From positions 141,501 through 205,500 of the forward strand of contig LBQD01000001.1 of assembly GCA_000990585.1 (NCBI GenBank): a stretch of 64,000 bases of DNA, written 5' to 3'. Both the position numbers and the translations under genes were made by a program. The notes below the pieces were generated by a model. That model saw only the letters and a program-made list of their open reading frames with translations. It had not been told where the DNA came from and did no database searches. Shown here one piece after another: positions 1 to 64,000 of this stretch; the first letter of the stretch is position 1, and every line of letters starts with the position of its first letter. This stretch comes from Candidatus Moranbacteria bacterium GW2011_GWE2_35_2-. GTDB lineage: Bacteria; Patescibacteriota; Minisyncoccia; Moranbacterales; UBA9337.

Positions 1-102
1 GCGGTTATTCTTCTTTATAACAGAAACGGCGCTTGCCGTAAAAATGGCTAATAATGTAAATATAGATACCATTAACATTAAAATGAATATTTTTTTCTCC
101 AT
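1..102 (-). CDS. Hypothetical protein, N-terminal fragment. The gene starts at about 102 and runs off the window start. The N-terminus is hydrophobic and looks like a signal peptide or TM segment.
   Basis: Minus-strand ATG at ~102 preceded by a GGAGGAG RBS. Translation MEKKIFILMLMVSIFTLLAIFTAS... is hydrophobic. Confidence 0.35.
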   Translation of the reverse strand, partial: MEKKIFILMLMVSIFTLLAIFTASAVSVIKKNNR

Positions 103-172
103 TTTTTTCTCCTCCCCGAGAATATAAGTTTGTGGTATAATACGAATTGTTAAATTAACTATTGATTGACTT

Positions 173-1852
173 TTGATGGTCTCATATTTTCAACAATTTG
201 TCAATGAACCCTCACCCCAGCCCTCTCCCAGAGGGAGAGGGGGATTAAGGGTATGGCTAATTTCGGTTAATGTTTTTTTGGTTTTCTTTTTGATTTTGCT
301 TTTCAATCTTGGGGTTTTGCCGGTGAAAAATGTTGGAGATTTTGTTTTCTTTGCGGTGATTATTCTGTTATTTTCTCTGTACCGACCAGGGTGGGCGTTT
401 TTGTTTTTTGTGGGAACAATTGCTTTGGAAAATGTAAATTTGGCGCCAAAAGAATTGGGATTGGCAGTGCGTCCATATCAACTTTTGGGTGCGGCATCAC
501 TTTTGGCGGTAAGTGTTCGTTATTTGACCAAGCGTCTTTCATTTACATTGCCAAAATGGAATTGGATTGACGCATTGGTTTTGGTTTTTGTTGCCGGCGG
601 ATTTTTCAGCGCTCTAGCAAGCTCGATTTCCAAAGGAATTGCGTTCAAGCAATCGATCGTGATTGTAAGTTTTGCGGCGTTGTATTTTTTGACGAGAATT
701 TTCATTCAGGATATGAAAGACGTGAGAAAAATAATCCCGTATTTTTTGAGTTCGTCAGTAGTAGTCATTATTTTTGGAATTTGGCAAAATTGGCGATTTG
801 TTCGTGGACTTTCCAACTTCGAAGTGATGCCTGGGCGTCCCAACGCGACATTTTCCGAAGCGGACTGGCTGGGAATATTTTTAGTGCTTCTTATTTCTTT
901 TGTATATTCAATATTATATTATTTTCAAAACAAAGCTGGCGATGATGAAGAAAAAATTTCTAATTTCCAATTTCTAATTTCTAAACAATTTCCAATTCTT
1001 AAATTAAATAATTTAAAATTTCAAATTCAAAATTTTTTCTTATACTTAATCCTTACCTTATTATTTTTGATTCTGATATTGACGGTTGCGCGGAGTGCTT
1101 GGCTGGGGGCGGGGGTTGTCAGTGTTCTATTTTTTGTATTTTGTGTTTGGTATTATTTTAAAAATAAAAATTCAAAAATTCTCCGGATTCCCGCCTACGC
1201 GGGAATGACATTCGTAGTTGCTGTTTTGGCAATTCAAATTTTCGGTCTGACGAATTTTGAACTTGGAAATCGGATTCAAAGTACTGGGTCGGGATTGCAA
1301 GAGATTACGATTTCCTGTTTGCCAAAATCGGAGCTCAAATCTGATTTGGTGATTTCGGATGTTGGGGAGTTGGAACAATATGGATGTCGGCATATTAACT
1401 TAGAGGAAATTGAAAGTGAAAAAGCGAAAGGAAATTCCATCGCGCGAATCAAAAGAGATGATCCGAATGTGAGTATTCGCTCAGAGATCTATCAAAAATC
1501 TTGGCAGCAAATCAAAGAGCATCCGATTTTGGGAATTGGCTGGGGAAACATTTCCCAAATTTTGGGAACAGATGAAAGAGGAGCGGGGCTCAATGCGAGT
1601 AATATATTTTTGGAAATCTGGCTGGGATCGGGACTATTAGGTATTGTTAGTTTTATTGTTATTTTAGGATTAATATTAATGCAAGGTATTCGTTTATTGC
1701 ATGAAGGAATCAAGAATCAGGAATCAAGAATTATGATTTTTGGATTTTTTATTATTTTGAGCCTATGCGCGATTATTGTTCCGAATTTGTTTAATTCGGG
1801 AATTATGTTAGGATTTTTGTGGATATATTTGGCGATTGCGCAAATAAAGTAA
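173..1852 (+). CDS. O-antigen ligase / Wzy-like polytopic membrane protein (Wzy_C-type domain). The true start is probably downstream of the 5' hairpin repeat.
   Basis: Many predicted TM segments. The C-terminal half carries the ...HPILGIGWGN... motif typical of O-antigen ligase family loops. The N-terminus overlaps a palindromic repeat, which gives the PSPQPSPRGRGG translation artefact. Confidence 0.55.
   Translation: MMVSYFQQFVNEPSPQPSPRGRGGLRVWLISVNVFLVFFLILLFNLGVLPVKNVGDFVFFAVIILLFSLYRPGWAFLFFVGTIALENVNLAPKELGLAVRPYQLLGAASLLAVSVRYLTKRLSFTLPKWNWIDALVLVFVAGGFFSALASSISKGIAFKQSIVIVSFAALYFLTRIFIQDMKDVRKIIPYFLSSSVVVIIFGIWQNWRFVRGLSNFEVMPGRPNATFSEADWLGIFLVLLISFVYSILYYFQNKAGDDEEKISNFQFLISKQFPILKLNNLKFQIQNFFLYLILTLLFLILILTVARSAWLGAGVVSVLFFVFCVWYYFKNKNSKILRIPAYAGMTFVVAVLAIQIFGLTNFELGNRIQSTGSGLQEITISCLPKSELKSDLVISDVGELEQYGCRHINLEEIESEKAKGNSIARIKRDDPNVSIRSEIYQKSWQQIKEHPILGIGWGNISQILGTDERGAGLNASNIFLEIWLGSGLLGIVSFIVILGLILMQGIRLLHEGIKNQESRIMIFGFFIILSLCAIIVPNLFNSGIMLGFLWIYLAIAQIK
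221..241. repeat. Perfect 9-bp-stem hairpin CCCTCTCCC-AGA-GGGAGAGGG in the 5' region of ORF 173
   Basis: It gives the PSPRGRGG artefact in the ORF track translation. It lies in the divergent promoter / 5'UTR region. Confidence 0.5.
953..1040. repeat. AT-rich dispersed repeat (AATTTCTAATTTCTAA...TAAACAATTTCCAA), in-frame inside ORF 173..1852
   Basis: It encodes the low-complexity ISNFQFLISKQFPILKLNNLKFQIQNF. It is near-identical to the intergenic copy at 18116..18175. Confidence 0.5.
1185..1210. repeat. Dispersed palindromic hairpin repeat (CATTCCCGC-loop-GCGGGAATG family), copy 1, inserted in-frame inside the O-antigen-ligase-like gene
   Basis: GGATTCCCGCCTACGCGGGAATGACA translates as RIPAYAGMTF within ORF 173..1852. 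Confidence 0.6.
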
Positions 1853-1867
1853 TAAAATGAAAGTAAT

Positions 1868-3022
1868 ATGATTATTGGAATTGACATTCGAAATATTGGG
1901 AAAAATCGAACCGGCGATGAGGTGGTGTTTTTTAATTTGGTAAAAAATTTGCAAAAAATTGTGCGCGAAAAGAAACAAGAAGAATGCAATTTTTTGCTTT
2001 TTACAGACATAACTGACAAAAATAAGTTGAAAGAAATCGAGAAGGATTTGGGTATAACGAAAGGCAATGGCTTTGAAATTGTGTCAATTGAGTCAAAAAA
2101 TAGATTTATTTGGAATTTGTGGACATTGCCTCGATATTTGCGAAAAAATCCGGTGGATGCTTATCACACGCAATACATTACGCCCCTTTTTGTTCCTCGA
2201 AAAATAAAAATAATCGCCACTATTCATGACGTGTCATTCAAAACGCACAAGCAATTTATTAAAAAATCAGATTTGTTTTTTTTGAGCATCCTTATTCCGC
2301 TCAGTTTCAAAAGAGCAGACAAAATAATCGCGGTATCGCAGTTTACAAAAAATGAAATCGTCAGGCATTATGGCATGGAGGAGAAAAAAATTGAAGTGGT
2401 GAATAATTCCATCGGGGATAATTTCCGCCGGGAAATTTCACAGGACGAATTAAAGAAGGTTCAAGAAAAATATAAATTGCCACAAAATTTTATTTTGTAT
2501 CTCGGAACGATGCAGCCGCGAAAAAATATTCCGTCATTGGTTGAAGCGTTTGCAAAAATAAAAAAGGATATTTTTGGAGCGAAGCTTGTGTTGGCGGGAA
2601 ATCGCAAAGCTCATAATTTTGACAAAAAGATAGACGAGGTAATTGAAAAAGAAGGATTGCGAGAGGATGTTATTTTTCCCGGATATGTGGATGAAAAAGA
2701 CAAGCCGGCATTGTTCTGCTTGGCAAAAATTTTCGCTTTCTTGTCGTTTTATGAAGGCTTTGGTATTCCTATTTTGGAAGCGATGAGTCAAAATGTTCCT
2801 GTGTTAGCTTCTGATATTCCAGTTTTGCGGGAAGTCGGAGGAGACAGATGTGATTTTGCCGCATCGGGTGATCTTGATGAAATATCAAAAAAGATGTATA
2901 ATCTTTTTATTGATGAAAACCTGCGGAGAGAGTTTATTTTGAGCGGAAAAAAACGAGCGGAAGAATTTTCTTGGGAAAAATCAGCAGAGAAATTACTGGA
3001 AATTTATCAGAGGATAATATAA
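1868..3022 (+). CDS. Glycosyltransferase family 1 (GT4-type)
   Basis: C-terminal EGFGIPILEAMSQNVPVLASDIPVLREVGGD motif, the classic GT1 nucleotide-sugar binding signature. Confidence 0.85.
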   Translation: MIIGIDIRNIGKNRTGDEVVFFNLVKNLQKIVREKKQEECNFLLFTDITDKNKLKEIEKDLGITKGNGFEIVSIESKNRFIWNLWTLPRYLRKNPVDAYHTQYITPLFVPRKIKIIATIHDVSFKTHKQFIKKSDLFFLSILIPLSFKRADKIIAVSQFTKNEIVRHYGMEEKKIEVVNNSIGDNFRREISQDELKKVQEKYKLPQNFILYLGTMQPRKNIPSLVEAFAKIKKDIFGAKLVLAGNRKAHNFDKKIDEVIEKEGLREDVIFPGYVDEKDKPALFCLAKIFAFLSFYEGFGIPILEAMSQNVPVLASDIPVLREVGGDRCDFAASGDLDEISKKMYNLFIDENLRREFILSGKKRAEEFSWEKSAEKLLEIYQRII

Positions 3023-3047
3023 TTTGAATATAATAATACAATAAAAA

Positions 3048-4271
3048 ATGTGGCTTTTTTTAAGAAATAAAAAGAAAACGGGAAATGATTATATTTATAA
3101 TCCGTCAGGAAAGAAAAAAATGAAGACGTGGAAAAAAGTTTTATTGATAATAGGCGGTTTTTTATTTTTGGTTTTTAGTGCGATGGCGTGGAAAACCGGA
3201 AGTGTTTGGAAAAAAGTCGGAAGTGGGGGTATTTTGGAGAATTTATATAATACATTGCCAATCGGAGACAAGAAATTAGAAGGTGAAGATAGTGGTCGAG
3301 TCAATATTCTTCTTCTGGGAATGCGCGGTGAGGGCGTGGAAGGTGGAGGACTTTTGGCAGATACGATTATGATTGCCAGTTTTAAACCGAAAGTCGAAGG
3401 ACAGGAAAGCAAAGCTTCGTTATTTTCTATTCCGCGAGATTTTTATGTGAAAGTTCCCGGAAAAGAGTATCAAGCAAAAATTAACGCAGTATATGCCAGT
3501 GGTGAAGAAAGGACAACGGGTGGAGGATTGGAAGATATGAGTATAATTGTTAGTGAAATTGTTGGTGTTCCGATTCATTACGCGGCAAGTATTAATTTTG
3601 CCGGTTTTCAGCAATTAGTGGATAGCTTGGGCGGCGTTGATATTCATCTGGACCAACCTTTCAGTGAGGCTCTTCAATTTAAGGGATTGGAGCAACGTTG
3701 TGATAAGAATACAGTTTTTACTATTCCGTCGGGAAATTATGAAGAAAAGTGGATTCGCAGAAAAAATGGAACATATTATGATAATCCGAAAAAATATCCA
3801 CTTTGCTATGCTAATAATGCCAGTAAAAACGAGCTGGAATGCGGAGGAGATTTTGAATTGCCAGCTGGTGATATTACATTAAATGGAGAGCAGGCTCTTT
3901 GTTATGTTCGTTCGAGAGTTACTTCCAGTGATTTTGATCGTGCGCGTAGGCAACAGGAGGTCATTCAAGGAATTAAGAAAAAAGCTTTAAGCGTAGGTGT
4001 GTTGTCAGATTTTGGTGCAGTTAATAAAATGCTTGATAGTCTTGGAAATAATACGCGAACCAATATGCAATTTTGGGAGATGAATAGATTTTTTGAGCTG
4101 TATCAACAAGTAGGAGATGTTAAAATAAATCAGAAAGTTTTGGAAAATTCTGAAGAAGGACTTTTATATACTCCAACCGGAGATGAATGGAAGAAAGCGG
4201 GATACATTCTTTTTCCAAGAGGAGATAATTATGACCGAATAAAAGAAGCATTTGCAAAAATACTTGAATAG
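3048..4271 (+). CDS. LytR-CpsA-Psr (LCP) family cell-envelope polymer transferase. The real start is likely the Met at ~3120.
   Basis: N-terminal TM, then LLLGMRGEG...ADTIMIASF...SIPRDFYVKVPG...INAVYASGE, the LCP core motifs. Confidence 0.8.
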   Translation: MWLFLRNKKKTGNDYIYNPSGKKKMKTWKKVLLIIGGFLFLVFSAMAWKTGSVWKKVGSGGILENLYNTLPIGDKKLEGEDSGRVNILLLGMRGEGVEGGGLLADTIMIASFKPKVEGQESKASLFSIPRDFYVKVPGKEYQAKINAVYASGEERTTGGGLEDMSIIVSEIVGVPIHYAASINFAGFQQLVDSLGGVDIHLDQPFSEALQFKGLEQRCDKNTVFTIPSGNYEEKWIRRKNGTYYDNPKKYPLCYANNASKNELECGGDFELPAGDITLNGEQALCYVRSRVTSSDFDRARRQQEVIQGIKKKALSVGVLSDFGAVNKMLDSLGNNTRTNMQFWEMNRFFELYQQVGDVKINQKVLENSEEGLLYTPTGDEWKKAGYILFPRGDNYDRIKEAFAKILE

Positions 4272-4278
4272 ATATTAG

Positions 4279-5544
4279 ATGGAACAAAATAACACGCAAA
4301 ACTTGCAGGAAAAAAGAAAAATCTTCGGCTTATATGCCCGAAGTTTTTTCGTTTTCATTTTGTTGATTTTAAGTTTTTGGTTTGGATTGGAAAAAGGGAA
4401 ACAGGAATCATATTCATTTTCAGCGGAAAAAATTCCACTGGAAGAGTCTATTCTAATTAATAAGGAGGGTGGGAAAGATAATGCAGTGGATTTTTCCTTG
4501 TTCTGGGATGTGTGGGAATTACTTAAAGATAAATATGTTGACGTGAAAGATTTGAAGACGCAAGACTTGATATATGGTGCGATAAACGGAATGCTTTCGG
4601 CGACCGGAGATCCGTATACGATTTTTCTCAATCCTGAAGAAAATAAGCAATTCAATGAAGATATAGAAGGAATGTTCGAAGGTATTGGCGCCGAATTGGG
4701 AGTTCGGGAAGGAGTTTTAACTGTGATTGCTCCATTGGAGAATTCTCCGTCGGAAAAAGCGGGGCTTCGAGCCGGGGATAAAATTATTAAGATTGACGGA
4801 GAAGACGCTGTGGAAATGACAATTAATGAAGCAGTGAAGAAAATTCGTGGTTCAAAGGGAAGTGAAGTAAAACTTACAATATTTCGCAGCGGGGAAACAG
4901 GAGAGACAAAAGAAATTTTGATTGTTCGCGACACTATAAATGTAGATAGCGTGAAATTTGAAGAGAAAGAAAATAACATTTTCTACATTAGTGTGAGTCT
5001 TTTCGGAGATTCGACAATTCGAGAATTTCACAGTGCGATCAGAAATATTCCATCTCAAACACAAGGTTTAATTATTGATTTGCGGAACAATCCGGGAGGG
5101 TTTTTGGATGCTGCGGTGGAAATGTCCAGTCGAGCTTTGTTGAAAGGAAAAATAGTCGTTATTGAGGAAAATTCTCAAGGAAAACGAAAAGAATTGCTCA
5201 GTACCGGAGGAGATGCTTTGAGCAAGATTAAGACTGTAATTTTGATTAATGAGGGAAGCGCCAGTGCGTCGGAAATTATGGCGGGAGCACTCAGAGAAAA
5301 TCGCGATAATGTGACATTGGTTGGAAAAAAATCTTTTGGAAAAGGGTCTGTTCAAGAATTGGTTTCTTTGTCAGAAAACAGTGCTGTGAAAATCACTGTC
5401 GCCAAATGGCTCACGCCGAAAGGAAATCAAATCAATAATGAAGGAATTACTCCGGATGTGGAAGTTGATTTCACAGATGACGATTGGAATAATAATCGCG
5501 ATCCGCAACTAGATAAAGCAATTGAAATCTTGCAACAATCTTAA
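4279..5544 (+). CDS. ctpA: Carboxyl-terminal processing protease (S41 family, CtpA-like) with PDZ domain
   Basis: PDZ segment GIGAELGVREGVLTVIAPLENSPSEKAGLRAGDKIIKIDGE. S41 catalytic region NPGGFLDAAVEMSS...SASASEIMAGAL. Confidence 0.85.
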   Translation: MEQNNTQNLQEKRKIFGLYARSFFVFILLILSFWFGLEKGKQESYSFSAEKIPLEESILINKEGGKDNAVDFSLFWDVWELLKDKYVDVKDLKTQDLIYGAINGMLSATGDPYTIFLNPEENKQFNEDIEGMFEGIGAELGVREGVLTVIAPLENSPSEKAGLRAGDKIIKIDGEDAVEMTINEAVKKIRGSKGSEVKLTIFRSGETGETKEILIVRDTINVDSVKFEEKENNIFYISVSLFGDSTIREFHSAIRNIPSQTQGLIIDLRNNPGGFLDAAVEMSSRALLKGKIVVIEENSQGKRKELLSTGGDALSKIKTVILINEGSASASEIMAGALRENRDNVTLVGKKSFGKGSVQELVSLSENSAVKITVAKWLTPKGNQINNEGITPDVEVDFTDDDWNNNRDPQLDKAIEILQQS

Positions 5545-5566
5545 AAAAAAGCACCTATTTTATTTT

Positions 5567-5593
5567 GTCATTCCTGTGAAGGCAGGGAAGATC
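5567..5593. repeat. Degenerate copy of the dispersed CATTCC(C/T)G...GGGAATG hairpin repeat, sitting just after the ctpA stop
   Basis: GTCATTCCTGTGAAGGCAGGGAAGATC resembles the reverse complement of the copies at 1185 and 7454, with three transitions. A stem-loop can still form. It may act as a terminator. Confidence 0.45.
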
Positions 5594-5629
5594 TATATGT
5601 GATCAATATATAATAGAATTAAGTTAATC

Positions 5630-7126
5630 TTAATACATCAATACTGCTACCGGTTGCATTTTGACTACTGATTTTATGATTTTATTTTCTTCCATTCCGG
5701 AAATCACTTCCTCAATATCTTTGTAATAGGAGCTGTCTTGTAAGACTACTCCTTTGGAAGCGGCGTTGTATAATTTGACATGACGTTTTTCCATTTTTTC
5801 AAACAATTCTTTCTTATTATGCGCGGCATCTTCTTGGCTTTCGGCGCGTTTTCCTGTTCCGTGGCTTGCTGAAAAAAAGGATGAATCATTTTCATCCGTT
5901 CCGACTCCCAAATAGGCAGGAGTACTCATTGAAGATGGAATGAAAACCGGCTCTCCGGTTTGGGAAAACAGAGGATGATTTTTCATTCTTTGCGGACCAT
6001 CGGCGCTCACAGTTCCATTGCGATGCACCCAAACATCTTCGCCAAAATGATTCTCCTTCCGGTTGAAAATATGCGGAGTATCATAGAGTAAATCTAATTC
6101 AACTTGTCTTCCGAAAACTCTTTCCAAAGCGCGATCCAAATTGTCAGTTAGAACTGCCCGGTTGGCAAATCCGAAATTAGCACTGGCTTGGTGGGCAGTG
6201 AGATACATTTTTCCTTCCAGGCTGTCCGCTTCATAGCCCAAAAATTCATCAGAGTTTTGATATTTTTTTATTTTTTCGGCGATATTTTTGTATACTTGTT
6301 TTTTCTGGCTGTCGAAAAATGTTGTTCCGATTTTGAGCATCATTTTTTGACTGAAATGTTCTTTGGTTTTTGGTGTATACATATATGACGCGTATTGTCC
6401 GAAAAGTCCCGAGCCGGTGTGCATCAGAAAAATATATTGTCCGACTTTGAGATTAAACTTTTCCGCAATTTCATTGTCCTTGATTTCCGTTATTTTCATC
6501 AGATCCAAAAAGTGATTTCCGGCCGCTCCCAAAATTCCGAGACGATATTTTCCCACGTGAAAAAAGAATTTCGGAATCGCATCAAAAATATCCCGCTGGC
6601 TGATTTCTTCCGGAACCATATTTCCATTCATTGAGGAATTTTCCAATTCATTTTTTGTGCGACTTTTCAGGTGAGAAAGCAACGGGTCGATTCCTTTATG
6701 GGCAATGTCGACTGCCAATTGGTATGGAATTTTATTGCCGACATATTTTTTTGTCGGAATAACTTCGATCAATTCTTTGAAAAGTTCGTCGATTTTTTCT
6801 TCTGTCAGATTTTGGTCATTCAAATCGGTACGCAAAAAACGCATTCCGCAATTAGGGGCGGTATCGTTGATTTGGGGAAAAAGATGCGTTTTGCTTGCCA
6901 CGATTGTTCCGGTTGGATTTTTGCGTCCCGCCTTGGGATGCACGTCGCTCATCGCGGCGATATGGGAAAAAAGACGCTTGTCTTTTCCGAGGTTTTCCAG
7001 TTGGTCGAAGGTGTGCTGGTTGGGCAAAAGAGCATCCGAAGTGTGAAAAATCACCGGAACACTCATTTCCTTGGTTTGAAATTGCTGAAGATGCAGGTTT
7101 ATTTTTTTTGTTTTAGGTATTGACAT
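5630..7126 (-). CDS. rtcB: RtcB-family RNA 3'-phosphate ligase
   Basis: RtcB motifs in order: MSDVHPKAG (DxH metal site), PNCGMRF, GAAGNHFLDL, HTGSGLFG. The C-terminal PSSMSTPAYLGVGT...SASHGTGK matches the RtcB PGSMGT..Y..GT...S..HGAGR block. Confidence 0.8.
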   Translation of the reverse strand: MSIPKTKKINLHLQQFQTKEMSVPVIFHTSDALLPNQHTFDQLENLGKDKRLFSHIAAMSDVHPKAGRKNPTGTIVASKTHLFPQINDTAPNCGMRFLRTDLNDQNLTEEKIDELFKELIEVIPTKKYVGNKIPYQLAVDIAHKGIDPLLSHLKSRTKNELENSSMNGNMVPEEISQRDIFDAIPKFFFHVGKYRLGILGAAGNHFLDLMKITEIKDNEIAEKFNLKVGQYIFLMHTGSGLFGQYASYMYTPKTKEHFSQKMMLKIGTTFFDSQKKQVYKNIAEKIKKYQNSDEFLGYEADSLEGKMYLTAHQASANFGFANRAVLTDNLDRALERVFGRQVELDLLYDTPHIFNRKENHFGEDVWVHRNGTVSADGPQRMKNHPLFSQTGEPVFIPSSMSTPAYLGVGTDENDSSFFSASHGTGKRAESQEDAAHNKKELFEKMEKRHVKLYNAASKGVVLQDSSYYKDIEEVISGMEENKIIKSVVKMQPVAVLMY

Positions 7127-7248
7127 AAAATTATTTATGTAGTATTATATTGAGTTAATAGTAGTTATTTTGAAAATTTGATATATAAATTGAGGAATAG
7201 TTTGCTTCGTCGCAGATTCCTCGCAAAGACGTTTCAGGGGGTTGCACT

Positions 7249-7479
7249 ATGAAATATGATACCACAATCGAGCCGGGAACGGAAGTTTTTCTGGCTAATA
7301 AAATCATAAGGACAAGGAGGCGCTTTTTTGTCTTAGAGGACAATGGAGAGGTGCTTCTCGTACTTAAAGTTTATGGAAAACCTAATTTTGCTAAGCATCC
7401 AAAATATGGATATCCGGTTGCAATTTGTGACAAGGTAATGTTTCGATCAATTTCTGGATTCCCGCCTTCGCGGGAATGA
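7249..7479 (+). CDS. Small hypothetical protein. Its last ~8 codons and stop are supplied by a hairpin repeat copy.
   Basis: AGGGGG RBS 7 nt upstream of the ATG. The C-terminal ...SGFPPSRE comes from the repeat GGATTCCCGCCTTCGCGGGAATGAC. Confidence 0.4.
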   Translation: MKYDTTIEPGTEVFLANKIIRTRRRFFVLEDNGEVLLVLKVYGKPNFAKHPKYGYPVAICDKVMFRSISGFPPSRE

Positions 7480-7480
7480 C
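7454..7480. repeat. Dispersed palindromic hairpin repeat (CATTCCCGC-loop-GCGGGAATG family), copy 2
   Basis: CTGGATTCCCGCCTTCGCGGGAATGAC: a 9-bp perfect stem around a 4-nt loop. Same family as 1185..1210. Confidence 0.6.
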
Positions 7481-7829
7481 AAAAGAAAAAAAAGGGGGGG
7501 ATATGAAGAAGAAGATTTGTTTTTTGGTTTTAGGGTTGTTGCTTCTGGTTTGCATTCTTGGGAATGCAGGCGTGTTTTTTTCTGAGAAAAAACAACTACT
7601 CCGATTGAGTGAGGAAGTCGTCGCGATTTTTGTGGCATTTCCCGATGGCGAAATTATTTTAAAGCGCAATATTGGGAGTTTCCGGAGTTTATCTCCGGAT
7701 GATATCGCCTTGATTCCGGCAAAAAACGAGGATATTTCGGCGAAGTTTGTGGGGTTTTTTAGAATATCATCAATGGGGTTTGGATATGATATTCTGACGC
7801 CGGTAGCAGAAGGAGAGGAAACTTTATGA
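7476..7829 (+). CDS. Small secreted/membrane-anchored hypothetical protein. The likely start is MKKKICFLV at ~7503.
   Basis: N-terminal hydrophobic signal-like segment. Tandem with the neighbouring small ORFs. Confidence 0.35.
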   Translation: MTKEKKGGDMKKKICFLVLGLLLLVCILGNAGVFFSEKKQLLRLSEEVVAIFVAFPDGEIILKRNIGSFRSLSPDDIALIPAKNEDISAKFVGFFRISSMGFGYDILTPVAEGEETL

Positions 7830-8152
7830 AAAAGATATTTTCTTTTTTTCTTTTTGTGGTTATACTCTCCGGATGTGTCTCGACGTCGGCGTTGTACGAG
7901 CCGGCGGAAGGTGAGGGGATTGGAGAGGGAGCGATCTCTGGAGTCGCCGCCGTTTTCGAAATTTTTGACGAAAATGGCAACCGGGGGTTCCTGACTCATT
8001 ACGAGCCGAGATTCATCGGTTCGTTATATCCCGGAAAAAAAGTTTTTCTTGCTGGCGACAGCGGAAAAACTTACGAAGCCACATTTCGTGGCTTCGTCAA
8101 GGTAAATATGGAAGGAGTCTTTGACGCATCCTTTCCAACAGCAGAGGAATAA
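7826..8152 (+). CDS. Putative lipoprotein
   Basis: Signal peptide ending in the lipobox LSGC (MKKIFSFFLFVVILSGCVST). Confidence 0.45.
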   Translation: MKKIFSFFLFVVILSGCVSTSALYEPAEGEGIGEGAISGVAAVFEIFDENGNRGFLTHYEPRFIGSLYPGKKVFLAGDSGKTYEATFRGFVKVNMEGVFDASFPTAEE

Positions 8153-8185
8153 AAAGGTTCGCAACACCTTTTCAAAAAATTGCAA

Positions 8186-8222
8186 AAAGACCTAGGATCA
8201 TTTGATCAAAGGTCTTTTTTAT
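8186..8222. terminator. Rho-independent terminator, probably bidirectional, between the lipoprotein gene and the convergent GT1 gene
   Basis: AAAAAGACCTAGGATCATTTGATCAAAGGTCTTTTTT: a GC-containing stem flanked by an A-run and a T-run. Confidence 0.6.
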
Positions 8223-9376
8223 ATTTTCTCGTAAATCTCCGCGTATTGTTTTGAAACATTTTTAATGTCAAAGTTTTGCTCGACATACTTTCTGGCGCTG
8301 ATGCCGAGTTTTTTTCTTTTTTCCGGATTATCGTGCAAATCTAAAATCGCAGCGGTGAGTTGCTCGACATTTCCGGCTTCGATTCGCACCGAATTTTCTT
8401 TGTTGGAAAATTCCTCAAGAATCGGAATGTTGGAAATTATCACCGGCTTGGCGCACGCCATCGCTTCCACCACCACCAACGGCACATCGAATTTACCGCG
8501 CATATTTTGTACCGGAAAAATCGAAATATCCGCCATATTATAAATATCCGCCATATTGAATTTCCCGTCGTCATGAAAAACAACTTTTTCCAAAAGGTTG
8601 TTTTTCATTAATTTTTCAACAACCTTATTTTTATTATCAGCATCTTTTTTGTTTTTCACCCGCACCGCCATCGACAATTTTGCCGTCGGAATTTTTCCGG
8701 ATACTTTGATAAAAGCTTCCACAACGTCATCCATCGCTCCCAGGCGCGTGTATTCTCCGGCAAAATTGATCACAAAATCATTCAAAGCGTAATTTTCGTT
8801 TTTCACTCTTGTTTCTTTTGGGGAATAATTTTCCAAATCTATTCCCGGATAAATCCTCTCGACGTTTTTAATTCCCAATGAGAGTAATTTTTCCTTGGCG
8901 AAATCGGAATAAGTAATAATCAAATCTCCAAACATCAAATTTTTCAATTCTTCATCTGAAAATAAATCTTGTCGCAACGTGGCAACGGTCTGAATTGATT
9001 GGATATCTGTCATCCCGGAATTTTTTCCGAAAAATATCCGGGATCCAGAAATATTAAGTACAACTCTCATCATCCCCGTATTGAATTTAGTCGGAGTAAA
9101 AAGCAAGTGTAAGATATCAAATTTATACGCATTTAAAATTAAAAACCAAAATAACCGCAATTTCTGAAAAAATCCGAAATCATTTTGCGAATGAGTATAT
9201 ATCTTTTCCTGAATAACGGAACTTGGCAATTCATCAACTTGTCCGTTAGTCATCAAGTGGAGCTCCAAATTTTTGTTATCACTCAAATCTTTCGCCAAGG
9301 TAAAGGCGAAATTTTTCGACGCTTCATCCCACGGCGGAGCGATGGGGCGGGTAATAAGAAGTATTTTTTTAGTCAT
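8219..9376 (-). CDS. Glycosyltransferase family 1
   Basis: C-terminal PLVVVEAMACAKPVIISNIPILEEF, the GT1 EX7E-type region. Contains an 18-bp in-frame tandem duplication (NMADIY repeated). Confidence 0.7.
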   Translation of the reverse strand: MTKKILLITRPIAPPWDEASKNFAFTLAKDLSDNKNLELHLMTNGQVDELPSSVIQEKIYTHSQNDFGFFQKLRLFWFLILNAYKFDILHLLFTPTKFNTGMMRVVLNISGSRIFFGKNSGMTDIQSIQTVATLRQDLFSDEELKNLMFGDLIITYSDFAKEKLLSLGIKNVERIYPGIDLENYSPKETRVKNENYALNDFVINFAGEYTRLGAMDDVVEAFIKVSGKIPTAKLSMAVRVKNKKDADNKNKVVEKLMKNNLLEKVVFHDDGKFNMADIYNMADISIFPVQNMRGKFDVPLVVVEAMACAKPVIISNIPILEEFSNKENSVRIEAGNVEQLTAAILDLHDNPEKRKKLGISARKYVEQNFDIKNVSKQYAEIYEKI

Positions 9377-9393
9377 AACAAATAGTAAGTATA

Positions 9394-11406
9394 TTAAATA
9401 ATAGAAATTGGATCCCGGTCAATAATCCATCCCGGACCAAGCGATTGAATTGCTTTTTTTATTTTCAAATCCACATCTTTTGTTTTGTATTTTATGATAA
9501 TCTGCTTGCGATGTTTTCCGCGAATATTAGAAAGCATACAATTTTGCGGAGGATATATTCTTGTTCCATCCAAATCTTCACTGACCCATTCCAGTATTTG
9601 AAAAACCCGGTCAGTTTCTTTTTTCGCTTTTTTTTCATTTTGATCTTGAAAAATTAATTTTATCAATTTTCCAAACGGAGGATAATCCAATTCTTTTCTT
9701 TCACCAAGTTCTTTTTCATAGAATTTTCTGAAATCATTTTCTATTGCCGATTTTATAACAAAATTTTCCGGCTGGAAAGTTTGTACGACCACTTCTCCGG
9801 GAAACCGGCTTCCGGGACGCCCGGTTCTTCCCGCAGCTTGTACGATGTGCGCAAACGCATTTTCATTTGTGAATAAATCCGGAAAACTGAGGAGCCCATC
9901 CGCGTCAATAATACCAACAAATCCGACATTTTTCAAATCCCAACCCTTGGTGATCATTTGCGTTCCAATCAAAATATCGATTTTTCCATCAGAAAAATCA
10001 CGCCAAATTTTTTCACGCACTTCTTGGCTCTTCATTGTTTGATTATCCGCAATTTCTATCCTGGCCGAATAGAAATTTTTTCGTAATTCGCGCAATATTT
10101 TTTCCGTCCCGATTCCCACATTTTCAAAAATCATTTCTTTGCAGTTCGGACAAGTCGGAAAATCAGAAGTTTTGTATGAACAATGCAAGCATTTGTAATT
10201 TCCTTTTTTTTGATATATCAGTGCTCGCCGGCACTTGGGGCATTTGAGAACTTCCTTGCATTTTTTGCACACGGAAAACGCACTCATTCCTTGGCGATTG
10301 ACAAATAAAATTGTTTGCAATTTATTTTTCAGCGCGTACTCGATTTCTCCTCTCAATTTCCGAGAGAGGGGAGACTTGTTTCTTACCCAGCGCTCTTTTT
10401 TCATATCGACAACTTCAATATGCGTTGCGTTGTTTCCAATATTCAAATGGGAAAATTTGATCAATTTATACTTCTCGCTTTCGGTGAGATAATAATTTTC
10501 GACACGGGGAGTGGCGGAGCTGAGCAATAAATGCGCACGGAAAAAATCTGTCAGTTTTTCGGCAATCTTTTGCGATTCATATCTTGGAGACGCATCCCAT
10601 TGCTTGAAAGATACATCATGATCCTCATCGATAACTATGAGTTTTAATTTTTTAAAAGGAGCAAAAAGTGCTTGGCGCGTGCCAATGATTACACGAATTT
10701 TTCCTGATTTGATTGCCTGCCAATTGGAATAAAATTGACCTTTTGGAATTTTACTGTGCAGAATGGCAATTTCATTTTCATCAAAATGCGCAAAAATTCT
10801 TTCCGCGATGGGGGATATCTGAGTGAGCTCCGGGACAATAATAAGAAATTGAGTGTCGGGGTCTAGCTGGCTCAGTTTTGCAATCACCTGAATGCACGCC
10901 TCGGTTTTCCCGGAAGATGACGGACCGAAAAGCAATGCCTGACATTTCACAACTTTCAATTTACAATTTTTGTGGTAGATTTTATTAATGAAAGAATTTT
11001 GTGCTTTGGTAAAAACTATGTTTTTTATTTCCGGCTTCGGTATTGAAAATTTTTTTCGCGTTGCGCGCGCTTTGACGCGATCAGGAACAAACATTTTCAA
11101 AACGATTCCCAGTGAAGTGAAATAATATTCAGAAATAAATTTTGCCAGTGCAATTTGTTTCTCGGTTAAAAAACTTTCTTCCAAAATTTTTTCAATTTTT
11201 TTCATTCGATAATTTCCGCTTCGAGTAAAATCATTCTTGCTGTCCAAAACGATTCCATTGATTTTTCTTTTCCCTAAAGATACTTCCACCAGCGATCCGC
11301 TCGGAATTGTTGTATTGGAAAGATAATAAAAAAATTGCTCCCGGGAAAGGGGAATTTTTGTGAGAGGCACAACGCTTACCAAATACTTTTCTTTAATTTC
11401 AGCCAT
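9394..11406 (-). CDS. priA: Primosomal protein N' (PriA helicase)
   Basis: Walker A GPSSSGKTE, DExH-like DEDHD, the Cys4 zinc-binding insert CPKCRRALIY...CLHCSY...CPNCKE, and the helicase C motif QAAGRTGRPG. Confidence 0.9.
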   Translation of the reverse strand: MAEIKEKYLVSVVPLTKIPLSREQFFYYLSNTTIPSGSLVEVSLGKRKINGIVLDSKNDFTRSGNYRMKKIEKILEESFLTEKQIALAKFISEYYFTSLGIVLKMFVPDRVKARATRKKFSIPKPEIKNIVFTKAQNSFINKIYHKNCKLKVVKCQALLFGPSSSGKTEACIQVIAKLSQLDPDTQFLIIVPELTQISPIAERIFAHFDENEIAILHSKIPKGQFYSNWQAIKSGKIRVIIGTRQALFAPFKKLKLIVIDEDHDVSFKQWDASPRYESQKIAEKLTDFFRAHLLLSSATPRVENYYLTESEKYKLIKFSHLNIGNNATHIEVVDMKKERWVRNKSPLSRKLRGEIEYALKNKLQTILFVNRQGMSAFSVCKKCKEVLKCPKCRRALIYQKKGNYKCLHCSYKTSDFPTCPNCKEMIFENVGIGTEKILRELRKNFYSARIEIADNQTMKSQEVREKIWRDFSDGKIDILIGTQMITKGWDLKNVGFVGIIDADGLLSFPDLFTNENAFAHIVQAAGRTGRPGSRFPGEVVVQTFQPENFVIKSAIENDFRKFYEKELGERKELDYPPFGKLIKLIFQDQNEKKAKKETDRVFQILEWVSEDLDGTRIYPPQNCMLSNIRGKHRKQIIIKYKTKDVDLKIKKAIQSLGPGWIIDRDPISII

Positions 11407-11498
11407 AACTCAATTGTATCAGTTTGCCCTTATTATTGACAAGGATTTTAATAACTGCTAGTCTTTATGTACATTAATCAGTTCTTCTTAAGTTGAGC

Positions 11499-11589
11499 GC
11501 CCAGGTGATGGAATTGGTAAACATAACTAGCTCTTTGGGCTAGTGGGCAGGTAATGCCCCTGTAAGTTCGAATCTTGCCTTGGGCGCCA
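11499..11589 (+). tRNA. tRNA with a long variable arm (type II; Leu/Ser/Tyr class) and encoded CCA. The anticodon is unresolved because the anticodon loop is non-canonical.
   Basis: Acceptor GCCCAGG/CTTGGGC, D-arm ATG-GAATTGGTAAA-CAT, T-arm GTAAG-TTCGAAT-CTTGC, variable arm GGGCA-GGTAA-TGCCC, discriminator G, then CCA. The anticodon stem-loop ACTAGC-TCTTTGG-GCTAGT has C at position 33, or must be read as a 9-nt loop. Confidence 0.5.
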
Positions 11590-11593
11590 GTGA

Positions 11594-11671
11594 ACAGGAA
11601 TAACTCAGCCGGGTTAGAGTGCAACCTTAGCAAGGTTGAAGTCGCGGGTTCAAATCCCGCTTCCTGTTCCA
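11594..11671 (+). tRNA. tRNA (class I, 78 nt, encoded CCA) with apparent anticodon AGC and an A1:U72 acceptor start. Identity is uncertain.
   Basis: Acceptor ACAGGAA/TTCCTGT, T8 A9, D-arm ACTC-AGCCGGGTTA-GAGT, anticodon arm CAACC-TTAGCAA-GGTTG, T-arm GCGGG-TTCAAAT-CCCGC, discriminator T, then CCA. It sits 4 nt after the preceding tRNA. Confidence 0.5.
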
Positions 11672-11784
11672 TCGCTATTCCCAAAGTCGAAACAAAAGCA
11701 TCTGTTTTCGGCTTTTTTATTTCTTGAAAAAATTTGGATTAAATGCTAGTATGCTTGGATATTAATATGTTAAAATGAATTTAT

Positions 11785-12330
11785 ATGCAACGAAGAATTT
11801 TTGTGGGCATTAATTTGCCTTCTCAAGTAAAAAAACGCTTGGCGGAAAAAATCAAGAAATGGAATGATTTGCCAATTAAATGGATTAAGGAAGATAATTT
11901 TCATATCACACTTTCTTTTTTGGGTTATCTGGAAGATGAAGATTTGAGTCGAATTTGCACGAGTGTGCGAGAAGCGACTGAAAATATCGAATCTTTTGAT
12001 ATTGAACTTAATAAAATTGAGCTCGGTCCGACTAAAGGAAAAGATGCCCGGCTTGTTTGGTTTTCCGGCAAAGCAAGCGAGGAGCTGAAAAAACTTCAGG
12101 AGGAAATTGAAAAATCTTTCGGATCATTCAATATTGATAAGAAAGAATTTCATCCGCACGTAACACTTGGAAGAATCCGCAAAAACAAATGGCAAATTCT
12201 GGATTCTTTTCCTGAAGTTGAAGAAAATTTCAGAATATCTTTGCCTGTTGACAGTGTGAGTATTTTTGACAGCCGATCAGAAGAAACCGCAGGGGAATTC
12301 ATCGAGATTGAATCTTGTCCGTTGAAATAA
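11785..12330 (+). CDS. ligT: 2'-5' RNA ligase / 2H phosphoesterase (LigT/ThpR family)
   Basis: Two H-x-T-x motifs, HITLSFLG and HPHVTLGRI, about 85 residues apart. Length 181 aa. Confidence 0.8.
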   Translation: MQRRIFVGINLPSQVKKRLAEKIKKWNDLPIKWIKEDNFHITLSFLGYLEDEDLSRICTSVREATENIESFDIELNKIELGPTKGKDARLVWFSGKASEELKKLQEEIEKSFGSFNIDKKEFHPHVTLGRIRKNKWQILDSFPEVEENFRISLPVDSVSIFDSRSEETAGEFIEIESCPLK

Positions 12331-12339
12331 TTTTTTCTT

Positions 12340-13068
12340 ATGGAAATTTTGGGCATTAAAATTGATAATTTTAGTCGAGAGGAGATTTTGAAAAAAGTCG
12401 AAGATTTTCTAAATGAAGAAAAATTCCACCAAATCGCAACAATCAATCCGGAATTTGTTTTAGAGGCACAGAAAAATAAAAAATTTCGAAATATTTTAAC
12501 CAATTGTGATTTGCGCGTGGCGGATGGAGTGGGAATATTTTTTGCATTCCTCCGATTTGGCAAATGGCTCAAATGTCGCTTGACGGGAGTTGAGTTAATG
12601 GAGGATATTTTGCAAATTGCTGAAAGAAAAAATTTGAATATTTTCTTGGCATCTTGGACAGGAAGTCTGAGTTCATGGAAGGAAACTCGCGATGCTATCC
12701 TGAAAAAATATCCGAAATTAAAAATCGACGGGGATAATATTGATTGTAAAAATACGTTTTACGTCTTACGTCTTACGTCTGATATTATTTTTTGCAATTT
12801 TGGAGCGCCAAATCAAGAAATATTCCTAGACTCGCTAAAACATCAAAATAATGCTAAAATAAGGCTGGCAATGGGAGTGGGCGGTAGTTTTGATTATCTG
12901 ACTAAGAAAACGCCCAGAGCGCCCAAATTCGCGCAAATTTTGGGTCTAGAATGGCTTTGGAGATTGATATTAGAACCAAAATATCGTTTTAAGCGCGTTT
13001 TAAGCGCAGTACTAGTTTTTCCAATTAAAATATTATTGGATCATAAAAAAATAATAATTAATAAATGA
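12340..13068 (+). CDS. WecB/TagA/CpsF family glycosyltransferase (GT26, N-acetylmannosaminyltransferase-like)
   Basis: IATINPEFV...DLRVADGVGI...MGVGGSFDYLTKKTPRAP: GT26 family motifs. Contains a 7-nt tandem repeat. Confidence 0.75.
   Translation: MEILGIKIDNFSREEILKKVEDFLNEEKFHQIATINPEFVLEAQKNKKFRNILTNCDLRVADGVGIFFAFLRFGKWLKCRLTGVELMEDILQIAERKNLNIFLASWTGSLSSWKETRDAILKKYPKLKIDGDNIDCKNTFYVLRLTSDIIFCNFGAPNQEIFLDSLKHQNNAKIRLAMGVGGSFDYLTKKTPRAPKFAQILGLEWLWRLILEPKYRFKRVLSAVLVFPIKILLDHKKIIINK
12755..12782. repeat. Heptanucleotide tandem repeat (CGTCTTA-like, 4 units) inside the GT26 coding sequence
   Basis: CGTTTTA CGTCTTA CGTCTTA CGTCTGA, translated in-frame as FYVLRLTSD. Confidence 0.6.
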
Positions 13069-13126
13069 TTTCTGGGTTCCCTTCACTAGTAGGTGGATTT
13101 ACGGGGATAACAGAATAATAAAAAAT

Positions 13127-13534
13127 ATGACGGACAAAGCAAAATTAATTCGTACGATTTATTTGTACTTGGCATCGCTTATCAGCCTGCTTTTTGTTGC
13201 TATTGGCGCCGGAAGAATTTTGAATACTGCTTTGAAATATTATGTTTTTCCGAAAGCGGAAAAAGGCGGATATAGTCAATGTGATGTTCAACCTCCGATA
13301 TATGCATTGGACAAAAGCAATTTGGAAAGAGTGGCGACTGATGACCAAAAAATTCAATTGGAAAATCTTTTGCGAGATTATGAACAATGGAAAAAAGGAA
13401 ATTCCGGAGATGAATGCTATTCGCAGGAACGTCAAAAAAATGTGGTTGACGCGCTTACGATGTTGATTGTGGCATTGCCGATTTTCGGATATCATTGGAA
13501 TGTGATTAAGAAAGAAAAAAAGAAAGAGGAATAA
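13127..13534 (+). CDS. Hypothetical membrane protein
   Basis: Two hydrophobic segments. Sits 4 nt upstream of gltX. No recognisable motif. Confidence 0.35.
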   Translation: MTDKAKLIRTIYLYLASLISLLFVAIGAGRILNTALKYYVFPKAEKGGYSQCDVQPPIYALDKSNLERVATDDQKIQLENLLRDYEQWKKGNSGDECYSQERQKNVVDALTMLIVALPIFGYHWNVIKKEKKKEE

Positions 13535-13538
13535 TTCT

Positions 13539-15056
13539 ATGACAGAAAAAAAAGAAATTCGAACCAGATTTGCTCCGTCGCCGACGGGAGAATTGCATAT
13601 CGGAGCATTGCGAACAGCTCTTTCGGATTTTTTGTATGCAAAAAAAAATAACGGCAAATTCATTTTACGAATAGAAGATACTGATCAAAACAGGCTTGTT
13701 GAAGGTGCGGTTGAGAGATTTCTGAAAATGCTTCAATGGGCGGGCGTTGTTCCGGATGAAGGAGTTGTCCTGGATGAGGACGGAAAAGTGTCGCAGGATG
13801 GAGAATGCGGGCCATATATTCAATCCGAGAGATTGGATATTTACAAAAAATACGTCCAAAAATTAATCGACGAGGGAAAAGCGTATTATTGTTTTTGCAC
13901 CGCAGAAAGACTTGATGAGATGAGGAAAAATCAACAAGTCAGAAAAGAAGCTCCGAAATATGACAGAAAATGTTTGAATTTATCCAAAGAGGAAGTTGAA
14001 GAAAAATTAAAAAACGGAGAAAAATGCGTTGTCCGATTCAAAATTCCGGAAGGAAAAACAGTTTTTGAGGATTTGGTTTATGGAAAAATAGAAGTTGAAA
14101 ACTCCACAGTGGATGATCAAATAGTTTTGAAGTCGGATGGATTTCCCACTTATCATTTGGCGGTAGTAGTGGACGATTATTTAATGAAAATAAGCCATGT
14201 TTTTCGCGGAGCGGAATGGATTTCCAGCACTCCCAAACACATTCTTCTCTACAAAGCCTTTGGATGGGAAAAAGCTATGCCGGAATTCGCCCATATGCCG
14301 AACATCTTGGGAAAAGATGGAAAGAAAAAATTGTCCAAAAGAGAGGGAAGTGTGAGCGTGCAGGATTTCAAAAATCAAGGATATCCGCCACAGGCCATTG
14401 TCAATTTTATTGCTCTGCTTGGTTGGAATCCAAAAACAGAACAAGAGATTTTCACAATGGACGAGCTTATTTCTCAATATGACATTAGAAAAGTAAACAA
14501 ATCCGGTGCGGTTTTTGACATTAAAAGACTTAATTGGATCAGTGCTCAGCACATCAGGAAAATGAGTATTGATGAGATTTATAATCAAGCGTTGCCTTTT
14601 TTGAAAGAAAAAGAATTTTATAAATCATGGAACACAGACCGCGAAACATGGAGCGACAAAGAGAAAGAAGAATATATCAAAAAAATAATTTCAGTGGAAA
14701 AAGACCGCTTGGAAAAATTTGACCAAATAGGGGAGAGCAATCAATTTTTCTTTTCTGATCCGAAAAATATTTCATCAGATGATTTGCGTTGGAAAGACTC
14801 TTCTGATGAGGATATGAAAAACAATTTGCAAAAAGCGAAAAAAGTTTTGGAAAGCATTTCAGAAAGCGATTGGGAGTTGAAAAATATCGAAGAAAAATTA
14901 TTGCAAGCGGCAGGGGACAAGCGGGGAGATTTGCTTTTTCCTTTGCGAGCGGCGCTCACCGGGGAGAAAAAATCCCCCTCGCCGTTTGAAGTGGCATGGG
15001 CGCTGGGAAAAAAAGAATCCATCAAAAGAATAGAGTCAGTAAATAGTGCTATCTAG
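13539..15056 (+). CDS. gltX: Glutamyl-tRNA synthetase
   Basis: RFAPSPTGELHIGALRTAL (HIGH motif) and KLSKR (KMSKS variant). Overall GluRS architecture. Confidence 0.9.
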   Translation: MTEKKEIRTRFAPSPTGELHIGALRTALSDFLYAKKNNGKFILRIEDTDQNRLVEGAVERFLKMLQWAGVVPDEGVVLDEDGKVSQDGECGPYIQSERLDIYKKYVQKLIDEGKAYYCFCTAERLDEMRKNQQVRKEAPKYDRKCLNLSKEEVEEKLKNGEKCVVRFKIPEGKTVFEDLVYGKIEVENSTVDDQIVLKSDGFPTYHLAVVVDDYLMKISHVFRGAEWISSTPKHILLYKAFGWEKAMPEFAHMPNILGKDGKKKLSKREGSVSVQDFKNQGYPPQAIVNFIALLGWNPKTEQEIFTMDELISQYDIRKVNKSGAVFDIKRLNWISAQHIRKMSIDEIYNQALPFLKEKEFYKSWNTDRETWSDKEKEEYIKKIISVEKDRLEKFDQIGESNQFFFSDPKNISSDDLRWKDSSDEDMKNNLQKAKKVLESISESDWELKNIEEKLLQAAGDKRGDLLFPLRAALTGEKKSPSPFEVAWALGKKESIKRIESVNSAI

Positions 15057-15080
15057 CGAATGTGCTATAATTAGGAGGGT

Positions 15081-16295
15081 ATGAATATAAAAATAAAAAG
15101 ATTGCGAGTTACGGCAAGCGCTTTTTTTGGAGTGTTGGTTTTTTTGTTTTCGTGTTCGTTTTTTTTCAATATTAAATTCGGATCAGCTGAAGAAATTTGT
15201 TCTTCAGTAGAAGAATGCGACAAAAAGAAAAAAGCTTATGAAAAAATTATTGAGCTTAAACAGGCACAGCAAGCTACTCTTGGAGGACAAATTAATGGAA
15301 TTGTTTCAGAAATCCAAAACGTTGAAAACAATATCGTAGAAAAAGAAAAAAGTCTTGAAGAAATAAACAACAATATCGAAGAATTGATTCGGAAAATCAG
15401 CCAGCAAGAAGAATCAATAAAACTTCAAAAGAAAATGCTTGGCGGATTGCTTCGAGCTTATTATGACTATGATCAACGCAATGTTATTTCTTTGGTTTTA
15501 AACGGAAAAGGATTTTCTGCCGCAAGTAAGAATCAAGATTATTTGACCCAAGCCAGCGGAAAAGTAAAAGAGATTTTATCAAATATCAAATCGCTGAAAA
15601 ATTCTACCGAAGAAGATAAAAAAAAATTAGAAGGGAGTAGGGAAGATATAGTTTCTATTAAAAATGAACTTGAAGAAAAAAATTCATATCTTGAAAGCGC
15701 GAAAGCGCAGAAAAGAAATTTGCTCGCGCAAGTGCAAGGAGATGAGCAAAAATACAGAGAACTTCTTGATATAATTGAAAATGAAATATATGAATTGGAA
15801 GCCGGAAAGATTGCTGATTTAGACAAACTTCCTCCGGCAAAAGGCGGGTACTTCGATTATCCGGTCGGCAGTGTGCGCATTACGCAAGGCTACGGAATGA
15901 CATCATTCGCAAAAGCTGGAGCCTATGGAGGAAAACCGCATAATGGAGTTGATTTCGGGATTAGTTACGCGCCCATATACGCAGCCGGAAACGGAAAAGT
16001 TATCAGCTCCGGCAATAATGGAAAATATGCTTATGGAAATTGGATTGCAATTGATCATGGTGATGGATTGGTCACCTTATATGGTCATTTGAGCAAGAAA
16101 TCCGCTTCCAAGGGGGATAAGGTGAAGAAAGGGGAGAAAATAGGTATTAGTGGAAATACGGGATATTCCACCGGACCACATCTTCATTTCTCCGTCTTTG
16201 ATAAGGATAGCTTTGGAGTTGTTGAATCGAAATATGTCGACGGACTTTATATCCCAACCGGCGCATCAGTAAATCCAATGAGATACCTTGACTAG
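15081..16295 (+). CDS. M23 family metallopeptidase with N-terminal coiled-coil (EnvC/NlpD-like)
   Basis: HNGVDFG...IDHGDGLVTLYGHLS...GNTGYSTGPHLHFSVF, the M23 LytM catalytic motifs. A long coiled-coil precedes them. Confidence 0.85.
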   Translation: MNIKIKRLRVTASAFFGVLVFLFSCSFFFNIKFGSAEEICSSVEECDKKKKAYEKIIELKQAQQATLGGQINGIVSEIQNVENNIVEKEKSLEEINNNIEELIRKISQQEESIKLQKKMLGGLLRAYYDYDQRNVISLVLNGKGFSAASKNQDYLTQASGKVKEILSNIKSLKNSTEEDKKKLEGSREDIVSIKNELEEKNSYLESAKAQKRNLLAQVQGDEQKYRELLDIIENEIYELEAGKIADLDKLPPAKGGYFDYPVGSVRITQGYGMTSFAKAGAYGGKPHNGVDFGISYAPIYAAGNGKVISSGNNGKYAYGNWIAIDHGDGLVTLYGHLSKKSASKGDKVKKGEKIGISGNTGYSTGPHLHFSVFDKDSFGVVESKYVDGLYIPTGASVNPMRYLD

Positions 16296-16365
16296 TTTTC
16301 ATTACATCCCTTTTTATTCTTCGTGTATTCAAAATTTCTTTTTAATAAAAAATATCGCAAATGAG

Positions 16366-16380
16366 TTGTGCGACATTGTG
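16366..16380. repeat. Left copy of a 14-15 bp direct repeat, TTGTGCGAC(A/G)TTGT, flanking ORF 16441..17076
   Basis: TTGTGCGACATTGTG here, TTGTGCGACGTTGT at 17100..17113. Confidence 0.55.
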
Positions 16381-16382
16381 TG

Positions 16383-16400
16383 TAGGGTATATCTACCCTA
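16383..16400. promoter_or_regulatory. Perfect 7-bp-arm palindrome, TAGGGTA-TATC-TACCCTA, 40 bp upstream of ORF 16441. Candidate operator.
   Basis: The arms TAGGGTA and TACCCTA are exact reverse complements around a 4-nt spacer. Confidence 0.35.
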
Positions 16401-16440
16401 TCGAGAAGAGTGGAGAAACAAACAATAGAGAATAATAAAA

Positions 16441-17076
16441 ATGAAAAATAATAAAATTTGGACACTTGAAAAAGTAAAAGAAGGTTTTGAAAAGTTTTAT
16501 AGTACCTATAATAGATATCCTACTGCATATGATATTGATGATTTTAATTTCCTGCCATCGTCAAGACAAATCCAAAGAAGCTTTGGCGGTTTAGTTAAGC
16601 TAAGAAAAATACTAGAATTAAAAATTGAAAATTATGGAAACGGGAAATCCAGATCTCGGCTAGCACATAATTCAAATATACTGGGTAAAAAATGCGAACG
16701 CATAGTATTGGAGTTATTAAAAAATAAATTCGATGAGAAATTTGTACATATAGAAAAACCAGTAGAAGGGGATTATAAAAATCGCTTTGACTTTTATGTA
16801 TATGCTAAACCTAAAAATTTTGCAATTGATGTTTTTGGAAGTGATGATACTAGGAATCTTGTGAATAATTTCAATATAAAAGAGAAAAAATATTTAAAAT
16901 CAAATAACGAAAAGGAATCTTTGTATTTTATTTATATTGGAGACAAAATAAATGAAAGTAAATTGGCTATTTGGTATCAAAAAAAGAAATCTAAAATACC
17001 AAAAAATTGGAAGATTATAAGTCTTAAAGAATTAAAAAAGGAAATGAATAGGTATGAGGCTTATCGCGCTATATAG
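16441..17076 (+). CDS. Hypothetical protein in an AT-rich island. The C-terminal half has weak PD-(D/E)xK-nuclease-like features. The call is tentative.
   Basis: RFDFYVYAKPKNFAIDVFG and an upstream ExK-like stretch (HIEKPVEGDYK) loosely fit a restriction-endonuclease-like fold. The N-terminal domain (TAYDIDDFNFLPSSRQIQRSFGG) is unrecognised. Codon usage is more AT-rich than the neighbouring genes. Confidence 0.35.
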   Translation: MKNNKIWTLEKVKEGFEKFYSTYNRYPTAYDIDDFNFLPSSRQIQRSFGGLVKLRKILELKIENYGNGKSRSRLAHNSNILGKKCERIVLELLKNKFDEKFVHIEKPVEGDYKNRFDFYVYAKPKNFAIDVFGSDDTRNLVNNFNIKEKKYLKSNNEKESLYFIYIGDKINESKLAIWYQKKKSKIPKNWKIISLKELKKEMNRYEAYRAI

Positions 17077-17099
17077 TATCAAACTTCGTGAAATCTACA

Positions 17100-17113
17100 T
17101 TGTGCGACGTTGT
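17100..17113. repeat. Right copy of the direct repeat TTGTGCGAC(A/G)TTGT flanking ORF 16441..17076
   Basis: TTGTGCGACGTTGT. Pairs with 16366..16380. Confidence 0.55.
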
Positions 17114-17379
17114 TAATTTAGCGCAAAAGCGTACTCTCTACTCTTTTTAAATAAAAAATTAAAAGAAATTATTTTTACAATTTGTTTTTGAGATATATTA
17201 TTTATTCTTTTTTTATAAAAAGTTTTCTGTAAAATAAATCAACCGCTATCTCATCTTAATTATTTTACTAATAGAAAAAATTATCTATATAAAATAAAAA
17301 TAAAAAAAGGCTCCCCTTTTCGGAATATTTCTATTCCTATTTCAGAGAACCCAAGTAAAACTATCTTTTTTGCTGTTTT

Positions 17380-17646
17380 TTATGTGGGGATTATACTAAC
17401 CACTCCACTGCAACAGGCTGAACTTGTATTTAATACGTACTGTTTACCGTTAAGAGAGCATAAACCCTCTTTTTTTGATTTACAGCATAAACACAAGTGT
17501 CGTCCGCGTGTTGCCATGAAGGCATGTGAGCATTCGGCACTGAAGGTAGTGCCTTGAATTTTGCCATAGATAACTCCCTTTTTTAAACAGGAGGGGTTAT
17601 CTTCCTGAATAATTTGAGCGACACAATATAATTGTTCTCTGCTCAC
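17380..17646 (-). CDS. Cysteine-rich small protein (9 Cys in 88 aa; GTG start), encoded immediately downstream of iscU in the isc operon
   Basis: AAGGAG RBS 6 nt upstream of the GTG. Cys residues clustered as ...CLCC... and ...ACCSG.... GC content is higher than the flanking non-coding DNA. Confidence 0.45.
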   Translation of the reverse strand: MSREQLYCVAQIIQEDNPSCLKKGVIYGKIQGTTFSAECSHAFMATRGRHLCLCCKSKKEGLCSLNGKQYVLNTSSACCSGVVSIIPT

Positions 17647-17728
17647 TTTCTTCTCCTTTTCTTTTTTTAATAAGAAAACAACGCACCAAAAAGAACCACC
17701 TCCACCATACCCTATTTAACCAAAAAAG

Positions 17729-18115
17729 TCAAGCTTTACAGGATTGGTATTTTTTGATGGCTTTTTGCAGGGCTGTGGCGGCAAGATTGCTGCAATGAAA
17801 TTTTGGCGCTGGAAGTCCCCCCAGTTCGTCGGCTACCATTTGATTGGTAATCGCGAGGGCCTCTTTCAAGGTCTTACCCTTGGCCATTTCTGTGGCCATA
17901 GACGATGTGGCAATCGCTGCTCCACAACCCAAAGTTTCAAATCCAATATTTTCAATTATTTCCTCTCCCCCTTTGTTTTTTCCAACCTTAATATAAATCC
18001 GCATAATGTCTCCACATTTCGGATTGCCAACAGTCGCCACCGCATCAGCATCCTTGAGTGGTCCCTGATTGCGCGGCTTGGCAAAATATTTCAAAACTTT
18101 TTTTGAATAATTCAT
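17729..18115 (-). CDS. iscU: Fe-S cluster assembly scaffold IscU/NifU
   Basis: GNPKCGDIMRIYIKV...GFETLGCGAAIATSS...KFHCSNLA: the three conserved scaffold Cys motifs. Confidence 0.85.
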   Translation of the reverse strand: MNYSKKVLKYFAKPRNQGPLKDADAVATVGNPKCGDIMRIYIKVGKNKGGEEIIENIGFETLGCGAAIATSSMATEMAKGKTLKEALAITNQMVADELGGLPAPKFHCSNLAATALQKAIKKYQSCKA

Positions 18116-18175
18116 TTTAAAATTTTTAATTTCTAATTTCTAATTTTTAAACAATTTTCAAATATAAAAAATTAA
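18116..18175. repeat. AT-rich dispersed repeat (AATTTCTAATTTCTAA...TAAACAATTTTCAA family) in the iscS-iscU intergenic region
   Basis: Closely similar to the segment at 953..1040 inside ORF1. More distantly related to the inverted arms at 35091..35182. Confidence 0.45.
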
Positions 18176-18199
18176 AAACAAGAAATCTTTATAAAATAT

Positions 18200-19429
18200 T
18201 TATTTAAATTCACTCAAAACATTTCCGGAAATTTTTCGGAGCCTTTGGACAGTTTCTTTGAGTACTTTAACAGTCCTGTCCAGTTCCGCTTTTGTGGTAT
18301 ATTTCCCGATGGTTATGCGCAAACTTCCATGCGCTTGTTCATGCTTAAGTCCCAACGCCAAGAGTACGTGAGATGGCTCAAGCGCCCCGGATGAACAAGC
18401 ACTGCCGGTTGAAGTGGCGATTCCTTCCAAATCCAAAGAAAGAATAAGTCCCTCCCCTTCCACATTATCAAAACGAAAATTAGCATTATTCGGTGAACGC
18501 TTTTCTTTTGAACCATTCAGATATGCGGCGGGAATTTCTGTTAATACTCGTTTAATCAAATAATCCCTTAGTGAAATAATCTTTTTTATTATTGCTTGCT
18601 GTTTACCACTAGCTGTTAGCATATCAACTGCCTTCCCTAGTCCGACAATTCCCGTAACATTGTGAGTTCCGGCGCGGAGTTTGTATTCTTGATCGCCGCC
18701 ATCTTGAATTCTGCGAATCGGCGTACCTCTTTTTGCAAACAAAACCCCCACTCCCTTGGGACCATATATTTTGTGTCCGGAAAATGAAAGCAAATCCACT
18801 CCAATTTTTTTCACATTGCAATCAAAATAATTTACACTCTGGGTTGCATCGGTATGCAACAATGGATAATGAATTCCTTGATTGTTACTTCTCAATTTTT
18901 GGATTAATTTTCCAATTTCCGCAATTGGCTGGACTGTTCCGATCTCATTGTTCACATACATAATTGAAATCAAAATTGTATTTGGCTTGATCGCTTTTTT
19001 GACATCCGCAATTTTCACAATTCCATCCCTCCCTACTGGCAAAAAAGTAATTTCCGCCAAACCTTCTTTTTTCATCGCATGGCAAGCATCCAAAACGCAA
19101 TGATGCTCAAAGACGGTTGTAACGATGTGCGGGATTTCTCCTTTTTTGCGCGAAACGGAATAGAATGATTTTACCACACCTTTAACAGTGAGATTATTGC
19201 TTTCTGTGGCTCCGGAAGTGAAAATTATTTCCGAAGGAGAACAGTTGAAAAATTTTGCCACTCTTTCCCTGGCTGTGTCAATTGCTTGCTGGGCCTCTTG
19301 TCCAAAATTATGCACGGACATTGCATTTCCAAACTTCTCGGAAAAATAGGGTATCATTTCCTTCATTACATTTTTGTCGACTGGCGTAGTCGCCGCATAA
19401 TCCAAATATATTCCCTTATTGTTGTTCAT
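18200..19429 (-). CDS. iscS: Cysteine desulfurase (IscS/NifS, class V aminotransferase)
   Basis: PLP-lysine region SFSGHKIYGPKGVGVL. Active-site Cys in ATSTGSACSSG. Confidence 0.9.
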   Translation of the reverse strand: MNNNKGIYLDYAATTPVDKNVMKEMIPYFSEKFGNAMSVHNFGQEAQQAIDTARERVAKFFNCSPSEIIFTSGATESNNLTVKGVVKSFYSVSRKKGEIPHIVTTVFEHHCVLDACHAMKKEGLAEITFLPVGRDGIVKIADVKKAIKPNTILISIMYVNNEIGTVQPIAEIGKLIQKLRSNNQGIHYPLLHTDATQSVNYFDCNVKKIGVDLLSFSGHKIYGPKGVGVLFAKRGTPIRRIQDGGDQEYKLRAGTHNVTGIVGLGKAVDMLTASGKQQAIIKKIISLRDYLIKRVLTEIPAAYLNGSKEKRSPNNANFRFDNVEGEGLILSLDLEGIATSTGSACSSGALEPSHVLLALGLKHEQAHGSLRITIGKYTTKAELDRTVKVLKETVQRLRKISGNVLSEFK

Positions 19430-19474
19430 ATTTTTTATAAATAAATTTATTTTTTACTTTTTATTTTCTAAATA

Positions 19475-19861
19475 CTATTTTATTAAATCTTCTAGCGTGA
19501 TATTTTTCAATGTTTTTCTAATCTGAATTCCGAGGGCAACCCAGACTTTTTTTGACCGGCAATTTTTGGAAGTACAATGTGAACTTTCGCATTTCATAAA
19601 CTCCAAAGGACCTTCCAGTGTTTCGATAATTTCTCCGACATTAATTTTTTTCGGTTCGCGCGCCAAAACATATCCTCCCATTTTCCCCTTTTGACTCACA
19701 ACCAGATTTTTTTTGCGCATATATCCCATCAAACGTTCCAAATATTTGAAAGAGATTTTCTCTTCTCCGGAAACATCACTAAGACTCTTAATTTCCGGAT
19801 AGGCATCCGCCAAATTAATAATCGCCCGCAGGCCATATTCAGCTTTAGTCGAAAAACGCAT
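19475..19861 (-). CDS. iscR: Rrf2-family transcriptional regulator (IscR-like)
   Basis: N-terminal wHTH MRFSTKAEYGLRAIINLA typical of Rrf2. Heads the iscS-iscU operon. Confidence 0.75.
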   Translation of the reverse strand: MRFSTKAEYGLRAIINLADAYPEIKSLSDVSGEEKISFKYLERLMGYMRKKNLVVSQKGKMGGYVLAREPKKINVGEIIETLEGPLEFMKCESSHCTSKNCRSKKVWVALGIQIRKTLKNITLEDLIK

Positions 19862-20130
19862 AATATATAAATTTATCTAAATCCATCCCCTACTAATCTA
19901 GTATGCTTTAATAATAATACTTTCAAAAAAAGATGTCAATGGCTTCGCAATAGCCCAGCTTGGAATAAATAAAAAATCACACAAACTATTATATAGTAAC
20001 ATTATTTGCCAACAATTCATTATCTAAAATTTAATCAATATATTGCAATTGCCATAATGTGATTAAGAATTAAAGTCAAGATCAATAATTAAATAACTTT
20101 AATAATTAACACCCAGACTATCAATAAATT

Positions 20131-20194
20131 TACTTTTTCCCACGGTCGTGGAAAAAAGTAAATTTTTAACATAATTATACGGTCGTATAATTAT
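20131..20194. promoter_or_regulatory. Two adjacent near-perfect palindromes sharing an ACGGTCGT core. Candidate operators in the iscR / nuclease divergent intergenic region.
   Basis: P1 is TACTTTTTCCCACGG TCGTGGAAAAAGTA at 20131-20159. P2 is CATAATTATACG GT CGTATAATTATG at 20169-20194, with perfect 12-bp arms. Centres are 36 bp apart. Confidence 0.45.
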
Positions 20195-20301
20195 GTTATT
20201 TTTTATTTTCCAAAAAAATATTTATTGGATTTTTCTTTATTGTCGACATTGCTTAGTGGGCGTGATATAATTTTAAATAATCAGTGATAAACAACAAAAT
20301 T

Positions 20302-21432
20302 ATGCGAATATCATATAGCGCGTTGGAAACATATCGTAATTGTCCGCTTAAATACAAATATCAAAATATTGATAAAATCAAAGAACCTAAGAGTAAAGAG
20401 GCGGTTTTTGGGACAATTATTCACAGCGCTCTAAAATTTGCTCATACTCCGGGCATTCTTTCCCCTACCCTTGAACAAACACTGGATTATTTTTCCCGTA
20501 ATTGGAACAGTGATGTTTTTGAAGTGGAAGCTGAAGAACGCGCGGCTTTTTCCCAAGGCGTGGAAATGATTCGAAAATACTATGAAAAAAACAACATTGC
20601 GGCAACTAATATCGTTGATTTAGAGAGTCGATTTGCGATTGATTTAGAAGGTAATGTTATTTCCGGAATAATTGACCGCATTGACAAAACAGATGATGGC
20701 TATGAAATTATTGACTATAAAACTGCCAAAAAAATGCCTTCGCAAGAATATGTTGATAATAATCTTCAGCTGTCGGTTTATTTGAAAGCATTTTTAGTTC
20801 GTTATCCGGAGGAAGCGAAAAATTTAGAAAAAATAAAGGTGAGTTTATATTTTCTTAAACACGGAGTAAAACTCACCGCTAGCCGAAATTTGCAACAACT
20901 TCAAAAAATCGATGAGGAATTTTTGGAAGTTATTAAAAATATCGAGGAGAGAAAATTTGATCCGAATATCACTCCACTTTGTGATTGGTGTGGATATCAG
21001 AAACTTTGCCCGATGTGGCGACACAAATTTAAAAATGAAAGAAAAATTGATACGGAAGATGTGAATCAAATGATCGGAGAATATATCGTCGCTAAAGAAG
21101 AATCTAAGAGTTTGAGATATAAAATAGCCGCGCTTCAAGAAAAAGTTTCACAATATATGGATCAGGAAGGAGTTGAAAGGGTTTTTTCAGAAAATGGAAT
21201 AATCGTCAGAACACTGCGATCAACCTACAAATATGATGAAAAGAAAATAAGAGAAATTCTAGCGCCATTGGGACAATGGGAAAATGTAGTTAAAATTGAC
21301 GCCATCGCTTTGAAAAAGATTATTCCCGCCTTACCTGTTTCTATTCGTAATGAAATAGACTTGGCGCGGGAAATAAGCAAACAATCAAGCAGTTTTAGTA
21401 TTAAAAAGCAAAATGAGACAGAGGAAGAGTAA
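20302..21432 (+). CDS. Cas4/RecB-like PD-(D/E)xK nuclease with a 4-Cys Fe-S cluster motif and a ~170-aa C-terminal extension of unknown function
   Basis: An N-terminal Cys (YRNCPLKY). Nuclease motifs IIDRIDK...YEIIDYKT (D...ExK). A C-terminal C-x2-C-x5-C in PLCDWCGYQKLCP. This is the Cas4/AddB-type arrangement. Confidence 0.7.
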   Translation: MRISYSALETYRNCPLKYKYQNIDKIKEPKSKEAVFGTIIHSALKFAHTPGILSPTLEQTLDYFSRNWNSDVFEVEAEERAAFSQGVEMIRKYYEKNNIAATNIVDLESRFAIDLEGNVISGIIDRIDKTDDGYEIIDYKTAKKMPSQEYVDNNLQLSVYLKAFLVRYPEEAKNLEKIKVSLYFLKHGVKLTASRNLQQLQKIDEEFLEVIKNIEERKFDPNITPLCDWCGYQKLCPMWRHKFKNERKIDTEDVNQMIGEYIVAKEESKSLRYKIAALQEKVSQYMDQEGVERVFSENGIIVRTLRSTYKYDEKKIREILAPLGQWENVVKIDAIALKKIIPALPVSIRNEIDLAREISKQSSSFSIKKQNETEEE

Positions 21433-21439
21433 ATATTTT

Positions 21440-22141
21440 TTATCCAATCAATGTTCCGTCAAATTTTTTCCCATCTAAATATTTATTTAAATTATCCAAA
21501 TCTTTCCCATTCATAATTGCGACTTGAAAGCCTTCTTTCTCTGCCATCTCCGCTGCAATTGGATCAAATGGGGTATTGAGTCCGGGGCTCCATTTTTTTT
21601 CAAACATATTGCGAAAATCTTTCCATGAAATATTTCTTATTTCTCGAGCAGTGAAATACTTTCTAGGATCCTTGTCATATACGTAGCTTATATTTGAAAG
21701 ATTAATGATTTGTTTTATTGCCATCTTTTTCGCCAGACTAACAGCAATATAATCAGTAGAATTTCCCGGCTTCCATCCGGAAGCTATCACAACCATTGCA
21801 TTAGAATTGATACATTCTTCGATTTTTTCCATACTGGTGATTATTTTCATATAAGCATTCTTATAGAAAATAGTTCGAACAAAATGCGCGTTCATTCTGG
21901 TTGCGTGTATTCCAATCCAATCTTTGTCTTCATCGGTAATTTCTCCAACTTCATCTGCTGCTGAAATATAATTACGCGCCAACTTTCCTCCTCCGACAAC
22001 CAAAATAAAACGAAAATCATCCTTTATTTTACTTTCAATTATCTTTTTGAAATCACGAACAAAAGCAACGTCTACTTCTTCCGGAACAACCAATGAACCT
22101 CCCAATGAAATGATAATTGTCTTTATTTCAGTTTTTTTCAT
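21440..22141 (-). CDS. pyrH: Amino-acid-kinase family protein, most likely UMP kinase (archaeal-like PyrH)
   Basis: IIISLGGSLV N-terminal kinase motif. VVGGGKLARNY (GGG loop). GWKPGNSTDYIAVSLA. Confidence 0.55.
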   Translation of the reverse strand: MKKTEIKTIIISLGGSLVVPEEVDVAFVRDFKKIIESKIKDDFRFILVVGGGKLARNYISAADEVGEITDEDKDWIGIHATRMNAHFVRTIFYKNAYMKIITSMEKIEECINSNAMVVIASGWKPGNSTDYIAVSLAKKMAIKQIINLSNISYVYDKDPRKYFTAREIRNISWKDFRNMFEKKWSPGLNTPFDPIAAEMAEKEGFQVAIMNGKDLDNLNKYLDGKKFDGTLIG

Positions 22142-23042
22142 AATTTATTTTTTTATTTTGAATGTTATATCCTGTTATAAGTAAGGCGGATGCGATAAAA
22201 ATTGACGAATATGTTCCAAATGATACCCCGATTAGTAATACTAGCGCAAAATCTTTGATTGATTCTCCTCCGAAAATATAAATTGCAAGTAAGGTTATAA
22301 TAACAGTGATTGAGGTATTGATTGAACGCACTAAAGTTTCATTTAAGCTGCGGTTTACTACGAGAGGAAAACTTTCACCCGAAGAATTTCTTAGTAAATT
22401 TTCACGAATTCTGTCATATACAACAATTGTGTCATGAACGGAAAATCCGAGAATTGTCAGAAGAGCTGCAATAAACGGAATACCAATTTCAGTCCCGTAA
22501 AAATGTCCGAAAATAGAAAATGCTCCAATTGTAATTAATACATCATGAATCAATGCGATAACCGCTCCCACTCCATATTTCCATGACTGAACTGGACGAG
22601 AAACCTTTCGAAAAGCAAAAGCAATAAAAGTCATAATGCCGGCAGTTGCCCAGAAAAGAGCCCAAAGTGAATTTTTTCGCAGTTCATTGGAGACTGATGC
22701 ATCTCGATAATTAACTTTTATCTGCGTTGCCTCGGGATATTTCTCGCTTATTTTTTCCCATACAGCTTGATTGGTGTCATCAGCCAATGAAGCGTAGCTT
22801 AGCAATAGAGAGTCCTCTCCCTTACCTTGAATTGTAAGGCTGTTGAGTTTTAATTCGTTTAATATTTCTAAAGTTTCTTCATTTGTGGGAATATTTTGAG
22901 AAAATTTCACCTCCATCACTGTTCCTCCTGTAAAATCAATTCCAAATCTGAGACCCCATACAAAAAGACTCACAATGCTTAATGTTGTTAATATTAATGA
23001 AAAAATATATGCATATTTGGTTTTTGAAATTATATTAATCAT
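22128..23042 (-). CDS. secF: Protein translocase subunit SecF
   Basis: Six-TM SecD/F architecture with a periplasmic loop. Immediately downstream of secD. Confidence 0.85.
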   Translation of the reverse strand: MINIISKTKYAYIFSLILTTLSIVSLFVWGLRFGIDFTGGTVMEVKFSQNIPTNEETLEILNELKLNSLTIQGKGEDSLLLSYASLADDTNQAVWEKISEKYPEATQIKVNYRDASVSNELRKNSLWALFWATAGIMTFIAFAFRKVSRPVQSWKYGVGAVIALIHDVLITIGAFSIFGHFYGTEIGIPFIAALLTILGFSVHDTIVVYDRIRENLLRNSSGESFPLVVNRSLNETLVRSINTSITVIITLLAIYIFGGESIKDFALVLLIGVSFGTYSSIFIASALLITGYNIQNKKINYEKN

Positions 23043-23058
23043 CGTTTATTTTTTAAAA

Positions 23059-24756
23059 TCAATTATTTTTTTGAGTATCTTCTTTTTTTAATCCAACCAG
23101 CCATAGTTTATTTGAAATCCACTCACCCAAAATAAAATTTAATAATGTTCGGGAAATTATAATTGCTGTAAACATTGAAAGTAATACTCCAACAATAAGC
23201 GTTATTGCAAAGCCTTTCACGAATCCGGTTCCCAATTCAATTAAAATGAAAGATGTGATGATGGAAGAAAAGTTTCCATCGCGAATCGAAGTCCATGCGC
23301 GTTTGAATCCTTCATCCAATGCTCCTGTAATAGTTCTTCCTTTGCGAATTTCCTCTTTTGTTCGTTCAAAAATCAAAATATTCGCATCCACTGCCATTCC
23401 AACTGATAAAATAAATCCGGCAATTCCGGGAAGCGTTAGGGTGATTTGCCAAGGAGTAAGACCGGATAGTTTGAAAATAGATACCATTAAGGCGGCATAG
23501 ATTAATAGTGCTATTGAAGCAATTAATCCTAAAAATCTATAATATGCAATCATGAATAACATAACCAATCCGAGTCCGATATATCCAGCTTTTAAGCTTG
23601 TTATTAGGGATTTTTCTCCAAGAGAAGCATCTACGCTTTCTTGGCTCACCAAATTAATCGGAACAGGCAAAGCGCCTTCATTTAATCTTTTTACCAAATC
23701 TTTTGCCTCATCAAGAGAAAAATTTCCCGTAATTACCGCTTCGCCGTTTGTTATTTCCACTTGAACCGTAGGTGCACTAATGATTTCTCCATCCAAATAA
23801 ATGGCAATACTTTTGCCGATATTGTTTTTTGTGAGTTCGGAGAATAATTTTGTTCCCTCATTATCAAATTTCAACGCCACTTGAGGCTCGGAAAGTCCTT
23901 GGCTTGCAAATTCGACGGTGGCATTTTTCAAATTTTTTCCCGTAAGTCCGGTTGCTTCATATTTCAAATCCGCAAACATATCAATAGTTGCTTTGGCAAA
24001 AAGAATATGCTCGGCTCGCACTTCTTTTTCACCCCCTTCTTCGCGCGATTCCATTTTTTTGATAATATGCCACCCGTAAAGAGTTTCGATTAAATCGGGG
24101 TAGATTTGTCCGTTTTTGACGTCATCATTGAAAAGTATGGCATCAAATTCTTCAACAAATTCTCCTTTTTTCACAAAACCTAAATCTCCTCCCGCGTCTT
24201 TTGAGCCGGGATCTTGACTGTATTCTTTCGCTAATTCTTCAAAATTGCTGTTTTCCGCGAGTGCTTGTGCTAGAACATATTCTGCTTGTTTTTTTGATTG
24301 TTCATTGATCGGATCAAGCACGTTTTTTATTTTTTGATCATTCGGATCAATTTCCCTTTTGAACTCCAAAAGTGGAGTTTCTTTGATTAAATTCTTTGCT
24401 TGATTTATATCTTTTATTCCCGCCAATTCTACAATTAATCTGCGTTGTTCTCCGGATTTTGTCGTATAGATTGTCGGTTCGGCTACTCCAAAAGCATTAA
24501 CCCTTCTTTCAATCACGTCTTGTACCGCTTGCATTGATTCCTCAATTTTTGAGCTATCGATTTTACTCAAATCTGCATCGTATTCAAGATGAATTCCTCC
24601 TTGCAAGTCTAATCCAAGATTTATTTTTAATTTATTAATACTCTCATATATAGGAGAAATAAACTTAACCACGCGAGGATAAGAAACAATTCCGGCCAAA
24701 ACAGCCAGGATAATAATTGACGCGAATTTTATTCTTGTTTTTTTGATTACGTTCAT
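23059..24756 (-). CDS. secD: Protein translocase subunit SecD carrying an embedded parvulin-type PPIase domain in the periplasmic head
   Basis: SecD signature LGLDLQGGIHLEY and the C-terminal TM bundle. The internal segment ...SKDAGGDLGFVKKGEFVEEFD...LYGWHIIKKME has the parvulin GG-LG / GWHII signature. Confidence 0.85.
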   Translation of the reverse strand: MNVIKKTRIKFASIIILAVLAGIVSYPRVVKFISPIYESINKLKINLGLDLQGGIHLEYDADLSKIDSSKIEESMQAVQDVIERRVNAFGVAEPTIYTTKSGEQRRLIVELAGIKDINQAKNLIKETPLLEFKREIDPNDQKIKNVLDPINEQSKKQAEYVLAQALAENSNFEELAKEYSQDPGSKDAGGDLGFVKKGEFVEEFDAILFNDDVKNGQIYPDLIETLYGWHIIKKMESREEGGEKEVRAEHILFAKATIDMFADLKYEATGLTGKNLKNATVEFASQGLSEPQVALKFDNEGTKLFSELTKNNIGKSIAIYLDGEIISAPTVQVEITNGEAVITGNFSLDEAKDLVKRLNEGALPVPINLVSQESVDASLGEKSLITSLKAGYIGLGLVMLFMIAYYRFLGLIASIALLIYAALMVSIFKLSGLTPWQITLTLPGIAGFILSVGMAVDANILIFERTKEEIRKGRTITGALDEGFKRAWTSIRDGNFSSIITSFILIELGTGFVKGFAITLIVGVLLSMFTAIIISRTLLNFILGEWISNKLWLVGLKKEDTQKNN

Positions 24757-24802
24757 ATCTTATCTGAGTATAAACCAATAAAAAAAGGTTTTCAAGTGTT
24801 TG

Positions 24803-27478
24803 TTATTTTCTTCCGCAGCACTTCTTGTATTTTCTTCCGCTTCCGCACGGACACAAATCATTTCGACCGGGAATTTTTTCTACGCGAATAGGTTTTTGTT
24901 TAGGAGTTTCTCCTGATGCGTTGACGGATGCTGATAATTGCTGATTTTTTAAAGTTTGAAATTGTTTCACTTGCTCATCCGCTCCTTGAAATTTCCAATT
25001 TTCTTTTTTGTCATCAATTTGCGATTGTTCGATTGGACGCGCCAAAGTTATTTTGAAAATCGTATTTACGATCGTTAGATGAATATTTTTTATTAACTCT
25101 GTGAAAAGATTATAGGCTTCTTTTTTATATTCAATTAATGGATCGCGTTGTCCATATCCGCGCAATCCGATTCCTTGCCGTAAATAATCAATTTGATCCA
25201 AATGACCTGTCCAGAGAGTGTCAATTGTTTGCAAAATAATCATTTTTTCCACTTTACGCATATTTTCCACTCCGATTTCCTCTTCCTTTTTCGCATAAAC
25301 TTGTTTGGCTTTTCCCATTAAATAATCTAACATCTTGCTTACTTGAGTCGCATTGTCTATGCTTTTATCAGAGCCTATAATTTGAAGCTGTCTTTCGTCC
25401 GCGTCCGCCAAGGGAAAAATTCCTGAAATATCACTCATTATAGTTTTAATATCCCAAGGACAATCACCTTCTTTGCAACGGGAGGAAATAATCATTTCCA
25501 GCTCTTCGGAAATATATTGAAAAATATCATTGCGTGCGCTTGCGATTTCTAGAATTTTTCTCCGTTTGCGATAAATAACTTCTCGCTGTTTATTCATCAC
25601 ATCATCGTATTCCAAAACGTGTTTGCGAATATCAAAATTAAATCCTTCTATTTTTGATTGTGCATTTTCGATAGTACGGGAAATTATTTTATTTTGAATC
25701 GGTTGATCATCCGGCAATCCAAGGGTATTCATCATATTTTTCATTCGATCACCGCCAAAGCGACGCATCAATTCATCTTCAAGGGAAACATAAAATTGGG
25801 AACTTCCGGGGTCGCCTTGTCGTCCGGCGCGACCGCGAAGCTGATTATCAATTCGGCGCGCCTCATGCCGCTCTGTTCCGATAATAAAAAGTCCGCCCAA
25901 TTCGCGTACGCCCTCCCCTAGTTTGATGTCAGTTCCGCGTCCTGCCATATTTGTTGCAATTGTAACGGCGCCTTTTTGTCCGGCATCGGAAATTATTTGC
26001 GCTTCTTTTTCATGTTGCTTGGCATTAAGGACTTGATGTTTTATGTTTTCTCTTTCTAAGAGCTCACTGAGATGTTCTGACTTCTCAATTGCTACTGTTC
26101 CAACCAAGATCGGTTGTCCGGTTTGACTGATTTTTTTTATTTCCTCCACAATCGCTCCGAATTTACTTTTTTCGGTTTTATATATAATATCCGGCAAGTC
26201 TTTTCTTTGCGCATTGACATTTGTTGGAACTTCCACTACATCCAATTTGTATACCTTGGAAAATTCCTCGGCGCTTGTAGTGGCTGTTCCAGTCATACCG
26301 GCAAGCTTTTTATACATTCGAAAATAATTTTGAAAAGTAATTGTTGCCAAAGTTTTCGATTCGCGCTGAATAGCAACGCCTTCTTTTGCTTCAATTGCTT
26401 GATGTAATCCTTCACTATACCTTCTGCCCTCCATCAAACGTCCAGTAAAATCATCAACAATAATTACTTTCCCATCTTTGACTATATAATCTTTTTCTTT
26501 TTTAAAAAGAATTTCCGCTTTTAAAGATTGTTCCAAATGATGCACATAACCGATTTTTCCAGGTTCATATATATTACCTACCCCCAAAAGATTCTCCACT
26601 TTGGATATCCCATTGTCTGTAAGTGTAACCGTACGCATTTTTTCATCTACTATGAAATCATCCTTTTTTTTCAGGCGTGGAATAATTTGCGCAAATTGCT
26701 GATAGAGCTTGGTTGATTCTGTATCGGGAGCGGAAATAATTAATGGGGTTCGCGCCTCGTCTATTAAAATCGAATCAACTTCGTCAACGATTACATAATT
26801 AAAATCTCGCTGGGAATATTGATCCAGGCTATGTGCCATATTGTCCCGCAAAAAATCAAAACCGAATTCATTATTGGTTCCATAAGTAATATCGCACGCA
26901 TAAGCTTCTTTCCTTGTGATTGGAGAAAGATTTTCCATTTCCACACTTACTTCATTTGAATCAATTAGTTTCGGTTCATATTTATAGGAAGTTTCGTGCA
27001 TAATGCAAGCAGTTGAAAGTCCGAGAAAATTAAAAATAGAACCCATCCAATTACAATCACGTTTTGCTAAATAATCATTAACCGTCACAACATGAACGCC
27101 CCTACCAGAAAGCGCATTGAGGTAAATAGGCAAAGTTGAAGTCAGGGTTTTTCCTTCCCCGGTTTTCATTTCGGCAATTTTTCCTTGATGCAGAATTATT
27201 CCTCCGATCAGCTGAACGTCATAATGCCTCTCGCCAATAACACGGTGCGCTGCTTCGCGTACCACTGCAAACGCTTCCGGAAGAATTTCTTCGATGACAT
27301 TTTTCTCATCTGTCGAATTTTCTATCTTCTTTCTAAATTTTTCAGTTTTTTCTTTTAACTCTTCATCAGAAAGATGGGAAATTTTTTCATCTAAAGAATT
27401 TATCTTATCCACAATTGGCTGAAGTTTCTTTATCTCTCTTTCGTTAGATCCGAATAAGTTTCTAAACAATTTCATCAT
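24803..27478 (-). CDS. secA: Preprotein translocase ATPase SecA
   Basis: DEAD-like motor motifs (MKTGEGKTL, DEVDSILIDEARTPLIIS). C-terminal zinc finger CPCGSGRKYKKCCG. Confidence 0.95.
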   Translation of the reverse strand: MMKLFRNLFGSNEREIKKLQPIVDKINSLDEKISHLSDEELKEKTEKFRKKIENSTDEKNVIEEILPEAFAVVREAAHRVIGERHYDVQLIGGIILHQGKIAEMKTGEGKTLTSTLPIYLNALSGRGVHVVTVNDYLAKRDCNWMGSIFNFLGLSTACIMHETSYKYEPKLIDSNEVSVEMENLSPITRKEAYACDITYGTNNEFGFDFLRDNMAHSLDQYSQRDFNYVIVDEVDSILIDEARTPLIISAPDTESTKLYQQFAQIIPRLKKKDDFIVDEKMRTVTLTDNGISKVENLLGVGNIYEPGKIGYVHHLEQSLKAEILFKKEKDYIVKDGKVIIVDDFTGRLMEGRRYSEGLHQAIEAKEGVAIQRESKTLATITFQNYFRMYKKLAGMTGTATTSAEEFSKVYKLDVVEVPTNVNAQRKDLPDIIYKTEKSKFGAIVEEIKKISQTGQPILVGTVAIEKSEHLSELLERENIKHQVLNAKQHEKEAQIISDAGQKGAVTIATNMAGRGTDIKLGEGVRELGGLFIIGTERHEARRIDNQLRGRAGRQGDPGSSQFYVSLEDELMRRFGGDRMKNMMNTLGLPDDQPIQNKIISRTIENAQSKIEGFNFDIRKHVLEYDDVMNKQREVIYRKRRKILEIASARNDIFQYISEELEMIISSRCKEGDCPWDIKTIMSDISGIFPLADADERQLQIIGSDKSIDNATQVSKMLDYLMGKAKQVYAKKEEEIGVENMRKVEKMIILQTIDTLWTGHLDQIDYLRQGIGLRGYGQRDPLIEYKKEAYNLFTELIKNIHLTIVNTIFKITLARPIEQSQIDDKKENWKFQGADEQVKQFQTLKNQQLSASVNASGETPKQKPIRVEKIPGRNDLCPCGSGRKYKKCCGRK

Positions 27479-27547
27479 AATAATATATCTACTAATTAAA
27501 AAATTTTACCCTCCCAAAGATGAGCGAAAAAAAATACGAACACATAT

Positions 27548-27581
27548 TACGATTTATAGTATAGCAACTAAAAAACCCTTG
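27548..27581 (-). terminator. Rho-independent terminator after hpf
   Basis: Minus strand reads CCCTTTTGACCAAGGG followed by TTTTTTAG. Confidence 0.5.
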
Positions 27582-27618
27582 GTCAAAAGGGAATTTTAGT
27601 AGGTAAGGTATTGTGTTT

Positions 27619-27993
27619 TCAGAACCTCGCCGTTTCATCAATTGCCATTTTCTTTTTTATTGAACGCGCACCGCGTACGATCTTTGTTCGAATCTCGTCT
27701 TTTTTTCGACGGATTTGTGTTTTTAGCTGATTCTCAACTAGATCAACCGATCCTTCAACTGATTCAGTGGTTTCCTCGGCTCGATACAAATTGCGCGGAG
27801 TCATCACCATCACTTCTACTCGGAACTTCCCTTTTTTATCTAAATTGATTTCTACTTCAACTTTCAAAGTATCTGGATCATCTCCATCATATTCTTTTAA
27901 TAATTTTTTAATTGAAGAAATTCTTTTTTCAACATATTCTTTTGTTCTATCATCAATTGTCAGCCCTTTGAGCATAATTCTCATGTTTTCCAT
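27619..27993 (-). CDS. hpf: Ribosome hibernation promoting factor (HPF/RaiA)
   Basis: Typical ~120-aa HPF fold sequence with the KFRVEVMV beta strand and a charged C-terminus. Confidence 0.75.
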   Translation of the reverse strand: MENMRIMLKGLTIDDRTKEYVEKRISSIKKLLKEYDGDDPDTLKVEVEINLDKKGKFRVEVMVMTPRNLYRAEETTESVEGSVDLVENQLKTQIRRKKDEIRTKIVRGARSIKKKMAIDETARF

Positions 27994-28012
27994 AATTATT
28001 TTTATTTAATTA

Positions 28013-28963
28013 TTAAAATCCTACCAACTGCACTTCCTCTTGAAGCTGAACGCCAAACCTTGTTCGAACTTTCTGTTTAATTAAACTACTCAAAATTATC
28101 ACATCTTCCGCGGTGGCATCTCCAGTGTTAATAATAAAATTTGCATGCTTTTCGCTCACCTGCGCGCCACCGATTTTTTTTCCCTTTAAACCGACCTGTT
28201 CAATTAACCATCCAGCGGGAATTTTTCTATCTGAATTTTTCACCCCTGTTTCTTTTTCGAATTCTTGGATGATTTTTTCATTTTTAACAAATGGATTTTT
28301 AAAAAAGCTTCCAGCACTCGGATATTTCGGCTGTTTTTTAATTCTTTTCCGAACAATTTCCTTTATTTTAGTATTACTCACTTCAGTGTTTCCTTGTTTC
28401 AAATTCATTATGACAGAAAGTATTATCCAACCGGTATCTTCTTTAAAAATACTGTTTCTATATGAAAATTTACAATCTTCCTTTTTTAGCTTGATAATTT
28501 TCGACTCTGTATTAAAAATTTTCACCGCTCGCACCGAAACAATATTTTGTGCTATTTCTCCGCCAAAAGCCCCTGCATTTCCTCGTACCGCCCCGCCAAC
28601 TGTTCCGGGAATTCCCATCGCCCATTCCAATCCAGTAAGGCTATTTTTAACCGATTCAATGACTAGCTTTGAAATGGCAATACTCGCCCCGCATGTTATA
28701 TTTGTATCTTGTATCTTGTATCTTGTATCTTGTAATTTAATCACCATCCCGTCAAATCCTTTGTCGCTCACTAGGATATTCGATCCTCCGCCTAAAATGA
28801 AATATTCAAGATTATTTTCTTTGGCATATTCCAAAGCCTCAATCAATTCTTCCTCGTTTTTTACCTCAACAAAAAACCTCGCCGGTCCGCCGATTTTAAA
28901 AGTAGTATACGGTGCCAAAAGCACATCTTTTTGAATTTTAATTTGCATTTTCATCTTTTTCAA
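28013..28963 (-). CDS. murB: UDP-N-acetylenolpyruvoylglucosamine reductase
   Basis: FAD-binding ILGGGSNIL and the C-terminal MurB domain GGAQVSEKHANFIIN. Contains a 7-nt tandem repeat. Confidence 0.85.
   Translation of the reverse strand: MKKMKMQIKIQKDVLLAPYTTFKIGGPARFFVEVKNEEELIEALEYAKENNLEYFILGGGSNILVSDKGFDGMVIKLQDTRYKIQDTNITCGASIAISKLVIESVKNSLTGLEWAMGIPGTVGGAVRGNAGAFGGEIAQNIVSVRAVKIFNTESKIIKLKKEDCKFSYRNSIFKEDTGWIILSVIMNLKQGNTEVSNTKIKEIVRKRIKKQPKYPSAGSFFKNPFVKNEKIIQEFEKETGVKNSDRKIPAGWLIEQVGLKGKKIGGAQVSEKHANFIINTGDATAEDVIILSSLIKQKVRTRFGVQLQEEVQLVGF
28712..28746. repeat. Heptanucleotide tandem repeat (TTGTATC x4 plus a partial unit) inside murB
   Basis: The minus-sense ACAAGAT units translate as KLQDTRYKIQDT. 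Confidence 0.6.
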
Positions 28964-29040
28964 TTATACCACACAAAAAATCAGCCTTCCGAATCAATTT
29001 TCATATTTTCCAAGATAAATAATTAATGCAAACCGCTAAG

Positions 29041-29346
29041 CTAATTAAATATCAGTATTTTCTCACTTACAAACAAAAATAATAGGTACAAAAATGCGCA
29101 GTTTTGGAGGATTAGTATCGGGATACCGATTAAAAAATACCATTTTCGGCTTTTGTGGCGGAAGGCAAACATTCCGGCATACACCCCGACACTGCCAAAG
29201 GCTGCAGCCAGAAAAAACAACATCCCTTCTGAAATTCTTTCCGCCCCCGACTTTTTTGACTTGACCTTGTCCAAAAACATCACCAAAAAAGCCAGCAAAT
29301 TAACTGCCAAAAAAAATACTATCAAAAAAAGAAACCGATCGCTCAT
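29041..29346 (-). CDS. DUF1294-family small membrane protein
   Basis: Two TM helices flanking RISEGMLFFLAAAFGSVGVYAGMFAFRHKSRK, the conserved DUF1294 core. Confidence 0.5.
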   Translation of the reverse strand: MSDRFLFLIVFFLAVNLLAFLVMFLDKVKSKKSGAERISEGMLFFLAAAFGSVGVYAGMFAFRHKSRKWYFLIGIPILILQNCAFLYLLFLFVSEKILIFN

Positions 29347-30719
29347 TTATTATCTATTATTTTTCCTGCTAATTCATGCGTTACTTTCCAAACATCTCCG
29401 GCACCAATGGAGATCAGAACATCTTTACTGGAAAGTTTATCTTTGAAAAATTCAACCGCTTCGGGGATTGTGGGAATTAGCTTGGCTTTTTCCGGAAAAT
29501 ACCTATTAATTTGATCGACTAGATTTTGCGAACTTATATTACCTTTTTCTTCTCGGGCACTGCCATAAATATCCAAAACAAAAACATTATCAGCGTCATC
29601 AAAACTTTGTGCGAAATCGGGAAGCAAAGCCTCGGTGCGTGTGAAAGAATGCGGATGAAAAAGTGCGATGATATTTTTTTTGTCATATAATCCGCGTGCG
29701 GATTTGAGCATTGCCTTGATTTCTTCCGGGTGATGCGCGTAATCATCGATTAAAATCGCACCATTTTTTTTTCCGATATATTCAAATCTGCGAGCAGTGC
29801 CTTTGAAAGAGCGCAAAGCATTCGCCACTTCTTTCATATTTAAATTCAATCGATAGCAAACCGAAATAGCCGCCGCGGCATTAAGCAAATTATAATCTCC
29901 TGGTAGTCCGATTTCAAATTCTCTTATTGTTTTCTTTTTATGAATGATTGAAAAATTGCGCATTTTTTTCTCTTCATTCCATGGTTTTTTATTCATAATC
30001 CTAAAATCATTTCCTTCTAGAAATCCGTATGTTGAAATTTTGCACACCGCTGAAAGAGCGATATTTCCTGCCACTGCACTGTCTCCATAGACAACCAGGA
30101 ATCCATGGCGGGGAATCCTGGATACAAAATTGGAAAAAACTTGCCGATATTGCAATTCAGTCGGATAAAAATCCGGATGATCCCAATCAACACTAGTTAG
30201 AACTACAGCATATGGATCGTAGTATTTTAATTTATTTTGATACTCATCCGCTTCAATAATAAAATAATCCCCTTTTCCGGAAATCGAATTTCCACCCCAA
30301 TTCAAAACTCGACTGCCAACAACAGCACTCGGATCTTGTCCGATTTCATTGAGAATATGTGCAATTATTGCGGTAGTAGTTGTTTTTCCGTGAGTTCCGC
30401 AAACGGCGATTCCCAATTTTTGATTGAAAAGTTCTGCTAATGCTTCTGGATACGAAAGCATTCGTAAATCTTTTTTTCGCGCTTCAATTATTTCCGGATT
30501 ATCATCCTTGATAGAAGTGGAAAAAACCACTAAATCAATTTCGTTTGCGATATTTTTTGCTGAATATTCGTCAAAAACTTCGATTCCTTTTTTTGAAAGA
30601 CTTGTGCGATAAAAATGATCACCGTTATCAGATCCGGAAACCGCATATCCCAAATCAAAATACATTTCCGCTAATGCTGAAGTTCCCGCTCCTTCAATAC
30701 CGATAATATAAATTTTCAT
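29343..30719 (-). CDS. murC: UDP-N-acetylmuramate--L-alanine ligase
   Basis: Mur ligase P-loop GTHGKTTTTA. N-terminal MKIYIIGIEGAGTSALAE. Typical MurC length. Confidence 0.85.
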   Translation of the reverse strand: MKIYIIGIEGAGTSALAEMYFDLGYAVSGSDNGDHFYRTSLSKKGIEVFDEYSAKNIANEIDLVVFSTSIKDDNPEIIEARKKDLRMLSYPEALAELFNQKLGIAVCGTHGKTTTTAIIAHILNEIGQDPSAVVGSRVLNWGGNSISGKGDYFIIEADEYQNKLKYYDPYAVVLTSVDWDHPDFYPTELQYRQVFSNFVSRIPRHGFLVVYGDSAVAGNIALSAVCKISTYGFLEGNDFRIMNKKPWNEEKKMRNFSIIHKKKTIREFEIGLPGDYNLLNAAAAISVCYRLNLNMKEVANALRSFKGTARRFEYIGKKNGAILIDDYAHHPEEIKAMLKSARGLYDKKNIIALFHPHSFTRTEALLPDFAQSFDDADNVFVLDIYGSAREEKGNISSQNLVDQINRYFPEKAKLIPTIPEAVEFFKDKLSSKDVLISIGAGDVWKVTHELAGKIIDNK

Positions 30720-30740
30720 AAATTCTATTAGTTATTAGCC

Positions 30741-31850
30741 CTATTGATTTATCATTGCTTCGATTCCTTCTACAATTTTTTCTGCAGCGTCGGGATGGTA
30801 GAATGTTCGAATATTTTCTGACATTTTTTGATACATTTCTTTATCAGCTAAAATTGATTGTATTTTTTTTATTAAAATATGCTCTCCTAAATTGGATTCT
30901 TCTAACATTATTGCTGCATCAATCTCCACTAAACGATAAGCATTCATTCTTTGGTGATCATTGGCGGCGGTGGAAAGCGGAATTAGAATTGAAGGGATGC
31001 CGTTTGCCGCAATTTCTGCAATTGAATTGGCGCCGGCTCGACTCACTGCTAAGCCAGCCAAAGAAAGACAATTGCGCATATCATCGAAATTTAAAAAGGG
31101 AACAGCTGTATATCCTTCTCGGGAATTTTTTATTCCTTCTTTTGCTGCCAAATGTAAAACGTCTTCAAAATTATTTTCTCCTGTTTGATGAATTATTTGG
31201 ACCGTTTCTAAGATATCCGGAAGTGCTTCAATAATCGCTTTGTTGATTATTTGCGAACCCTGACTCCCGCCCAAAGCCAAAAGCACCGGCTTTTCTCCTC
31301 TGATATTAAATTTCTCTCTAGCTGCATCTTTATTACCGGCATTAATTTCATTGCGGATTGGATTTCCAGTAAGCAGAACTTTTGAGGATTGAAAAAATTT
31401 CTCCGCCGACGGATATGAAATAGCTACTCGTTTGGAAAATTTTTCTAAGAACTGATTAGCAATGCCCGGAATAGCATCTGATTCGTGAATCAAAACAGGA
31501 ATACGATAGACCCATGCCGCCAAAACAACTGGTACTGAAGCATATCCGCCTTTGGCAAAAATCGCATCCGGCATTTCCCAAAGTAAAATCCAAAGCGCTT
31601 TGAAAAATCCAAATGGTGTTTTGAAAAAATCAATAAAATTTAAGAACGAAAAATATCTGCGAACCTTTCCTCCGGAAACTTTTCTCATGCGTATCCCTTC
31701 TTTATTCATCACATTTTCCTCCAACTTTCCGCTTGGTCCGATAAAAAGCAAATCAATTTCCTGTTTATATTTTTCTTTTAATTTTTCAGCAACCGCCACT
31801 AAGGGAAAAATATGTCCTCCGGTTCCGCCTCCTGTTAATACAATTTTCAT
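30741..31850 (-). CDS. murG: UDP-GlcNAc:lipid I N-acetylglucosaminyltransferase
   Basis: N-terminal GGGTGGHIFP and GGSQGS motifs of MurG (GT28). Confidence 0.85.
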   Translation of the reverse strand: MKIVLTGGGTGGHIFPLVAVAEKLKEKYKQEIDLLFIGPSGKLEENVMNKEGIRMRKVSGGKVRRYFSFLNFIDFFKTPFGFFKALWILLWEMPDAIFAKGGYASVPVVLAAWVYRIPVLIHESDAIPGIANQFLEKFSKRVAISYPSAEKFFQSSKVLLTGNPIRNEINAGNKDAAREKFNIRGEKPVLLALGGSQGSQIINKAIIEALPDILETVQIIHQTGENNFEDVLHLAAKEGIKNSREGYTAVPFLNFDDMRNCLSLAGLAVSRAGANSIAEIAANGIPSILIPLSTAANDHQRMNAYRLVEIDAAIMLEESNLGEHILIKKIQSILADKEMYQKMSENIRTFYHPDAAEKIVEGIEAMINQ

Positions 31851-32992
31851 ATTTTGGTTTGTTTAGATATATTAAGTAAAATTCCCGCCCCTGCCATCAA
31901 AAAAATAAGCGAAGTTCCTCCATAACTTACAAACGGCAAAGGAATACCTGTAAGTGGAATTATACCAGAAATAGCCGCAATGTTAATAAACGCTTGGAAA
32001 ACAATCCAGGAGGTAATTCCCACTGCCATTAATTTTCCGAATTCATCCGGAGCATTCTTGGCAATTCGATATCCTCGAAAAGCCACCACAACAAATAGCA
32101 GAATCAAAAAGATTGCTCCGACTAATCCAAGCTCTTCTCCAATAACGGCAAAAATCGAATCGCCAATCGGCTCCGGTAAATAATTGAATTTCTGTCGGCT
32201 ATGTCCTAATCCAAGACCGAAAATTCCCCCGGATCCGATTGCCAAAAGAGCTTGATTTATTTGATAGCCAATTCCTTGAGGGTCCACTTCCGGATTCATA
32301 AACGTCAACAAACGATTCATTCGATAGGGTTCGATTTTTATTAAAATCATAAGCCCTGTTAAAGCGGCAATTATTAGTCCGAAAATATGAGAGAGTCTTG
32401 CTCCGGAAACAAAGAAAATTGACATTGCAATCATAATTATTGCACCCATAGTTCCTGTGTCTGGTTGTTTGATAACTAAAAAACTAATTATCCCTAAAAT
32501 TCCTAAAAACGGGAAAAGCCCTTCGTAGATATCCTTAATCTTTTGTTTTCCTTTGCTTTCAAACCATACAGCCAAATAAATTATCAAGGATATTTTTGCC
32601 ATTTCGGAAGGCTGAAAAGATATTGGACCTAGATTAATCCATCGATTTGCGCCATACACTTCCGAACCTATTCCTGGAACAAAAACCAATATTAAAAAAA
32701 ATAATGAACCAATTATTGCCGGAAAAGCCATTTTTTTCCAAAAATGATAATCTGTTCTTTGAAAAAAATATAAAATCAAAAGTCCGGGAATAAATCCATA
32801 CAGAAGTTGATGTTTGAAAAAATATCCCGATTCCCCAAACCGTGTTTTGGAATAAATAACACCAGCACTGGCAATCATAACCAAGCCGAAAACTGTTAGA
32901 GTCAGAATCGCAGAAAGTAATTTCTTGTCTATTTTTTTATTTTTCATTTGATTTTTCTTTTCTCCATTTTTCAATTTCAGCGTGATTTCCAC
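31847..32992 (-). CDS. ftsW: SEDS-family peptidoglycan glycosyltransferase (FtsW/RodA)
   Basis: 10-TM SEDS architecture. Lies in the murG-murC-murB cluster. Confidence 0.8.
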   Translation of the reverse strand: MEITLKLKNGEKKNQMKNKKIDKKLLSAILTLTVFGLVMIASAGVIYSKTRFGESGYFFKHQLLYGFIPGLLILYFFQRTDYHFWKKMAFPAIIGSLFFLILVFVPGIGSEVYGANRWINLGPISFQPSEMAKISLIIYLAVWFESKGKQKIKDIYEGLFPFLGILGIISFLVIKQPDTGTMGAIIMIAMSIFFVSGARLSHIFGLIIAALTGLMILIKIEPYRMNRLLTFMNPEVDPQGIGYQINQALLAIGSGGIFGLGLGHSRQKFNYLPEPIGDSIFAVIGEELGLVGAIFLILLFVVVAFRGYRIAKNAPDEFGKLMAVGITSWIVFQAFINIAAISGIIPLTGIPLPFVSYGGTSLIFLMAGAGILLNISKQTKI

Positions 32993-33725
32993 TCAACAGA
33001 ACATTGGGAACTTTCCAGCTCCTTCCATCAGAAACAGATTTCCCTTCGGGAAAAAATTCTTCCGGTTTGGTATATTGTGGATATTCGTAAATCTTCTTAA
33101 AACTTTCAATTTCACAAGAAGATTTAGTATTCTGATTTTGCGTCAAAGCTGTCATACTGAAACTTTCTTCTATTAGTGATTTCGGATTACCAAGAACTCC
33201 GGGAATTAATCGCGTAATTGAATCAATAACAACCATCGCCGGAAGTTCTCCTCCAGTAAGAACATAATCTCCGATGGAAATTTCTTCATCTGCAATATGC
33301 TCCGCCACTCTTTCATCCACACCTTCATACCGTCCGCAAATCATTATGATAATTTTATATTGGGATAATCTGACCGCATCTTGTTGAGTATATCTCTTGC
33401 CCTTAGCGGAAAATAACACGGTTATTGTATCTTTTTGATTCTTAACTTCTGATCCTTTTTTCTGTTTAATTGCATTGACACAATCAAAAATTGGCTTCAC
33501 TTTCATCACCATTCCCGCACCTCCTCCATACGGAGTATCATCAACTGTTCGATGCTTGTCGGTGGTATAATTACGAAGGTTATGAGTGTTTATTTTGATC
33601 AGATTGTTATTTAATGCTCTTTTTATTATAGACGTGCCAAAATAAGCACAAGAATTTTCATCAGAGGTGGATCCTCCTTGGGCGGAAAAAATTTGCGGAA
33701 AAATTGTAATAATATCAAAAGTCAT
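32937..33725 (-). CDS. trmD: tRNA (guanine37-N1)-methyltransferase TrmD. The track ORF is N-terminally over-extended, and the likely start is MTFDIITIFP at 33725.
   Basis: SPOUT knot motifs CGRYEGVDERV and GGELPAMVVIDSITRLIPGVLG. Confidence 0.85.
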   Translation of the reverse strand: MTFDIITIFPQIFSAQGGSTSDENSCAYFGTSIIKRALNNNLIKINTHNLRNYTTDKHRTVDDTPYGGGAGMVMKVKPIFDCVNAIKQKKGSEVKNQKDTITVLFSAKGKRYTQQDAVRLSQYKIIIMICGRYEGVDERVAEHIADEEISIGDYVLTGGELPAMVVIDSITRLIPGVLGNPKSLIEESFSMTALTQNQNTKSSCEIESFKKIYEYPQYTKPEEFFPEGKSVSDGRSWKVPNVLLSGNHAEIEKWRKEKSNEK

Positions 33726-33846
33726 TTTGTTAATAAAGTATGTACAAATTTTATTTATACTATATATTTCGCATAACTTCATTTTAACATTTTTAAAGAA
33801 AATAAAAAAGTGCAAACTTGCGCGCACCTCATAATTAATTCTTAGT

Positions 33847-34086
33847 TCACTTTTTTGGCACCGGATCGTATCCCCCGTCATTCCATGGGTGGCAGCGGAT
33901 TATTCTTTTTAAACCAATCCAACCGCCTTTTATAATCCCAAATCGATCTATTGCTTGATAGGTGTATTCTGAACAAGTCGGATGAAAACGACAAAAACGT
34001 TCCGAAATTAACCAACTAAAAATACCCTGATCGGGAGAAAAAACCCGTTGATATAATCTGATTAAAAACAAAAAAAATTTTTTCAT
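33847..34086 (-). CDS. yidD: Membrane protein insertion efficiency factor YidD
   Basis: FHPTCSEYTYQAIDRFGIIKGGWIGLKRIIRCHPWNDGGYDPVP matches the YidD family almost motif-for-motif. Confidence 0.8.
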   Translation of the reverse strand: MKKFFLFLIRLYQRVFSPDQGIFSWLISERFCRFHPTCSEYTYQAIDRFGIIKGGWIGLKRIIRCHPWNDGGYDPVPKK

Positions 34087-34134
34087 ATACCAATCCTATT
34101 TCCCATTTCTTCTTTTGTCAATAATATACTTTGA

Positions 34135-35085
34135 GTGTATAATATATCTGAAAATCAAAATAATATAGAAATAAAAATGCGCAACGTAAAATTCAAAAAT
34201 TTAACATGGATTGATTTTGACAACCCTACCGCAGATGACGTTGACTATTTACGGGAAAATTTTAATATTCACCCTATTCCAATTGAAGAATTTATTACTC
34301 CAACTATTCGCCCCAAAGCGACTCAATACAATAACTGTCTTTTTTTGACCGTGCACATTCCTCTTTTTGAAACCAAAAACCGCACAATCTATACCGGTGA
34401 GCTGGATATTATCCTAACGAAAGATCATCTGATTACCGGTCATAAATACGACATATTCCAATTGACATCCTTTTTTGATTCACTGAAGAAAAGCGAAGGA
34501 AAACGTCGCTTATATATGAGCCAAACCCCATCTCATCTACTTTATCAGATTTTGGAAATATTGATTGATTCTTGTTTTCCCAGATTGCAACATATTTCTG
34601 ATACGCTTGCCAAAATTGAAAAAAATGTTTTTAATGGAATGGAAAAGGATATGGTATATGAAATTTCTGTTATCAAGCGCGATACCTTGAATTTCCGCCG
34701 CGCTCTCAAACCGCAAAGATCAATTCTTGAATCGCTAGTGCAAATGAATTCTCCATGGATCGACTCGTCGATAAGACCTTATTATTCAGACTTGATTGGA
34801 ACAAATATCCGCCTCTGGAGCACACTGGAAAGCATTAAGGAAACGATTGAATCATTAGAGGACACAAATAATTCTCTTTTATCCAACAAATTGGATTTCA
34901 CGATGAAAGTCCTTACAATTTTTTCTGCTGTAATGCTTCCAATGACTGTATATTCAAATATTTTGGCAATGAGCGCTGATATTCCCTTCGGAAACAATCC
35001 TTATGGATTCTGGATCCATATCGGAATAATGGGGATGATTTCCTTGTTTACTATTATTTTGTTTAAAACTAAAAAGTGGATTTAA
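34135..35085 (+). CDS. corA: CorA-family divalent cation transporter, with the canonical GMN motif replaced by AMS
   Basis: CorA cytoplasmic domain followed by two C-terminal TM helices. The loop reads YSNILAMSADIP where the YGMNFxxMPEL motif is expected. Confidence 0.6.
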   Translation: MYNISENQNNIEIKMRNVKFKNLTWIDFDNPTADDVDYLRENFNIHPIPIEEFITPTIRPKATQYNNCLFLTVHIPLFETKNRTIYTGELDIILTKDHLITGHKYDIFQLTSFFDSLKKSEGKRRLYMSQTPSHLLYQILEILIDSCFPRLQHISDTLAKIEKNVFNGMEKDMVYEISVIKRDTLNFRRALKPQRSILESLVQMNSPWIDSSIRPYYSDLIGTNIRLWSTLESIKETIESLEDTNNSLLSNKLDFTMKVLTIFSAVMLPMTVYSNILAMSADIPFGNNPYGFWIHIGIMGMISLFTIILFKTKKWI

Positions 35086-35090
35086 AATAA

Positions 35091-35182
35091 GAAATAGGAA
35101 TTAGGAGTTAAAAGTTAAGATTTTTTACTTATATACATATATGAAAAATATAATTCCTAATTCCTAATTCTTAATTTTATTT
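35091..35182. repeat. AT-rich inverted-repeat element between corA and cysS, related to the AATTAG(G/A)AATTAG motif family. It may also act as the corA terminator.
   Basis: Arms are GAAATAGGAATTAGGAGTTAAAAGTTAAG and TAATTCCTAATTCCTAATTCTTAATTTTA around a ~30-bp spacer. Confidence 0.4.
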
Positions 35183-35187
35183 TTAAA

Positions 35188-36618
35188 ATGCTTTTATATA
35201 ACACACTCACTAAGCAAAAAGAAGAATTTAAATCGATAAATCCAGGAAAAATCGGAATGTATGTTTGTGGTCCAACTGTCTACGATTATATTCACATCGG
35301 AAATATCCGCGCCTATTTAAACGCGGATACCTTACGTCGATATTTGGAATATATCGGATATGAGGTGCGGCTAATTAAGAATATCACCGACGTCGGTCAT
35401 CTTACTGGAGATGATATTAATCAAGGAGATAGTGGCGAAGACAAGCTTGCCAAGAAATCACTGAAAGAAAAAAAATCCCCGAAAGAAATAGCCGAATTTT
35501 ACGAAAAATATTTCAAAGAAACAGAAAAAGAAATGAATATTTTGCCAGCTAGCTATTTTCCAAAAGCTACTGCGCATATCGAGCAGATGATTAAAATAAT
35601 CAATGGATTGATCAAAAAGGGATTTGCTTATGAAAAAAATGGAAATGTGTTTTTTGATATTGAGAAATTTTCCCAATATGGAAAGCTTTCTGGAAATACA
35701 TTGGAAAATCTCAAAATCGGAGCTCGCCTCGAAGAGCATCCGGACAAAAAAAATCCGTGGGATTTCGCCCTTTGGCTTAAAGCTCCTGAAAAACATCTAA
35801 TGCGATGGGAATCTCCTTGGTCAGTTGGATATCCAGGATGGCACATTGAGTGTAGTGCGATGAGTACGGAGTATTTAGGTGAAACTATCGATATTCATAC
35901 CGGAGGAGAAGATAATATTTTTCCTCATCACGAAGCAGAGATCGCTCAAACAGAATGCTATACTGGAAAAAAATTTGTAAATTATTGGATTCATGTCAGA
36001 CATTTGCTTGTTAATGGAGAAAAAATGTCAAAATCCAAGAAAAATTTTTACATTCTTGGTGATATAAAAGAAAAAGGATTCAACGCAATGACACTTCGCT
36101 TACTTTTATTATCTTCTCACTATCGATCGAATCTTAATTTTACATGGAAAGGAATGAATCAGGCTAAGGTAAATTTGCAAAAAATTTCAGATTTTGTTTT
36201 GAATCTTGAAATTATGGCAGCGCAAGATTTGGATATAGAAATCTCCGCTAAAATTCCGCTTGATGAATTTCAAAAACGTTTTGAAAGCGCAATGAATGAT
36301 GATCTTAATGCCCCGTTGGCGTTAAGCGTGTTATATGAACTTATTAATGAAGTAAATAAATTAACTTCTGCACAAAGATTGCCTTCAAAAAAATCTCAGG
36401 AAATTCTTTCGCTTTGGGAAAAAATGAATTCTGTTTTTGGATTTAAACTTAACGGTCAAGCAGAAATTCCTGAGGAAATTTTAGAATTAGCGAAAAAACG
36501 CCAGCATTCACGTCAAGAAAAAAAATTTCAAGAAGCAGACAATTTTCGCAAAAATATTGAAGAAAAGGGATACTTAGTGGAAGATACCGGTACAGGCTTT
36601 AATATAAAGAAAAAATAA
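35188..36618 (+). CDS. cysS: Cysteinyl-tRNA synthetase
   Basis: CGPTVYDYIHIGN (HIGH) and KMSKSKKNF (KMSKS). The zinc-binding Cys/His are present. Confidence 0.9.
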   Translation: MLLYNTLTKQKEEFKSINPGKIGMYVCGPTVYDYIHIGNIRAYLNADTLRRYLEYIGYEVRLIKNITDVGHLTGDDINQGDSGEDKLAKKSLKEKKSPKEIAEFYEKYFKETEKEMNILPASYFPKATAHIEQMIKIINGLIKKGFAYEKNGNVFFDIEKFSQYGKLSGNTLENLKIGARLEEHPDKKNPWDFALWLKAPEKHLMRWESPWSVGYPGWHIECSAMSTEYLGETIDIHTGGEDNIFPHHEAEIAQTECYTGKKFVNYWIHVRHLLVNGEKMSKSKKNFYILGDIKEKGFNAMTLRLLLLSSHYRSNLNFTWKGMNQAKVNLQKISDFVLNLEIMAAQDLDIEISAKIPLDEFQKRFESAMNDDLNAPLALSVLYELINEVNKLTSAQRLPSKKSQEILSLWEKMNSVFGFKLNGQAEIPEEILELAKKRQHSRQEKKFQEADNFRKNIEEKGYLVEDTGTGFNIKKK

Positions 36619-36620
36619 TT

Positions 36621-37253
36621 ATGCAAATCATTACTATTTCAGGATTGGATGGATCCGGAAAATCCACTCAGATTCAAATGCTCAAAACTTATCTTGAATC
36701 GCAAGGCAAGCAGGTTTTTTATTTTCATGCCATCGAATTTGGAATTGCCACCAAATTGGCGGAATTAAAGAAAAAATATTGCTTGATTTGTAAAATAAAA
36801 GGGCTATGTCAGATTAAACCATATATCAAAAAAAGTATCACGAAAGCCAATTGGATTCAAATTCAGCTTCGCAAAATATTTTTAAAAATTGATATTTTCA
36901 GATTTGAAAAATTAAAGCGTAAATTGGAAAGCCGAAATTTTGATTATATTCTCAGTGACCGATTTTTTTATGATAGTGTGATTAACATTCAATATCTTTT
37001 GAAAAATTTTGATGCGGAAAATTTGAAAAATTATAAAATCGAGCAACCGTTTCTGGGAATTTATCTTGCAGCTGATCCGAAAATTATTATGAATCGCCAA
37101 CGCAAGCCTGACCAAGGAGTGGAATATCTCAAGGAAAAAAGATCTTTGTATGACGCGGCGGCAAAAATTTGGGATCTAAAAATAATCGATGGAAACAAGG
37201 ATAAAAATGTTATTTTTGAAGAAATTAAAAATATAACAAAAATGGAAACATAA
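36621..37253 (+). CDS. Thymidylate kinase-like P-loop nucleotide kinase, with an internal insertion
   Basis: ITISGLDGSGKSTQ P-loop and an SDRFFYDSVI (DRY-like) motif. A ~40-aa Cys-containing insert lies between them. Confidence 0.55.
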   Translation: MQIITISGLDGSGKSTQIQMLKTYLESQGKQVFYFHAIEFGIATKLAELKKKYCLICKIKGLCQIKPYIKKSITKANWIQIQLRKIFLKIDIFRFEKLKRKLESRNFDYILSDRFFYDSVINIQYLLKNFDAENLKNYKIEQPFLGIYLAADPKIIMNRQRKPDQGVEYLKEKRSLYDAAAKIWDLKIIDGNKDKNVIFEEIKNITKMET

Positions 37254-37313
37254 AAAAAACAGACCGCCCCATGCATTGCAAGGAAACGGTCTGCTGTCGA
37301 TTACGGATTGCTC

Positions 37314-37673
37314 TTATTGGATATTTCTTTTAAAAACCAGAAACGACATTAAAAGAGAAACCCAAAATATTGCCACGAACGCAACCGCCCAACCCAACAT
37401 TATTACCATTTCCTTATTAAGTCCATTGAACTTGTCTAGGAAATGATACACTGGGATAATCGTATCGCAGATAAGCGGAATACTGGAAAGGGCAATTATT
37501 GGAAGAAACATCTGTTGCAGAATTTTCTCCATAAAAAAGCAAACTATCAATAAGGACATCAACAATAATAACATTTCTATGCCCTCTATTCCTAACACTT
37601 CTATCATCTCTCCTCCCCCTCCTAATGATTTTGATAAAAAGAACTGCCAATTTAAATAACCACAGTATTTCAT
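37314..37673 (-). CDS. Hypothetical small membrane protein
   Basis: Three hydrophobic segments. No motif recognised. Confidence 0.3.
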   Translation of the reverse strand: MKYCGYLNWQFFLSKSLGGGGEMIEVLGIEGIEMLLLLMSLLIVCFFMEKILQQMFLPIIALSSIPLICDTIIPVYHFLDKFNGLNKEMVIMLGWAVAFVAIFWVSLLMSFLVFKRNIQ

Positions 37674-37693
37674 ATTAAGATAATATCAAAAAA

Positions 37694-39181
37694 ATGTCAA
37701 AACAACATATTGCAAAATCGGCACTTTGGGTTGTGATCTCGGAGATTGTTTTTAACTTGTCCGGTTATATTATCCATAGCGTTGTCGGGAGGATATTGGG
37801 TCCGGCGGATTACGGACGCTACGGATTGGTCGTTACGCTTACCACAATGGTGATTATTTTGATTGGAAATGGAATCCCTACTGCAATGGCAAAATATATC
37901 AGTGAAATCTTTGACTCTAATCCGGCAATGGTTCTGGCGATTAAGCGGCGGGCAATTTTTTTGCAAAGCGCTATCATTGGAAGTATAACCTTATTGTTTT
38001 ATCTCCTTTCGCCATTAATTGCAAGAATATTGGGAGATCCGACACTCACTCATCTTTTTCGCATCTCAACCTTGATTATTCCGGCATTTGCCGCGGCTTC
38101 TTTTTATTTTTCATATTACACGGGACTTCATCTTTTTAATTTGCAGTCGATTCTCAAGGTTTCCCGTTCCGCAGTAAAAGTTATCGCCATTATTTTGCTG
38201 GCATATTTTTTTCATCTCAAAGGATCAATAGTCGGGTACATTCTTGCTCCGGCATCAGTTTTCCTGATTGCGTGGCTGATCGACAGATTCAGCGTTACAA
38301 AAAAAATTCGTGCTCAAATTACCGCTCAAAAACTTGAAACTGCTTCGTTCCCCTGGCAAAAACTTACGAATTACGCTTGGCAAATAATCATTTTTTTCTT
38401 GGCATACGAGCTTCTTATTAGTATCGATCTTTATCTTGTTAAAGGGATTTTGCATAGCGACTACCAAACCGGAATATATAATGCCGCCCTTACGGTTGGA
38501 CGCATTCCTTATTATATTTTTTATGCTCTTACGGTAATTTTACTTCCAACAATTTCAAAATCAACTTCGGAAAATAATCACGCGGAAACAAACAAAATCA
38601 TCAATCAATCTCTTAAAGTGATGATTATTCTTTTAGTGCCGGCAGTAGTTCTAATGTCAGTATTCGCTGAACCGATCATTAGAATATTCTACACGTCAAA
38701 ATATATTGATGCTGCCGCTCCAATGGCAATTCTCGTTGGCGGTGTTGGATTTTTGACGATATTTTATGTAATGAGTTTTGTAAGTAATGGTGCTGGAAAA
38801 ACTAAGCGACCGATGCTTATTTCTATATTTGGGTTAGTTATAAACACTATTCTCAATTATATTTTAATAAAAAAATATGCCTTAATCGGAAGTGCTATTG
38901 CTACATCTATCAGCTCATTGATTGTTATGTTGGTCGCGCTTTATTATATTCGTAAAGATTTTAAAATTACTTTAAAAATTAAAAATTATCTAAAAATAAT
39001 TTTTGCGGGAATTATTATGTATTCCCTCTCTCTTTTCTTTTCTCAAGGACGGTTTATTTTTATCTTATGGGCAATAATTTTACTTTTCATTTATTTCGCA
39101 ATTTTATATTTTATGGGTGAAATAGAAAAAGAGGAAATAATTTTCTTTCGAAAAATGTTATTTCGAAAAAATAACAAGTAA
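37694..39181 (+). CDS. Polysaccharide/oligosaccharide flippase (MOP superfamily, Wzx-like)
   Basis: About 14 predicted TM helices with Wzx-like spacing. Sits in a glycosylation gene neighbourhood. Confidence 0.6.
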   Translation: MSKQHIAKSALWVVISEIVFNLSGYIIHSVVGRILGPADYGRYGLVVTLTTMVIILIGNGIPTAMAKYISEIFDSNPAMVLAIKRRAIFLQSAIIGSITLLFYLLSPLIARILGDPTLTHLFRISTLIIPAFAAASFYFSYYTGLHLFNLQSILKVSRSAVKVIAIILLAYFFHLKGSIVGYILAPASVFLIAWLIDRFSVTKKIRAQITAQKLETASFPWQKLTNYAWQIIIFFLAYELLISIDLYLVKGILHSDYQTGIYNAALTVGRIPYYIFYALTVILLPTISKSTSENNHAETNKIINQSLKVMIILLVPAVVLMSVFAEPIIRIFYTSKYIDAAAPMAILVGGVGFLTIFYVMSFVSNGAGKTKRPMLISIFGLVINTILNYILIKKYALIGSAIATSISSLIVMLVALYYIRKDFKITLKIKNYLKIIFAGIIMYSLSLFFSQGRFIFILWAIILLFIYFAILYFMGEIEKEEIIFFRKMLFRKNNK

Positions 39182-39231
39182 ACACATATTAAACTATAAG
39201 CCTTGTTTTTCAGATAAAAAATTGCTATGCT

Positions 39232-40704
39232 TTGTTTATGAAAAATTTTCTAATAAATAAGGATTTTTGGAAAGCTCCCGGGTTTATATTATTTTTAATC
39301 CTTTTTTCTTTTTTTTTGCGCGAAGTTTTTTTGGTTGCCGTCTTCCCTATTTTTTCCGGACAAGATGAGGCGCGTCATTATAATACTATCCAATATTTAA
39401 ACGAGCCAAAAGAAAAAGTATGGGAAATTCGAGAAGCTGAGCAAATAAATGAGAAAAAAAATCTTGATACATATAATTTTTCCGAAGAAATAATCAATAC
39501 CGGAAACGCAGCTGAGATATTCGGATTTAAAGACTCTTTAAATAAAATAAATTTTCCCGCAGGAAGCATGGGTCGTAATGAAAATTTGATTAATTCTCGC
39601 CAATGGGAAGCTATAAATAAGAAATATCCCCCGGACATTACAGGCAGAGGCTATCAAGATTTGTATCATAGACTAGGGGCATTTATTGAAAAAAAAATCA
39701 GCAATCAAAGTATTTTAATACGTTTTTATTTGATCCGCATCTTTTCTGTTATTCTAGCGACTATATTTATTTTTCTTTCTTATTTTGTTTTTAAAAATTC
39801 CGGATTTTCCAAACAGCACAGCCTGATAATGACTGCTATAATTTCATTTCAAATGAAATTTTCCACTTATATGACAAATATCAATTATGCTCCATTGATG
39901 TTTGTCTCTTTTGCCGGTTTTACATTAGGAGGGGTTCTTTATCTTAAAAACGGATTACACTGGAAGAATATTTCATTAATGTTGGCGTCTGTTGTTATTG
40001 GAATATTTACCAAAGGTTCGGCTATTGTTTTAATTCCGGTTTTTGTTGGTCTTTTAGGATTTACGACTTGGAAAAAAATTAAAGAAGATAAAATAAACAA
40101 AAAAAACATTATCCTGGTTATTATTCTTTGTATATTTTTAGTATCACTTCTTTGTAGAAGTTATGATGTTTTGTCTTTTTTGCCAAAGACTGGCGGTGGA
40201 ATTGGCAAGACTATAGAATCTTTTTCTGATTATGCGTCCGCCAGTTTGCCAAAGATATACTCTTTATCAAAAAATTATTGGGGAAAAATAGGATGGGTCA
40301 GAATCGATTATGCTCTGAGCTTTATCTGGATAATTTGGATAATAGAAGCATTCGCACTTTATGGAATCGTTCGTTTCTTATTTTTTAAAGACAAAAGACC
40401 TGATTTTATTCCAGAAAGAAAATATATTTGGTTTTTCCTGACATTAATTATAGCATTGCAAATTGGAATTCGTTTTTTTGATTGGAGAATTTTTTCTACT
40501 AGCGGAAAACTAAATCTTGGAACACCGGGTAGATATTTCTTGCCAAATCTCCCGGTTCATATTGCCCTACTTTTTTCCGGATTAGGAATAATTATAAAAA
40601 AGAAAAGTTATTTTGATTATTTGATTGTGTTTTTTTTAATTTTAATATTCTTGCTTTCATTTCACATTATTTTCAATGTGATTGTTCCTCGTTATTACTT
40701 ATAA
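39232..40704 (+). CDS. GT-C fold membrane glycosyltransferase (PMT/ArnT-like)
   Basis: The first extracytoplasmic loop carries an acidic DE motif (FSGQDEARHY). Many TM segments follow. Confidence 0.45.
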   Translation: MFMKNFLINKDFWKAPGFILFLILFSFFLREVFLVAVFPIFSGQDEARHYNTIQYLNEPKEKVWEIREAEQINEKKNLDTYNFSEEIINTGNAAEIFGFKDSLNKINFPAGSMGRNENLINSRQWEAINKKYPPDITGRGYQDLYHRLGAFIEKKISNQSILIRFYLIRIFSVILATIFIFLSYFVFKNSGFSKQHSLIMTAIISFQMKFSTYMTNINYAPLMFVSFAGFTLGGVLYLKNGLHWKNISLMLASVVIGIFTKGSAIVLIPVFVGLLGFTTWKKIKEDKINKKNIILVIILCIFLVSLLCRSYDVLSFLPKTGGGIGKTIESFSDYASASLPKIYSLSKNYWGKIGWVRIDYALSFIWIIWIIEAFALYGIVRFLFFKDKRPDFIPERKYIWFFLTLIIALQIGIRFFDWRIFSTSGKLNLGTPGRYFLPNLPVHIALLFSGLGIIIKKKSYFDYLIVFFLILIFLLSFHIIFNVIVPRYYL

Positions 40705-41425
40705 CCATATGATGTTTTTTAAATACGCAATATCGCGCAAGACATTACTAGGGATATTTACTATCGGTCTTGTTTTAATTTTTGGCAGTCTGATTAAAAA
40801 TTTTTCTTTTCCTGATCAGAATTGGAATTTGGAAAAAGGAAAAAAAATAGGAATAAGCTCCGAAAAAAATGAAGAAGTTATTCAAAAATTCATTGCTAGT
40901 AAGGATAATCTTTCTCGTATAGATATTTTTTTGGGAAATTCAAAGATTGAAAGAGGTGGAACTTTGCAATTGGAGCTATTTAATAAATCATGCGAAAAAC
41001 TTCTCCGTAAAGATAAAATCAGAACCACAAGAATAAAATCTGAAAACTTTTTTACTTTTACTTTTCCAAAAATTCAAAAAACAGCAAATGAAATTCTTTG
41101 TATTAAACTTTCTTTTTATGATTGGAATAGCGACAAAAATAGAAGCGCTCAAGTATTTGTTCGCGACAATATTTTACCTGAAAATGTATTTTTCTCAATA
41201 AATCAAGAAATTATAAAAGGAAAGTCTTTATCTATGCGTCCAGCTTATCAAGAAAATTCGTGGCGAGAAAATATTTGGAAATTAAGCGAAAGAATATCTC
41301 AATATAAGCCGTGGTTTCTAAAAAATATGATCATCTTGTCTGTTTTAGTTATTGCGATTATCTCTTCAATTTTGCTAGTTGTAATAATTATATTTACTAT
41401 CATTAATAAATCTACTCTATCGTAA
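40682..41425 (+). CDS. Hypothetical membrane-anchored protein (N- and C-terminal TM)
   Basis: Hydrophobic termini only. Overlaps the upstream gene end by 23 nt. Confidence 0.35.
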   Translation: MFLVITYNHMMFFKYAISRKTLLGIFTIGLVLIFGSLIKNFSFPDQNWNLEKGKKIGISSEKNEEVIQKFIASKDNLSRIDIFLGNSKIERGGTLQLELFNKSCEKLLRKDKIRTTRIKSENFFTFTFPKIQKTANEILCIKLSFYDWNSDKNRSAQVFVRDNILPENVFFSINQEIIKGKSLSMRPAYQENSWRENIWKLSERISQYKPWFLKNMIILSVLVIAIISSILLVVIIIFTIINKSTLS

Positions 41426-41431
41426 AAAATA

Positions 41432-42844
41432 ATGGATATAAAAAATTTAAAAAAATTAACCCTACTTTTTTTAATTGTTCTTTTTTGTATTTTCTTAAAC
41501 CCGTCTTCGGCATTAACTGCCAGTTATGATTATTATGTAAAATCTTCAGCTTCAAAAGACGGAGACGGGAGTAAAGACGATCCATTTAGATTTTTTTCGG
41601 ACGCATTGGAAGAAGCGGACAATTCTGATAAAATATTTATTGCGAATGGTTTTTACGATGAAGAAGATATTTATATCGGAAAATCAATAAAAATAATCGG
41701 AGAAAGTGAAAACGGAGTTGTTTTTTCCGGAAAAATTTTGATGGGAAATAATTCGTTACTGCAAAATGTCAGTTTAAAAGATGCGCGGTCAAAAATTATT
41801 ATTGAAAAAGATGCCAATGCAACGATTCAAAATTGTACCGTACAAAATTTTTCCGGAATCGGGATTGAATCAATGCCAGGAAGCGGTACGCTTGAAATTT
41901 TGAATTCAAAAATAAAAGGAGGTGATAATAAAGGAATATATGTGCAGCGAGGAAAAAATATTAAAATTATTGGAAGTGAGATTATCGGAAACGAAGAAGA
42001 AGGAATCGATATTCGGTCGAATGTTTCAGGAATTATAAAAAATAATTTAATTACTAATAATAATGAAAGCGGGATTGAACTTATAGTTGGAAGCGCAAAT
42101 TTGAAAATATCCGACAATAAAATAAACGGCAATAATGCAAGCGGGATCGCAACACAATTCTACAAAGAATTTAGCAAAAGAGGAAGTATTTATATTGAAA
42201 ACAATTCATTGAGTGAAAATGGGAAATATGGAGTTGATTGCGCTAATCCGCATAATGGTGCCCCGGAAATTTCTTATTGGAGAAATTCTATTGAGATAAA
42301 TGGGAATGATATTTCGTTGAATGAAATAAAATCTATAAACGATCTTTGTAATTTTATTGATGCCGTAGAAGAAAATGAGGATGCGGACAATTTAATTACA
42401 GAAAATAAGAGTGTAGGAAATAAGTTAATTATGGATATGGAAGAAAAAGAGAAGATTAGAATAGAAGAAGATAAAAAAAGAGAAGAAAAAGAGCAGAAAT
42501 TAAACGAGATCGAGAATATAATAGAAAATCAAATTCAAGAAAATTATAAAACAGACTCCTTTATTGAAAAAATTAATCACCAATCAAAAATTATTAAATT
42601 TTTTATCGGAACAAAAAAAGTAAAACTTGAAATGTTATTGGAAAATATAGAAAAAAATGAAAATCGTCTTAGAGAAGCCGAGCAAATACTAGGAATGATT
42701 CAAGTTGAAGCCGAGGAAGAAGTATCCATTCTAAATACAATAAAAGAAAATCAAGAAAAACTTAGACAACAAAAAGAATTTATTGCCGAAGAAGATAAGA
42801 TCTTTGGTATTTGGAAATGGCTGTCAGGATTATTCAGTGATTGA
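41432..42844 (+). CDS. Secreted right-handed parallel beta-helix repeat protein with a C-terminal coiled-coil
   Basis: Signal peptide. Repeated NxxGIxI / GNNASGI beta-helix (pectin-lyase-fold) repeats. A Glu/Lys-rich coiled-coil tail. Confidence 0.6.
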   Translation: MDIKNLKKLTLLFLIVLFCIFLNPSSALTASYDYYVKSSASKDGDGSKDDPFRFFSDALEEADNSDKIFIANGFYDEEDIYIGKSIKIIGESENGVVFSGKILMGNNSLLQNVSLKDARSKIIIEKDANATIQNCTVQNFSGIGIESMPGSGTLEILNSKIKGGDNKGIYVQRGKNIKIIGSEIIGNEEEGIDIRSNVSGIIKNNLITNNNESGIELIVGSANLKISDNKINGNNASGIATQFYKEFSKRGSIYIENNSLSENGKYGVDCANPHNGAPEISYWRNSIEINGNDISLNEIKSINDLCNFIDAVEENEDADNLITENKSVGNKLIMDMEEKEKIRIEEDKKREEKEQKLNEIENIIENQIQENYKTDSFIEKINHQSKIIKFFIGTKKVKLEMLLENIEKNENRLREAEQILGMIQVEAEEEVSILNTIKENQEKLRQQKEFIAEEDKIFGIWKWLSGLFSD

Positions 42845-42854
42845 TTTGATTTTT

Positions 42855-44594
42855 TTATTTTTGAAAAATTTCTCTCCACATATATCGTTTGGCGTTTTTA
42901 TTTGAATCATAATTAGACACATCGCGCACCAAACTTTTTTTGGAAATATTCTGATTGGTTATAAATTCTTCTTTTTGTTTCAATTGATAAACTGTAAGTG
43001 TTCCAAATTCTTTTTTTTCTCCTATCATGAATCTTTTTTCATATTTTCTGATATATTTATCATAATCAGATTGTGTTCTCACAACAGTAAAATAATTTGC
43101 ATTTTTATATACTTTTGATTTTTCAATATTATCACGAGGAATTTTTCGCATATCTAATAAGAACGTCAATGATCGATTAAACTCACTTTGTGCATTAAAA
43201 AGTATCGGGTATCCATTATTTTTATACGTGTTTTCCATTAGATTAGCGATTTCATTTTGCTGTTTTAATGTTATCCTTGTTTTTTGTTTTAATATTTTAT
43301 CTGTACCAATTTCAATATTTTCACTTTGAGCCAAAGATAATTGCCTGAAAAACCGCATATCAAAAACTATATTCGATATTACAAAAATTAAAACAAATAT
43401 TATTCCCACAATATTTTTATTTATCTTTAAAAGTCTAGTCATCTCTCCTATTAATAATCCAAGAAAAACAAAAGGAACAGCTGCGCTGATCAGAAAAAAT
43501 CTCGGGGATAAATCAAAGGAAATAGGTAAAAATATCACAAATACAACGCTAAACCAAAGAGCGTTTAAGGTTAAAAAATCTTTTTTTGTTATATTTTTTT
43601 CTGTTTTTAGGGCTATAATTAAGGAAAAAATAGATAGTGTTAACAAAATAAACGAGGCCATTCCTTTTACAAGATGATCACGGCAATCTTGATTACACTT
43701 TATGTCAAATCCAATTTTCTCTTTTGAACTAAAATCAATATCAAAAAAAACAACATCTTGAGATCCTGTGAGTATCGTCCAATATCCGGATGAGTGTTGT
43801 AAATAGTTTTCACTTATTTTTTCCGGCAATGTTTTTGGAGTTTCATCAGATTTTTCAGTAATAGCCGAAAAGAATTGTACCGAGTTATCTCCTCCGGTTT
43901 TTATTTCATTTATTATCATCGGTATATTCAGGAATAGAAATAGAAAAATTGATGCAATCCAAAATAAAAAATTTATCCGTGGTCTTTTTATTGAAATAAA
44001 AATAATTCCGATAAGGGGCGCGGCAACAAGTGCCAAGAAGTGAAATTGTACCAAAAAAGACAGTGATACAGATGATATAATAAGCCACCATCCTCTTTTT
44101 TTATCATCTTCATCAACAATGCGTAAAAGCGAATAAAAAAATAATATTCCAAAAAACGGAAGCATATTAGGATTCCATGCAAAACGTGAATATGTAATCA
44201 AAAATAATGAGCAAGAAAAAAGAGCTGTAAGTCCAATTGCCATACTTTTTTCAAAATATCTTCTGGTAAAAAGATAAAATATTCCCAAAGAAAAAATTGA
44301 AAACAATAGAGTCGGATAAGCAATTCCTTGCGGAGTATTTCCAAAAATTTTAGCTCCGACATATTGGATGTAATAAAATATTGGACCGAGTCTTAATATT
44401 GTTCCAGCTGCTCTTGGTCCGAGAAGTGGTAAATCCCCTGCTCCATTTTCAATTGCAGCTTTAATTATAAGAGCATCACGAGCTTGATCTAATTCGAAAT
44501 GAAGCCACGGAGTAAAATTATATGATCGAAAAAAAATTCCAATAAAAAAAACCGCAGTAAGAACTATAAGGAATGAAAAATTATTACGCCTCAT
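42855..44594 (-). CDS. GT-C fold glycosyltransferase (ArnT / GT39/GT83-like) membrane protein
   Basis: N-terminal loop LDQARDALIIKAAIENGAGDLPLLGPRAAGT.. followed by about 11 TM helices. C-terminal soluble domain. Confidence 0.5.
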   Translation of the reverse strand: MRRNNFSFLIVLTAVFFIGIFFRSYNFTPWLHFELDQARDALIIKAAIENGAGDLPLLGPRAAGTILRLGPIFYYIQYVGAKIFGNTPQGIAYPTLLFSIFSLGIFYLFTRRYFEKSMAIGLTALFSCSLFLITYSRFAWNPNMLPFFGILFFYSLLRIVDEDDKKRGWWLIISSVSLSFLVQFHFLALVAAPLIGIIFISIKRPRINFLFWIASIFLFLFLNIPMIINEIKTGGDNSVQFFSAITEKSDETPKTLPEKISENYLQHSSGYWTILTGSQDVVFFDIDFSSKEKIGFDIKCNQDCRDHLVKGMASFILLTLSIFSLIIALKTEKNITKKDFLTLNALWFSVVFVIFLPISFDLSPRFFLISAAVPFVFLGLLIGEMTRLLKINKNIVGIIFVLIFVISNIVFDMRFFRQLSLAQSENIEIGTDKILKQKTRITLKQQNEIANLMENTYKNNGYPILFNAQSEFNRSLTFLLDMRKIPRDNIEKSKVYKNANYFTVVRTQSDYDKYIRKYEKRFMIGEKKEFGTLTVYQLKQKEEFITNQNISKKSLVRDVSNYDSNKNAKRYMWREIFQK

Positions 44595-44618
44595 TTTATT
44601 AATTGCAAAACATTAAAA

Positions 44619-45320
44619 TTATATTCCTACCACGTAACGAAAGAAAATTTCAAGCATACCATAGAGGAATCTTCCTAATAGCGGCGATGCCAAAAAAATA
44701 AACATCAATAAAAGGATGAAACCGAAAGATTCCAGCATTATTTTCGTTTCTGTTTTTATCGGAACAAGATAAAATAAAATTTTAGACCCATCCAAAGGAG
44801 GAATCGGGATTAAATTGAAAAATGCCAAAAAAACATTTATTACTACGATCATCGTAAATAAAAGAAAAAATATTGAAGATAATGAGCCTGAAACAGCAAA
44901 AACCAAGTTTGAATAATCTCCACGCAAAAGTCCGTTGATGATATCGATTTTACCAAGATGATTGATCGCAATGAACCGTGCGCCCAATCCGAAAATCAAT
45001 GCCACTACAATGTTCGATAGTGGTCCCGCCAAGCCAACCAAGGCCGGACCTTTTTTTTGATCCTTTAAATTGTATGGATTATATGGAACCGGCTTTGCCC
45101 ATCCAAATCCGAATCCAAAAGTAAAAATCATAAAAAGTGGTACCAAAAAAGAACCCCAAAAATCCAAATGTCGCAGAGGATTCAAAGTGAGTCTGCCGGC
45201 GTATTTTGCCGTCGAATCACCCAAATACAAAGCTGCCATTCCGTGAGACACCTCGTGAATCACTACGGACATAATAACAATCGAAACTTGGAATACTATC
45301 AGTACTATTTCTCCTGACAT
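44619..45320 (-). CDS. Site-2 protease family (M50) membrane metalloprotease
   Basis: HEVSHGMAA (HExxH) inside a TM helix. M50B-like topology. Confidence 0.75.
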   Translation of the reverse strand: MSGEIVLIVFQVSIVIMSVVIHEVSHGMAALYLGDSTAKYAGRLTLNPLRHLDFWGSFLVPLFMIFTFGFGFGWAKPVPYNPYNLKDQKKGPALVGLAGPLSNIVVALIFGLGARFIAINHLGKIDIINGLLRGDYSNLVFAVSGSLSSIFFLLFTMIVVINVFLAFFNLIPIPPLDGSKILFYLVPIKTETKIMLESFGFILLLMFIFLASPLLGRFLYGMLEIFFRYVVGI

Positions 45321-45488
45321 AATTTTTTATAATTTAAATTGTTATATCCCTTTCTCTTGCCAAAAACTACTTACTATGATACGATGATTTCTGTAATAAG
45401 GCAACCTAATTTCATAAAGCATACAACATAAAACACATAGCAGTAAATGCAAATGTTCTATGTTCCATGCTCTATGTTTTGTGATTTT

Positions 45489-45656
45489 ATGAGTAGAACA
45501 TGTGAAATTTGCGGACGCGGAACCCAATCTGGAAATTCTCGAAGCCATTCCAATATCGCTTCCAAAAGAAAATTCAAGGTTAATGTTCAATCAAAGAAAA
45601 TTGAAGGAAAAAAAATGAAAGTTTGCGCCAAATGCATAAAAACTATTTCCAAGTAA
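45489..45656 (+). CDS. rpmB: 50S ribosomal protein L28. The track ORF is over-extended at the N-terminus, and the likely start is MSRTCEIC.
   Basis: CEICGRGTQSGNSRSHSNIASKRKFKVNVQ matches L28. Confidence 0.8.
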   Translation: MSRTCEICGRGTQSGNSRSHSNIASKRKFKVNVQSKKIEGKKMKVCAKCIKTISK

Positions 45657-45659
45657 TAA

Positions 45660-45692
45660 AAAAACTCCCGGCATGCCGGGAGTTTTTTTATT
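45660..45692. terminator. Bidirectional rho-independent terminator between rpmB and the convergent polyprenyl synthase gene
   Basis: AAAAAACTCCCGGCATGCCGGGAGTTTTTTT: an 8-bp GC stem flanked by an A-run and a T-run. Confidence 0.75.
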
Positions 45693-45707
45693 AGAATTAT
45701 TTTTTCA

Positions 45708-46775
45708 TCAAACATCCCTGCTCATCATATAATCAGCCATTCCTAAAAGAAATTCTTTGGCTTCACTTTTTATCTGAGCACTCTCAATTTCTTTTTTTCC
45801 TTGCTTGATAAAATCAGTGGCTGTTTTTTGCGCATATTCCAATGCACCGGAAGCAATAATCGCCCGACGGAATTCATCAATATCTTTAGATGTTAATTTC
45901 TCTTTCCCCAGCAAACTCTTAATGACCTTTTTTTGATCAGCTTTTCCAATTTCCAAAGCGCGCGCCACTAAAATTGTTTGTTTTCCTTCTTGAATATCTG
46001 AACCAACCGGTTTTCCGATTTTTCTCTCTGATCCAAAAATTCCCAAAATATCATCTTGAATTTGAAAGGCAATTCCGATCGGAATGGAAAAGCGAGTAAT
46101 TTTTTCCAAAAGTTCATCGCCGGCTCCGCCCAAAATCGCTCCCAAATGAAGCGGACCTTCGATGGTATATTTGGCAGTTTTATTTTTGTACATTTGCAAA
46201 ATTTCTTTCTCGCTCGCCTTTCCCGCATATTCAATATATACATCTTGTGATTGTCCGATAACCGTCATAGAAACAATCCCTTGTAATCGGTCCAATGCCT
46301 TCATGATATTTTTTGTGTCAAAATCCGAATTGAAAATGATTTGATTTCCCATTGCCCCTACCATATCCCCCACAATAATCGCGATGGAATTACCAAAATG
46401 CGCGCTGTCTTTTTTGGGAAAATATTTTTTCCCCAATTTGGAAAAATGATAGTGCGCTGTGTCCACTCCGTGGCGCATATCGTCCTTATCAATGATATCA
46501 TCATGGATGAGAAGAAAAGCGTGAATAAGTTCAATGCTTACTGCGGTCTTGAGAGCTTTTTCTCTTTCTTTTCCTCCAGCAGCCAAATAGCCATAATACA
46601 TGAGTGCTGGGCGCAATCTTTTACCTCCGGAAAGCACATATTTTTTCACAAATCGCAAAGCATCGGCGATAAATAGGTCTTCCTTCCCTGCTTCTTTGAT
46701 AGCTTTATCCAGATATTTTTCAATTTCCGGATCCAGTAAATCCTTAAATTTTTTCAGCTCCTCCTTAATGTCCAT
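45708..46775 (-). CDS. Polyprenyl diphosphate synthase (trans-isoprenyl diphosphate synthase, IspA/GGPPS family)
   Basis: First and second Asp-rich motifs, LIHDDIIDKDD and QIQDDILG. Confidence 0.85.
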   Translation of the reverse strand: MDIKEELKKFKDLLDPEIEKYLDKAIKEAGKEDLFIADALRFVKKYVLSGGKRLRPALMYYGYLAAGGKEREKALKTAVSIELIHAFLLIHDDIIDKDDMRHGVDTAHYHFSKLGKKYFPKKDSAHFGNSIAIIVGDMVGAMGNQIIFNSDFDTKNIMKALDRLQGIVSMTVIGQSQDVYIEYAGKASEKEILQMYKNKTAKYTIEGPLHLGAILGGAGDELLEKITRFSIPIGIAFQIQDDILGIFGSERKIGKPVGSDIQEGKQTILVARALEIGKADQKKVIKSLLGKEKLTSKDIDEFRRAIIASGALEYAQKTATDFIKQGKKEIESAQIKSEAKEFLLGMADYMMSRDV

Positions 46776-46962
46776 ATAATTAACATTTGATATAAAAAAA
46801 TAATAAATAAGCGCTTTTTTCCATTTTTACCTACCCTGTTCAGTTTATTCCAAAACACAAAACAAGGCAAGAAAAAACAAAAGTGCGATTCGCAATTTAT
46901 TACGTATTAAAGTGCTTTTTGGTCTCTATAATTCACTACTCCATAATTATGTGCTATAATAA

Positions 46963-47232
46963 ATGCATATGGAAACAATAATGAAAGCGGACATTTTTTT
47001 CTTCATTTCTTCCGTTTCGTTGGTAATTTTAACGATATTATTTTGTATTATCTTGTTTTATCTCATCAAAGCCGGAAGAAATCTTTATTTGATTTCAGAA
47101 AAAATGCAACAACATTTCAAAAGCTCGGAAGAATTCGTTTTTGAACTCAAAGAAAGACTCGAAGAAAATATACTTTTCCGATTATTCTTTCCTCCTTCAA
47201 GAAGACATAAACGTTCTTCGAGAAAAAATTAA
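46963..47232 (+). CDS. Hypothetical small membrane protein
   Basis: One TM helix, followed by a terminator-like hairpin. No motif. Confidence 0.3.
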   Translation: MHMETIMKADIFFFISSVSLVILTILFCIILFYLIKAGRNLYLISEKMQQHFKSSEEFVFELKERLEENILFRLFFPPSRRHKRSSRKN

Positions 47233-47249
47233 TATTCAAGCAAGAAACG

Positions 47250-47283
47250 AAAACAGCCTTCTTTCTGAGAGAGGCTGTTTTTT
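47250..47283. terminator. Rho-independent terminator (plus strand; possibly bidirectional for tyrS)
   Basis: AACAGCCTTCTTTCTGAGAGAGGCTGTTTTTT. Confidence 0.55.
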
Positions 47284-47287
47284 ACTT

Positions 47288-47352
47288 GGCACGCCACAGT
47301 AAAGGACGTTAGAACTATTTTTATGAATAATAAGGATTACATCTATATTCCT
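47288..47352. repeat. Copy A of a ~65-bp direct repeat (core GCACGCCACAGTAAAGGACGTTAGAAC ... ATCTATATTC). It flanks the tyrS / rSAM / small-ORF block.
   Basis: Aligns to 49933..49997 with about 80% identity over the whole length. The 27-nt core differs by one base. Confidence 0.55.
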
Positions 47353-47393
47353 GATTTGAGAGAAACTTGCGATAATATTTCATGCTAACTTAT

Positions 47394-48362
47394 TTATTTT
47401 TTCTCGAATAACTTAACTGCCTTTTCTCTACCATGATAAATCGATACTATTTCTAATGCTAATTTCTTTTTGATTTCATACGGATCCGCAATCTTATTTT
47501 CTAATTTTGTTCTTATGTCAATAATTTCTTTCATTGGTAAATAAGTGCAATCTACAAAAAGTTGATAGATGTTCTCATCTGCTTGGTTCATAATACCTTT
47601 AAACATTTCTTCTGCAGAAAAATCAAGAAATACTCCTGTTCCCATTGACTTGGACATCATTTTTTCTTTAGTTATTGGATTTTCAAGTAAGGTTGTTATA
47701 AAGACAAATTTTTCCTTATTTCTATATTTACCTTGCAAATCCCTGCCTACAAGAGCATTAAATTTTTGATCGTTTCCGCACATCTCAACATCAACATCTA
47801 TCTCAACGGAATCCCAGCCTTGCATTATGGGATAAAAAAGTTCGTGAAGATATATGGGCTTTTCTTCATGTATGCGCTTTTCAAACATATCCCTCTCCAA
47901 CATTTGCTGAACAGTGAAATTACCTGCTAATTCAAGAGCTTTTTTATTATCCATTTTCGAAAACCAATCGTGATTATACATTATCTTAACTGGATTTTCT
48001 CTATTATCCAGATTTATAATCGGCCTTATTTGATCTAACCATGTCTTTGTATTTTCTACAACATCCTTTCTTGTTAATTTTTTTCGGGTAGCCGTTTTAT
48101 CAGTAGGATCACCAATACGCGAAGTAAAGTCACCTATTAAAAAAATTACTTCGTGACCAAGTTGACGGAATTTTTCAAGAATCATGTAGTTTGTTGCGTG
48201 ACCAAGATGCAAAGATGTTCCTGTTGCATCTGTGCCGATATATATCCTTAATCTATCTCCAGAAAGCATTTTCTGCTTTAATTTTTCTTTACTTGGAAGA
48301 ATTTCTGCAACTGAGCGTGTTAATAACTCATCTATTTTATTTTTATTGATAATAACATCCAT
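47394..48362 (-). CDS. tyrS: Tyrosyl-tRNA synthetase-like class I aaRS (short form, no S4 domain; TyrS/TrpS subfamily)
   Basis: IGTDATGTSLHLGH...LIGDFTSRIGDPTDK matches the TyrS HIGH region and GDP motif. KMMSKSMG (KMSKS). Confidence 0.6.
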   Translation of the reverse strand: MDVIINKNKIDELLTRSVAEILPSKEKLKQKMLSGDRLRIYIGTDATGTSLHLGHATNYMILEKFRQLGHEVIFLIGDFTSRIGDPTDKTATRKKLTRKDVVENTKTWLDQIRPIINLDNRENPVKIMYNHDWFSKMDNKKALELAGNFTVQQMLERDMFEKRIHEEKPIYLHELFYPIMQGWDSVEIDVDVEMCGNDQKFNALVGRDLQGKYRNKEKFVFITTLLENPITKEKMMSKSMGTGVFLDFSAEEMFKGIMNQADENIYQLFVDCTYLPMKEIIDIRTKLENKIADPYEIKKKLALEIVSIYHGREKAVKLFEKK

Positions 48363-48459
48363 ATTTTGAGATATTTTAAAATAAGTAGTCCTTAGTAGTT
48401 TATCAAAAAAACAATACTCTGTAAATAATTATACAGAGTATTAGTTGGAATAGTTAAGC

Positions 48460-49503
48460 TCATATCGAGCACTCAGTCTCTACATGGTCCCTGTCAACAA
48501 ACACCTTGTAGTATGCATCACTGGATATCCTCTTAAATCGGCAGTAATCTTTAAGCTTCTCTTCACGACTTAAAACTCTATCACACTGCCAATACCACTT
48601 TGTGTGGCTACACACATCTTGCCATGGACATTCGGTTTGTGGACAAGTCAAAGGCTGATAACTTACGGTATGCACGCCCTTGATAACCTCCTCTATTTTA
48701 TTTCCAAGATTGTCTTGCGATAAATTATAAGAATTCTCCAAATTCAGCTCAAACAGATATGGGTCATCCCCTCCATATGCATATTCTGGGATTATGCTTG
48801 AAAATAGATTAAGCGGAGTCACTGATCCAAAATCATGAACCACGTCATAGAGAACTTTTTGTAAATCCATCCATTCATTCTCTGTCGGTCTTTGATATGA
48901 ATCGTAATTGATTTCACAAATTAATGGAATGTAACCTAGCTCATCCAAGAACCAAGCACAGATATCGTAAAGATTCCTGAAAGCTTTCGTGGGAATCACG
49001 CAAACGCCTGCTCTGATTGGAAACTTATCAGTGTTATATTCCTTTATTAGATGTACGATTCGTTTTGGGTTAGGAGCTCCCGAATCAGGAAAAATTGGAT
49101 TCTCCACAGATACAAAAGCATGACTGATAGCACTATTTTGCGCTGCTAAAACCCAGCTTTTGTTCATTGCTTTTCCAGCAGTTAGGATAAATGGCCTGAC
49201 ATTTGTAATGCTAAACCCTTTATTTGCCAACTTAAACAGTCTCTCTCCGAGAACCATTGGCTCTCCGCCTGAAAATCTATAGGAAAGTTTTCCATCAACA
49301 TATTCATTGCACAGTTTTATAAATCTCATATATATATCAAACTGGCTATCTGATATATCATAAGCAAATTTCTGTCTAGAACGAGACTTAAAATAATGAC
49401 AATAAGTGCAGTTACAATTACACCTCCCTGTAACACCCACGCTAACAGTATAGATTTTTTTTCTGATGTTTTTTTCTGATACACATTGCCCTAAGTCTTT
49501 CAT
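48460..49503 (-). CDS. Radical SAM enzyme with a C-terminal SPASM/twitch-like Cys-rich auxiliary-cluster domain (peptide-modifying maturase-like)
   Basis: GRCNCNCTYC (CxxxCxxC) at residues ~27-36. GGEP motif. At least seven further Cys in the C-terminal third (LTCPQTECPWQDVCSHTKWYWQCD ... C). GGAGG RBS. Confidence 0.75.
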   Translation of the reverse strand: MKDLGQCVSEKNIRKKIYTVSVGVTGRCNCNCTYCHYFKSRSRQKFAYDISDSQFDIYMRFIKLCNEYVDGKLSYRFSGGEPMVLGERLFKLANKGFSITNVRPFILTAGKAMNKSWVLAAQNSAISHAFVSVENPIFPDSGAPNPKRIVHLIKEYNTDKFPIRAGVCVIPTKAFRNLYDICAWFLDELGYIPLICEINYDSYQRPTENEWMDLQKVLYDVVHDFGSVTPLNLFSSIIPEYAYGGDDPYLFELNLENSYNLSQDNLGNKIEEVIKGVHTVSYQPLTCPQTECPWQDVCSHTKWYWQCDRVLSREEKLKDYCRFKRISSDAYYKVFVDRDHVETECSI

Positions 49504-49524
49504 TTTTTACCTCCATATAAAATC

Positions 49525-49558
49525 AGGGGGATACCTTTAAGACATAAGGCATCCCCCT
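49525..49558 (-). promoter_or_regulatory. Strong hairpin between the small ORF and the rSAM gene. Candidate attenuator or partial terminator.
   Basis: AGGGGGATACCTT-loop-AAGGCATCCCCCT: a 13-bp stem with one mismatch. It is followed on the minus strand by a U-rich stretch and then the rSAM RBS. Confidence 0.5.
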
Positions 49559-49588
49559 ATCTGGGTTAAAGGAAAAGGAATTTGTCGC

Positions 49589-49711
49589 CTATGGCCGCAT
49601 ATCCGTGGAATAAGCGATAGTCTTGGAGACATTGTCTCTTTTTTGCGCAGAAACTTGTGCCATCTTCTGTCGAACACGATCCGCTTTGGAAAGAACAACT
49701 TTTTTCTTCAT
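49589..49711 (-). CDS. 40-aa small ORF immediately upstream of the rSAM/SPASM gene. Candidate precursor peptide, or alternatively a truncated S20-like fragment. Not in the ORF track because it is under 60 aa.
   Basis: ATG with an AGAGG RBS 8 nt upstream. Hand translation: MKKKVVLSKADRVRQKMAQVSAQKRDNVSKTIAYSTDMRP. Confidence 0.4.
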   Translation of the reverse strand: MKKKVVLSKADRVRQKMAQVSAQKRDNVSKTIAYSTDMRP

Positions 49712-49932
49712 GACACACCTCTTTTTTGAGTGTTTCTAGCTCTAAAGCGAGCCAGTAATACACGAACTGAAACTAATATCAGCTCGTAGCTAAATTTAAA
49801 CTATCATCAAATTAAAAAATTGTCAATTAACCAGATATTAAATACTAATCTGAACTACAATCCCCTCTAACTAAAATTCCGGATTCATAAGTCATATAAA
49901 AAACAAGGCTCAAAAAAGCCTCGAATTTCATA

Positions 49933-49997
49933 AGCACGCCACAGTAAAGAACGTTAGAACCTTTTTTATAAAGAAAAATGAAATAATCTATATTCTA
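49933..49997. repeat. Copy B of the ~65-bp direct repeat, upstream (minus sense) of the small ORF / rSAM operon
   Basis: GCACGCCACAGTAAAGAACGTTAGAACC...ATCTATATTCT. Pairs with 47288..47352. Confidence 0.55.
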
Positions 49998-50046
49998 AGT
50001 TTATCTGCCGGAGAGGCAGGCCTTTCCATTACAGCATCAGATTTGG

Positions 50047-50931
50047 TTAATTAACCTTATTAATCCAAGCTTTAATCTTCTTTTCTAATTCCTTTGCAAA
50101 GCCTTGGAAATTATGAGGAGTACCTTTCAGGGTAAATATTTCAGCATTTTTTCCTTCAAGCTCTCTGGTGAACCATTCAGCTATTTTAGAAATTTCCCTG
50201 TCTTTATAATCGTCTTCCTCTGCAAGAACGATAAGCAAGGGTAATTTCACACTTTTCAATATTTTCGGACTCTTCTCTGAAGCATAACTGAAAATCTCCT
50301 CAACACTTTCTGGCGTAAAAAGACTAAGAAATCTTTGCGCATCAATAAGATAATGCCATATTTTTTTTGGCAAAAATACATCTCCCTTGCCATCCTTAAC
50401 CATTTTTTTAGCAAATCTTACAGCCTTGTTATAAATCTTCCTATCAGTAAAGGCATACGTATCAGCAAAATCACTCATGGGGGCCAAAAGAATTGCGCTT
50501 TTTATGTTTTTATTTTTCCTTTTGGAAAGATAATAGACGCTTTTCTGGGTTCCCGTAGAATGACCAATGAGAAGAATATTTTTACTACCCAATGATTCAA
50601 CAAATCTAACAGCACCATCAATATCATCAACACAATCAGTAAAAACCTCTTTAGCCATTCCAATCAAATGTTTTTTTCTTCCACTTTTTTCTTTTTTATC
50701 CACCTGGCTAATTCTGGAAAGAACACCACTACCCCTATTATTAAAAAGTAAAACGGAGTTGTTCTTATCAACCAACCTTTCTGCAAGTTCTGCTTGTGAA
50801 AATAAATTACTCCCAAGACCATGAATAAATATGATTACATTTTTAGCCTTAGGTGAACCAAAAAATATTCCATCTAAAAGAAATTTTTTGGGGGTTTGAA
50901 TTTTAACAATTTTTCCTTCCATATGCCTCAA
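50047..50931 (-). CDS. Alpha/beta hydrolase fold protein (esterase/lipase-like)
   Basis: HGLGSN oxyanion-hole region and the nucleophile elbow GHSTG. Confidence 0.7.
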   Translation of the reverse strand: MRHMEGKIVKIQTPKKFLLDGIFFGSPKAKNVIIFIHGLGSNLFSQAELAERLVDKNNSVLLFNNRGSGVLSRISQVDKKEKSGRKKHLIGMAKEVFTDCVDDIDGAVRFVESLGSKNILLIGHSTGTQKSVYYLSKRKNKNIKSAILLAPMSDFADTYAFTDRKIYNKAVRFAKKMVKDGKGDVFLPKKIWHYLIDAQRFLSLFTPESVEEIFSYASEKSPKILKSVKLPLLIVLAEEDDYKDREISKIAEWFTRELEGKNAEIFTLKGTPHNFQGFAKELEKKIKAWINKVN

Positions 50932-51014
50932 ATTACCAATATTTAATGATTTATTAAATATTAAAACTAAAAAGAGGCTTTTGCAAGCCTCAAATTTAGT
51001 TCGATTCTATTCAG

Positions 51015-51085
51015 CACGGGTGGAGAGAATCGAACTCCCGTTATTGGTTTTGGAGACCAACGTACTACCACTGTACGACACCCGC
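51015..51085 (-). tRNA. tRNA-Trp (anticodon CCA)
   Basis: Minus-strand cloverleaf: acceptor GCGGGTG, D-arm GTAC-AGTGGTA-GTAC, anticodon arm TTGGT-CTCCAAA-ACCAA, T-arm GGGAG-TTCGATT-CTCTC. Confidence 0.8.
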
Positions 51086-51117
51086 CTTTGTCCGCCATAG
51101 CGGACTTTTTTGTTTGA

Positions 51118-51279
51118 TTATTTCGCTTCCTTATGCAGAGTATGCTTTTTGCAGAATTTGCAATATTTTTTCATTTCCAATTTCTCCTTCAACTTCTTCT
51201 TATTGCGATTGGAATAATGAGTTATTTTTTTGCACTCATTGCATTTGAATTTAACCAAATTTTCCTTTGTCTTTGCCAT
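51118..51279 (-). CDS. rpmG: 50S ribosomal protein L33 (53 aa). Absent from the ORF track.
   Basis: Hand translation: MAKTKENLVKFKCNECKKITHYSNRNKKKLKEKLEMKKYCKFCKKHTLHKEAK. It has the C..C...C..C zinc-ribbon and the LE(L/M)KKYC..C.KHT.HKE L33 signature. Confidence 0.8.
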   Translation of the reverse strand: MAKTKENLVKFKCNECKKITHYSNRNKKKLKEKLEMKKYCKFCKKHTLHKEAK

Positions 51280-51323
51280 AATCTTTATTACGTATTAAAC
51301 ATATTAACAATACAATTCACCTG

Positions 51324-51396
51324 AGCCGTTGCGCGGAATCGGACCGCGGACCTCATCCTTACCATGGATGTGCTCTACCGACTGAGCTACAACGGC
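51324..51396 (-). tRNA. tRNA-Thr (anticodon GGT)
   Basis: Acceptor GCCGTTG/CAACGGC, anticodon arm CATCC-ATGGTAA-GGATG, T-arm CGCGG-TCCGATT-CCGCG. Confidence 0.8.
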
Positions 51397-51414
51397 TTGT
51401 TTTAAAAGAAATTG

Positions 51415-51497
51415 TGGGCCGGGAGGGAATCGAACCCCCGAAGTCCGAAGACGTCAGATTTACAGTCTGATGCATTTGACCGCTCTGCCACCGACCC
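51415..51497 (-). tRNA. tRNA-Tyr (anticodon GTA), type II with a long variable arm
   Basis: Acceptor GGGTCGG/CCGGCCC, anticodon arm TCAGA-CTGTAAA-TCTGA, an 11-nt D-loop and an extended variable arm. Confidence 0.8.
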
Positions 51498-51523
51498 ATC
51501 ACATCTATTCAATTTAAGCTCTG

Positions 51524-51596
51524 AGCCACCTGCCGGGCTTGAACCGACGACCCGCTGTTTACAAAACAGCCGCTCTACCAACTGAGCTAAGGTGGC
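51524..51596 (-). tRNA. tRNA-Thr (anticodon TGT)
   Basis: Acceptor GCCACCT/AGGTGGC, anticodon arm GCTGT-TTTGTAA-ACAGC, T-arm GTCGG-TTCAAGC-CCGGC. Confidence 0.8.
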
Positions 51597-51726
51597 TTAT
51601 TTACTTTTTTACAAACCAGCTTAGTTCAACCAATTAAAACTTTTTTATTATACACTAATCACTCAAAAAATCAACATGCGTGTTGTGTAAATTTTATATT
51701 ATATTCCGCCATCTTTTCCAAATCGC

Positions 51727-52428
51727 CTAAAACAATTTTCCGATTCTTCCCAATTTTATTTTAACCGCTCTATTAACTGGACTAAGTTTTAACACTTGCT
51801 TATAACAATCAATAGCATCTTTAGTATTTCTTCTCCCATAATAATAATCACCTAAGCGTTCATAGGCTTCCACATCTCTCGGATCAGACGCAATTCGTTC
51901 AATCAGAATATTTTCCAGCTCATCTTTTCTTTCTATTTTCGGAGTTTCCGGATACACAGCGGATTTTCTTATCATCGGACGCCTCATTATTTTTCTTCTA
52001 TTGACCGGAATTGCCATCTCCAAAACCACCTTCTCTTTCTCTGTCTTTTTAATTGTCGCCTCTTTTGAAATAATCTTATTTTTAGTATCAAAATCAATTT
52101 TGTTGTTTTTCTCTTTTGAAATATTCTTTCTATTGCCAGCTCTTTTCTCTTTGATATATTTGAGCCATTTTTCTAATAAATTGTGCACTCGTAAAGAAAA
52201 AACCTTAAAACTGATGGCGGATTTTTCCGATATGCGCAAAAGAAATTGACCGAATTTACCGGCACTCATTTTCAAAATTCCCTCCCTTTGATTTTCTTTG
52301 TAATCGCCATTTTCTGTTTTTTCTTTTTCTGCAAGAATATTTTGCGATTTTCGAGAAATCAAAACAAGTAAAATAGATAAACTCAAAACGATGACAATGG
52401 GCGGGATAATTAGATATAAATATGACAT
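51727..52428 (-). CDS. Membrane-anchored protein with a C-terminal TPR-like repeat
   Basis: N-terminal TM, a Lys/Glu-rich linker, and a C-terminal ...AYERLGDYYYGRRNTKDAIDCYKQVLKLSP TPR motif. Confidence 0.4.
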   Translation of the reverse strand: MSYLYLIIPPIVIVLSLSILLVLISRKSQNILAEKEKTENGDYKENQREGILKMSAGKFGQFLLRISEKSAISFKVFSLRVHNLLEKWLKYIKEKRAGNRKNISKEKNNKIDFDTKNKIISKEATIKKTEKEKVVLEMAIPVNRRKIMRRPMIRKSAVYPETPKIERKDELENILIERIASDPRDVEAYERLGDYYYGRRNTKDAIDCYKQVLKLSPVNRAVKIKLGRIGKLF

Positions 52429-53210
52429 TATTTTAGTTCCTCTTTTTTGATTGTTATTATTTGACCATCGTCCATCTTTATTTTCAAACTTTGATTCAAT
52501 GCATTGATTTCAATTACTGTACCCTTTCCTTTTCCGGTTTGAATAGCGCTGTACAACTCTGGCATTCCTTGCATCATTTTTCGATATTGATAAACCTCGT
52601 AGGAAAGACAGCACATCAACCTCCCGCAAAGACCGGATATTCTATCTGATCCACGATGAGAAATTTGCTGTATCTTTGCCATCTCAGTAGAGATACTGGG
52701 AAGATTTCCGGAGAATCTCACGCAACATAATTCTTTTCCACAAATTCCGCATCCGCCAAGCTTCCTGGCTTCATCGCGAGATCCAATTTGTTGCATGCGC
52801 ACACTTCTATGAAACATCCCGGAAAGATTTTTAACCAAATTTCGGAAATCAACTCTGCCATCAGCTGTAAAAATAATCAAAATATTTCCTTTTCCTAGCG
52901 TAATGTGCGTATCAATAAGCTTCATTTCCAGATTTTCCGCTCGAATTTCACGCTGACATGCCTTAGTTATTTCCTCTTTCTTTTTGGAATTTTCTGTAAA
53001 AACTTCCACATCACGTTTCGTAGCCTTTCGAACGATGACATTTACAGCATCTTCTTCTGTTTTAATTGCAGATTCGAAAATTATACCCAGATCATTTCCG
53101 AAATCGGAGCTTACAATAACCTTGTCGCCATTGACAAACTCAGCATTACTCGAACATAACCGGGGATTTTCCCAGTCATACAATTTAACCGAATATTTAA
53201 ACATAATCAA
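52428..53210 (-). CDS. PSP1 C-terminal domain protein (YaaT/RicT-like)
   Basis: Conserved Cys-rich PSP1 core GGCGICGKELCCVRF...SGLCGRLMCCLSYE. Confidence 0.75.
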   Translation of the reverse strand: MIMFKYSVKLYDWENPRLCSSNAEFVNGDKVIVSSDFGNDLGIIFESAIKTEEDAVNVIVRKATKRDVEVFTENSKKKEEITKACQREIRAENLEMKLIDTHITLGKGNILIIFTADGRVDFRNLVKNLSGMFHRSVRMQQIGSRDEARKLGGCGICGKELCCVRFSGNLPSISTEMAKIQQISHRGSDRISGLCGRLMCCLSYEVYQYRKMMQGMPELYSAIQTGKGKGTVIEINALNQSLKIKMDDGQIITIKKEELK

Positions 53211-53237
53211 TATATTGTATTACCAAAAAATGCGCGC

Positions 53238-53819
53238 TTATAATTCATACCTGATAAACTCTCCTATTTGAATATTTTCACCTATCTTGCCAATTTTTTC
53301 ATTTATCAATTCCTCGACATTCTTTTCCGGTTCTTTGACAAATGACTGAGATAATAGCGCTAATTCTTCTCGAAATTTTTTTTCTTTTCCTTCAATAATT
53401 TTCTTCAAAATATCTTTCGGCTTTTTCTCATTCTTCATTTGCTCCATCCAAATTTCTTTTTCTTTCTCCACAAGCTCGGATGAAACATCTTCTGGCGACA
53501 AAAATTTCGGATCCATTGCGCTGATATGCATTGCGATATCCTTTGCTAAACTGATAAATTCTTCGTTACGAGCGACAAAATCGGTTTCACAATAAAGTTT
53601 AACCATCGATCCGATTTTTCCGTTTGAATGGATATATGAAACCACAATGCCTTCTTTAACCTCTCGTCCTGCTTTCTTTGCCGCTTTGCTCTGACCTTTT
53701 TTACGTAAAAGTTCAATCGTCTTTTCTTCATCACCTTTTGCTTCTTCGATTGCATTTTTTATATCCACCATTCCGGCACCAGTTTTTTCTCTAATTTTTT
53801 TAATCAACTCTAAGCTCAT
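53238..53819 (-). CDS. tsf: Elongation factor Ts (short form)
   Basis: N-terminal UBA-like IKKIREKTGAGMVDIKNAIEEA, the EF-Ts signature. Confidence 0.85.
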   Translation of the reverse strand: MSLELIKKIREKTGAGMVDIKNAIEEAKGDEEKTIELLRKKGQSKAAKKAGREVKEGIVVSYIHSNGKIGSMVKLYCETDFVARNEEFISLAKDIAMHISAMDPKFLSPEDVSSELVEKEKEIWMEQMKNEKKPKDILKKIIEGKEKKFREELALLSQSFVKEPEKNVEELINEKIGKIGENIQIGEFIRYEL

Positions 53820-53866
53820 ATATTTTTACTTCTTAATATTATTTTTATTTTACTGGTAAATTCAAA

Positions 53867-54643
53867 CTATTTGATAATTGTCCGACATACATATCCAAGC
53901 ATCAATTTTATAGAAGAAACTGCGTCATCGTTTGATGGAATAGGATAATTGACTCTTGTCGGATTAACATTAGTATCTACCAATGCAATCACTGGAATAT
54001 TTTTTTTAATCGCTTCAGTAATAGCCGCTGCATCTTCTTTTGTATCAATCGCAAAAATCGCCGCCGGAAGATCGTCCATATTTTTAATTCCTCCCATTCT
54101 TCTTTCCAGTTTTTCTGCTTCTTCTTTTTTCTTCGATTGCTCAAATTTGGTATATTTTTTCAACTCTCCACTTTCTATTTGTGCTTGAAGATCTTTTAAA
54201 TATTTCGTTCTTTTTTTGATATTGGAAAAATTAGTGAATGTTCCACCTAACCATCTTTCGATTACATAAGGCATCTGACATCTCTTGGCGGCGGATTTTA
54301 CCAAATCTTTGGCTTGTTTTTTTGTTCCAACAAAGAGAATTTTTTTTCCACTCTTTTTTATTTCAGAGATATATGCAAGCGCTTTTTCCAAATTTACCGC
54401 TGTTGCTTGCAAATTAATAATATTTACTCCTTTTTTAGTTCCGTATATGAATTGCTCCATTCGCGGATCCCTTCTGGATTTTTTGTGTCCGAAATGCACT
54501 CCCGCTTCAAGCATTTCTTCCATCGTCATTTTTAAATCATCCAAATTAAAATCAGCGAAAAAATCATCTCCTTTCGATTTTTTTACTTCACTAACAGTAA
54601 AATCTTTACTGTTAGTTTTCACTTTTTTTTCTTCTGTTGTCAT
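53867..54643 (-). CDS. rpsB: 30S ribosomal protein S2
   Basis: MLEAGVHFGHKKSRRDPRMEQFIYGTKKGVNIINL matches the S2 N-terminal signature. Confidence 0.9.
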   Translation of the reverse strand: MTTEEKKVKTNSKDFTVSEVKKSKGDDFFADFNLDDLKMTMEEMLEAGVHFGHKKSRRDPRMEQFIYGTKKGVNIINLQATAVNLEKALAYISEIKKSGKKILFVGTKKQAKDLVKSAAKRCQMPYVIERWLGGTFTNFSNIKKRTKYLKDLQAQIESGELKKYTKFEQSKKKEEAEKLERRMGGIKNMDDLPAAIFAIDTKEDAAAITEAIKKNIPVIALVDTNVNPTRVNYPIPSNDDAVSSIKLMLGYVCRTIIK

Positions 54644-54897
54644 TTTTTTTCCTTAAATTAAATTAATTAATCTTCCCAAAAAACATCGGGAAAAACGTCT
54701 ATACTCTCCTTGATAAAAATCTCGAATTTGAACCGATAAATTGGCTTCAAACAGGACAAGATTAGGAGAATATATGTATATTTACCCTTATCGGGCATGT
54801 ATAAAAGTATAGCAGATGCTCCACACTTGTCAATCGCAAATCTTTATGCTAGTCTGATTGGGTAATTAAAAAATAATTTAATATTCGCTAAAAAACT

Positions 54898-55185
54898 ATG
54901 AAAAAAGGAATTCACCCAAAATACTACAATGAGGCTAAGATTTCTTGTGCCTGCGGTGCTGTTTTGGAAACCGGTTCAACTATTGAAAATATGGAGGTTG
55001 AAATTTGCTCCAATTGCCATCCGTTTTTTTCCGGAAAGAAAAAAACAATAGACACCACCGGACGAGTTGATCGCTTTAAAAAGCTCACAGAAAAATCCGC
55101 TGCTAAAAAAGCGGCTGCAATAAAAACAGTGAAAGAAAAGAAGACAGAAAAAAAACCAGAAAAAATCAAAGCGATAAAGAAATAA
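54898..55185 (+). CDS. rpmE: 50S ribosomal protein L31, with a Lys-rich C-terminal tail
   Basis: [10 protein letters not shown]...[12 protein letters not shown]...[11 protein letters not shown] matches L31 including the Zn-ribbon Cys. Confidence 0.9.
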
Positions 55186-55208
55186 AGAAACAATTTTTTA
55201 AAATACTA

Positions 55209-55240
55209 AAAACCGCTCACATAACGCGAGCGGTTTTTAT
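55209..55240. terminator. Bidirectional rho-independent terminator between rpmE and the convergent HtrA-like gene
   Basis: AAAACCGCTCACATAACGCGAGCGGTTTTTAT. Confidence 0.65.
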
Positions 55241-55251
55241 ATATACTTAAC

Positions 55252-56400
55252 TTAAAAATTCACTTCGATATCTGTTTCTTTTTCGAAACGGAGAATGTGG
55301 AAAATTGCTTTGTCTCCGGTTTGATAACGACTTATGATTTCCGCCAAAGAATTATCGGGGTTCACCTCTTTTCCATCGACTGAAATTATTATATCTCCCA
55401 ATAAAAGCCCTGCTTTTTCCCCGTTTGATTCAGACAAAAATGCTAAACTTTGAATTCCAGAAGGAGAAAAAATCAAAGCACCTTTTTCCTTGGAACTTTT
55501 TCCCGATGCGGCATATGATTTCGTCAGCGAAATATAGTAGATTCCCAATTTTGCTCGCTCCTTTAATTTTCCATTTATCACTAATCCAATTGAACGATTG
55601 ATCTCATTAGCGGGAATGATAAAATATTTATCCTGATTATCGATTTTTATTTTCCCGATCAATCCAATCGCATCTCCATTATAATCAACCGCCGGTCCGC
55701 CAATAAATCGATCTGATAAGTCTGCTCCGATTCCCAGCACTCCCTCGAATTTATCTGAAAATGAAACGGTTTTTCCCGCTAGATTAAATGTATTTTCCGG
55801 CGAACTTATGATTCCCATCGCTAACTGGTTTTGATATTGCATAGCGGAATTTCCCAAAACTATTATTTTTTTTCCTGCTTCAATCTCATCTGAATTAACA
55901 AAAGAAATAGTTGGTAGATTTGATTTGGAAATTCGCAAATACACTAGATTAGAATAATCATCAATTCCCGCCAGTTCGGCATCATATTCCGAACCATCGG
56001 AAATAAAAATTTTATATGCCGCGTCTTCCGCAATAATCGCATCAAGATATGTCACAATCAATCCGTCACCAGTAACCACGAAACCCGATCCATTTTTTAA
56101 TAACCCGCTTTTGCCAATGGACAAAATATTAACCATTGCGCTTGATGGACGAGAAATTATTCTCCCAATCGAATCTTCTTCTTTTACTATAACTTGCTCG
56201 GTTTTTTCAATAACAGTAACGTTTTCATTAGCCTTTTTCAAAAAAGCGCACTTGGAAAAAAACGGATATTGGGATATTTTCGGAAGCAAATATCGGTCAG
56301 AAAAAACTCCGCCAATTCCGCCGATCACGAAAATCGCAATCACAAACAGAATAATCTTTATTAGCTTTTTTCCCCCGAATTTTTCGACATTATCATTCAT
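55252..56400 (-). CDS. HtrA/DegP-like trypsin-fold protein with a PDZ domain but an apparently degenerate catalytic triad (pseudo-protease)
   Basis: GSGFVVTGDGLIVT S1C core, but TYLDAII where TNAHVV is expected (His to Asp), and DRFIGGPAV where GNSGGP is expected (no Ser). C-terminal PDZ (GDIIISVDGKEV). Confidence 0.55.
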   Translation of the reverse strand: MNDNVEKFGGKKLIKIILFVIAIFVIGGIGGVFSDRYLLPKISQYPFFSKCAFLKKANENVTVIEKTEQVIVKEEDSIGRIISRPSSAMVNILSIGKSGLLKNGSGFVVTGDGLIVTYLDAIIAEDAAYKIFISDGSEYDAELAGIDDYSNLVYLRISKSNLPTISFVNSDEIEAGKKIIVLGNSAMQYQNQLAMGIISSPENTFNLAGKTVSFSDKFEGVLGIGADLSDRFIGGPAVDYNGDAIGLIGKIKIDNQDKYFIIPANEINRSIGLVINGKLKERAKLGIYYISLTKSYAASGKSSKEKGALIFSPSGIQSLAFLSESNGEKAGLLLGDIIISVDGKEVNPDNSLAEIISRYQTGDKAIFHILRFEKETDIEVNF

Positions 56401-56434
56401 ATTTTTTAAAATTAATTAATTTGAATATCTTACT

Positions 56435-57172
56435 TTACACATTGGGAAGCCAGCGTGAGCTGAAAAGAATAAATCCTATCAGAAAACCAAACAAAACCAT
56501 ATTGGCGACAACTCTTTTTTTTGAAAGCAAATTCAAAAAATAACTTTGCACCATATCCCATATAATATAATAAAACATCAGCAGAATTGCGCCAGTAGTA
56601 AGATAACCAAACGGCCAAAAATTCACCACCCACGAGATTTCCGCCATAATCAATCCCATAATTATACTGTATCTCCACACAGCTAACTTTTCCGAATTTA
56701 TTATTTTCAAATACTGATAACTTACCAAAAAAGTAACTACCAAAAAAACCATCATTAATATCCAAAGAGAAATGGCAAAATTCAAATACACTCCATAGGT
56801 TGATGTATAGAAAAAAAAGAGTGTAGTCATCAAAGAGGCTGCCATCAATCCTTTGGCGGTCTGGTCCATTTTATAACGTTTAAGACGGCATTCACTCAGG
56901 AATGTTATATATTGCATAAAAGAACTCGCTACAATAAATATTTGCTTTTCAATCCCCGTATCAATCAAATATAAAAGTAAAACTGATGAAACTGAAAAAA
57001 CCACCGGAATAATTGAAAAATAATTCTTGCAAGAAATTCTTCTGTTCGCCCAAAAGGCGACAAATGGCAATAGAAACAAAGCATAAAAAAACATCCTCGG
57101 ATAAAAGGCAACTAGCTCCATTCCCGCAAAAAATATCAACGAGAAAAAAAATGACGCAAAATGAAAAAACAC
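56435..57172 (-). CDS. Hypothetical polytopic membrane protein
   Basis: About 7 hydrophobic helices. No motif. Confidence 0.35.
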   Translation of the reverse strand: MFFHFASFFFSLIFFAGMELVAFYPRMFFYALFLLPFVAFWANRRISCKNYFSIIPVVFSVSSVLLLYLIDTGIEKQIFIVASSFMQYITFLSECRLKRYKMDQTAKGLMAASLMTTLFFFYTSTYGVYLNFAISLWILMMVFLVVTFLVSYQYLKIINSEKLAVWRYSIIMGLIMAEISWVVNFWPFGYLTTGAILLMFYYIIWDMVQSYFLNLLSKKRVVANMVLFGFLIGFILFSSRWLPNV

Positions 57173-57226
57173 AAAATTTAGAAATTAAAACTTATCTGTT
57201 TTCTATTAACCGAAAAACTTTCCGTA

Positions 57227-59839
57227 TTACCGCAAAACTATCTTTCCCTTTGAAAGTACCGCATTCACCATATCTCCTTCTCTTATTCTACCCTCAATTA
57301 TCCGAAGCGCCAACTCATCCAAAATTTCCAACTGAATAACTCTTTTTAATGGCCTGGCTCCATATGACGGATCATATCCTTTTTCAGTAAGATATTTTTC
57401 TACTTTATTTTCTATTTTCAAATGAATTCCTTTTTTGCTTAGTCGCTGGCGCACTATTTCAAGTTGCAATTGCACTATTTTTTCCAATGTTTTTTTTCCG
57501 AGCGGATGAAATATTATTATATCATCCAAACGATTCAAAAATTCAGGTTTGAAATTTCTTCGCAAACTCTCCATTATTTTTTCCCGTATTTCTTTTTCGT
57601 TTATAGAACTCCCGTCTCGCTTGTGACGAAAACCAACCTCATGCATTTTATAAATCAAATCAGATCCAATATTTGATGTCATTATTATCACCGCGTTCTT
57701 GAAATTAACAACTCTTCCTTTTGCATCCGTGAGCCTCCCATCATCAAGAAGCTGTAAAAGAATATTGAACACTTGTGGATGCGCTTTTTCTATTTCATCA
57801 AACAAAATCACACTGAACGGTCTGCGCCTAACTATTTCCGTAAGTTGCCCGCCTTCTTCATATCCGACATATCCCGGCGGCGAACCGATAATTTTTGCGG
57901 TTGAATGCGGTTCCATATATTCACTCATATCCAAACGTACCATTGCTCTTTCATCATTAAAAAGCAATTCCGTAAGTGCTTTTGCTAACTCCGTTTTTCC
58001 AACTCCAGTAGGACCAAGAAAAATAAATGAACCGATCGGTCTGTTTTCTTCGGAAATCCCCGCTCGCGATCTTCGAATTGCATTTGCTACCGATTTTATC
58101 GCCTCTTCTTGTCCAATAACTCTTTTTCCGATTTCACCTTCCGCATTCGCCAATTTTTTTATCTCTCCTTGTAACATTTTTGAAACAGGAATATTGGTCC
58201 AGCGCGAAACTACTTTCGCGATATCTTCTTCCACAACTTCTTCTTTTAGTATTCCTTCGTTTTTTTGAATTTTATTCAATTTTACACTTTCCCGTTTTAT
58301 TTTTTTCTCCAATTCCGGAATTTTTCCATATCGAATTTCAGCCACCTTCTCAAGTTTTCCTTGACGCTCCAAAACATCTGCCTCCGATTTTAGCTGATCA
58401 ATTTCCTTTTTCCCTTTTCTTATTGTCATAATCAAATCCTTTTCCGATTTCCATTGGAGACTTATTTTTTGAAATTTCTCTTTAAGATTGGCTATTTCTT
58501 TAGATATTTCATTTATTTTTTTCTTAGTCTTACTATTTTTTTCTCTTTCCAGCGCTTTTTTCTCAATTTCCATACGACGAATATTTCTTTCCATCTGATC
58601 AATTTCCGCCGGCATTGAATCAATTTCTATCTTCAGTGAAGATGCCGCTTCATCAATCAAATCAACTGCTTTGTCTGGCAAAAATCTGTCACTAATATAG
58701 CGCGAGGAAAGGTTAACTGCTGCCAAAATAGCTTCGTCGGTAATTTTTACGCCATGATGAATTTCATATTTCTCTTTGATGCCACGCAAAATTGCTACCG
58801 CATCCTGAATTGAAGGCTCAGAAACCAAAACCGGCTGAAATCTTCTTTCGAGCGCCGCATCTTTTTCAATATATTTTTGATATTCTCTGATTGTAGTCGC
58901 GCCGATTGTTTTCATTTTCCCTCGCGCCAAAGCGGGCTTTAACATATTAGAAGCATCCAACGCTCCCTCACTTGCTCCCGCTCCAACCAAAGTATGAAGT
59001 TCATCTATAAAAACAATATGTTTTCCCGCTGATCTTTCAATTTCTTTTAAAATTGCTTTGAGCCTGTCTTCAAATTCTCCTCTAAACTTGGCACCTGCCA
59101 AAAGAGCACCTAAATCCAAACTCACAATTTCCTTATCGCGGAGATTTTCCGGAACATCTCCAGAAACAATTCTCTGCGCGAGACCTTCAATAATTGCTGT
59201 TTTTCCTGTTCCCGCTTCTCCGATTAAAACAGGATTATTTTTTGTTCTTCGGCTTAAAACTTGCACGACGCGACGAATTTCTGCGTCTCTTCCAATTACC
59301 GGATCCAGCTTTTCATTTCTTGCCAATTGTGTCAAATTAATTGTATATTTTTCCAATGACTGGAATTTACCTTCCGGTTCCGGACTATCCACCCTCTGAT
59401 TTCCGCGAATTTCCGAAAGAATTTTTAATACTTTATCATAATTTATTCCTCTTTTTTCTAGGATTTTTCTTGCTATATTTTGCACAGACAACACTGCTAA
59501 AAAAAGATGCTCGGTGGAAATAAAATCATCTTTCATCATTTCCATTTCCTTTCCAGCCTGTTCTATGATTCTAGTCAGATCTTGACTCACATAAATTTGT
59601 CCGACTGCACCTGCCGAACTCTTTGGCATTTTTTCTATTTCACTCGCAAGCTCTCCGACAATATCATCAATATTAATTTCCATTTTGCGCAAAACAACCG
59701 AAACGATAGAATCACTTTGAACAATCAGTGTAGAAAGTAAGTGAAAAACATCAACTTGCATTTGATTATAGGATAAGGCTTTTTCCTGCGCCGCGCGCAA
59801 CGCTTCTTGACTTTTATTTGTGAGCTTATTTATATCCAT
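57227..59839 (-). CDS. clpB: ATP-dependent chaperone ClpB
   Basis: Clp N domain. Two AAA+ modules ([10 protein letters not shown] and [14 protein letters not shown]). A long middle coiled-coil. Signature [12 protein letters not shown]. Confidence 0.95.
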
Positions 59840-59843
59840 AATA

Positions 59844-61169
59844 TTATTTCCTTTCTTCTAATTTAATTTGGACTTCTTTTATTTCGCCTTTGTGCCAAAA
59901 TTTTACTGCAATATTTTCTCCTACTTCATGTTGAGAAACCAAATCAGAAAGAGTCTTTTTCTCGGTTATTTTTTCTTCTGCTATTTCCAAAATTATATCA
60001 TTCTCTACAATCCCCGCTTTGTCTGCCGGAGAAGCCGGTGTTACTGCTAAATCTGTGATTTTTTCTCCACGAACCACTAAAGCGCCGTAGTCAAAAGGCA
60101 AATTATTTTCTTTTTGTATTTCTCCATTAATAATCGCGTATCTTACCCCAATAAAAGGCACAGAAATTTTTCCATTTTCATTGATTTGATCCAAGGTTTT
60201 TTTCACGACATTTACAGGGAGAGCAAATCCGATATTTTCCGCTCCTTGCGCCACTGCCACATTAACTCCGATAACATCTCCGTTTATATCCAAAAGTGGT
60301 CCGCCAGAATTGCCGGGATTTATCGCCGCGTCAGTTTGTATTATTCCCATAAGTTTTTCAGAATCTCCCATTCCCGAACCGGCAACAATATCTCTCTTTA
60401 ATCCAGAAATTATTCCCAAACTCACACTATTGGAAAATTCTCCAAGCGGATTTCCGATAGCAATCACGGATTGTCCTACTTTCAAATTATCCGAATCTCC
60501 CAAATCAATAGCGGAAAAATTATTTCCTTCTATTTTTAATAAAGCGATATCCATAGTCGGATGCCTCGCAATAATAGTTGCTTTATGTTCTTGGCTGTCA
60601 CTTGTGATAACAGTATATTCCGCATTTTCGTCACTAACTACATGCTTATTTGTCACGACAATTCCATCCATCGAAACAATAAAACCGGATCCGCCACCAA
60701 TTTCCATTTTTTCCGTAGACCCACTATTACTACTATTATCATCAAATGGAGAAAAAAACGGCCTGAACCCAAATGGGTCATCAAAGAAACTTCGAAATTT
60801 TGGAACATCTTTAGAAACTATAATACTCACAACGCTAACATTAGCCTTCTCTACGGCATTTACCACAGAAGATTCCTTATCTGAAATAGAAATAGTTTCG
60901 GACTTAATCCCTTTTATTTCTTCTTTCTTATTAAAATATTTTGCTGTCAACCCTCCAGATAAAAATCCGAACAGCGCACCAAAAAACGAAGAAAAAAATA
61001 TTAACAAAATAACCGCAAAAAATATCTTTTTCTTTGTTCCCGTGCAACATTCCAGTTCGTCTTGAATATTTTGCATCTTTTTGTCTTCCGGTTTATCTAT
61101 ATCAACAATACTATTAAACATATTTTCAATATTTTCTTTTTTTATTTTTTCTTTTTTCATATAAAACAA
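59844..61169 (-). CDS. htrA: Serine protease HtrA/DegP (S1C) with a PDZ domain and a long low-complexity N-terminal linker
   Basis: Catalytic motifs TNKHVV, DIALLK and [10 protein letters not shown]-terminal PDZ. Confidence 0.85.
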
Positions 61170-61213
61170 AACATAAAATTAAAAAATAATTATGTCCATA
61201 AAAGGAACCAGGA

Positions 61214-61232
61214 GAGAGGCGCAAAAAGCGCC
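61214..61232 (-). terminator. Probable terminator hairpin downstream of the ferredoxin gene
   Basis: GAGGCGC-AAAAA-GCGCCTC: a 7-bp GC stem. The T-run is weak. Confidence 0.35.
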
Positions 61233-61257
61233 TCCTCAATTAATACAAAATTTTTTC

Positions 61258-61440
61258 TTATTCTTCGACTGAAATAGCATTTACCGGACAACTTTCCGTT
61301 GCTTCTTGACAATTACAATCTTCACAATTTTCCGAAATAACATGAGATTTTCCATCCTCAATCTTAAACACATTCGGGCAAAGAGCTTCACACGTTCCAC
61401 ACCCGATACAAAGATCCTCACTAACTATTGGCTTTGACAT
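61258..61440 (-). CDS. 2x[4Fe-4S] ferredoxin
   Basis: CIGCGTCEALCP and CEDCNCQEATESCP: two CxxCxxCxxxCP motifs in 60 aa. Confidence 0.8.
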   Translation of the reverse strand: MSKPIVSEDLCIGCGTCEALCPNVFKIEDGKSHVISENCEDCNCQEATESCPVNAISVEE

Positions 61441-61487
61441 ATTTTTTATTTAATTTAATTATTATTTTTTTAAATACCATCACATTA

Positions 61488-62552
61488 TTACAAAATAAAA
61501 CTATCTTCATTTTGTTCAAATTCACGCAAATCACTATCTGAAAATTCAACTGATCCGGAAGATAAATCCCAAAAATATCCATCAATAAAAATCCAAACTT
61601 TTCTTTTTTTCATTTCTTCATTTAACCAATCATTCAAATTAGTTTTAGGGCGAAAGATTTGCCTCACTCTAATTAGCTCTTTGTCATTTTCAATCTTCTT
61701 TTCCTCCACTTCTATGATATGATAGCCTAATTCACTTTCTATTACGCCGCTTCTACCCCCTTCTTTCAATGAAAAAGATGTCTCCGCCAATTCATCCAAA
61801 ATTTGCTCTCGCGAAAACCACCCCAATTCTCCGCCCTGCTCAGCTGTTTCTCCTTGTGAAAATTCCTTTACTATGGAAACAAAATCCCCTCCATTAGACA
61901 ATTTTTCCCAAGCTTGTTGCATCCTATCTTTTTGTTTATCATTTTCTTTTTGATTATATTCCTTTTGAATAATTTTTTCCATCTCATCGCGATACAAACT
62001 TGGACGGACAATCTTCTTTTTAAAATCTTCCATACTCCATCCGTATAATTTTTCCAAATTGTTTTTTATTTTTTCTTCATTTCCAAACTCTTCAATTTTT
62101 CTGGAAACGTTCTGATCAACATCCTCTTTTGAAATTATTATTTTATTTTCTTCTGCCACTAATTCAATAACTTTATCTGCTATCAATTTATTCAAAATAT
62201 CTTTTTCTTTTATTTTTAAACGCTTTTTTCCGTCTTCCGTAGAGAAATCAACACGCAAACCTTCCTTGGAAAAATCCTGATTTTCATAAAAATTTTTAAC
62301 CGATTGCAAATCTTCATTAAGATTTGACAAACTTATAAAATGATAATAATCCACTGCTACAGCGGGAAAATGAATATAAGCAACTATTTTTTTCGCAAAA
62401 CTATTTTCATAATTTCGATAAATAAAAAAACTTAACAAAACAAAAATAAACAGAATAAAAACGCCGAAAGACATGGCTGCCGTCCACCAGCTCACTTTTT
62501 TTTCCTTTTTTTCCTTCCCATTCCTGCTCATTAATTTTTTATAAATTACCAA
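61488..62552 (-). CDS. Parvulin-type peptidyl-prolyl isomerase (PrsA/SurA-like), membrane-anchored
   Basis: N-terminal TM. PpiC core GGELGWFSREQILDELAETSFSLKEGGRSGVIESELGYHII. Confidence 0.75.
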   Translation of the reverse strand: MVIYKKLMSRNGKEKKEKKVSWWTAAMSFGVFILFIFVLLSFFIYRNYENSFAKKIVAYIHFPAVAVDYYHFISLSNLNEDLQSVKNFYENQDFSKEGLRVDFSTEDGKKRLKIKEKDILNKLIADKVIELVAEENKIIISKEDVDQNVSRKIEEFGNEEKIKNNLEKLYGWSMEDFKKKIVRPSLYRDEMEKIIQKEYNQKENDKQKDRMQQAWEKLSNGGDFVSIVKEFSQGETAEQGGELGWFSREQILDELAETSFSLKEGGRSGVIESELGYHIIEVEEKKIENDKELIRVRQIFRPKTNLNDWLNEEMKKRKVWIFIDGYFWDLSSGSVEFSDSDLREFEQNEDSFIL

Positions 62553-62976
62553 AAAAATAACTAAACCATTTTTTATAATTTGCTTCTTTATTTTCCGTTT
62601 TCATTTTCAGATCTTCTTTGTTATCATTATTATTCTCGACATCATCAATTATTGCGGAAACGCTTTGTTTTACGGAAACAATTTGTTCATCCTGTTTTTG
62701 CATATTTAATCTCTCCTTAGCAATCCTTTCCTTGTACGCTTCAGTTTTAAAATATTCAATTTTTTCACTCAAATGAGCATTATTTTCTTTTAACTGCTCT
62801 GCTTGCTTGCTTAATTTTTCTATTTCCTTGTTTATTTTTTGATTTCTATTATATTCATTGAATGAAGGAATAAATAATAAAACAATCAACGCTAAAACAC
62901 CTACAAATATTCCAGTGGAAAAAATTAAATTTGTTCTACTCATCTCAATTGATTTAATATAAAAACAATGGAGCAA
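62539..62976 (-). CDS. Septum formation initiator family protein (FtsB/DivIC-like)
   Basis: One TM, then a coiled-coil (LSKQAEQLKENNAHLSEKIEYFKTEAYKERIAKE). Confidence 0.5.
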   Translation of the reverse strand: MLHCFYIKSIEMSRTNLIFSTGIFVGVLALIVLLFIPSFNEYNRNQKINKEIEKLSKQAEQLKENNAHLSEKIEYFKTEAYKERIAKERLNMQKQDEQIVSVKQSVSAIIDDVENNNDNKEDLKMKTENKEANYKKWFSYFFGNL

Positions 62977-63118
62977 TCAAAAAAACAATCATAGCAACAA
63001 CTGCAAGAAGCGAAATACCTACCCAGATTATTTTGATTTTTTTTCGAAACCTTTTATCATGCATACAATAATCTTAACAAATTTTTTAAAAAAATAAAAT
63101 ACCTCGAAATATCCGGTA

Positions 63119-64000
63119 TTAATTTTCTGAAAATTCCAAATTTAAGTCTTTTTTAAGAATTCCCTCATAATCAAACTCTCCTTTGCTATTTTTCATATGA
63201 ACTTTTATCGGAACATCTCCCACTCCTGACTGCTTTTGAATAAGTAGGCGATACTCCTTTTCCTTAAATTCAGATGGAAGTTCGTATTTTATATATGCTT
63301 CCGTTTGTCCATTGATAAGAACATGGCAGATAAATCCAAAATAAGTTTTTCCAAAATCCTCATCAATCAATGGATAGCTAACCATTTTACGATCAATGAG
63401 TGTTGACCCTTTGGGAACATATACACGCAAATATGAATGATAATCACTAGTTCTCCAATCACCATAAGTGGCATTATGTTTATATAAAATTTTCAACTCG
63501 ACAGTTGGCTTTTCAGTTGTCAAATCAATATTATACGAAACACTGCGATCAATAAAATAATCGGATTTTAACGCTCCCATATTCGCATCCACCATCATCA
63601 AATAATCATCGTTCCAATCCTGAGCAACTTTACCATCCCAATGAACTTTTTCTATGGATGCTTGTAATTGGGCATCATTGAAATTAAACATAACATTTTT
63701 ATTGCGAAGCTCTTCTAAGACAAACTCTGAAATTTTTGGAATATTATTGATATGCGCTAATTTTTCAATAATCACATTTGCCATAATTTTCATTATCGCT
63801 TTTCTATTGGTTGTATCGATATTTGGATTTTCAATGTAAGCTTTTTCCACAACTTCTTCCAGCTTCAAAACAGCATTCTCGCTAGTAAACTCCGTAGCGT
63901 AACCAGGAACAGTGATTGGTCCGGTTAATTTTAAGACATTCGCAAAAACATCCGAATTCACCGCAATAACTCCGTCAAAATTACTATTTCCCCCGCTAAG
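63119..64000 (-). CDS. Hypothetical protein, C-terminal portion. The reading frame continues past the window end.
   Basis: Open frame on the minus strand all the way to position 64000 (…LSGGNSNFDGVIAVNSDVFANVLK…). No recognised motif. Confidence 0.45.
   Translation of the reverse strand, partial: LSGGNSNFDGVIAVNSDVFANVLKLTGPITVPGYATEFTSENAVLKLEEVVEKAYIENPNIDTTNRKAIMKIMANVIIEKLAHINNIPKISEFVLEELRNKNVMFNFNDAQLQASIEKVHWDGKVAQDWNDDYLMMVDANMGALKSDYFIDRSVSYNIDLTTEKPTVELKILYKHNATYGDWRTSDYHSYLRVYVPKGSTLIDRKMVSYPLIDEDFGKTYFGFICHVLINGQTEAYIKYELPSEFKEKEYRLLIQKQSGVGDVPIKVHMKNSKGEFDYEGILKKDLNLEFSEN

Follow-up and report, generated by a model that had tools for sequence, protein, structure and literature searches.

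The locus described here lies within a 64-kb stretch of DNA (the window, to whose first letter all positions refer). Its left neighbour is a gene for an M23-family peptidase (15081..16295, plus strand; Pfam PF01551, E 2.9e-29). According to tblastn comparisons of genome and metagenome loci, this gene, as part of a GltX-M23 block, is conserved to the left of the site or the ORF described below in CPR loci. On the right, a convergent IscU-IscS-Rrf2 operon (17729..19861, minus strand), recognised by the Pfam families NifU_N, Aminotran_5 and Rrf2 and by synteny, is the conserved neighbour within the lineage of the window. Between them lies ORF211 (16441..17076, plus strand), which encodes a protein of 211 aa composed of an HTH domain followed by a PD-(D/E)xK-fold domain. 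The long non-coding flanks reported in the original prediction can be read in the sequence: 145 nt upstream of the ORF and, downstream, about 225 nt to a putative terminator of the isc operon (17303..17345, minus strand) and about 300 nt to the next ORF. The GC content of ORF211 is 26.7%, against 35% in the remaining window, and is the second lowest among 54 ORFs. Low GC, about 8 points under that of the flanks, characterises the gene in 49 of 50 loci.

Direct repeats are present at both flanks of ORF211. The upstream copy, TTGTGCGACATTGT, occupies 16366-16379 (its end had been placed one base too far, at 16380) and the downstream copy, TTGTGCGACGTTGT, occupies 17100-17113. A search for further sites returned these two copies as the sole mismatch-free matches within the 64 kb. 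A perfect palindrome, TAGGGTA-TATC-TACCCTA (16383-16400), also lies where it had been described, its end being 40 nt before the ATG of ORF211. Judged from the window alone, both patterns are only marginally beyond chance, since Markov-1 shuffles produce a 13/14 match between both AT-rich spacers in 5% of cases and a perfect hairpin-type palindrome of 7 bp in 8%. The repeat is accepted as real because comparison across genomes shows its recurrence: in about 25 of 55 genome loci, representing many CPR lineages, the 8-mer TGTGCGAC lies just past the homologous gene, and several loci also have it ahead of the gene. L176, the nearest relative (protein identity 68%), has TGGGGTA-TATC-CACCTA in place of the palindrome, with non-compensatory changes. 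On this account the palindrome was rejected as a conserved operator, and it is probably incidental or species-specific. The RNA fold of 16345-16405, comprising the palindrome and the hairpin of the pseudo-site discussed below, has an energy of -14.5 kcal/mol (z -2.5).

The downstream repeat forms the right arm of a site of 28 bp (17083-17110, plus strand) with an 11-6-11 layout, in which two 11-bp arms in imperfect dyad symmetry, ACTTCGTGAAA (17083-17093) and TTGTGCGACGT (17100-17110), are separated by the 6-bp centre TCTACA (17094-17099). Of the 52 evaluable genome loci, about 37 have a site with this layout after the gene or, in some cases, before it; these loci come from Moranbacteria-, Parcubacteria-, Saccharibacteria-, Doudnabacteria- and Dehalococcoidia-labelled MAGs. 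In metagenomes, the 19-mer AAAAGATATATTGTGCGAC has one match per stretch in at least 120 stretches with varied flanks. Single matches also hold for stretches from 0.6-0.9 Mb contigs, the counts referring to the stretches of contigs examined. The consensus derived from 113 distinct metagenome sites is AYGTCGYAAAA-GATATA-TTGTGCGACRT. ORF211 is missing from 117 of the 120 metagenome stretches carrying the probed site variant, and the nuclease is therefore dispensable for the existence of the site. Lone arms were found in 20 of the 117 loci devoid of ORF211, compared with about 8 expected. We read the 28-bp element as a dif-type (Xer recombination) site. The suggestion that the repeats represent a sequence recognised by a protein is supported. 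They are not the duplicated target of a nuclease but arms of a widely conserved dif-like site, which mostly exists without the gene. A sigma-70 promoter inside the downstream site was also considered and discarded, the spacings being inconsistent among loci.

The E. coli XerCD/dif site, GGTGCGCATAA-TGTATA-TTATGTTAAAT, and the CPR site agree in their length (28 bp), in having two arms of 11 bp in imperfect dyad symmetry and in an AT-rich centre of 6 bp, and both are intergenic, are located at a GC-skew shift or gene convergence, and are conserved amid varying neighbours. Some CPR copies, such as that of L011 (ACGTCGCATAA-TATACA), come close to the proteobacterial dif in their left arm and centre. 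However, the CPR right arm, TTGTGCGACRT, is unlike the near-universal XerD arm, and that of the window differs from TTATGTTAAAT at 5 of 11 positions. The arms of the CPR site are also more alike than those of XerCD sites, which hints at a single recombinase, although none was found in this window. In this respect the site resembles the more palindromic sites of the single-recombinase systems XerS/difSL, XerH/difH, XerA/dif and XerL/dif. The recombinase gene of such modules often adjoins its own site (PMC5357621), whereas the neighbour of the site in the lineage of the window is a nuclease-fold protein. In Legionella, as for the CPR site, flanking duplications and mobile elements were the clue to dif (PMC9765430). 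No description of a dif/Xer system of CPR/Patescibacteria was found in the literature searched.

The position of the site points to the replication terminus. The maximum of the cumulative G-C curve of the window falls at 17059, 24 nt off the site; 10 of the 14 genes to its left are on the plus strand and 32 of the 41 to its right on the minus strand. Adding a replichore term to the skew model of the window reduces the SSE from 735 to about 495. Once gene orientation is corrected for, the skew switch can be placed only between about 17 and 28 kb on the window coordinates, a resolution too coarse for strand-corrected regression to pinpoint the terminus. In 14 of 55 genome loci, the skew maximum within +/-6 kb lies no more than 60 nt from the stop codon of the gene, which is the place of the site. 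Among motif-anchored loci, 28 of 47 have converging flanking genes and 3 of 47 diverging ones; the skew changes from positive on the left side to negative on the right in 12 of 28 loci (the reverse in 1). Most loci of the GltX-M23 type agree with a terminus position of the site. The association is not shown for all lineages, because one CPR lineage, in which the gene order is FtsW-MurG, a 319-aa ORF with no Pfam hit, the site and a T4SS coupling-like ATPase, has positive skew on both sides. An ATPase of about 900 aa adjoining the site in one lineage was guessed to be FtsK and turned out to be T4SS coupling-protein-like (TrwB/VirD4).

Different observations link the site to Xer recombinases and phages. 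Xer-family genes (NCBIfam XerC/XerD/XerA, E ~1e-72) adjoin the site in four Dehalococcoidia-labelled loci (L039, L041, L045 and L055), with the gene order ORF211-site-xer in loci so labelled, and also in five CPR metagenome loci (L070, L088, L112, L133 and L157). The proteins encoded next to the site score below the XerC/XerD/XerA/XerS equivalog cut-offs. In the 64-kb window, no xer gene was detected by tblastn or among the 10 mid-sized ORFs checked. Possible traces of recombination are seen in pairs of related contigs (L081 and L143; L114 and L173) that are alike on one flank up to the site and differ from there on. Furthermore, the IMG/VR contigs L194 and L198 contain the site twice, in direct orientation and at a distance of 5.4 kb. 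The annotated ORFs of the L194 element lying between them include a Zot-like ATPase and a rolling-circle Rep, and an integrase was not found among them. The second site copy of these inovirus-like elements has an altered left arm. The 28-mer seems to serve integrase-less inovirus-like prophages of these organisms as their attachment site and, by analogy with known systems, would be recombined by Xer.

The ORF211 protein can be divided into two regions. Residues 1-66 constitute the HTH domain, which is related to HNH_repeat (PF18780): 12 of 20 N-terminal domains of the family match this model (best E 3e-5), that of ORF211 itself being under the reporting threshold. Residues ~69-211 constitute the PD-(D/E)xK-fold domain, with the alpha-beta-beta-beta-alpha-beta core of restriction-endonuclease-like proteins. 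The whole protein has no match in Pfam, PHROGs or NCBIfam, and a sequence-profile search of the PDB gave none. The family comprises 689 clusters at 50% identity, is without a Pfam or NCBIfam model, and has no homologue in IMG/VR viral contigs. E86, H103, K113, D130, K147 and Y151 are invariant within it and D117 is kept in at least 90% of its members. D117 and D130 are on consecutive strands, the motif reading D130-V-F instead of (D/E)xK, and K147 is on the next helix. The PD-(D/E)xK-like C-terminal half that had been suspected is found as a fold, with a predicted catalytic motif that is non-canonical. ORF211 departs from other restriction-fold proteins of the PD-(D/E)xK type in this D...D-x-F motif, in having the lysine on the following helix and in having no methyltransferase nearby. 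It shares only about 10% identity with the NgoMIV/Cfr10I/EcoRII-C/PspGI group, Hjc and XisH, with no PDB or Pfam match at the sequence level.

The original prediction regarded ORF211 as a small module inserted by horizontal transfer. A recent insertion is contradicted by the GltX-M23-ORF synteny, which about 30 of 55 genome loci from different CPR lineages have kept, by the pairwise identity of ORF211 proteins, which follows that of GltX (Spearman 0.67, 231 pairs), and by L176, in which the same gene and both repeats are present at the same place. The atypical composition that had been noticed is real and is a property of the gene almost everywhere, but vertical descent and conserved synteny speak against a recent island. 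ORF211 and the site remain together even where the surroundings are rearranged (L013 and L017; L014; the Dehalococcoidia-labelled loci). As had been anticipated, there are relatives from which ORF211 is absent: in many related loci M23 is followed by the site and then by the isc operon or other genes, and in L174 an ORF with an EVE domain fills the same slot. On balance, the region is probably a replication-terminus locus with a dif-type site, ORF211 being its long-term resident and not a recent foreign insert.

Upstream of ORF211, the other repeat is the right arm of a second, crippled dif-like site (16352..16376, plus strand), so that the window has one full copy and one crippled copy. The latter is composed of the left-arm-like ATATCGCAAA (16352-16361), the spacer TGAG (16362-16365), which has 4 nt instead of 6, and the right arm TTGTGCGACAT (16366-16376). 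It is kept in L176 as ATATCACAAATGAGTTGTGCGACAT, and comparable centre-less sites precede the gene in L031 (ATGTCGC abutting TTGTGCGACAT), L028 and L046. The right arm coincides with a putative promoter (16366..16393, plus strand) in which TTGTGC (16366-16371) would be the -35 hexamer, separated by 16 nt from the -10-like TATATC (16388-16393), which is overlapped by the palindrome; L176 shares both hexamers and their spacing. In other loci TTGTGC is followed after 17 nt by TATAAT (L037), TATGAT (L031), GATAAT (L028), GAAAAT (L040) or TAATAT (L014). A consensus promoter scan of the window left this promoter uncalled because TATATC is devoid of the final T. The arm of the crippled site may thus serve as promoter and operator and, since it coincides with the -35 hexamer, a protein binding to it, either Xer or ORF211 itself, could repress the gene.

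Terminus genes that adjoin their own binding site, with a copy of the terminus site overlapping the promoter, are exemplified by tus-TerB and rtp-IR. ORF211 is similar to them in being the gene of a putative DNA-binding protein at the probable terminus with a copy of the terminus site over its putative promoter. However, Tus and RTP are not nucleases, and fork arrest is nowhere indicated at this locus. For a conserved HTH and PD-(D/E)xK family that occupies the dif slot and has a disabled copy of dif in the putative promoter of its gene, we could find no described counterpart.

These elements can be assembled into a model. By analogy with known systems, chromosome dimers would be resolved by Xer-family tyrosine recombinases bound to the arms, with strand exchange across the centre, and filamentous phages without integrase would integrate at the same dif-type site. 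The slot of ORF211 is the interval between the live site and the crippled copy, which possesses both arms and a centre of 4 nt; as this copy, by analogy with Xer sites, should not recombine, ORF211 would not be excised. The protein itself may bind or cut DNA at or near dif, and the role that we favour is that of a nuclease that assists or guards the Xer/dif reaction, acting for instance on Holliday-junction intermediates or on foreign dif-like DNA. In its specific form, the proposal is that ORF211 is, in part of the CPR, a dedicated dif-associated nuclease, and thus a second enzyme besides the recombinase at the locus of chromosome-dimer resolution, whose HTH domain binds the TTGTGCGAC arm and which processes Xer Holliday junctions or destroys foreign dif mimics; we put this forward tentatively, as a possibility with the odds against it. 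Junction processing by ORF211 would make a recombinase exchanging only one strand sufficient, destruction of dif mimics such as folded inovirus attP DNA would guard a site exploited by phages, and the pseudo-dif in the promoter would couple ORF211 expression to the occupancy of dif arms. Nothing in these data links ORF211 physically to the arm sequence.

If ORF211 does act on the Xer reaction or police the site, it would be a new kind of component in a pathway thought to consist of recombinases and FtsK only. If it has no such role, the locus still illustrates the way in which cargo is collected and fixed at a dif site. A large part of bacterial diversity belongs to the CPR/Patescibacteria, and the 28-mer, being simple and searchable, could be used to orient or check CPR assemblies and to help to separate the chromosome from integrated elements.

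ORF211 could instead be the fossil of an IMEX-like cargo, brought in on a small element by Xer recombination, locked in by the loss of the centre of one flanking site and retained as a selfish or addictive nuclease that plays no part in dif function, an origin that we regard as rather doubtful. IMEX such as CTXphi, TLCphi, the gonococcal genetic island and LME-1, and the pdif modules of Acinetobacter, are bounded, as ORF211 is, by dif and an altered direct copy that stabilises the insertion, and have no integrase of their own. For instance, LME-1 is stabilised in Legionella by a modified second dif copy (PMC9765430), and the inovirus-like elements that exploit the CPR site have the altered left arm mentioned above. 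In the window, the segments 16352-16376 and 17083-17110 point the same way and enclose a single ORF, and directly oriented arms also flank the gene in L176, L001, L002, L004, L028, L031, L037, L040 and L046. Homologues adjoin a dif-like site in Dehalococcoidia-labelled MAGs as well. An ancient origin of this kind is possible because the presence or absence of the gene at the same M23-site slot, which elsewhere has other contents such as the EVE-domain ORF, and its low GC point that way. However, ORF211 is a single gene of long vertical inheritance with no phage or plasmid functions, replication or assembly genes do not accompany it, and mobility is not apparent, given the conserved synteny, the absence from viral contigs and a divergence that follows GltX with no strong outliers. 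The putative catalytic residues are invariant family-wide, and in L003, L006 and L008 the gene comes directly after M23 with no upstream arm.

The other alternatives fare worse. A free-standing homing endonuclease spreading via empty alleles, with the repeats as duplicated halves or copies of its cleavage target, would account for the HNH_repeat-type DNA-binding domain, which is typical of homing endonucleases, for the nuclease fold of the second domain and for the existence of empty alleles, and a conserved, apparently single-copy site would be a good homing target. It is nevertheless very unlikely: the gene-bearing allele keeps an intact full site beside the gene instead of a destroyed target, the gene is syntenic and vertically inherited instead of sporadic, the site is much wider spread than the gene, and a Xer site already explains it. 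The homing-type insertion originally suggested is abandoned on the same grounds. That the repeats are paired operators of an ordinary transcription factor, possibly ORF211, unrelated to recombination, fits the HTH domain and the upstream copy at the -35 position in several lineages, but the downstream copy belongs to an 11-6-11 site that mostly occurs without ORF211, lies between converging genes and flanks prophage-like elements, which renders this explanation highly improbable. An inverted repeat acting as a 3' UTR hairpin, terminator or small RNA was prompted by the first impression of compensatory changes in the outer pairs of a handful of loci, and several loci do have a true terminator 40-70 nt beyond. 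Such a structured RNA can hardly be upheld, since the 113 distinct sites show no covariation (47 Watson-Crick pairs compared with 46.8 expected, p 0.54), the fold of the window copy is no better than that of shuffled sequence (z +0.5), no T-run follows the site, and Rfam 15 gave no match for the repeats of the window at E<=10 and, in six related loci, none reaching the gathering score.

To the right of the dif-like site, the putative isc terminator (hairpins and then a T-run; minus-strand sequence AAAAGGGGAGCCTTTTTTT) is absent from the output of the terminator scan. On the minus strand it has a predicted folding energy of -14.9 kcal/mol (z -3.0), and it bounds the AT-rich spacer on that side of the site.

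The 211-aa ORF (ORF211, window 16441-17076, plus strand) lies 145 nt downstream of an M23 peptidase gene (15081-16295, plus strand) and is followed by an AT-rich spacer of about 225 nt reaching to the terminator of the convergent IscU-IscS-Rrf2 operon (~17303-17345, minus strand). Its GC content is 26.7%, versus about 35% for the window. The repeat copies TTGTGCGACATTGT (16366-16379) and TTGTGCGACGTTGT (17100-17113) are the sole zero-mismatch matches across the 64 kb, and the palindrome TAGGGTA-TATC-TACCCTA occupies 16383-16400; the ORF, repeats and palindrome of the original prediction were all confirmed in the sequence. Taken from the window alone, these patterns are statistically weak: 5% of Markov-1 shuffles reach a 13/14 match between both spacers, and 8% contain a perfect 7-bp palindrome.

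ORF211 belongs to a conserved family of the CPR (Patescibacteria) and is no orphan. A first search returned 66 relatives sharing 36-68% identity with the window protein plus one identical match, a profile search 308 relatives, and an exhaustive search 689 clusters at 50% identity. Family members are all about 200-290 aa long, none is annotated and no Pfam domain was found in them. The 55 genome loci fetched for homologues are labelled Moranbacteria, Parcubacteria, Giovannonibacteria, Saccharibacteria, Doudnabacteria and others, with a few Dehalococcoidia or Actinomycetes. Invariant positions in the alignment are W7, R42-Q-I-Q-R46, G49-G50-L51, E86, H103, K113, D130, K147 and Y151. The AlphaFold model (pLDDT 84.8) has two domains, an HTH and a PD-(D/E)xK nuclease fold, so that the earlier guess of a nuclease holds at the level of the predicted fold. 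The putative catalytic residues are invariant and their motif is atypical, with D117, then D130-V-F, and an invariant lysine on the following helix.

About 25 of the 55 loci carry the sequence TGTGCGAC 8-76 nt past the homologue's stop codon, and several have it upstream of the homologue. Aligned downstream copies define a 28-bp unit with an 11-bp arm, a 6-bp centre and a second 11-bp arm, whose consensus is AYGTCGYAAAA-GATATA-TTGTGCGACRT. In the window this site occupies 17083-17110 and reads ACTTCGTGAAA-TCTACA-TTGTGCGACGT; the nearest relative (L176) has ATGTCGTGAAA-TCTACA-TTGTGCGACGT. Other examples are ACGTCGTGAAA-GATATA-ATGTGCGACGT (L001), ACGTCGCATAA-TATACA-ATGTGCGACGT (L011), ACGTCGTTCTA-TGTAAC-TTATGCGACAT (L013) and, in the Dehalococcoidia-labelled L041, ATTTCGCAGAA-TGTAAC-TTTCACGTAAT. 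The pattern is predicted to be a palindromic protein-binding site. That it acts as an RNA element, a hairpin having been the initial idea, is unlikely: folding of the window copy is no more stable than that of shuffled sequence (z +0.5), no Rfam family matches it, and among 113 distinct sites there is no covariation just outside GTCG/CGAC (47 Watson-Crick pairs versus 46.8 expected).

Published dif sites, the targets of Xer recombination, have 11-bp arms around a 6-bp spacer with partial dyad symmetry, are intergenic and single-copy, are conserved despite changing neighbours, and lie close to a cumulative GC-skew extreme (PMC2958812, PMC3025954, PMC9765430). Over the whole window, the cumulative G-C curve peaks at 17059. 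Plus-strand genes predominate left of the site (10/14) and minus-strand genes right of it (32/41), and per-gene skews hold a replichore component beyond the coding-strand effect; a strand-corrected regression favours a skew switch (SSE from 735 to ~495), which it places only within 17-28 kb. The skew maximum within +/-6 kb is no more than 60 nt from the homologue's stop codon, where the site lies, in 14 of the 55 genome loci, whose gene runs are +++++ on one side and --- on the other.

In metagenomes, the 19-mer AAAAGATATATTGTGCGAC matched at least 120 stretches, with one copy in each. When oriented by the motif, flanking genes are convergent at 28 of 47 loci and divergent at 3, and of 28 loci, 12 show positive skew left of the site and negative skew right of it, one showing the reverse. 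Related contigs can have one flank in common exactly to the site and differ beyond it (L081 versus L143; L114 versus L173). In one CPR lineage (L074, L096, L128, L166, L172 and related metagenome loci) FtsW-MurG and then a 319-aa plus-strand ORF without Pfam hits lie on one side of the site, and a convergent ATPase of ~900 aa resembling T4SS coupling proteins lies on the other; a skew switch at the site is absent in this lineage, and about 50 nt are conserved on either side.

The site was compared with the dif sequences of H. influenzae and B. subtilis as well as with that of E. coli. Of the 11 positions in its right arm, 5 do not match the canonical XerD arm; the sequence used for E. coli is confirmed in PMC3025954. 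Products of some site-adjacent genes match XerC/XerD/XerA models (E ~1e-72, below the equivalog cut-offs). These genes occur in four Dehalococcoidia-labelled loci, in the order ORF211-site-xer, and in the CPR metagenome loci L070, L088, L112, L133 and L157, an adjacency that recalls the xerS/difSL and xerH/difH modules (PMC5357621). No xer gene was found within the 64-kb window. The Dehalococcoidia-labelled MAG contigs L039, L041, L045 and L055 carry the homologue, the dif-like site ATTTCGCAGAA-TGTAAC-TTTCACGTAAT and a Xer-family gene with a TTGATATAAT promoter; the upstream gene is HflX-like in L041 and L055 and a different one in L039 and L045. This unit reflects either horizontal transfer or mis-binning.

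The 19-mer was also found in 26 contigs of IMG/VR. In L194 (2200-7631) and L198 (2067-7517) the site occurs as two direct copies 5.4 kb apart, the left arm of the second, right-hand copy being altered in both (ACCGCACAAAAAA in L194). The proteins scanned between the copies in L194 include a Zot-like assembly ATPase (phrog_197, 1e-7) and a rolling-circle Rep (phrog_3419, 2.4e-14); no integrase was found among them. Such a pattern marks a filamentous phage that integrates via the host Xer system, an IMEX (integrative mobile element exploiting Xer), and both contigs appear to hold an inovirus-like element of this kind, whose host, judged solely by the shared site, is probably a CPR bacterium. With architecture, position, distribution, flank switches, xer neighbours and mobile elements taken together, window 17083-17110 is read as the predicted dif site of the organism.

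Other sequence motifs also occur beside the site. A YTCCCY box (e.g. CTTCCCCTA) lies 15-95 nt to its right in 55 of 99 distinct metagenome loci (L056-L175), versus 8 of 99 on the left, where its complement GGGGA is mildly enriched. Read on the bottom strand as RGGGAR, the box points at the site and might be a KOPS/SRS-like polar motif. The DnaA-box 9-mer TTATCCACA lies within ~80 nt right of the site in L047, L058, L084 and L174, in the conserved context GTTATCCACAGG, with a chance expectation of about 0.07 occurrences over all loci.

The upstream repeat is part of a crippled second site (16352-16376), ATATCGCAAA-TGAG-TTGTGCGACAT, which has both arms around a 4-nt centre and is kept in L176, where the order is GltX-M23-ORF211-site, a called 167-aa ORF and IscU. 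Elsewhere this site has collapsed, ATGTCGC (L031) or GTGTCGC (L028) being joined to TTGTGCGACAT and GTCGCG to TTGTGCGAC (L046), or a lone right arm stands about 545 nt upstream, just past M23 (L001, L002, L004). By analogy with known Xer sites, one that lacks a proper centre would be expected to be bound by its proteins yet not to recombine; Legionella offers a case in which an integrated element is stabilised by an altered second dif copy (PMC9765430).

In the window and L176, TTGTGC is followed after 16 nt by TATATC, and in other loci after 17 nt by TATAAT (L037), TATGAT (L031), GATAAT (L028), GAAAAT (L040) or TAATAT (L014). Because of this spacing to -10-like hexamers, we infer that the right arm of the upstream copy doubles as the -35 element of the ORF211 promoter, which stays putative since a consensus scan did not call it. 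Arm-binding proteins would therefore control ORF211. An ordinary operator pair, which the two repeats could suggest, is unlikely, the downstream copy being the right arm of the dif-like site. The palindrome overlaps the -10-like hexamer, is not conserved and is not palindromic in L176; we regard it as incidental or species-specific. In L001 (5840-5960), and similarly in L002, L004 and L038, a conserved, apparently base-paired element of ~120-150 nt (GGCTTATTTAAGCC ... GTGGTATAGGCGTACC ... GGCTTAGCTAAAGCC in L001) immediately precedes ORF211 and reaches the gathering score of no Rfam family.

The idea of a recently inserted island does not hold. The order LigT-WecG-GltX-M23-ORF211 on one side, with IscU-IscS-Rrf2, PDDEXK_1 and UMP kinase on the other, is conserved in L001-L012, and some 30 loci from various CPR lineages share GltX-M23-ORF211. 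Identity of ORF211 tracks that of GltX (Spearman 0.67 over 231 pairs, without large outliers) more closely than M23 does (0.43), and no relatives were found in viral contigs. ORF211 and the site stay linked through rearrangements: M23 points at the site from the opposite side in L013 and L017, the site is upstream of ORF211 in L014, L023 and L051, and Dehalococcoidia-labelled loci have different neighbours, with xer alongside.

These data argue against recent insertion; the main rival explanation, that ORF211 remains, fixed and possibly selfish, from an element that integrated at dif, is rather improbable and has several observations on its side. ORF211 occurs in only 3 of the 120 listed stretches with the probed site variant (at least 120 exist), and many metagenome stretches have GltX-M23-site without it. 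As the original prediction anticipated, the same slot can lack the gene: M23 ends 78 nt before the site in L111, M23-site-PDDEXK_1 is found in L107 and L101, and site-IscU-IscS-Rrf2 in L078 and L090, the latter with an M23-like gene, a lone arm and 548 nt without ORF211 ahead of the site. A lone right arm lies 300-700 nt left of the site without ORF211 in 20 of 117 loci (~8 expected), and the interval has varying contents, such as an EVE-domain ORF in L174. The GC content of ORF211 falls short of that of its flanks by about 8 points in 49 of 50 loci. We interpret dif in these bacteria as having a slot for cargo, with the live site at one end and an arm that is lone or crippled at the other, ORF211 being an old, selected occupant of the slot in some lineages and absent in others. 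A nuclease-like gene does lie between repeated recognition sequences, as proposed, but a strict homing endonuclease is unlikely and the homing event was not borne out. The repeats belong to the chromosome's dif-like site.

ORF211 combines an HTH with a nuclease fold, is persistently linked to the dif-like site, and is under purifying selection comparable to that on an aminoacyl-tRNA synthetase. The hypothesis we favour, with low confidence, is that it acts at dif. It could process intermediates of Xer recombination, or it could guard a site exploited by inoviruses. Endo III is a base-excision-repair factor. Binding of a repair enzyme to the Xer-made junction in CTX phage integration is a precedent, the enzyme being Endo III according to the title of the report (PMC3442271), and XisH is another as a nuclease-fold excision factor. 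In the literature searched, no description was found of a dif site in the CPR, of its exploitation by inovirus-like elements or of a nuclease family resident at dif, all of which are, within that literature, apparently new.

Other features of the window lie mainly to the right of the site. A putative 88-aa Cys-rich ORF without family match (17380-17646, minus strand) stands between the site and IscU, where L176 has a different called gene (3760-4263). A sub-threshold PreQ1-riboswitch-like match (17367-17409, minus strand; 17.7 bits versus a gathering score of 39) is probably due to chance. The PDDEXK_1/Cas4-like, AddB-like nuclease gene (20284-21432, plus strand) keeps a syntenic position close to the dif-like site in many CPR loci and lies directly right of it in L014, L101 and L107. 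A block of 28-31% GC (39238-44594), partly inside a plus-strand gene run (34135-42844) that breaks the otherwise minus-strand replichore, may be an island.

Follow-up and report, generated by a model that had tools for sequence, protein, structure and literature searches.

Directly downstream of iscU in this Moranbacteria genome, within the 64,000-nucleotide stretch that was analysed (referred to here as the window), there is an 88-codon open reading frame (ORF) that shares the strand of iscU and is separated from it by 82 nt. The first-pass annotation had described a GTG-initiated ORF with nine cysteines and an AAGGAG sequence ahead of it, and all of these features are confirmed, as is the translation that it quoted; the strand, which it had not named, is the minus strand, and the Shine-Dalgarno (SD) sequence is at a spacing of 6 nt. 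GenBank lists its product as hypothetical protein US44_C0008G0035. The neighbours are iscRSU, ORF211, which could not be assigned to a family, a gene for an M23 peptidase, gltX, and a gene coding for a PD-(D/E)XK protein. The small gene, which belongs to what we designate family A, its SD and the isc genes are located as follows.

17380 to 17646, minus strand: family A coding sequence of 88 aa, from the GTG start (17644-17646) to the TAA stop (17380-17382), as given in the ORF list
17653-17658, minus strand: Shine-Dalgarno sequence AAGGAG, 6 nt 5' of the GTG, read from the sequence
17729-18115, minus strand: iscU, confirmed with Pfam, ending in the stop codon TGA at 17729-17731
18200-19429, minus strand: iscS, confirmed with Pfam
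19475-19861, minus strand: Rrf2/iscR gene, confirmed with Pfam

The SD of the small ORF is stronger than is usual for this genome, since the full AAGGAG hexamer precedes none of the 48 long ORFs of the window and 33 of the 48 lack any clear SD. GC content at the ORF locus is 0.37-0.47 compared with 0.14-0.24 in the AT-rich 3' spacer, in agreement with the earlier statement that the locus is richer in GC than AT-rich non-coding DNA. When the 431-nt region is shuffled, 2.4% of the resulting sequences contain an ORF of at least 88 codons. In the window, an in-frame stop codon prevents the frame from being extended upstream.

Taken alone, the intrinsic tests of the ORF (its orphan status, codon score, cysteine content and RNA fold) point against coding. 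Its codon-usage score, computed with a model trained on 44 genes of the window, is -0.026, which ranks it among the lowest 1.3% of real-gene windows and well within the range of spurious shadow ORFs. Cysteine makes up 10% of the protein versus 0.7% genome-wide, and three gene callers run on identical DNA reported, respectively, the 88-aa ORF, a 45-aa ORF in another frame, and nothing. The atypical codon usage is not decisive, however, because the family B genes described below are clearly constrained and also score low. A comparison with just one related locus, L006, gave an early lean towards a non-coding interpretation, and this was overturned by further loci from members of the same IscU cluster. 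That cluster, defined at 90% identity, includes six variant sequences whose contigs provided the additional diverged loci; L009 and L010 do not differ from the window (100% identity) and are uninformative for comparison.

One of these loci, L014, encodes a full-length homologue at coordinates 2969-3238, directly after iscU and in the same frame (BLASTP E=4e-17), in a genome whose IscU is 92% identical to that of the window. The two family A proteins are 36-38% identical with 58% positives, and the homologue has its GTG start, SD and C-terminus in common with the window protein. The DNA is too diverged for BLASTN to report any match between the two genes, and tblastx comparison is significant in the 88-aa frame only (2e-12, versus at least 0.16 in other frames). 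Identity at the three codon positions is 0.55, 0.64 and 0.39, such that the second is the highest and the third is at chance level. The dN/dS ratio is approximately 0.3, with dS saturated, and pN is lower than pS (0.43 and 0.70; Fisher p=4e-4). The frame is kept in L014 with coding-type substitutions, and neither a loss of the frame nor a neutral substitution pattern was found, so the coding claim of the first-pass annotation is upheld. Judged on this one diverged homologue, for which dS is saturated, the 88-aa ORF is very probably a real protein-coding gene.

The 45-aa ORF in the alternative frame (17430-17567) was considered separately. Its first nine residues resemble the alternative frame of L014, but the likeness ends after 13 aa (tblastx E 0.16), and it is a by-product of the best-conserved nucleotide stretch.

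A word-indexed search of 5.8e9 protein clusters matched the 88-aa protein to itself only, and in an exhaustive HMMER search over 1.84e9 cluster representatives the only real matches were itself and the L014-type protein P0129. Two further matches were rejected: P0130 (894 aa, 11 stretches) is a degenerate tandem-repeat translation that aligns on a Cys/Lys/Ser-rich segment and is a low-complexity artefact, and a PDB sequence match to the repeats of C. difficile Toxin A (E 0.0074), in which no stretch is significant alone and which is uncorroborated, is regarded as noise. Family A is therefore a new and taxonomically restricted family, with two members among about 15 billion predicted proteins. 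Searches of Pfam, NCBIfam, PADLOC and PHROGs gave no match for it or for families B and C described below, with the exception of one weak PHROG match (P0129, E 0.029), and a literature search found no papers on small proteins of Moranbacteria. Between the window and L014 genomes, identity is 76-92% for neighbouring proteins and 38% for the family A pair, which indicates that family A evolves several-fold faster than its neighbours. It has the general character of an orphan small-protein gene, being shorter than 100 aa, confined to a narrow clade, odd in codon usage, inconsistently called, and annotated as a hypothetical protein. The case illustrates how a genuine small gene can fail the standard intrinsic criteria for coding and be rescued only by a diverged syntenic relative, and it argues for caution in the automated filtering of small ORFs in CPR bacteria.

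The RNA fold calls for separate consideration. It could be that the locus specifies a structured non-coding RNA, either an independent sRNA or one derived from a 3'UTR, and that the ORF is an accident of a GC-rich, hairpin-rich sequence. The minus strand has fold z-scores of -5.3 across 17300-17730 and -4.5 for the coding sequence, with the plus strand at -2.8 to -2.9, and the coding sequence value compares with a mean of -0.3 and a minimum of -2.2 in 24 control windows from real genes. The GC island within AT-rich DNA, the presence of its own promoter-like box and terminator (see below), the atypical codon usage, the Cys-rich composition and the disagreement among gene callers are all consistent with such an RNA. 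However, the resemblance to L014 is at the protein level and frame-specific, with third positions at chance and second positions the most conserved; the SD and GTG are conserved; and the structure conservation index (SCI) on the codon alignment is 0.24. RNase P RNA, tmRNA and 6S RNA were suspected from the GC island and fold z-scores, but Rfam gave no match at E<=1 in the interval 16000-19000 and none near the locus at gathering thresholds in a search of the whole window, and ARAGORN reported neither a tRNA nor a tmRNA at the locus. We regard a non-coding RNA as a very improbable explanation of the locus.

Selected mRNA structure is compatible with coding and does not exclude it, and the transcript could be dual-purpose, encoding the protein and also carrying a fold that, for example, stabilises the mRNA, controls its translation or allows the product to regulate its own synthesis. 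Both family A mRNAs are extreme folders when the same shuffling is applied (z -4.2 for the window and -5.6 for L014) although their DNA is just 48% identical, and the minimum free energy (MFE) is about -80 kcal/mol for 267 nt at a GC content of 0.40; by comparison, families B and C are unremarkable (z -1.2 to -3.0). The consensus fold has a lower energy than column shuffles (z -4.3), nine of its 38 pairs are compensatory, and hairpins fall on corresponding codons, one of them with both arms replaced; hairpins of the window mRNA include those at 17569-17601 and 17536-17553. On the other side, the comparison involves two sequences only, and the consensus z-score is inflated as each folds well alone; the hairpin registers are 1-4 nt apart; and the SCI of 0.24 lies below the 0.26-0.75 of ordinary genes compared between these two genomes, although those genes are far less diverged. 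Selection for mRNA structure alongside the protein is possible but unlikely.

The sequences on either side of the gene have the appearance of dedicated expression signals, as follows.

17727 to 17732, minus strand: -35-like hexamer TTGACT, overlapping the iscU stop codon TGA (17729-17731), located by consensus scan and contained in the block AAAGCTTGACTTTT
17704 to 17709, minus strand: -10-like hexamer TATGGT, 17 nt after the -35-like hexamer and contained in the block TAGGGTATGRTG
17659 to 17703, minus strand: predicted 5' leader of approximately 50 nt with a GTTCTT..GG..TTTTT motif, partly conserved in the eight-locus alignment
17309 to 17351, minus strand: predicted two-tier terminator hairpin with outer stem GGUUCUCU/GGGGAGCC, an internal loop, and an inner hairpin GGAAUA-GAAA-UAUUCC
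17291 to 17308, minus strand: U-rich terminator tail UUUUUUUAUUUUUAUUUU, read from the sequence

The promoter-like box matches the -35/-10 consensus at nine of 12 positions with a 17-nt spacing, and occurs once in the 64-kb window. The arrangement of AAAGCTTGACTTTT, 13 variable nucleotides and TAGGGTATGRTG is invariant in all eight loci, with the -10 reading either TATGGT or TATGAT, at a divergence where third codon positions of neighbouring genes are 54-76% identical. It is kept equally well where a pilin-like gene and not iscU lies upstream; because the block is invariant whatever gene precedes it, it is evidently under its own selection, most simply as a promoter. On the strength of this conservation and the consensus match, TTGACT-17-TATGGT is a putative sigma70-like promoter, and as this conserved box overlaps the iscU stop codon the 88-aa gene probably has a promoter of its own. 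No terminator was found between iscU and the small ORF, so read-through from iscU is possible, and the gene can probably be transcribed from iscRSU too. The earlier description of the ORF as appended to the isc operon is thus right as to its position 3' of iscU, but the conserved promoter-like box of its own shows that it is not a simple appendage.

Similar conservation is seen for the other signals. In eight of eight loci the small ORF has a GGAG-type SD ahead of it, and in the same number a hairpin of -17 to -27 kcal/mol is followed by a T-run. Pairing of the outer stem holds in 98.4% of cells, and three loci show a switch between U-A and C-G; elsewhere among the lineages, different hairpins that are also perfect take the place of the inner one. 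The segment 17291-17351 is accordingly predicted, from sequence and folding, to be a conserved intrinsic (Rho-independent) terminator.

A more complex relationship emerges when the position between iscU and the M23-peptidase/gltX block, which we refer to as the slot, is compared among relatives. Family A is present in the window and L014. Family B, with proteins of 73-80 aa, occupies the slot in L006, L012, L013, L016, L017 and L018, and family C, a 91-aa protein with a single Cys, is found in L015 only. The three are without detectable homology to one another (pairwise hhalign comparisons of the three; probability <=1%). Family B is under strong purifying selection (dN/dS 0.05-0.09), and the codon score of family C (0.21) is in the normal range, which does not hold for the antisense ORF that a gene caller had picked. 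In L006, whose IscU is 92% identical to that of the window, only the flanks are conserved and a different 73-aa ORF lies in the middle, and more generally strains with IscU proteins that are 92-95% identical carry unrelated ORFs in the slot. The distant relatives L004/5, L007 and L008 have no comparable ORF after iscU. Conservation of the ORF downstream of iscU in relatives, which had been proposed as a check, is therefore seen in the L014 homologue, while other relatives have unrelated ORFs or nothing there. Here family A departs from other orphan small-protein genes, in that it has conserved, dedicated flanks that are common to unrelated genes of sister strains; because the flanks are shared in this way, the slot predates its occupants and is better conserved than each of them.

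The relationships of flanks and cargo are also in conflict. L015, with family C, is 92-93% identical in iscU and the M23 gene to L016 and L017, which have family B; L006 has A-type flanks with a B cargo; and L006 and L018 share 87% identity in the M23 gene but 57% in the 5' flank. The genes on either side of the slot are 99-100% identical between L016 and L017, whereas dS between the family B genes of these two is 0.40. This mosaicism indicates that the cargo has been exchanged by recombination with the regulatory flanks kept. The surroundings are themselves plastic, with a pilin-like gene inserted between iscU and the slot in five loci (L006, L012, L013, L016 and L017) and ORF211 either present or absent. 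An independent expression unit in a slot whose occupant is replaced is an interpretation in which we have considerable confidence.

This organization has much in common with hotspot cassettes and phage 'morons', as a monocistronic promoter-gene-terminator unit lies between core genes, its content varies in close strains, and recombination is mosaic. Morons and islands come and go as whole units with their regulatory parts, whereas here the exchange is confined to the ORF and leaves the predicted promoter and terminator in place. Neither an integrase nor an att site is present, and the unit shows no similarity to phages or plasmids. Scans for the flank motif recovered the L006 contig only among genome contigs and nothing among metagenome contigs, blastn against phage and plasmid DNA collections gave no match, and profiles of Hfq, family B and family C, run by hmmsearch against the six-frame translation of the window, detected no further copy. 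The exchange of unrelated small basic proteins, one of them predicted to be Sm-like, between retained flanks among near-identical strains is of some relevance to how ultra-small CPR genomes diversify.

Replacement of this kind could also reflect genetic conflict, with the slot proteins acting in anti-phage defence or anti-defence, as toxin or immunity components, or in host-symbiont interactions, and with divergence and replacement resulting from frequency-dependent or diversifying selection. The cargo is hyper-divergent relative to its flanks, both in L016 and L017 and in the family A pair, the three unrelated cargos sit between conserved regulatory flanks, and the segment is plastic in its pilin-like insertion and variable ORF211. 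Against this, there is no PADLOC or PHROGs match other than the weak one to P0129, the phage and plasmid collections contain nothing similar, no toxin, enzyme or other partner is encoded in the unit, and dN/dS is below 1 in both families A and B, giving no sign of positive selection at this resolution. A role in genetic conflict is rather unlikely.

A plausible scenario, and the one we consider likely, is that the 88-aa ORF is a real but restricted small-protein gene forming a compact expression unit in a replaceable slot between iscU and the M23/gltX block. The unit would consist of the sigma70-like promoter, the leader of approximately 50 nt, the strong SD, the GTG start, 88 codons and the two-tier terminator. 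The promoter and terminator would stay in place while recombination swaps three unrelated kinds of small basic protein, those of families A, B and C. Of this scenario, the sequence comparisons establish that the gene is coding, that the regulatory flanks are conserved, that the cargo has been replaced, and that relationships are mosaic.

The position of family A next to iscU invites a different reading, in which it works with IscS and IscU. The first-pass annotation had suggested an Fe-S carrier or chaperone specific to this lineage, or a peptide that binds metal. It adjoins iscRSU on the same strand with no terminator in between, the protein is small and cytoplasmic, with neither a signal peptide nor a membrane segment, and five Cys residues and one His are kept at 38% identity. 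However, searches of Pfam, NCBIfam and PDB gave no match to the NfuA, IscA, ferredoxin or metallochaperone families, or to any other family. The 88-aa protein contains no CxxC, CGC or CxxCxxC; specifically, the CGC motif of A-type carriers (IscA/SufA/ErpA) is absent from both family A proteins, neither of which has an Fe-S_biosyn domain, and neither the CxxC motif of Nfu/NfuA nor the ferredoxin motif CxxCxxCxxxCP is present in the 88 aa. Furthermore, sister strains with near-identical IscS and IscU have unrelated proteins at this position, one of which, family C, has a single Cys; in the five loci with a pilin-like gene the slot is split from iscU and its own putative promoter is kept; and distant relatives do without a comparable ORF. 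The conserved co-occurrence with iscS and iscU across relatives that would mark a member of the isc operon is not seen.

Comparison with the known isc accessory genes (IscA/A-type, Nfu, Fdx, IscX and HscB) leads to the same view. These are broadly conserved, and family A is like them in lying directly 3' of iscU and in its conserved Cys residues, but differs in having no family match or carrier motif, in its own probable promoter, in being interchangeable with unrelated proteins and separable from iscU, and in its restriction to two lineages. A carrier or chaperone function therefore finds no support, and a role for the protein alongside IscS and IscU in any of these forms is quite improbable. 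The adjacency to iscU looks positional rather than functional, which removes a tempting but unsupported annotation of the gene as a new Fe-S accessory factor.

The cysteines themselves are of some interest. Five of the nine (C8, C20, C39, C55 and C63) are conserved with L014 together with H41, and the L014 protein, in which they are dispersed, has no Cys beyond these five. Clusters of the form CLCC and ACC occur in the window copy only. As regards the suggestion of a metal-binding peptide, the conserved residues leave metal binding possible, but the clusters that drew attention to it are not conserved. A related suggestion, that the product is the precursor of a RiPP or else a Cys-cluster peptide of the metallothionein type, draws on the nine Cys of the window protein including those clusters. 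Metallothioneins are defined by conserved CxC/CC clusters, and although the window copy resembles SmtA and BmtA in its small size, its Cys content of about 10% and the presence of some His, its homologue lacks the CxC and CC clusters and there is no Pfam hit (Metallothio_Pro). For a RiPP, conservation extends along the whole length with no leader/core pattern, and no maturation enzyme, protease or transporter is encoded among the neighbours. The lack of conserved Cys clusters largely refutes both forms of this suggestion, which we find scarcely credible. Taking these comparisons together with those above, family A is probably neither an isc component nor a RiPP.

What the slot proteins might do is less readily addressed. 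All are small and basic (pI 8.8-10.3, with the window protein at 8.8) and lack hydrophobic N-termini. An AF2 model of family A built from the two sequences is all-beta but of low confidence (pLDDT 56), and Foldseek with this model found no significant fold match. The family B model, which has an N-terminal helix and five bent strands, has bacterial Hfq structures as its best Foldseek matches, and family B is confidently predicted to be an Sm/Hfq-like small beta-barrel; the resemblance to Hfq/Sm-like proteins consists of this predicted fold in family B and of the small size and basic character of all the slot proteins. Sm1/Sm2 sequence motifs were not found in family B, and hhalign of families A, B and C against a hand-entered alignment of Hfq sequences gave no homology (probability 0.2% for family A).

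We tentatively propose that the family A protein, which is small, basic, cytoplasmic and predicted to be rich in beta structure, could serve as an accessory factor with a nucleic-acid-binding or regulatory role outside Fe-S assembly, and that its five conserved Cys and His41 might hold a structural metal ion or cluster. Confidence in both parts is low, and the role as a whole seems to us somewhat less probable than its alternatives combined, as we infer both the step from conserved Cys to metal and that from a basic, beta-rich protein to nucleic-acid binding. A bolder possibility, which is speculative and improbable as it stands, is that the slot is a strongly expressed locus for small basic RNA-binding beta-barrels that are structurally analogous but unrelated in sequence, Sm/Hfq-like in family B, with family C a further type and family A stabilised by metal bound to Cys and His. 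Recombination would swap these between a fixed promoter and terminator, and the structured family A mRNA would take part, for instance by being bound by its own product in an autoregulatory manner. Were this the case, CPR bacteria, in which, to our knowledge, post-transcriptional regulators are essentially unknown, would have a hyper-variable RNA-chaperone locus.

Finally, we note that the locus offers a compact natural expression cassette (promoter, SD and terminator) for these uncultured bacteria, and that the MFE fold places a weak A-U hairpin (UUUUCUU/AAGAAAA) just 5' of its SD.

The 3' end of iscU carries an inserted gene, encoding a 194-aa pilin-like protein with an N_methyl motif, in five of the related loci:

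L006, 1824-2480: pilin-like gene
L012/L013, 2893-3477: pilin-like gene
L016, 422-1006: pilin-like gene
L017, 423-1007: pilin-like gene

The insertion alters the C-terminus of IscU, from ..KKYQSCKA to ..KKYKNIK or KKYKIKK(IF), and in L006 a duplicate of about 70 nt of the iscU 3' fragment remains between the pilin gene and the promoter box, directly before the box. In the Athens0714_25 lineage the interval between iscU and the slot is a break point in both of two independent assemblies:

L004/L005: contigs stop about 70 nt past iscU
L018/L019: contigs begin about 240-300 nt upstream of the family B gene

These breaks are consistent with a repeat in that interval, in which a duplicated iscU 3' end flanks a pilin-like insertion. 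Heterogeneity of the slot between strains would fit them as well.

A marked divergence is seen between the family B slot genes of L016 and L017:

L016, 1153-1377: family B slot gene
L017, 1142-1366: family B slot gene

These differ with a dS of about 0.40 and a dN of 0.03 despite near-identical flanking genes (99% identity for iscU, 100% for the M23 peptidase gene), and their 5' flanks are only 89% identical. The difference is confined to the slot, and this points either to the import of an allele by recombination or to a mixture of strains in the assemblies.

The 5' leaders of family B genes hold a hairpin, GUUUCCAC-GAAA-GUGGGAAC, that is a predicted covarying element:

L012, 3560-3580: leader hairpin
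L018, 243-262: leader hairpin
L016 and L017: leader hairpin also present

The L016 form is GUUUCUAU-GAAA-AUAGGGAC, in which both arms differ from the others, and the leaders of the window and of L014, which encodes the family A homologue, are without a covarying hairpin of this type.

Among the 48 long ORFs (at least 200 aa) of the whole window, a recognisable Shine-Dalgarno (SD) core lies 4-10 nt before the candidate start in only 15, and AAGGAG in none. Judging from these ORFs, the genome appears to rely on an SD for initiation only exceptionally, which sets apart the slot genes with their strong and conserved SD.

JGI's caller picked a different reading frame within the small gene:

17430-17567, minus strand: alternative-frame 45-aa ORF with its own GGGAG-N7-ATG

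This start lies hidden within the 3' arm of a hairpin at 17569-17601. The first nine residues, MAKFKALPS, are similar to MGKLRELPS in the alternative frame of L014, but the resemblance ends after 13 aa; the ORF is a by-product of the gene's best-conserved nucleotide stretch.

Convergent with the small gene is a longer ORF:

16441-17076, plus strand: 211-aa ORF

It has no family match in Pfam, NCBIfam, PADLOC or PHROG. A counterpart with 68% amino acid identity is present in L015 and it is missing from L014, L006, L012, L016 and L017; it is a further variable element of this segment.

Elsewhere in the window, ARAGORN calls two adjoining tRNAs:

11499-11589, plus strand: tRNA-Lys(UUU), 91 nt, long variable arm
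11594-11671, plus strand: tRNA-Ala, anticodon AGC

The former is class-II-like, which is odd for Lys, and no tRNA match at 11499-11589 is among the Rfam matches at the gathering threshold. An A34, as in anticodon AGC, is unusual in bacteria, and the acceptor stem of the tRNA-Ala call has A3:U70 rather than the Ala-identity G3:U70.

What the first reader, a model, noticed from the sequence alone, without database searches (positions are those of the whole stretch)
20131..21432. Standalone Cas4/RecB-like Fe-S nuclease with a novel C-terminal domain, preceded by paired palindromic operators
The 382-aa protein has the full Cas4/AddB-type signature: an N-terminal Cys, the D...ExK nuclease motifs, and a C-terminal C-x2-C-x5-C. 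It is followed by a ~170-aa extension with no recognisable motif. There are no cas genes or CRISPR array in the window. About 90 bp upstream lie two adjacent near-perfect palindromes sharing the core ACGGTCGT. P1 has ~13-bp arms and P2 has perfect 12-bp arms; their centres are 36 bp apart. That is the footprint expected for a dimeric repressor bound at tandem operators. The gene sits next to the iscRSU Fe-S assembly operon, divergent from iscR, which is suggestive for an Fe-S-dependent nuclease. This could be a regulated defence or repair nuclease of unknown type.
Basis: partly seen in the sequence, partly recalled or inferred. Interest (0 to 1): 0.6.

Follow-up and report, generated by a model that had tools for sequence, protein, structure and literature searches.

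The report
Ordinary repair nuclease beside leftover palindromes
The gene is a widely conserved but uncharacterised Cas4/RecB-type iron-sulfur nuclease of Moranbacteria, and the two palindromes in front of it are not its operators: they are the tail end of a neighbouring regulator-gene cassette, left there by a 2.5-kb deletion.

Summary
The sequence features are real. The gene (ATG 20302 to 21432, 376 aa) has every Cas4/AddB/AdnAB nuclease hallmark, and two long palindromes (P1 20126-20165, P2 20167-20198) share the core ACGGTCGT.

The palindromes are absent upstream of the gene in 46 orthologous loci and in a 95%-identical relative.

A sister contig (L098, nuclease 91% identical) carries the intact arrangement: nuclease, then divergently RhuM, GNAT, and a 183-aa wHTH + Cas2-like (Pfam PaaX_M) gene followed by the same two palindromes. 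The window equals L098 with about 2.5 kb deleted. About 12 codons of the PaaX_M gene survive on the minus strand (20203-20241). P2 and P1 now lie about 45 bp upstream of the nuclease -35 box.

These palindromes belong to a recurrent Patescibacteria family that brackets PaaX_M genes. In 5 of 5 loci chosen by protein alone, one site overlaps the promoter and one follows the stop codon.

The nuclease is a core chromosomal gene (more than 2,600 full-length homologues, Pfam PDDEXK_1 plus DUF2800). Its C-terminal domain is family-wide and shared with actinophage RecB-like exonucleases. It has no solved structural homologue. I found no evidence of a link to defence or to Isc.

The parts
20302..21432 (+). 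Nuclease gene (376 aa; an alternative GTG start at 20284 gives 382 aa). Stand-alone Cas4/AddB/AdnAB-type Fe-S PD-(D/E)XK nuclease of the COG2887 / PDDEXK_1 + DUF2800-like family.
20302..21030 (+). Nuclease domain (residues 1-243). Catalytic motifs: GIID125RID, D138-Y-K140, Q156xxxY160. Fe-S ligands: C14, C227, C230, C236.
   Evidence: PF12705 at 127 bits. Invariant columns. Foldseek PDB hits to ACE1, AdnAB, AddAB, Cas4, Dna2 and Exo5.
21037..21429 (+). C-terminal domain (residues 246-376): a 39-residue helix followed by a small alpha/beta unit. It is conserved family-wide and its function is unknown.
20243..20271 (+). Predicted nuclease promoter: TCGACA, 17 nt, TATAAT, with an upstream TG (11 of 12 matches). 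It is shared with L003 and L098.
20203..20241 (-). Remnant of the 3' end of a PaaX_M (wHTH + Cas2-like) gene: ..NKEKSNKYFFGK plus stop TAA (20205-20203), 4 nt from P2. The deletion junction lies at about 20239|20240.
   Evidence: tblastn and translation. DNA alignment to L098 2779-2812. An HMM test of the remnant alone is weak: rank 7 of 3,720 fragments, E 13.
20167..20198 (.). P2: perfect palindrome TAACATAATTATACG-GT-CGTATAATTATGTTA. Member of the ACATAAT-N3-ACGGyCGT-N3-ATTATGT family and homologue of L098 P2' (2816-2843).
20126..20165 (.). P1: 19-nt-arm palindrome with one mismatch. Homologue of L098/L086 P1', which is a perfect palindrome. Homology to L098 stops exactly at its outer end.
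20010..20088 (.). Fragment 96-97% identical to L003 2405-2484. In L003 that stretch is the spacer between the GNAT and alpha/beta-hydrolase cargo genes. It is a second scar of the former accessory island.
19911..19939 (-). Predicted iscR promoter (TTGACA, 17 nt, TATTAT). The iscR gene lies at 19475-19861 (-).

Best explanation
There are two unrelated things side by side.

(A) The gene encodes a chromosomal, vertically inherited, stand-alone Fe-S PD-(D/E)XK nuclease of the Cas4/AddB/AdnAB structural class. It carries a family-wide C-terminal helix plus alpha/beta domain. By analogy with its structural relatives, it most likely threads a single-stranded DNA end past the Fe-S arch and degrades or trims it during recombinational repair. 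The long helix probably serves dimerisation or partner binding. The fold, motifs and conservation are shown; the activity and role are inferred.

(B) The two palindromes are not regulatory elements of that gene. They are the 3'-flanking palindromes of a wHTH + Cas2-like (Pfam PaaX_M) gene that lay on the opposite strand, inside an accessory island (RhuM, GNAT, PaaX_M) inserted between iscR and the nuclease gene. A deletion of about 2.5 kb with GAcAA/GAtAA microhomology removed RhuM, GNAT and all but about 12 codons of PaaX_M. It fused the palindromes to the upstream edge of the nuclease promoter.

In intact cassettes the same palindrome type sits both over the PaaX_M promoter (dyad about 20 bp upstream of the -10-like box, roughly -32 from the start codon) and directly after its stop codon. 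The palindromes are therefore most likely binding sites of the PaaX_M protein, used for autoregulation (inferred). In the window they are orphaned.
For: (A) Nuclease.
- PF12705 at 127 bits, DUF2800 at 36.6 bits.
- Catalytic and Cys columns are invariant.
- AF2 model at pLDDT 82.5. Foldseek against PDB gives ACE1 1e-10, AdnAB 2e-10, then AddAB, Cas4, Dna2 and Exo5.
- 2,636 homologues; the top 120 are full-length at 63-100% identity.
- Synteny with AA-kinase/SecF/SecD is kept across Moranbacteria, and the flanks in distant Parcubacteria are housekeeping genes (L27, M23 peptidase, UvrB).

(B) Palindromes.
- No palindrome and no ACGGTCGT within 500 bp upstream of the gene in 46 loci.
- The iscR-nuclease spacer is 120 bp in the 95%-identical L047 and 127 bp in the 86%-identical L001, against 440 bp here.
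- L098 carries the nuclease N-terminus (91% identity), its promoter (window 20240-20513 matches L098 274-1 at 85%), RhuM, GNAT199, PaaX_M at 2258-2809, then P2' and P1'.
- A three-way alignment shows the window equals L098 with about 275-2778 deleted.
- Window 20123-20205 matches L086/L098 at 87% over 83 bp, including the PaaX_M stop codon.
- A metagenome scan found 35 P2-type sites in 33 loci. Thirteen of those loci carry a PaaX_M gene, usually 7-80 bp away.
- Unbiased test: 5 of 5 loci chosen by protein alone have a core-bearing site 9-20 bp before the ATG, followed by a TATAAT-like box, and another site 3-34 bp after the stop.
- Unconstrained positions stay complementary: covariation 0.314 against 0.116 in shuffles (0 of 500 reached it), and 85% paired against 32-44% when slid.
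Against: - No biochemical data exist for the nuclease family. Polarity, substrate and partners are analogy only.
- The 12-codon remnant is not significant on its own (E 13, rank 7 of 3,720). The case rests on DNA homology and geometry.
- I could not check whether the rest of this genome (a 788-kb contig) encodes an intact PaaX_M protein that could still bind P1 and P2.
- No binding of a PaaX_M protein to these palindromes has been shown. The complementarity kept at variable positions would also fit a hairpin or cruciform role.
- P2 is followed by TTTTTTATTTT on the + strand, so a residual terminator or insulator effect is not excluded.
Confidence: 0.8

Rival explanations
1. P1 and P2 are tandem operators at which a dimeric repressor (IscR/Rrf2, LexA-like or other) controls the nuclease gene, making it a regulated defence or repair nuclease.
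For: Two adjacent long palindromes share a core and lie in the divergent iscR/nuclease spacer. Related palindromes do overlap promoters elsewhere.
Against: They are absent upstream of all 46 orthologues and of the 95%- and 86%-identical relatives. They lie 44 bp upstream of the -35 box rather than over the promoter. Their position is the by-product of a 2.5-kb deletion. In the intact sister locus they are about 2.6 kb from the gene, beyond three other genes. They bear no resemblance to the short palindrome next to the iscR start that is seen in the compact spacers.
Confidence: 0.05
2. Orphan but still active sites. A PaaX_M paralogue encoded elsewhere in this genome still binds P1 and P2, and this incidentally modulates the nuclease and/or iscR promoters in this lineage only.
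For: P2 is still a perfect palindrome and P1 has only one arm mismatch. P2-type sites without an adjacent PaaX_M gene are common in short intergenic regions (20 of 33 loci). The PaaX_M family is widespread in Moranbacteria (778 hits).
Against: There is no PaaX_M homologue in the 64-kb window. The sites are 96 and 133 bp upstream of the predicted nuclease TSS and about 190 bp or more from the iscR -35 box. The deletion may be too recent for decay to show: the spacer is identical in contigs carrying the 97-100% identical protein.
Confidence: 0.15
3. The palindromes act as nucleic-acid hairpins, as transcription terminators or insulators, or as RNA-stability elements of the former PaaX_M transcript. 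On this view they are not protein-binding duplex sites.
For: Both strands fold far better than shuffles (z -5.9 and -6.0). The P1 mismatch becomes G-U on the minus (PaaX_M-sense) strand. Variable positions stay complementary across 35 sites, including positions about half a helical turn from the conserved blocks. In every intact cassette a site lies just after the stop codon. P2 is followed by a T-run on the + strand.
Against: The same palindrome type also lies upstream of the -10 box of PaaX_M genes, where it would not be transcribed. The stems are AT-rich and mostly lack a following U-run, and the terminator scan did not call them. Sequence blocks (ACATAAT, ACGGCCGT) are conserved across genomes of different G+C content, which terminators do not need. 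G-U pairs are not enriched.
Confidence: 0.15
4. The palindromes are the ends (recombination sites) of a small mobile cassette carrying the wHTH + Cas2-like gene. P1 and P2 would then be a solo end left by imprecise loss.
For: The cassette is bracketed by related palindromes in L057, L058, L059, L060, L086 and L098, and in 5 of 5 protein-selected loci. In L090 the two flanking sites are exact 30-bp inverted repeats of each other. Proteins 66-75% identical sit in five unrelated neighbourhoods. L003 is an empty site for the cassette. Homology between the window and L098 ends exactly at the outer edge of P1.
Against: There is no target-site duplication or terminal inverted repeat at the outer junctions of the one filled/empty comparison. 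No recognisable transposase or recombinase is present. There were no hits in viral contigs. I have no evidence for multiple copies per genome.
Confidence: 0.15

Closest known systems
Nuclease domains of mycobacterial AdnAB and Bacillus AddAB (AddB-type Fe-S RecB-family nucleases)
   Same: Same fold (Foldseek E 2e-10 to 2e-6; TM-score normalised to the query 0.46-0.50 for the best AdnAB and AddB chains). Same catalytic D...DxK and QxxxY motifs. Same four-Cys Fe-S arrangement, one N-terminal Cys plus CX2CX5C.
   Different: This is a 376-aa stand-alone protein with no helicase or ATPase domains and no adjacent helicase gene. It has an extra C-terminal helix plus alpha/beta domain.
CRISPR-associated Cas4 and the Argonaute-associated Cas4-family enzyme ACE1
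   Same: ACE1 (9iac, 9iab) gives the best structural match (E 1e-10), and Cas4 profiles hit residues 87-237.
   Different: The TIGR00372 score is 40 bits against a cutoff of 65. No CRISPR array was found and no argonaute gene lies among the genes flanking the nuclease; I did not scan the window for cas or argonaute proteins. The gene is a core chromosomal gene with conserved housekeeping synteny.
DUF2800 / COG2887 'RecB-like, probable prophage proteins' and actinophage RecB-like (Cas4-family) exonucleases of about 390 aa
   Same: The Pfam DUF2800 profile aligns through both domains (residues 9-326). PHROG 69 and 1218 'exonuclease' match. The C-terminal domain fold recurs in the Tsukamurella phage TIN4 and Arthrobacter phage KellEzio exonucleases (PMC3424549).
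   Different: This is not in a phage or a duf2800-gp2.5-polA module (PMC8093625). It is vertically inherited in Moranbacteria and Parcubacteria.
PaaX-type regulators (wHTH + central Cas2-like domain), for the deleted neighbour gene whose palindromes remain
   Same: PF20803 PaaX_M at 75-78 bits. The N-terminal part looks like a winged helix (a weak match to STIV F93). Palindromic sites overlap its own promoter.
   Different: It is only about 185 aa and lacks the PaaX C-terminal domain. There is no paa operon. The palindromes are 28-44 bp long, carry an ACGGCCGT core and bracket the gene on both sides. I found no literature on this arrangement.

Membership tests
Cas4/AddB-type Fe-S PD-(D/E)XK nuclease (Pfam PDDEXK_1, PF12705) | Profile match above the curated threshold across the whole domain | tested here: met
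   127 bits against a cutoff of 22, residues 8-243 on profile positions 1-247 of 247.
Cas4/AddB-type Fe-S PD-(D/E)XK nuclease (Pfam PDDEXK_1, PF12705) | Catalytic D ... (D/E)xK plus QxxxY motifs conserved | tested here: met
   D125, D138-Y-K140, Q156 and Y160 are invariant in 56 homologues.
Cas4/AddB-type Fe-S PD-(D/E)XK nuclease (Pfam PDDEXK_1, PF12705) | Four cysteines: one N-terminal plus C-x2-C-x5-C | tested here: met
   C14 (at least 90% conserved); C227, C230 and C236 invariant. Actual cluster binding is not testable here.
Cas4/AddB-type Fe-S PD-(D/E)XK nuclease (Pfam PDDEXK_1, PF12705) | RecB-family nuclease fold | tested here: met
   AF2 model at pLDDT 82.5. Foldseek against PDB gives ACE1, AdnAB, AddAB, Cas4, Dna2 and Exo5, with E from 1e-10 to 1e-4.
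CRISPR-associated Cas4 (TIGR00372) | Equivalog score above cutoff | tested here: not met
   40.4 bits against a cutoff of 65.
CRISPR-associated Cas4 (TIGR00372) | Neighbourhood with cas1/cas2 or a CRISPR array | tested here: not met
   No CRISPR repeat family at Rfam gathering threshold and no array by TRF. The flanks are iscRSU and AA-kinase/SecDF. I did not scan the whole window for cas proteins.
AddAB / AdnAB / RecBCD helicase-nuclease | Nuclease fused to, or encoded next to, an SF1 helicase motor | tested here: not met
   The protein is 376 aa with no ATPase domain. No helicase is adjacent in the window or in the 46 loci, apart from an unrelated UvrB in L024.
DUF2800 phage RecB-like exonuclease (PF10926) | Profile match above threshold | tested here: met
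   36.6 bits against a cutoff of 21, residues 9-326 on profile positions 4-313 of 368.
DUF2800 phage RecB-like exonuclease (PF10926) | Phage or prophage context (duf2800-gp2.5-polA module) | tested here: not met
   Housekeeping synteny is conserved across Moranbacteria. The module is described in PMC8093625.
Operator pair of a repressor controlling the nuclease gene | Sites recur upstream of orthologous genes | tested here: not met
   0 of 46 loci, and none in L047 (95%) or L001 (86%).
Operator pair of a repressor controlling the nuclease gene | Sites overlap or abut the core promoter | tested here: not met
   P2 ends 44 bp upstream of the -35 box (20243). The dyads lie about 96 and 133 bp upstream of the predicted TSS.
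Palindrome family bracketing PaaX_M (wHTH + Cas2-like) genes | Consensus ACATAAT-N3-ACGGyCGT-N3-ATTATGT, or a shared (C)CACGGyCGTG(G) core with complementary arms | tested here: met
   P2 matches the pattern and P1 shares the core.
Palindrome family bracketing PaaX_M (wHTH + Cas2-like) genes | Site lies 0-34 bp after the stop codon of a PaaX_M gene | tested here: met
   The remnant ..NKEKSNKYFFGK plus stop lies 4 nt from P2 on the minus strand. This is homologous to L098, where the intact gene precedes P2' and P1'.
Palindrome family bracketing PaaX_M (wHTH + Cas2-like) genes | Bound by the PaaX_M protein | not testable with these tools
   Inferred only from position: the dyad lies about 20 bp upstream of the -10-like box of the gene's own promoter in 6 loci.
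Intrinsic (rho-independent) terminator | G+C-rich stem immediately followed by a U-run | tested here: inconclusive
   The terminator scan did not call them. P2 has an AT-rich stem followed by TTTTTTATTTT on the + strand. P1 has the T-run before the stem and the A-run after it.

The most novel reading that the evidence does not exclude
The by-product, not the original claim. Patescibacteria may carry a previously undescribed self-contained cassette: a roughly 185-aa wHTH + Cas2-like (PaaX_M) gene bracketed by long palindromes with a conserved ACGGCCGT core. One palindrome sits over its promoter and one or more sit just after its stop codon. The cassette changes genomic position between close relatives and leaves solo palindromes such as P1 and P2. 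It could be an autoregulated element whose palindromes double as recombination or structure-specific sites for the Cas2-like domain. That would make it a new kind of small mobile or selfish module.
Probability: 0.3. Interest if true: 0.6.

Novelty: new member of a known kind. Interest (0 to 1): 0.3.

Why it matters
For the finding as stated, it matters little. It removes a false lead (a 'regulated defence nuclease with operators') and files the gene in a known, uncharacterised family.

Two things are still useful. First, this Cas4/AdnAB-like nuclease is a conserved core gene in reduced Patescibacteria genomes. I saw no helicase gene next to it, so it is a candidate minimal DNA-end-processing enzyme worth assaying. 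Second, chasing the palindromes exposed a recurrent palindrome/PaaX_M cassette and an indel hotspot between iscR and the nuclease gene. If the cassette proves mobile, or its Cas2-like domain proves active on the palindromes, that would be a new small element type.

Tried and rejected
- Rfam, at gathering threshold on the window and at E up to 10 on 19850-20320: only tRNAs and noise.
- Small ORFs in the spacer: nothing credible.
- Terminator scan: the palindromes were not called.
- PDB sequence search with the single protein gave nothing; with a profile it gave only weak AdnAB hits.
- PADLOC gave only sub-threshold Cas4 and DruK-like nuclease-domain hits, with no defence-system context.
- The viral contig scans, for the palindrome and for PaaX_M, were both empty.
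- The HMM test of the 12-codon remnant against all six-frame fragments of the window was not significant alone, so I rely on DNA homology instead.
- I looked for target-site duplications and terminal repeats at the filled/empty junctions of the cassette and found none.
- Literature searches for PaaX with Cas2-like, Patescibacteria or winged helix returned no papers.
- I considered parS, dif, serine-recombinase crossover sites and Fur, NrdR, LexA or IscR boxes from memory. None matches the consensus, and I tested none beyond inspection.
Full report
**What is at the coordinates.**

ORF 20284-21432 (+) exists. An identical 376-aa protein (P0001) is on record for Candidatus Moranbacteria bacterium GW2011_GWE2_35_2-. 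The orthologues begin MRISYSAL, so ATG 20302 is the likely start.

Pfam gives PDDEXK_1 over residues 8-243 (127 bits, cutoff 22) and DUF2800 over 9-326 (36.6 bits, cutoff 21). There is a sub-threshold DUF7376 hit over 251-375. The neighbours are iscR (Rrf2), iscS and iscU on the minus strand upstream. An amino-acid-kinase-family gene, secF, secD and secA lie on the minus strand downstream.

The two palindromes are real. P1 has arms 20126-20144 and 20147-20165 (19 nt, one mismatch). P2 has arms 20167-20181 and 20184-20198 (15 nt, perfect). Both have a 2-nt centre and share ACGGTCGT. That 8-mer occurs nowhere else in 64 kb; 0.39 occurrences were expected. Both strands of the region fold far better than shuffles, with z about -6.

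A strong sigma-70-like promoter lies between P2 and the gene: TCGACA, 17 nt, TATAAT with an upstream TG, at 20243-20271. P2 therefore ends 44 bp upstream of the -35 box.

**The nuclease.**

In an alignment of 56 homologues these columns are invariant: D125, D138-Y-K140, Q156/Y160, C227, C230 and C236. C14 is at least 90% conserved.

The AlphaFold model has pLDDT 82.5. Its best PDB matches are the Argonaute-associated Cas4-family enzyme ACE1 (E 1e-10) and the AdnAB nuclease domains (E 2e-10), followed by AddAB, Cas4, Dna2 and Exo5. A profile search of PDB sequences finds only AdnAB, weakly.

The protein scores below the Cas4 equivalog cutoff (40 bits against 65). Rfam and TRF find no CRISPR array.

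The family is large. There are 2,636 hits, and the top 120 cover 94-100% of the query (most 98%) at 63-100% identity. Sources annotate them 'RecB family exonuclease' or 'PD-(D/E)XK nuclease family protein'.

The literature files DUF2800/PDDEXK_1/COG2887 as 'RecB-like, probable prophage proteins' (PMC3424549). It describes a duf2800-gp2.5-polA module in phages (PMC8093625). Here the context is chromosomal housekeeping instead.

**The C-terminal domain.**

The domain spans residues 246-376. It models as a 39-residue helix followed by a small alpha/beta unit, with pLDDT 82.6.

- Foldseek against viral models finds the same two-domain architecture in actinophage exonucleases: Tsukamurella phage TIN4 (398 aa, E 5e-6) and Arthrobacter phage KellEzio 'RecB-like exonuclease' (392 aa). 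It also finds stand-alone phage proteins of 120-150 aa.
- An exhaustive HMMER search with the domain alone finds 119 representative clusters. These are mostly the C-ends of 350-405 aa proteins, or short proteins and fragments.

The extension is therefore uncharacterised but family-wide. It is not a novelty of this gene.

I fetched 46 loci from species-representative genomes.

The order iscU-iscS-iscR | nuclease | AA-kinase-secF-secD is conserved in Moranbacteria. It is lost in more distant Parcubacteria. There the neighbours are ribosomal protein L27, an M23 peptidase, UvrB and similar genes.

The iscR-nuclease spacer varies from 95 to 3,459 bp. Where I examined the extra DNA (L003, L029, L098), it carries unrelated cargo genes.

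None of the 46 loci has ACGGTCGT within a long palindrome, or any comparable palindrome pair, within 500 bp upstream of the gene. A 95%-identical relative (L047) has a 120-bp spacer. The 86%-identical L001 has 127 bp. Neither has the palindromes.

Only contigs carrying the 97-100% identical protein share them.

**Where the palindromes come from.**

A palindrome in L029 has the same outer arms and core as P2, with a compensatory inner triplet. That prompted a metagenome scan for ACATAAT-N3-ACG-N2-CGT-N3-ATTATGT. The scan found 35 sites in 33 loci, and none in viral contigs.

The consensus is tgtaACATAATTCCACGGCCGTGGAATTATGTtaca. At the positions the pattern left free, the two arms stay complementary. 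The covariation score is 0.314 against 0.116 in shuffles (0 of 500 reached it). Paired cells are 85%, against 32-44% when the partner columns are slid.

Thirteen of the 33 loci carry a protein of about 185 aa, mostly within 100 bp of a palindrome. Pfam finds only the PaaX central Cas2-like domain in it (PF20803, E about 1e-21). The N-terminal part looks like a winged helix, on a weak match to STIV F93. The family has 778 hits in Moranbacteria and Parcubacteria.

As an unbiased test I picked five family members by protein alone and fetched their contigs. All five have a core-bearing site 9-20 bp before the ATG, directly followed by a TATAAT-like box. All five also have another site 3-34 bp after the stop codon. 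Their flanking genes differ in all five.

**The decisive comparison.**

Window 20123-20205 (P1 and P2) is 87% identical over 83 bp to L086 1509-1427. There the pair follows the stop codon of a PaaX_M gene.

The longer contig carrying that gene is L098 (3,654 bp). It contains, in order:

- the nuclease N-terminus (91% identical to the window protein, residues 1-70);
- the nuclease promoter (window 20240-20513 matches L098 274-1 at 85%);
- divergently, RhuM (339 aa) and a GNAT (199 aa, 98.5% identical to the GNAT in the L003 insert);
- an upstream palindrome, then PaaX_M (2258-2809);
- P2', P1' and a third core-sharing palindrome;
- a second GNAT.

A three-way alignment shows how the reverse-complemented window relates to L098. 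It follows the L098 promoter side up to ...ATGTCGACAA. It then continues at L098 about 2779, which is the last roughly 12 codons of PaaX_M, the stop codon, P2' and P1'.

The window minus strand reads ..NKEKSNKYFFGK-stop, 4 nt from P2. Intact genes end ..NEEKLKKHFF-stop.

So a deletion of about 2.5 kb, with GAcAA/GAtAA microhomology, removed RhuM, the GNAT and nearly all of PaaX_M. It placed the palindromes next to the nuclease promoter.

Window 20010-20088 is a second scar. It is 96-97% identical to the GNAT/hydrolase spacer of the L003 insert.

The remnant peptide alone is not statistically significant. The conclusion rests on the DNA homology and the geometry.

**What the palindromes do in intact cassettes (inferred).**

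The dyad lies about 20 bp upstream of the gene's own -10-like box in six loci. That box ends 7-9 nt before the ATG, so the mRNA looks leaderless. This position is typical of an autoregulatory binding site.

The conserved blocks, ACATAAT and ACGGCCGT, are spaced about 10.5 bp apart, which puts them on one face of the helix.

Three observations keep hairpin and mobile-end readings alive. Complementarity is kept at variable positions. The gene is bracketed on both sides, and in L090 the two sites are exact inverted repeats. Homology between the window and L098 stops exactly at the outer edge of P1.

L003 is an empty site for the cassette. I saw no target duplication or terminal repeats at the outer junctions.

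**Verdict.**

The nuclease assignment is right. It concerns an ordinary, conserved, uncharacterised family member, not a defence gene.

The operator and Isc-link interpretations are not supported. The palindromes are orphaned flanks of a deleted PaaX_M cassette.

The only potentially new biology is that cassette family. It lies outside the original claim and needs experiments.

Noticed in passing
L057-L098 (e.g. L098 2216-2937, L086 836-1560, L059 537-1915, L060 4015-4715, L058 1229-1887, L090 2467-3087, L096 2457-3089): Recurrent cassette in Patescibacteria: a roughly 185-aa wHTH + Cas2-like (PaaX_M) gene bracketed by long palindromes with an ACGGyCGT core. One palindrome overlaps its promoter and one to three follow its stop codon. 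The neighbouring genes differ between close homologues. I found no literature on it.
   Followed up: partly
L081 8322-9933: Three tandem copies of an intergenic unit holding two perfect palindromes with the same core: TGAAAACCACGGCCGTGGTTTTCA and AAACAGGACATGAGATGACGGCCGTCATCTCATGTCCTGTTT. The copies separate short ORFs of 94-140 aa, and a P2-type site lies at 9134.
   Followed up: no
Window 19862-20301; L003 541-4001; L007, L011, L013-L015, L019, L020, L030, L045, L046: The iscR-nuclease spacer is an indel hotspot in Moranbacteria, ranging from 95 to 3,459 bp. In L003 and L098 it holds accessory genes: RhuM, GNATs and an alpha/beta hydrolase. In L003 the RhuM gene is split into two ORFs.
   Followed up: partly
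L022 1695-1728, L045 1061-1096, L032 3767-3796, L034 about 3705-3728, L036 about 1254-1277, L038 about 3652-3675: A different conserved palindrome, (T)GTCGCAAAA-N4-6-TTGTGCGAC(A), recurs in several Parcubacteria loci. In some it lies downstream of iscU and in others 230-350 bp upstream of the nuclease gene. Its nature is unknown.
   Followed up: no
L029 2402-2439: A perfect 38-bp P2-type palindrome, with no PaaX_M gene within the 9-kb locus, lies 1.56 kb upstream of the nuclease orthologue, beyond a 313-aa ORF that I did not scan against Pfam. So the variable region upstream of this gene carries such palindromes in a second lineage.
   Followed up: partly
Window 20126-20165: The single mismatch in P1 is C/A on the + strand but G-U on the minus strand, which is the sense strand of the lost PaaX_M gene. 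Both P1 and P2 carry the centre GGTC where L098 has GGCC.
   Followed up: partly
Window 45654-45693, 55207-55239, 8573-8608: Other long palindromes with an A-run, a stem and a T-run look like bidirectional intrinsic terminators. Long palindromes are enriched overall: 14 in the window against 0-4 in shuffles.
   Followed up: no
Window 16441-17076 (+): A 211-aa ORF upstream of iscU has no Pfam hit. It is conserved (56% identity) at the same relative position in L030.
   Followed up: no
Window 51015-51596 (-), 11594-11668 (+); 5630-7126, 9394-11406, 57227-59839: There is a cluster of four tRNA genes plus a single one. RtcB, PriA and ClpB genes were identified by Pfam. In L090 a PaaX_M cassette lies near priA, but the window has none there.
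   Followed up: no
L043 5129-5192 and 6123-6171; L046 1310-1360: Very long perfect palindromes (arms of 24-31 nt) lie near the nuclease orthologue and the isc genes in other Parcubacteria. They are unrelated in sequence to P1 and P2.
   Followed up: no
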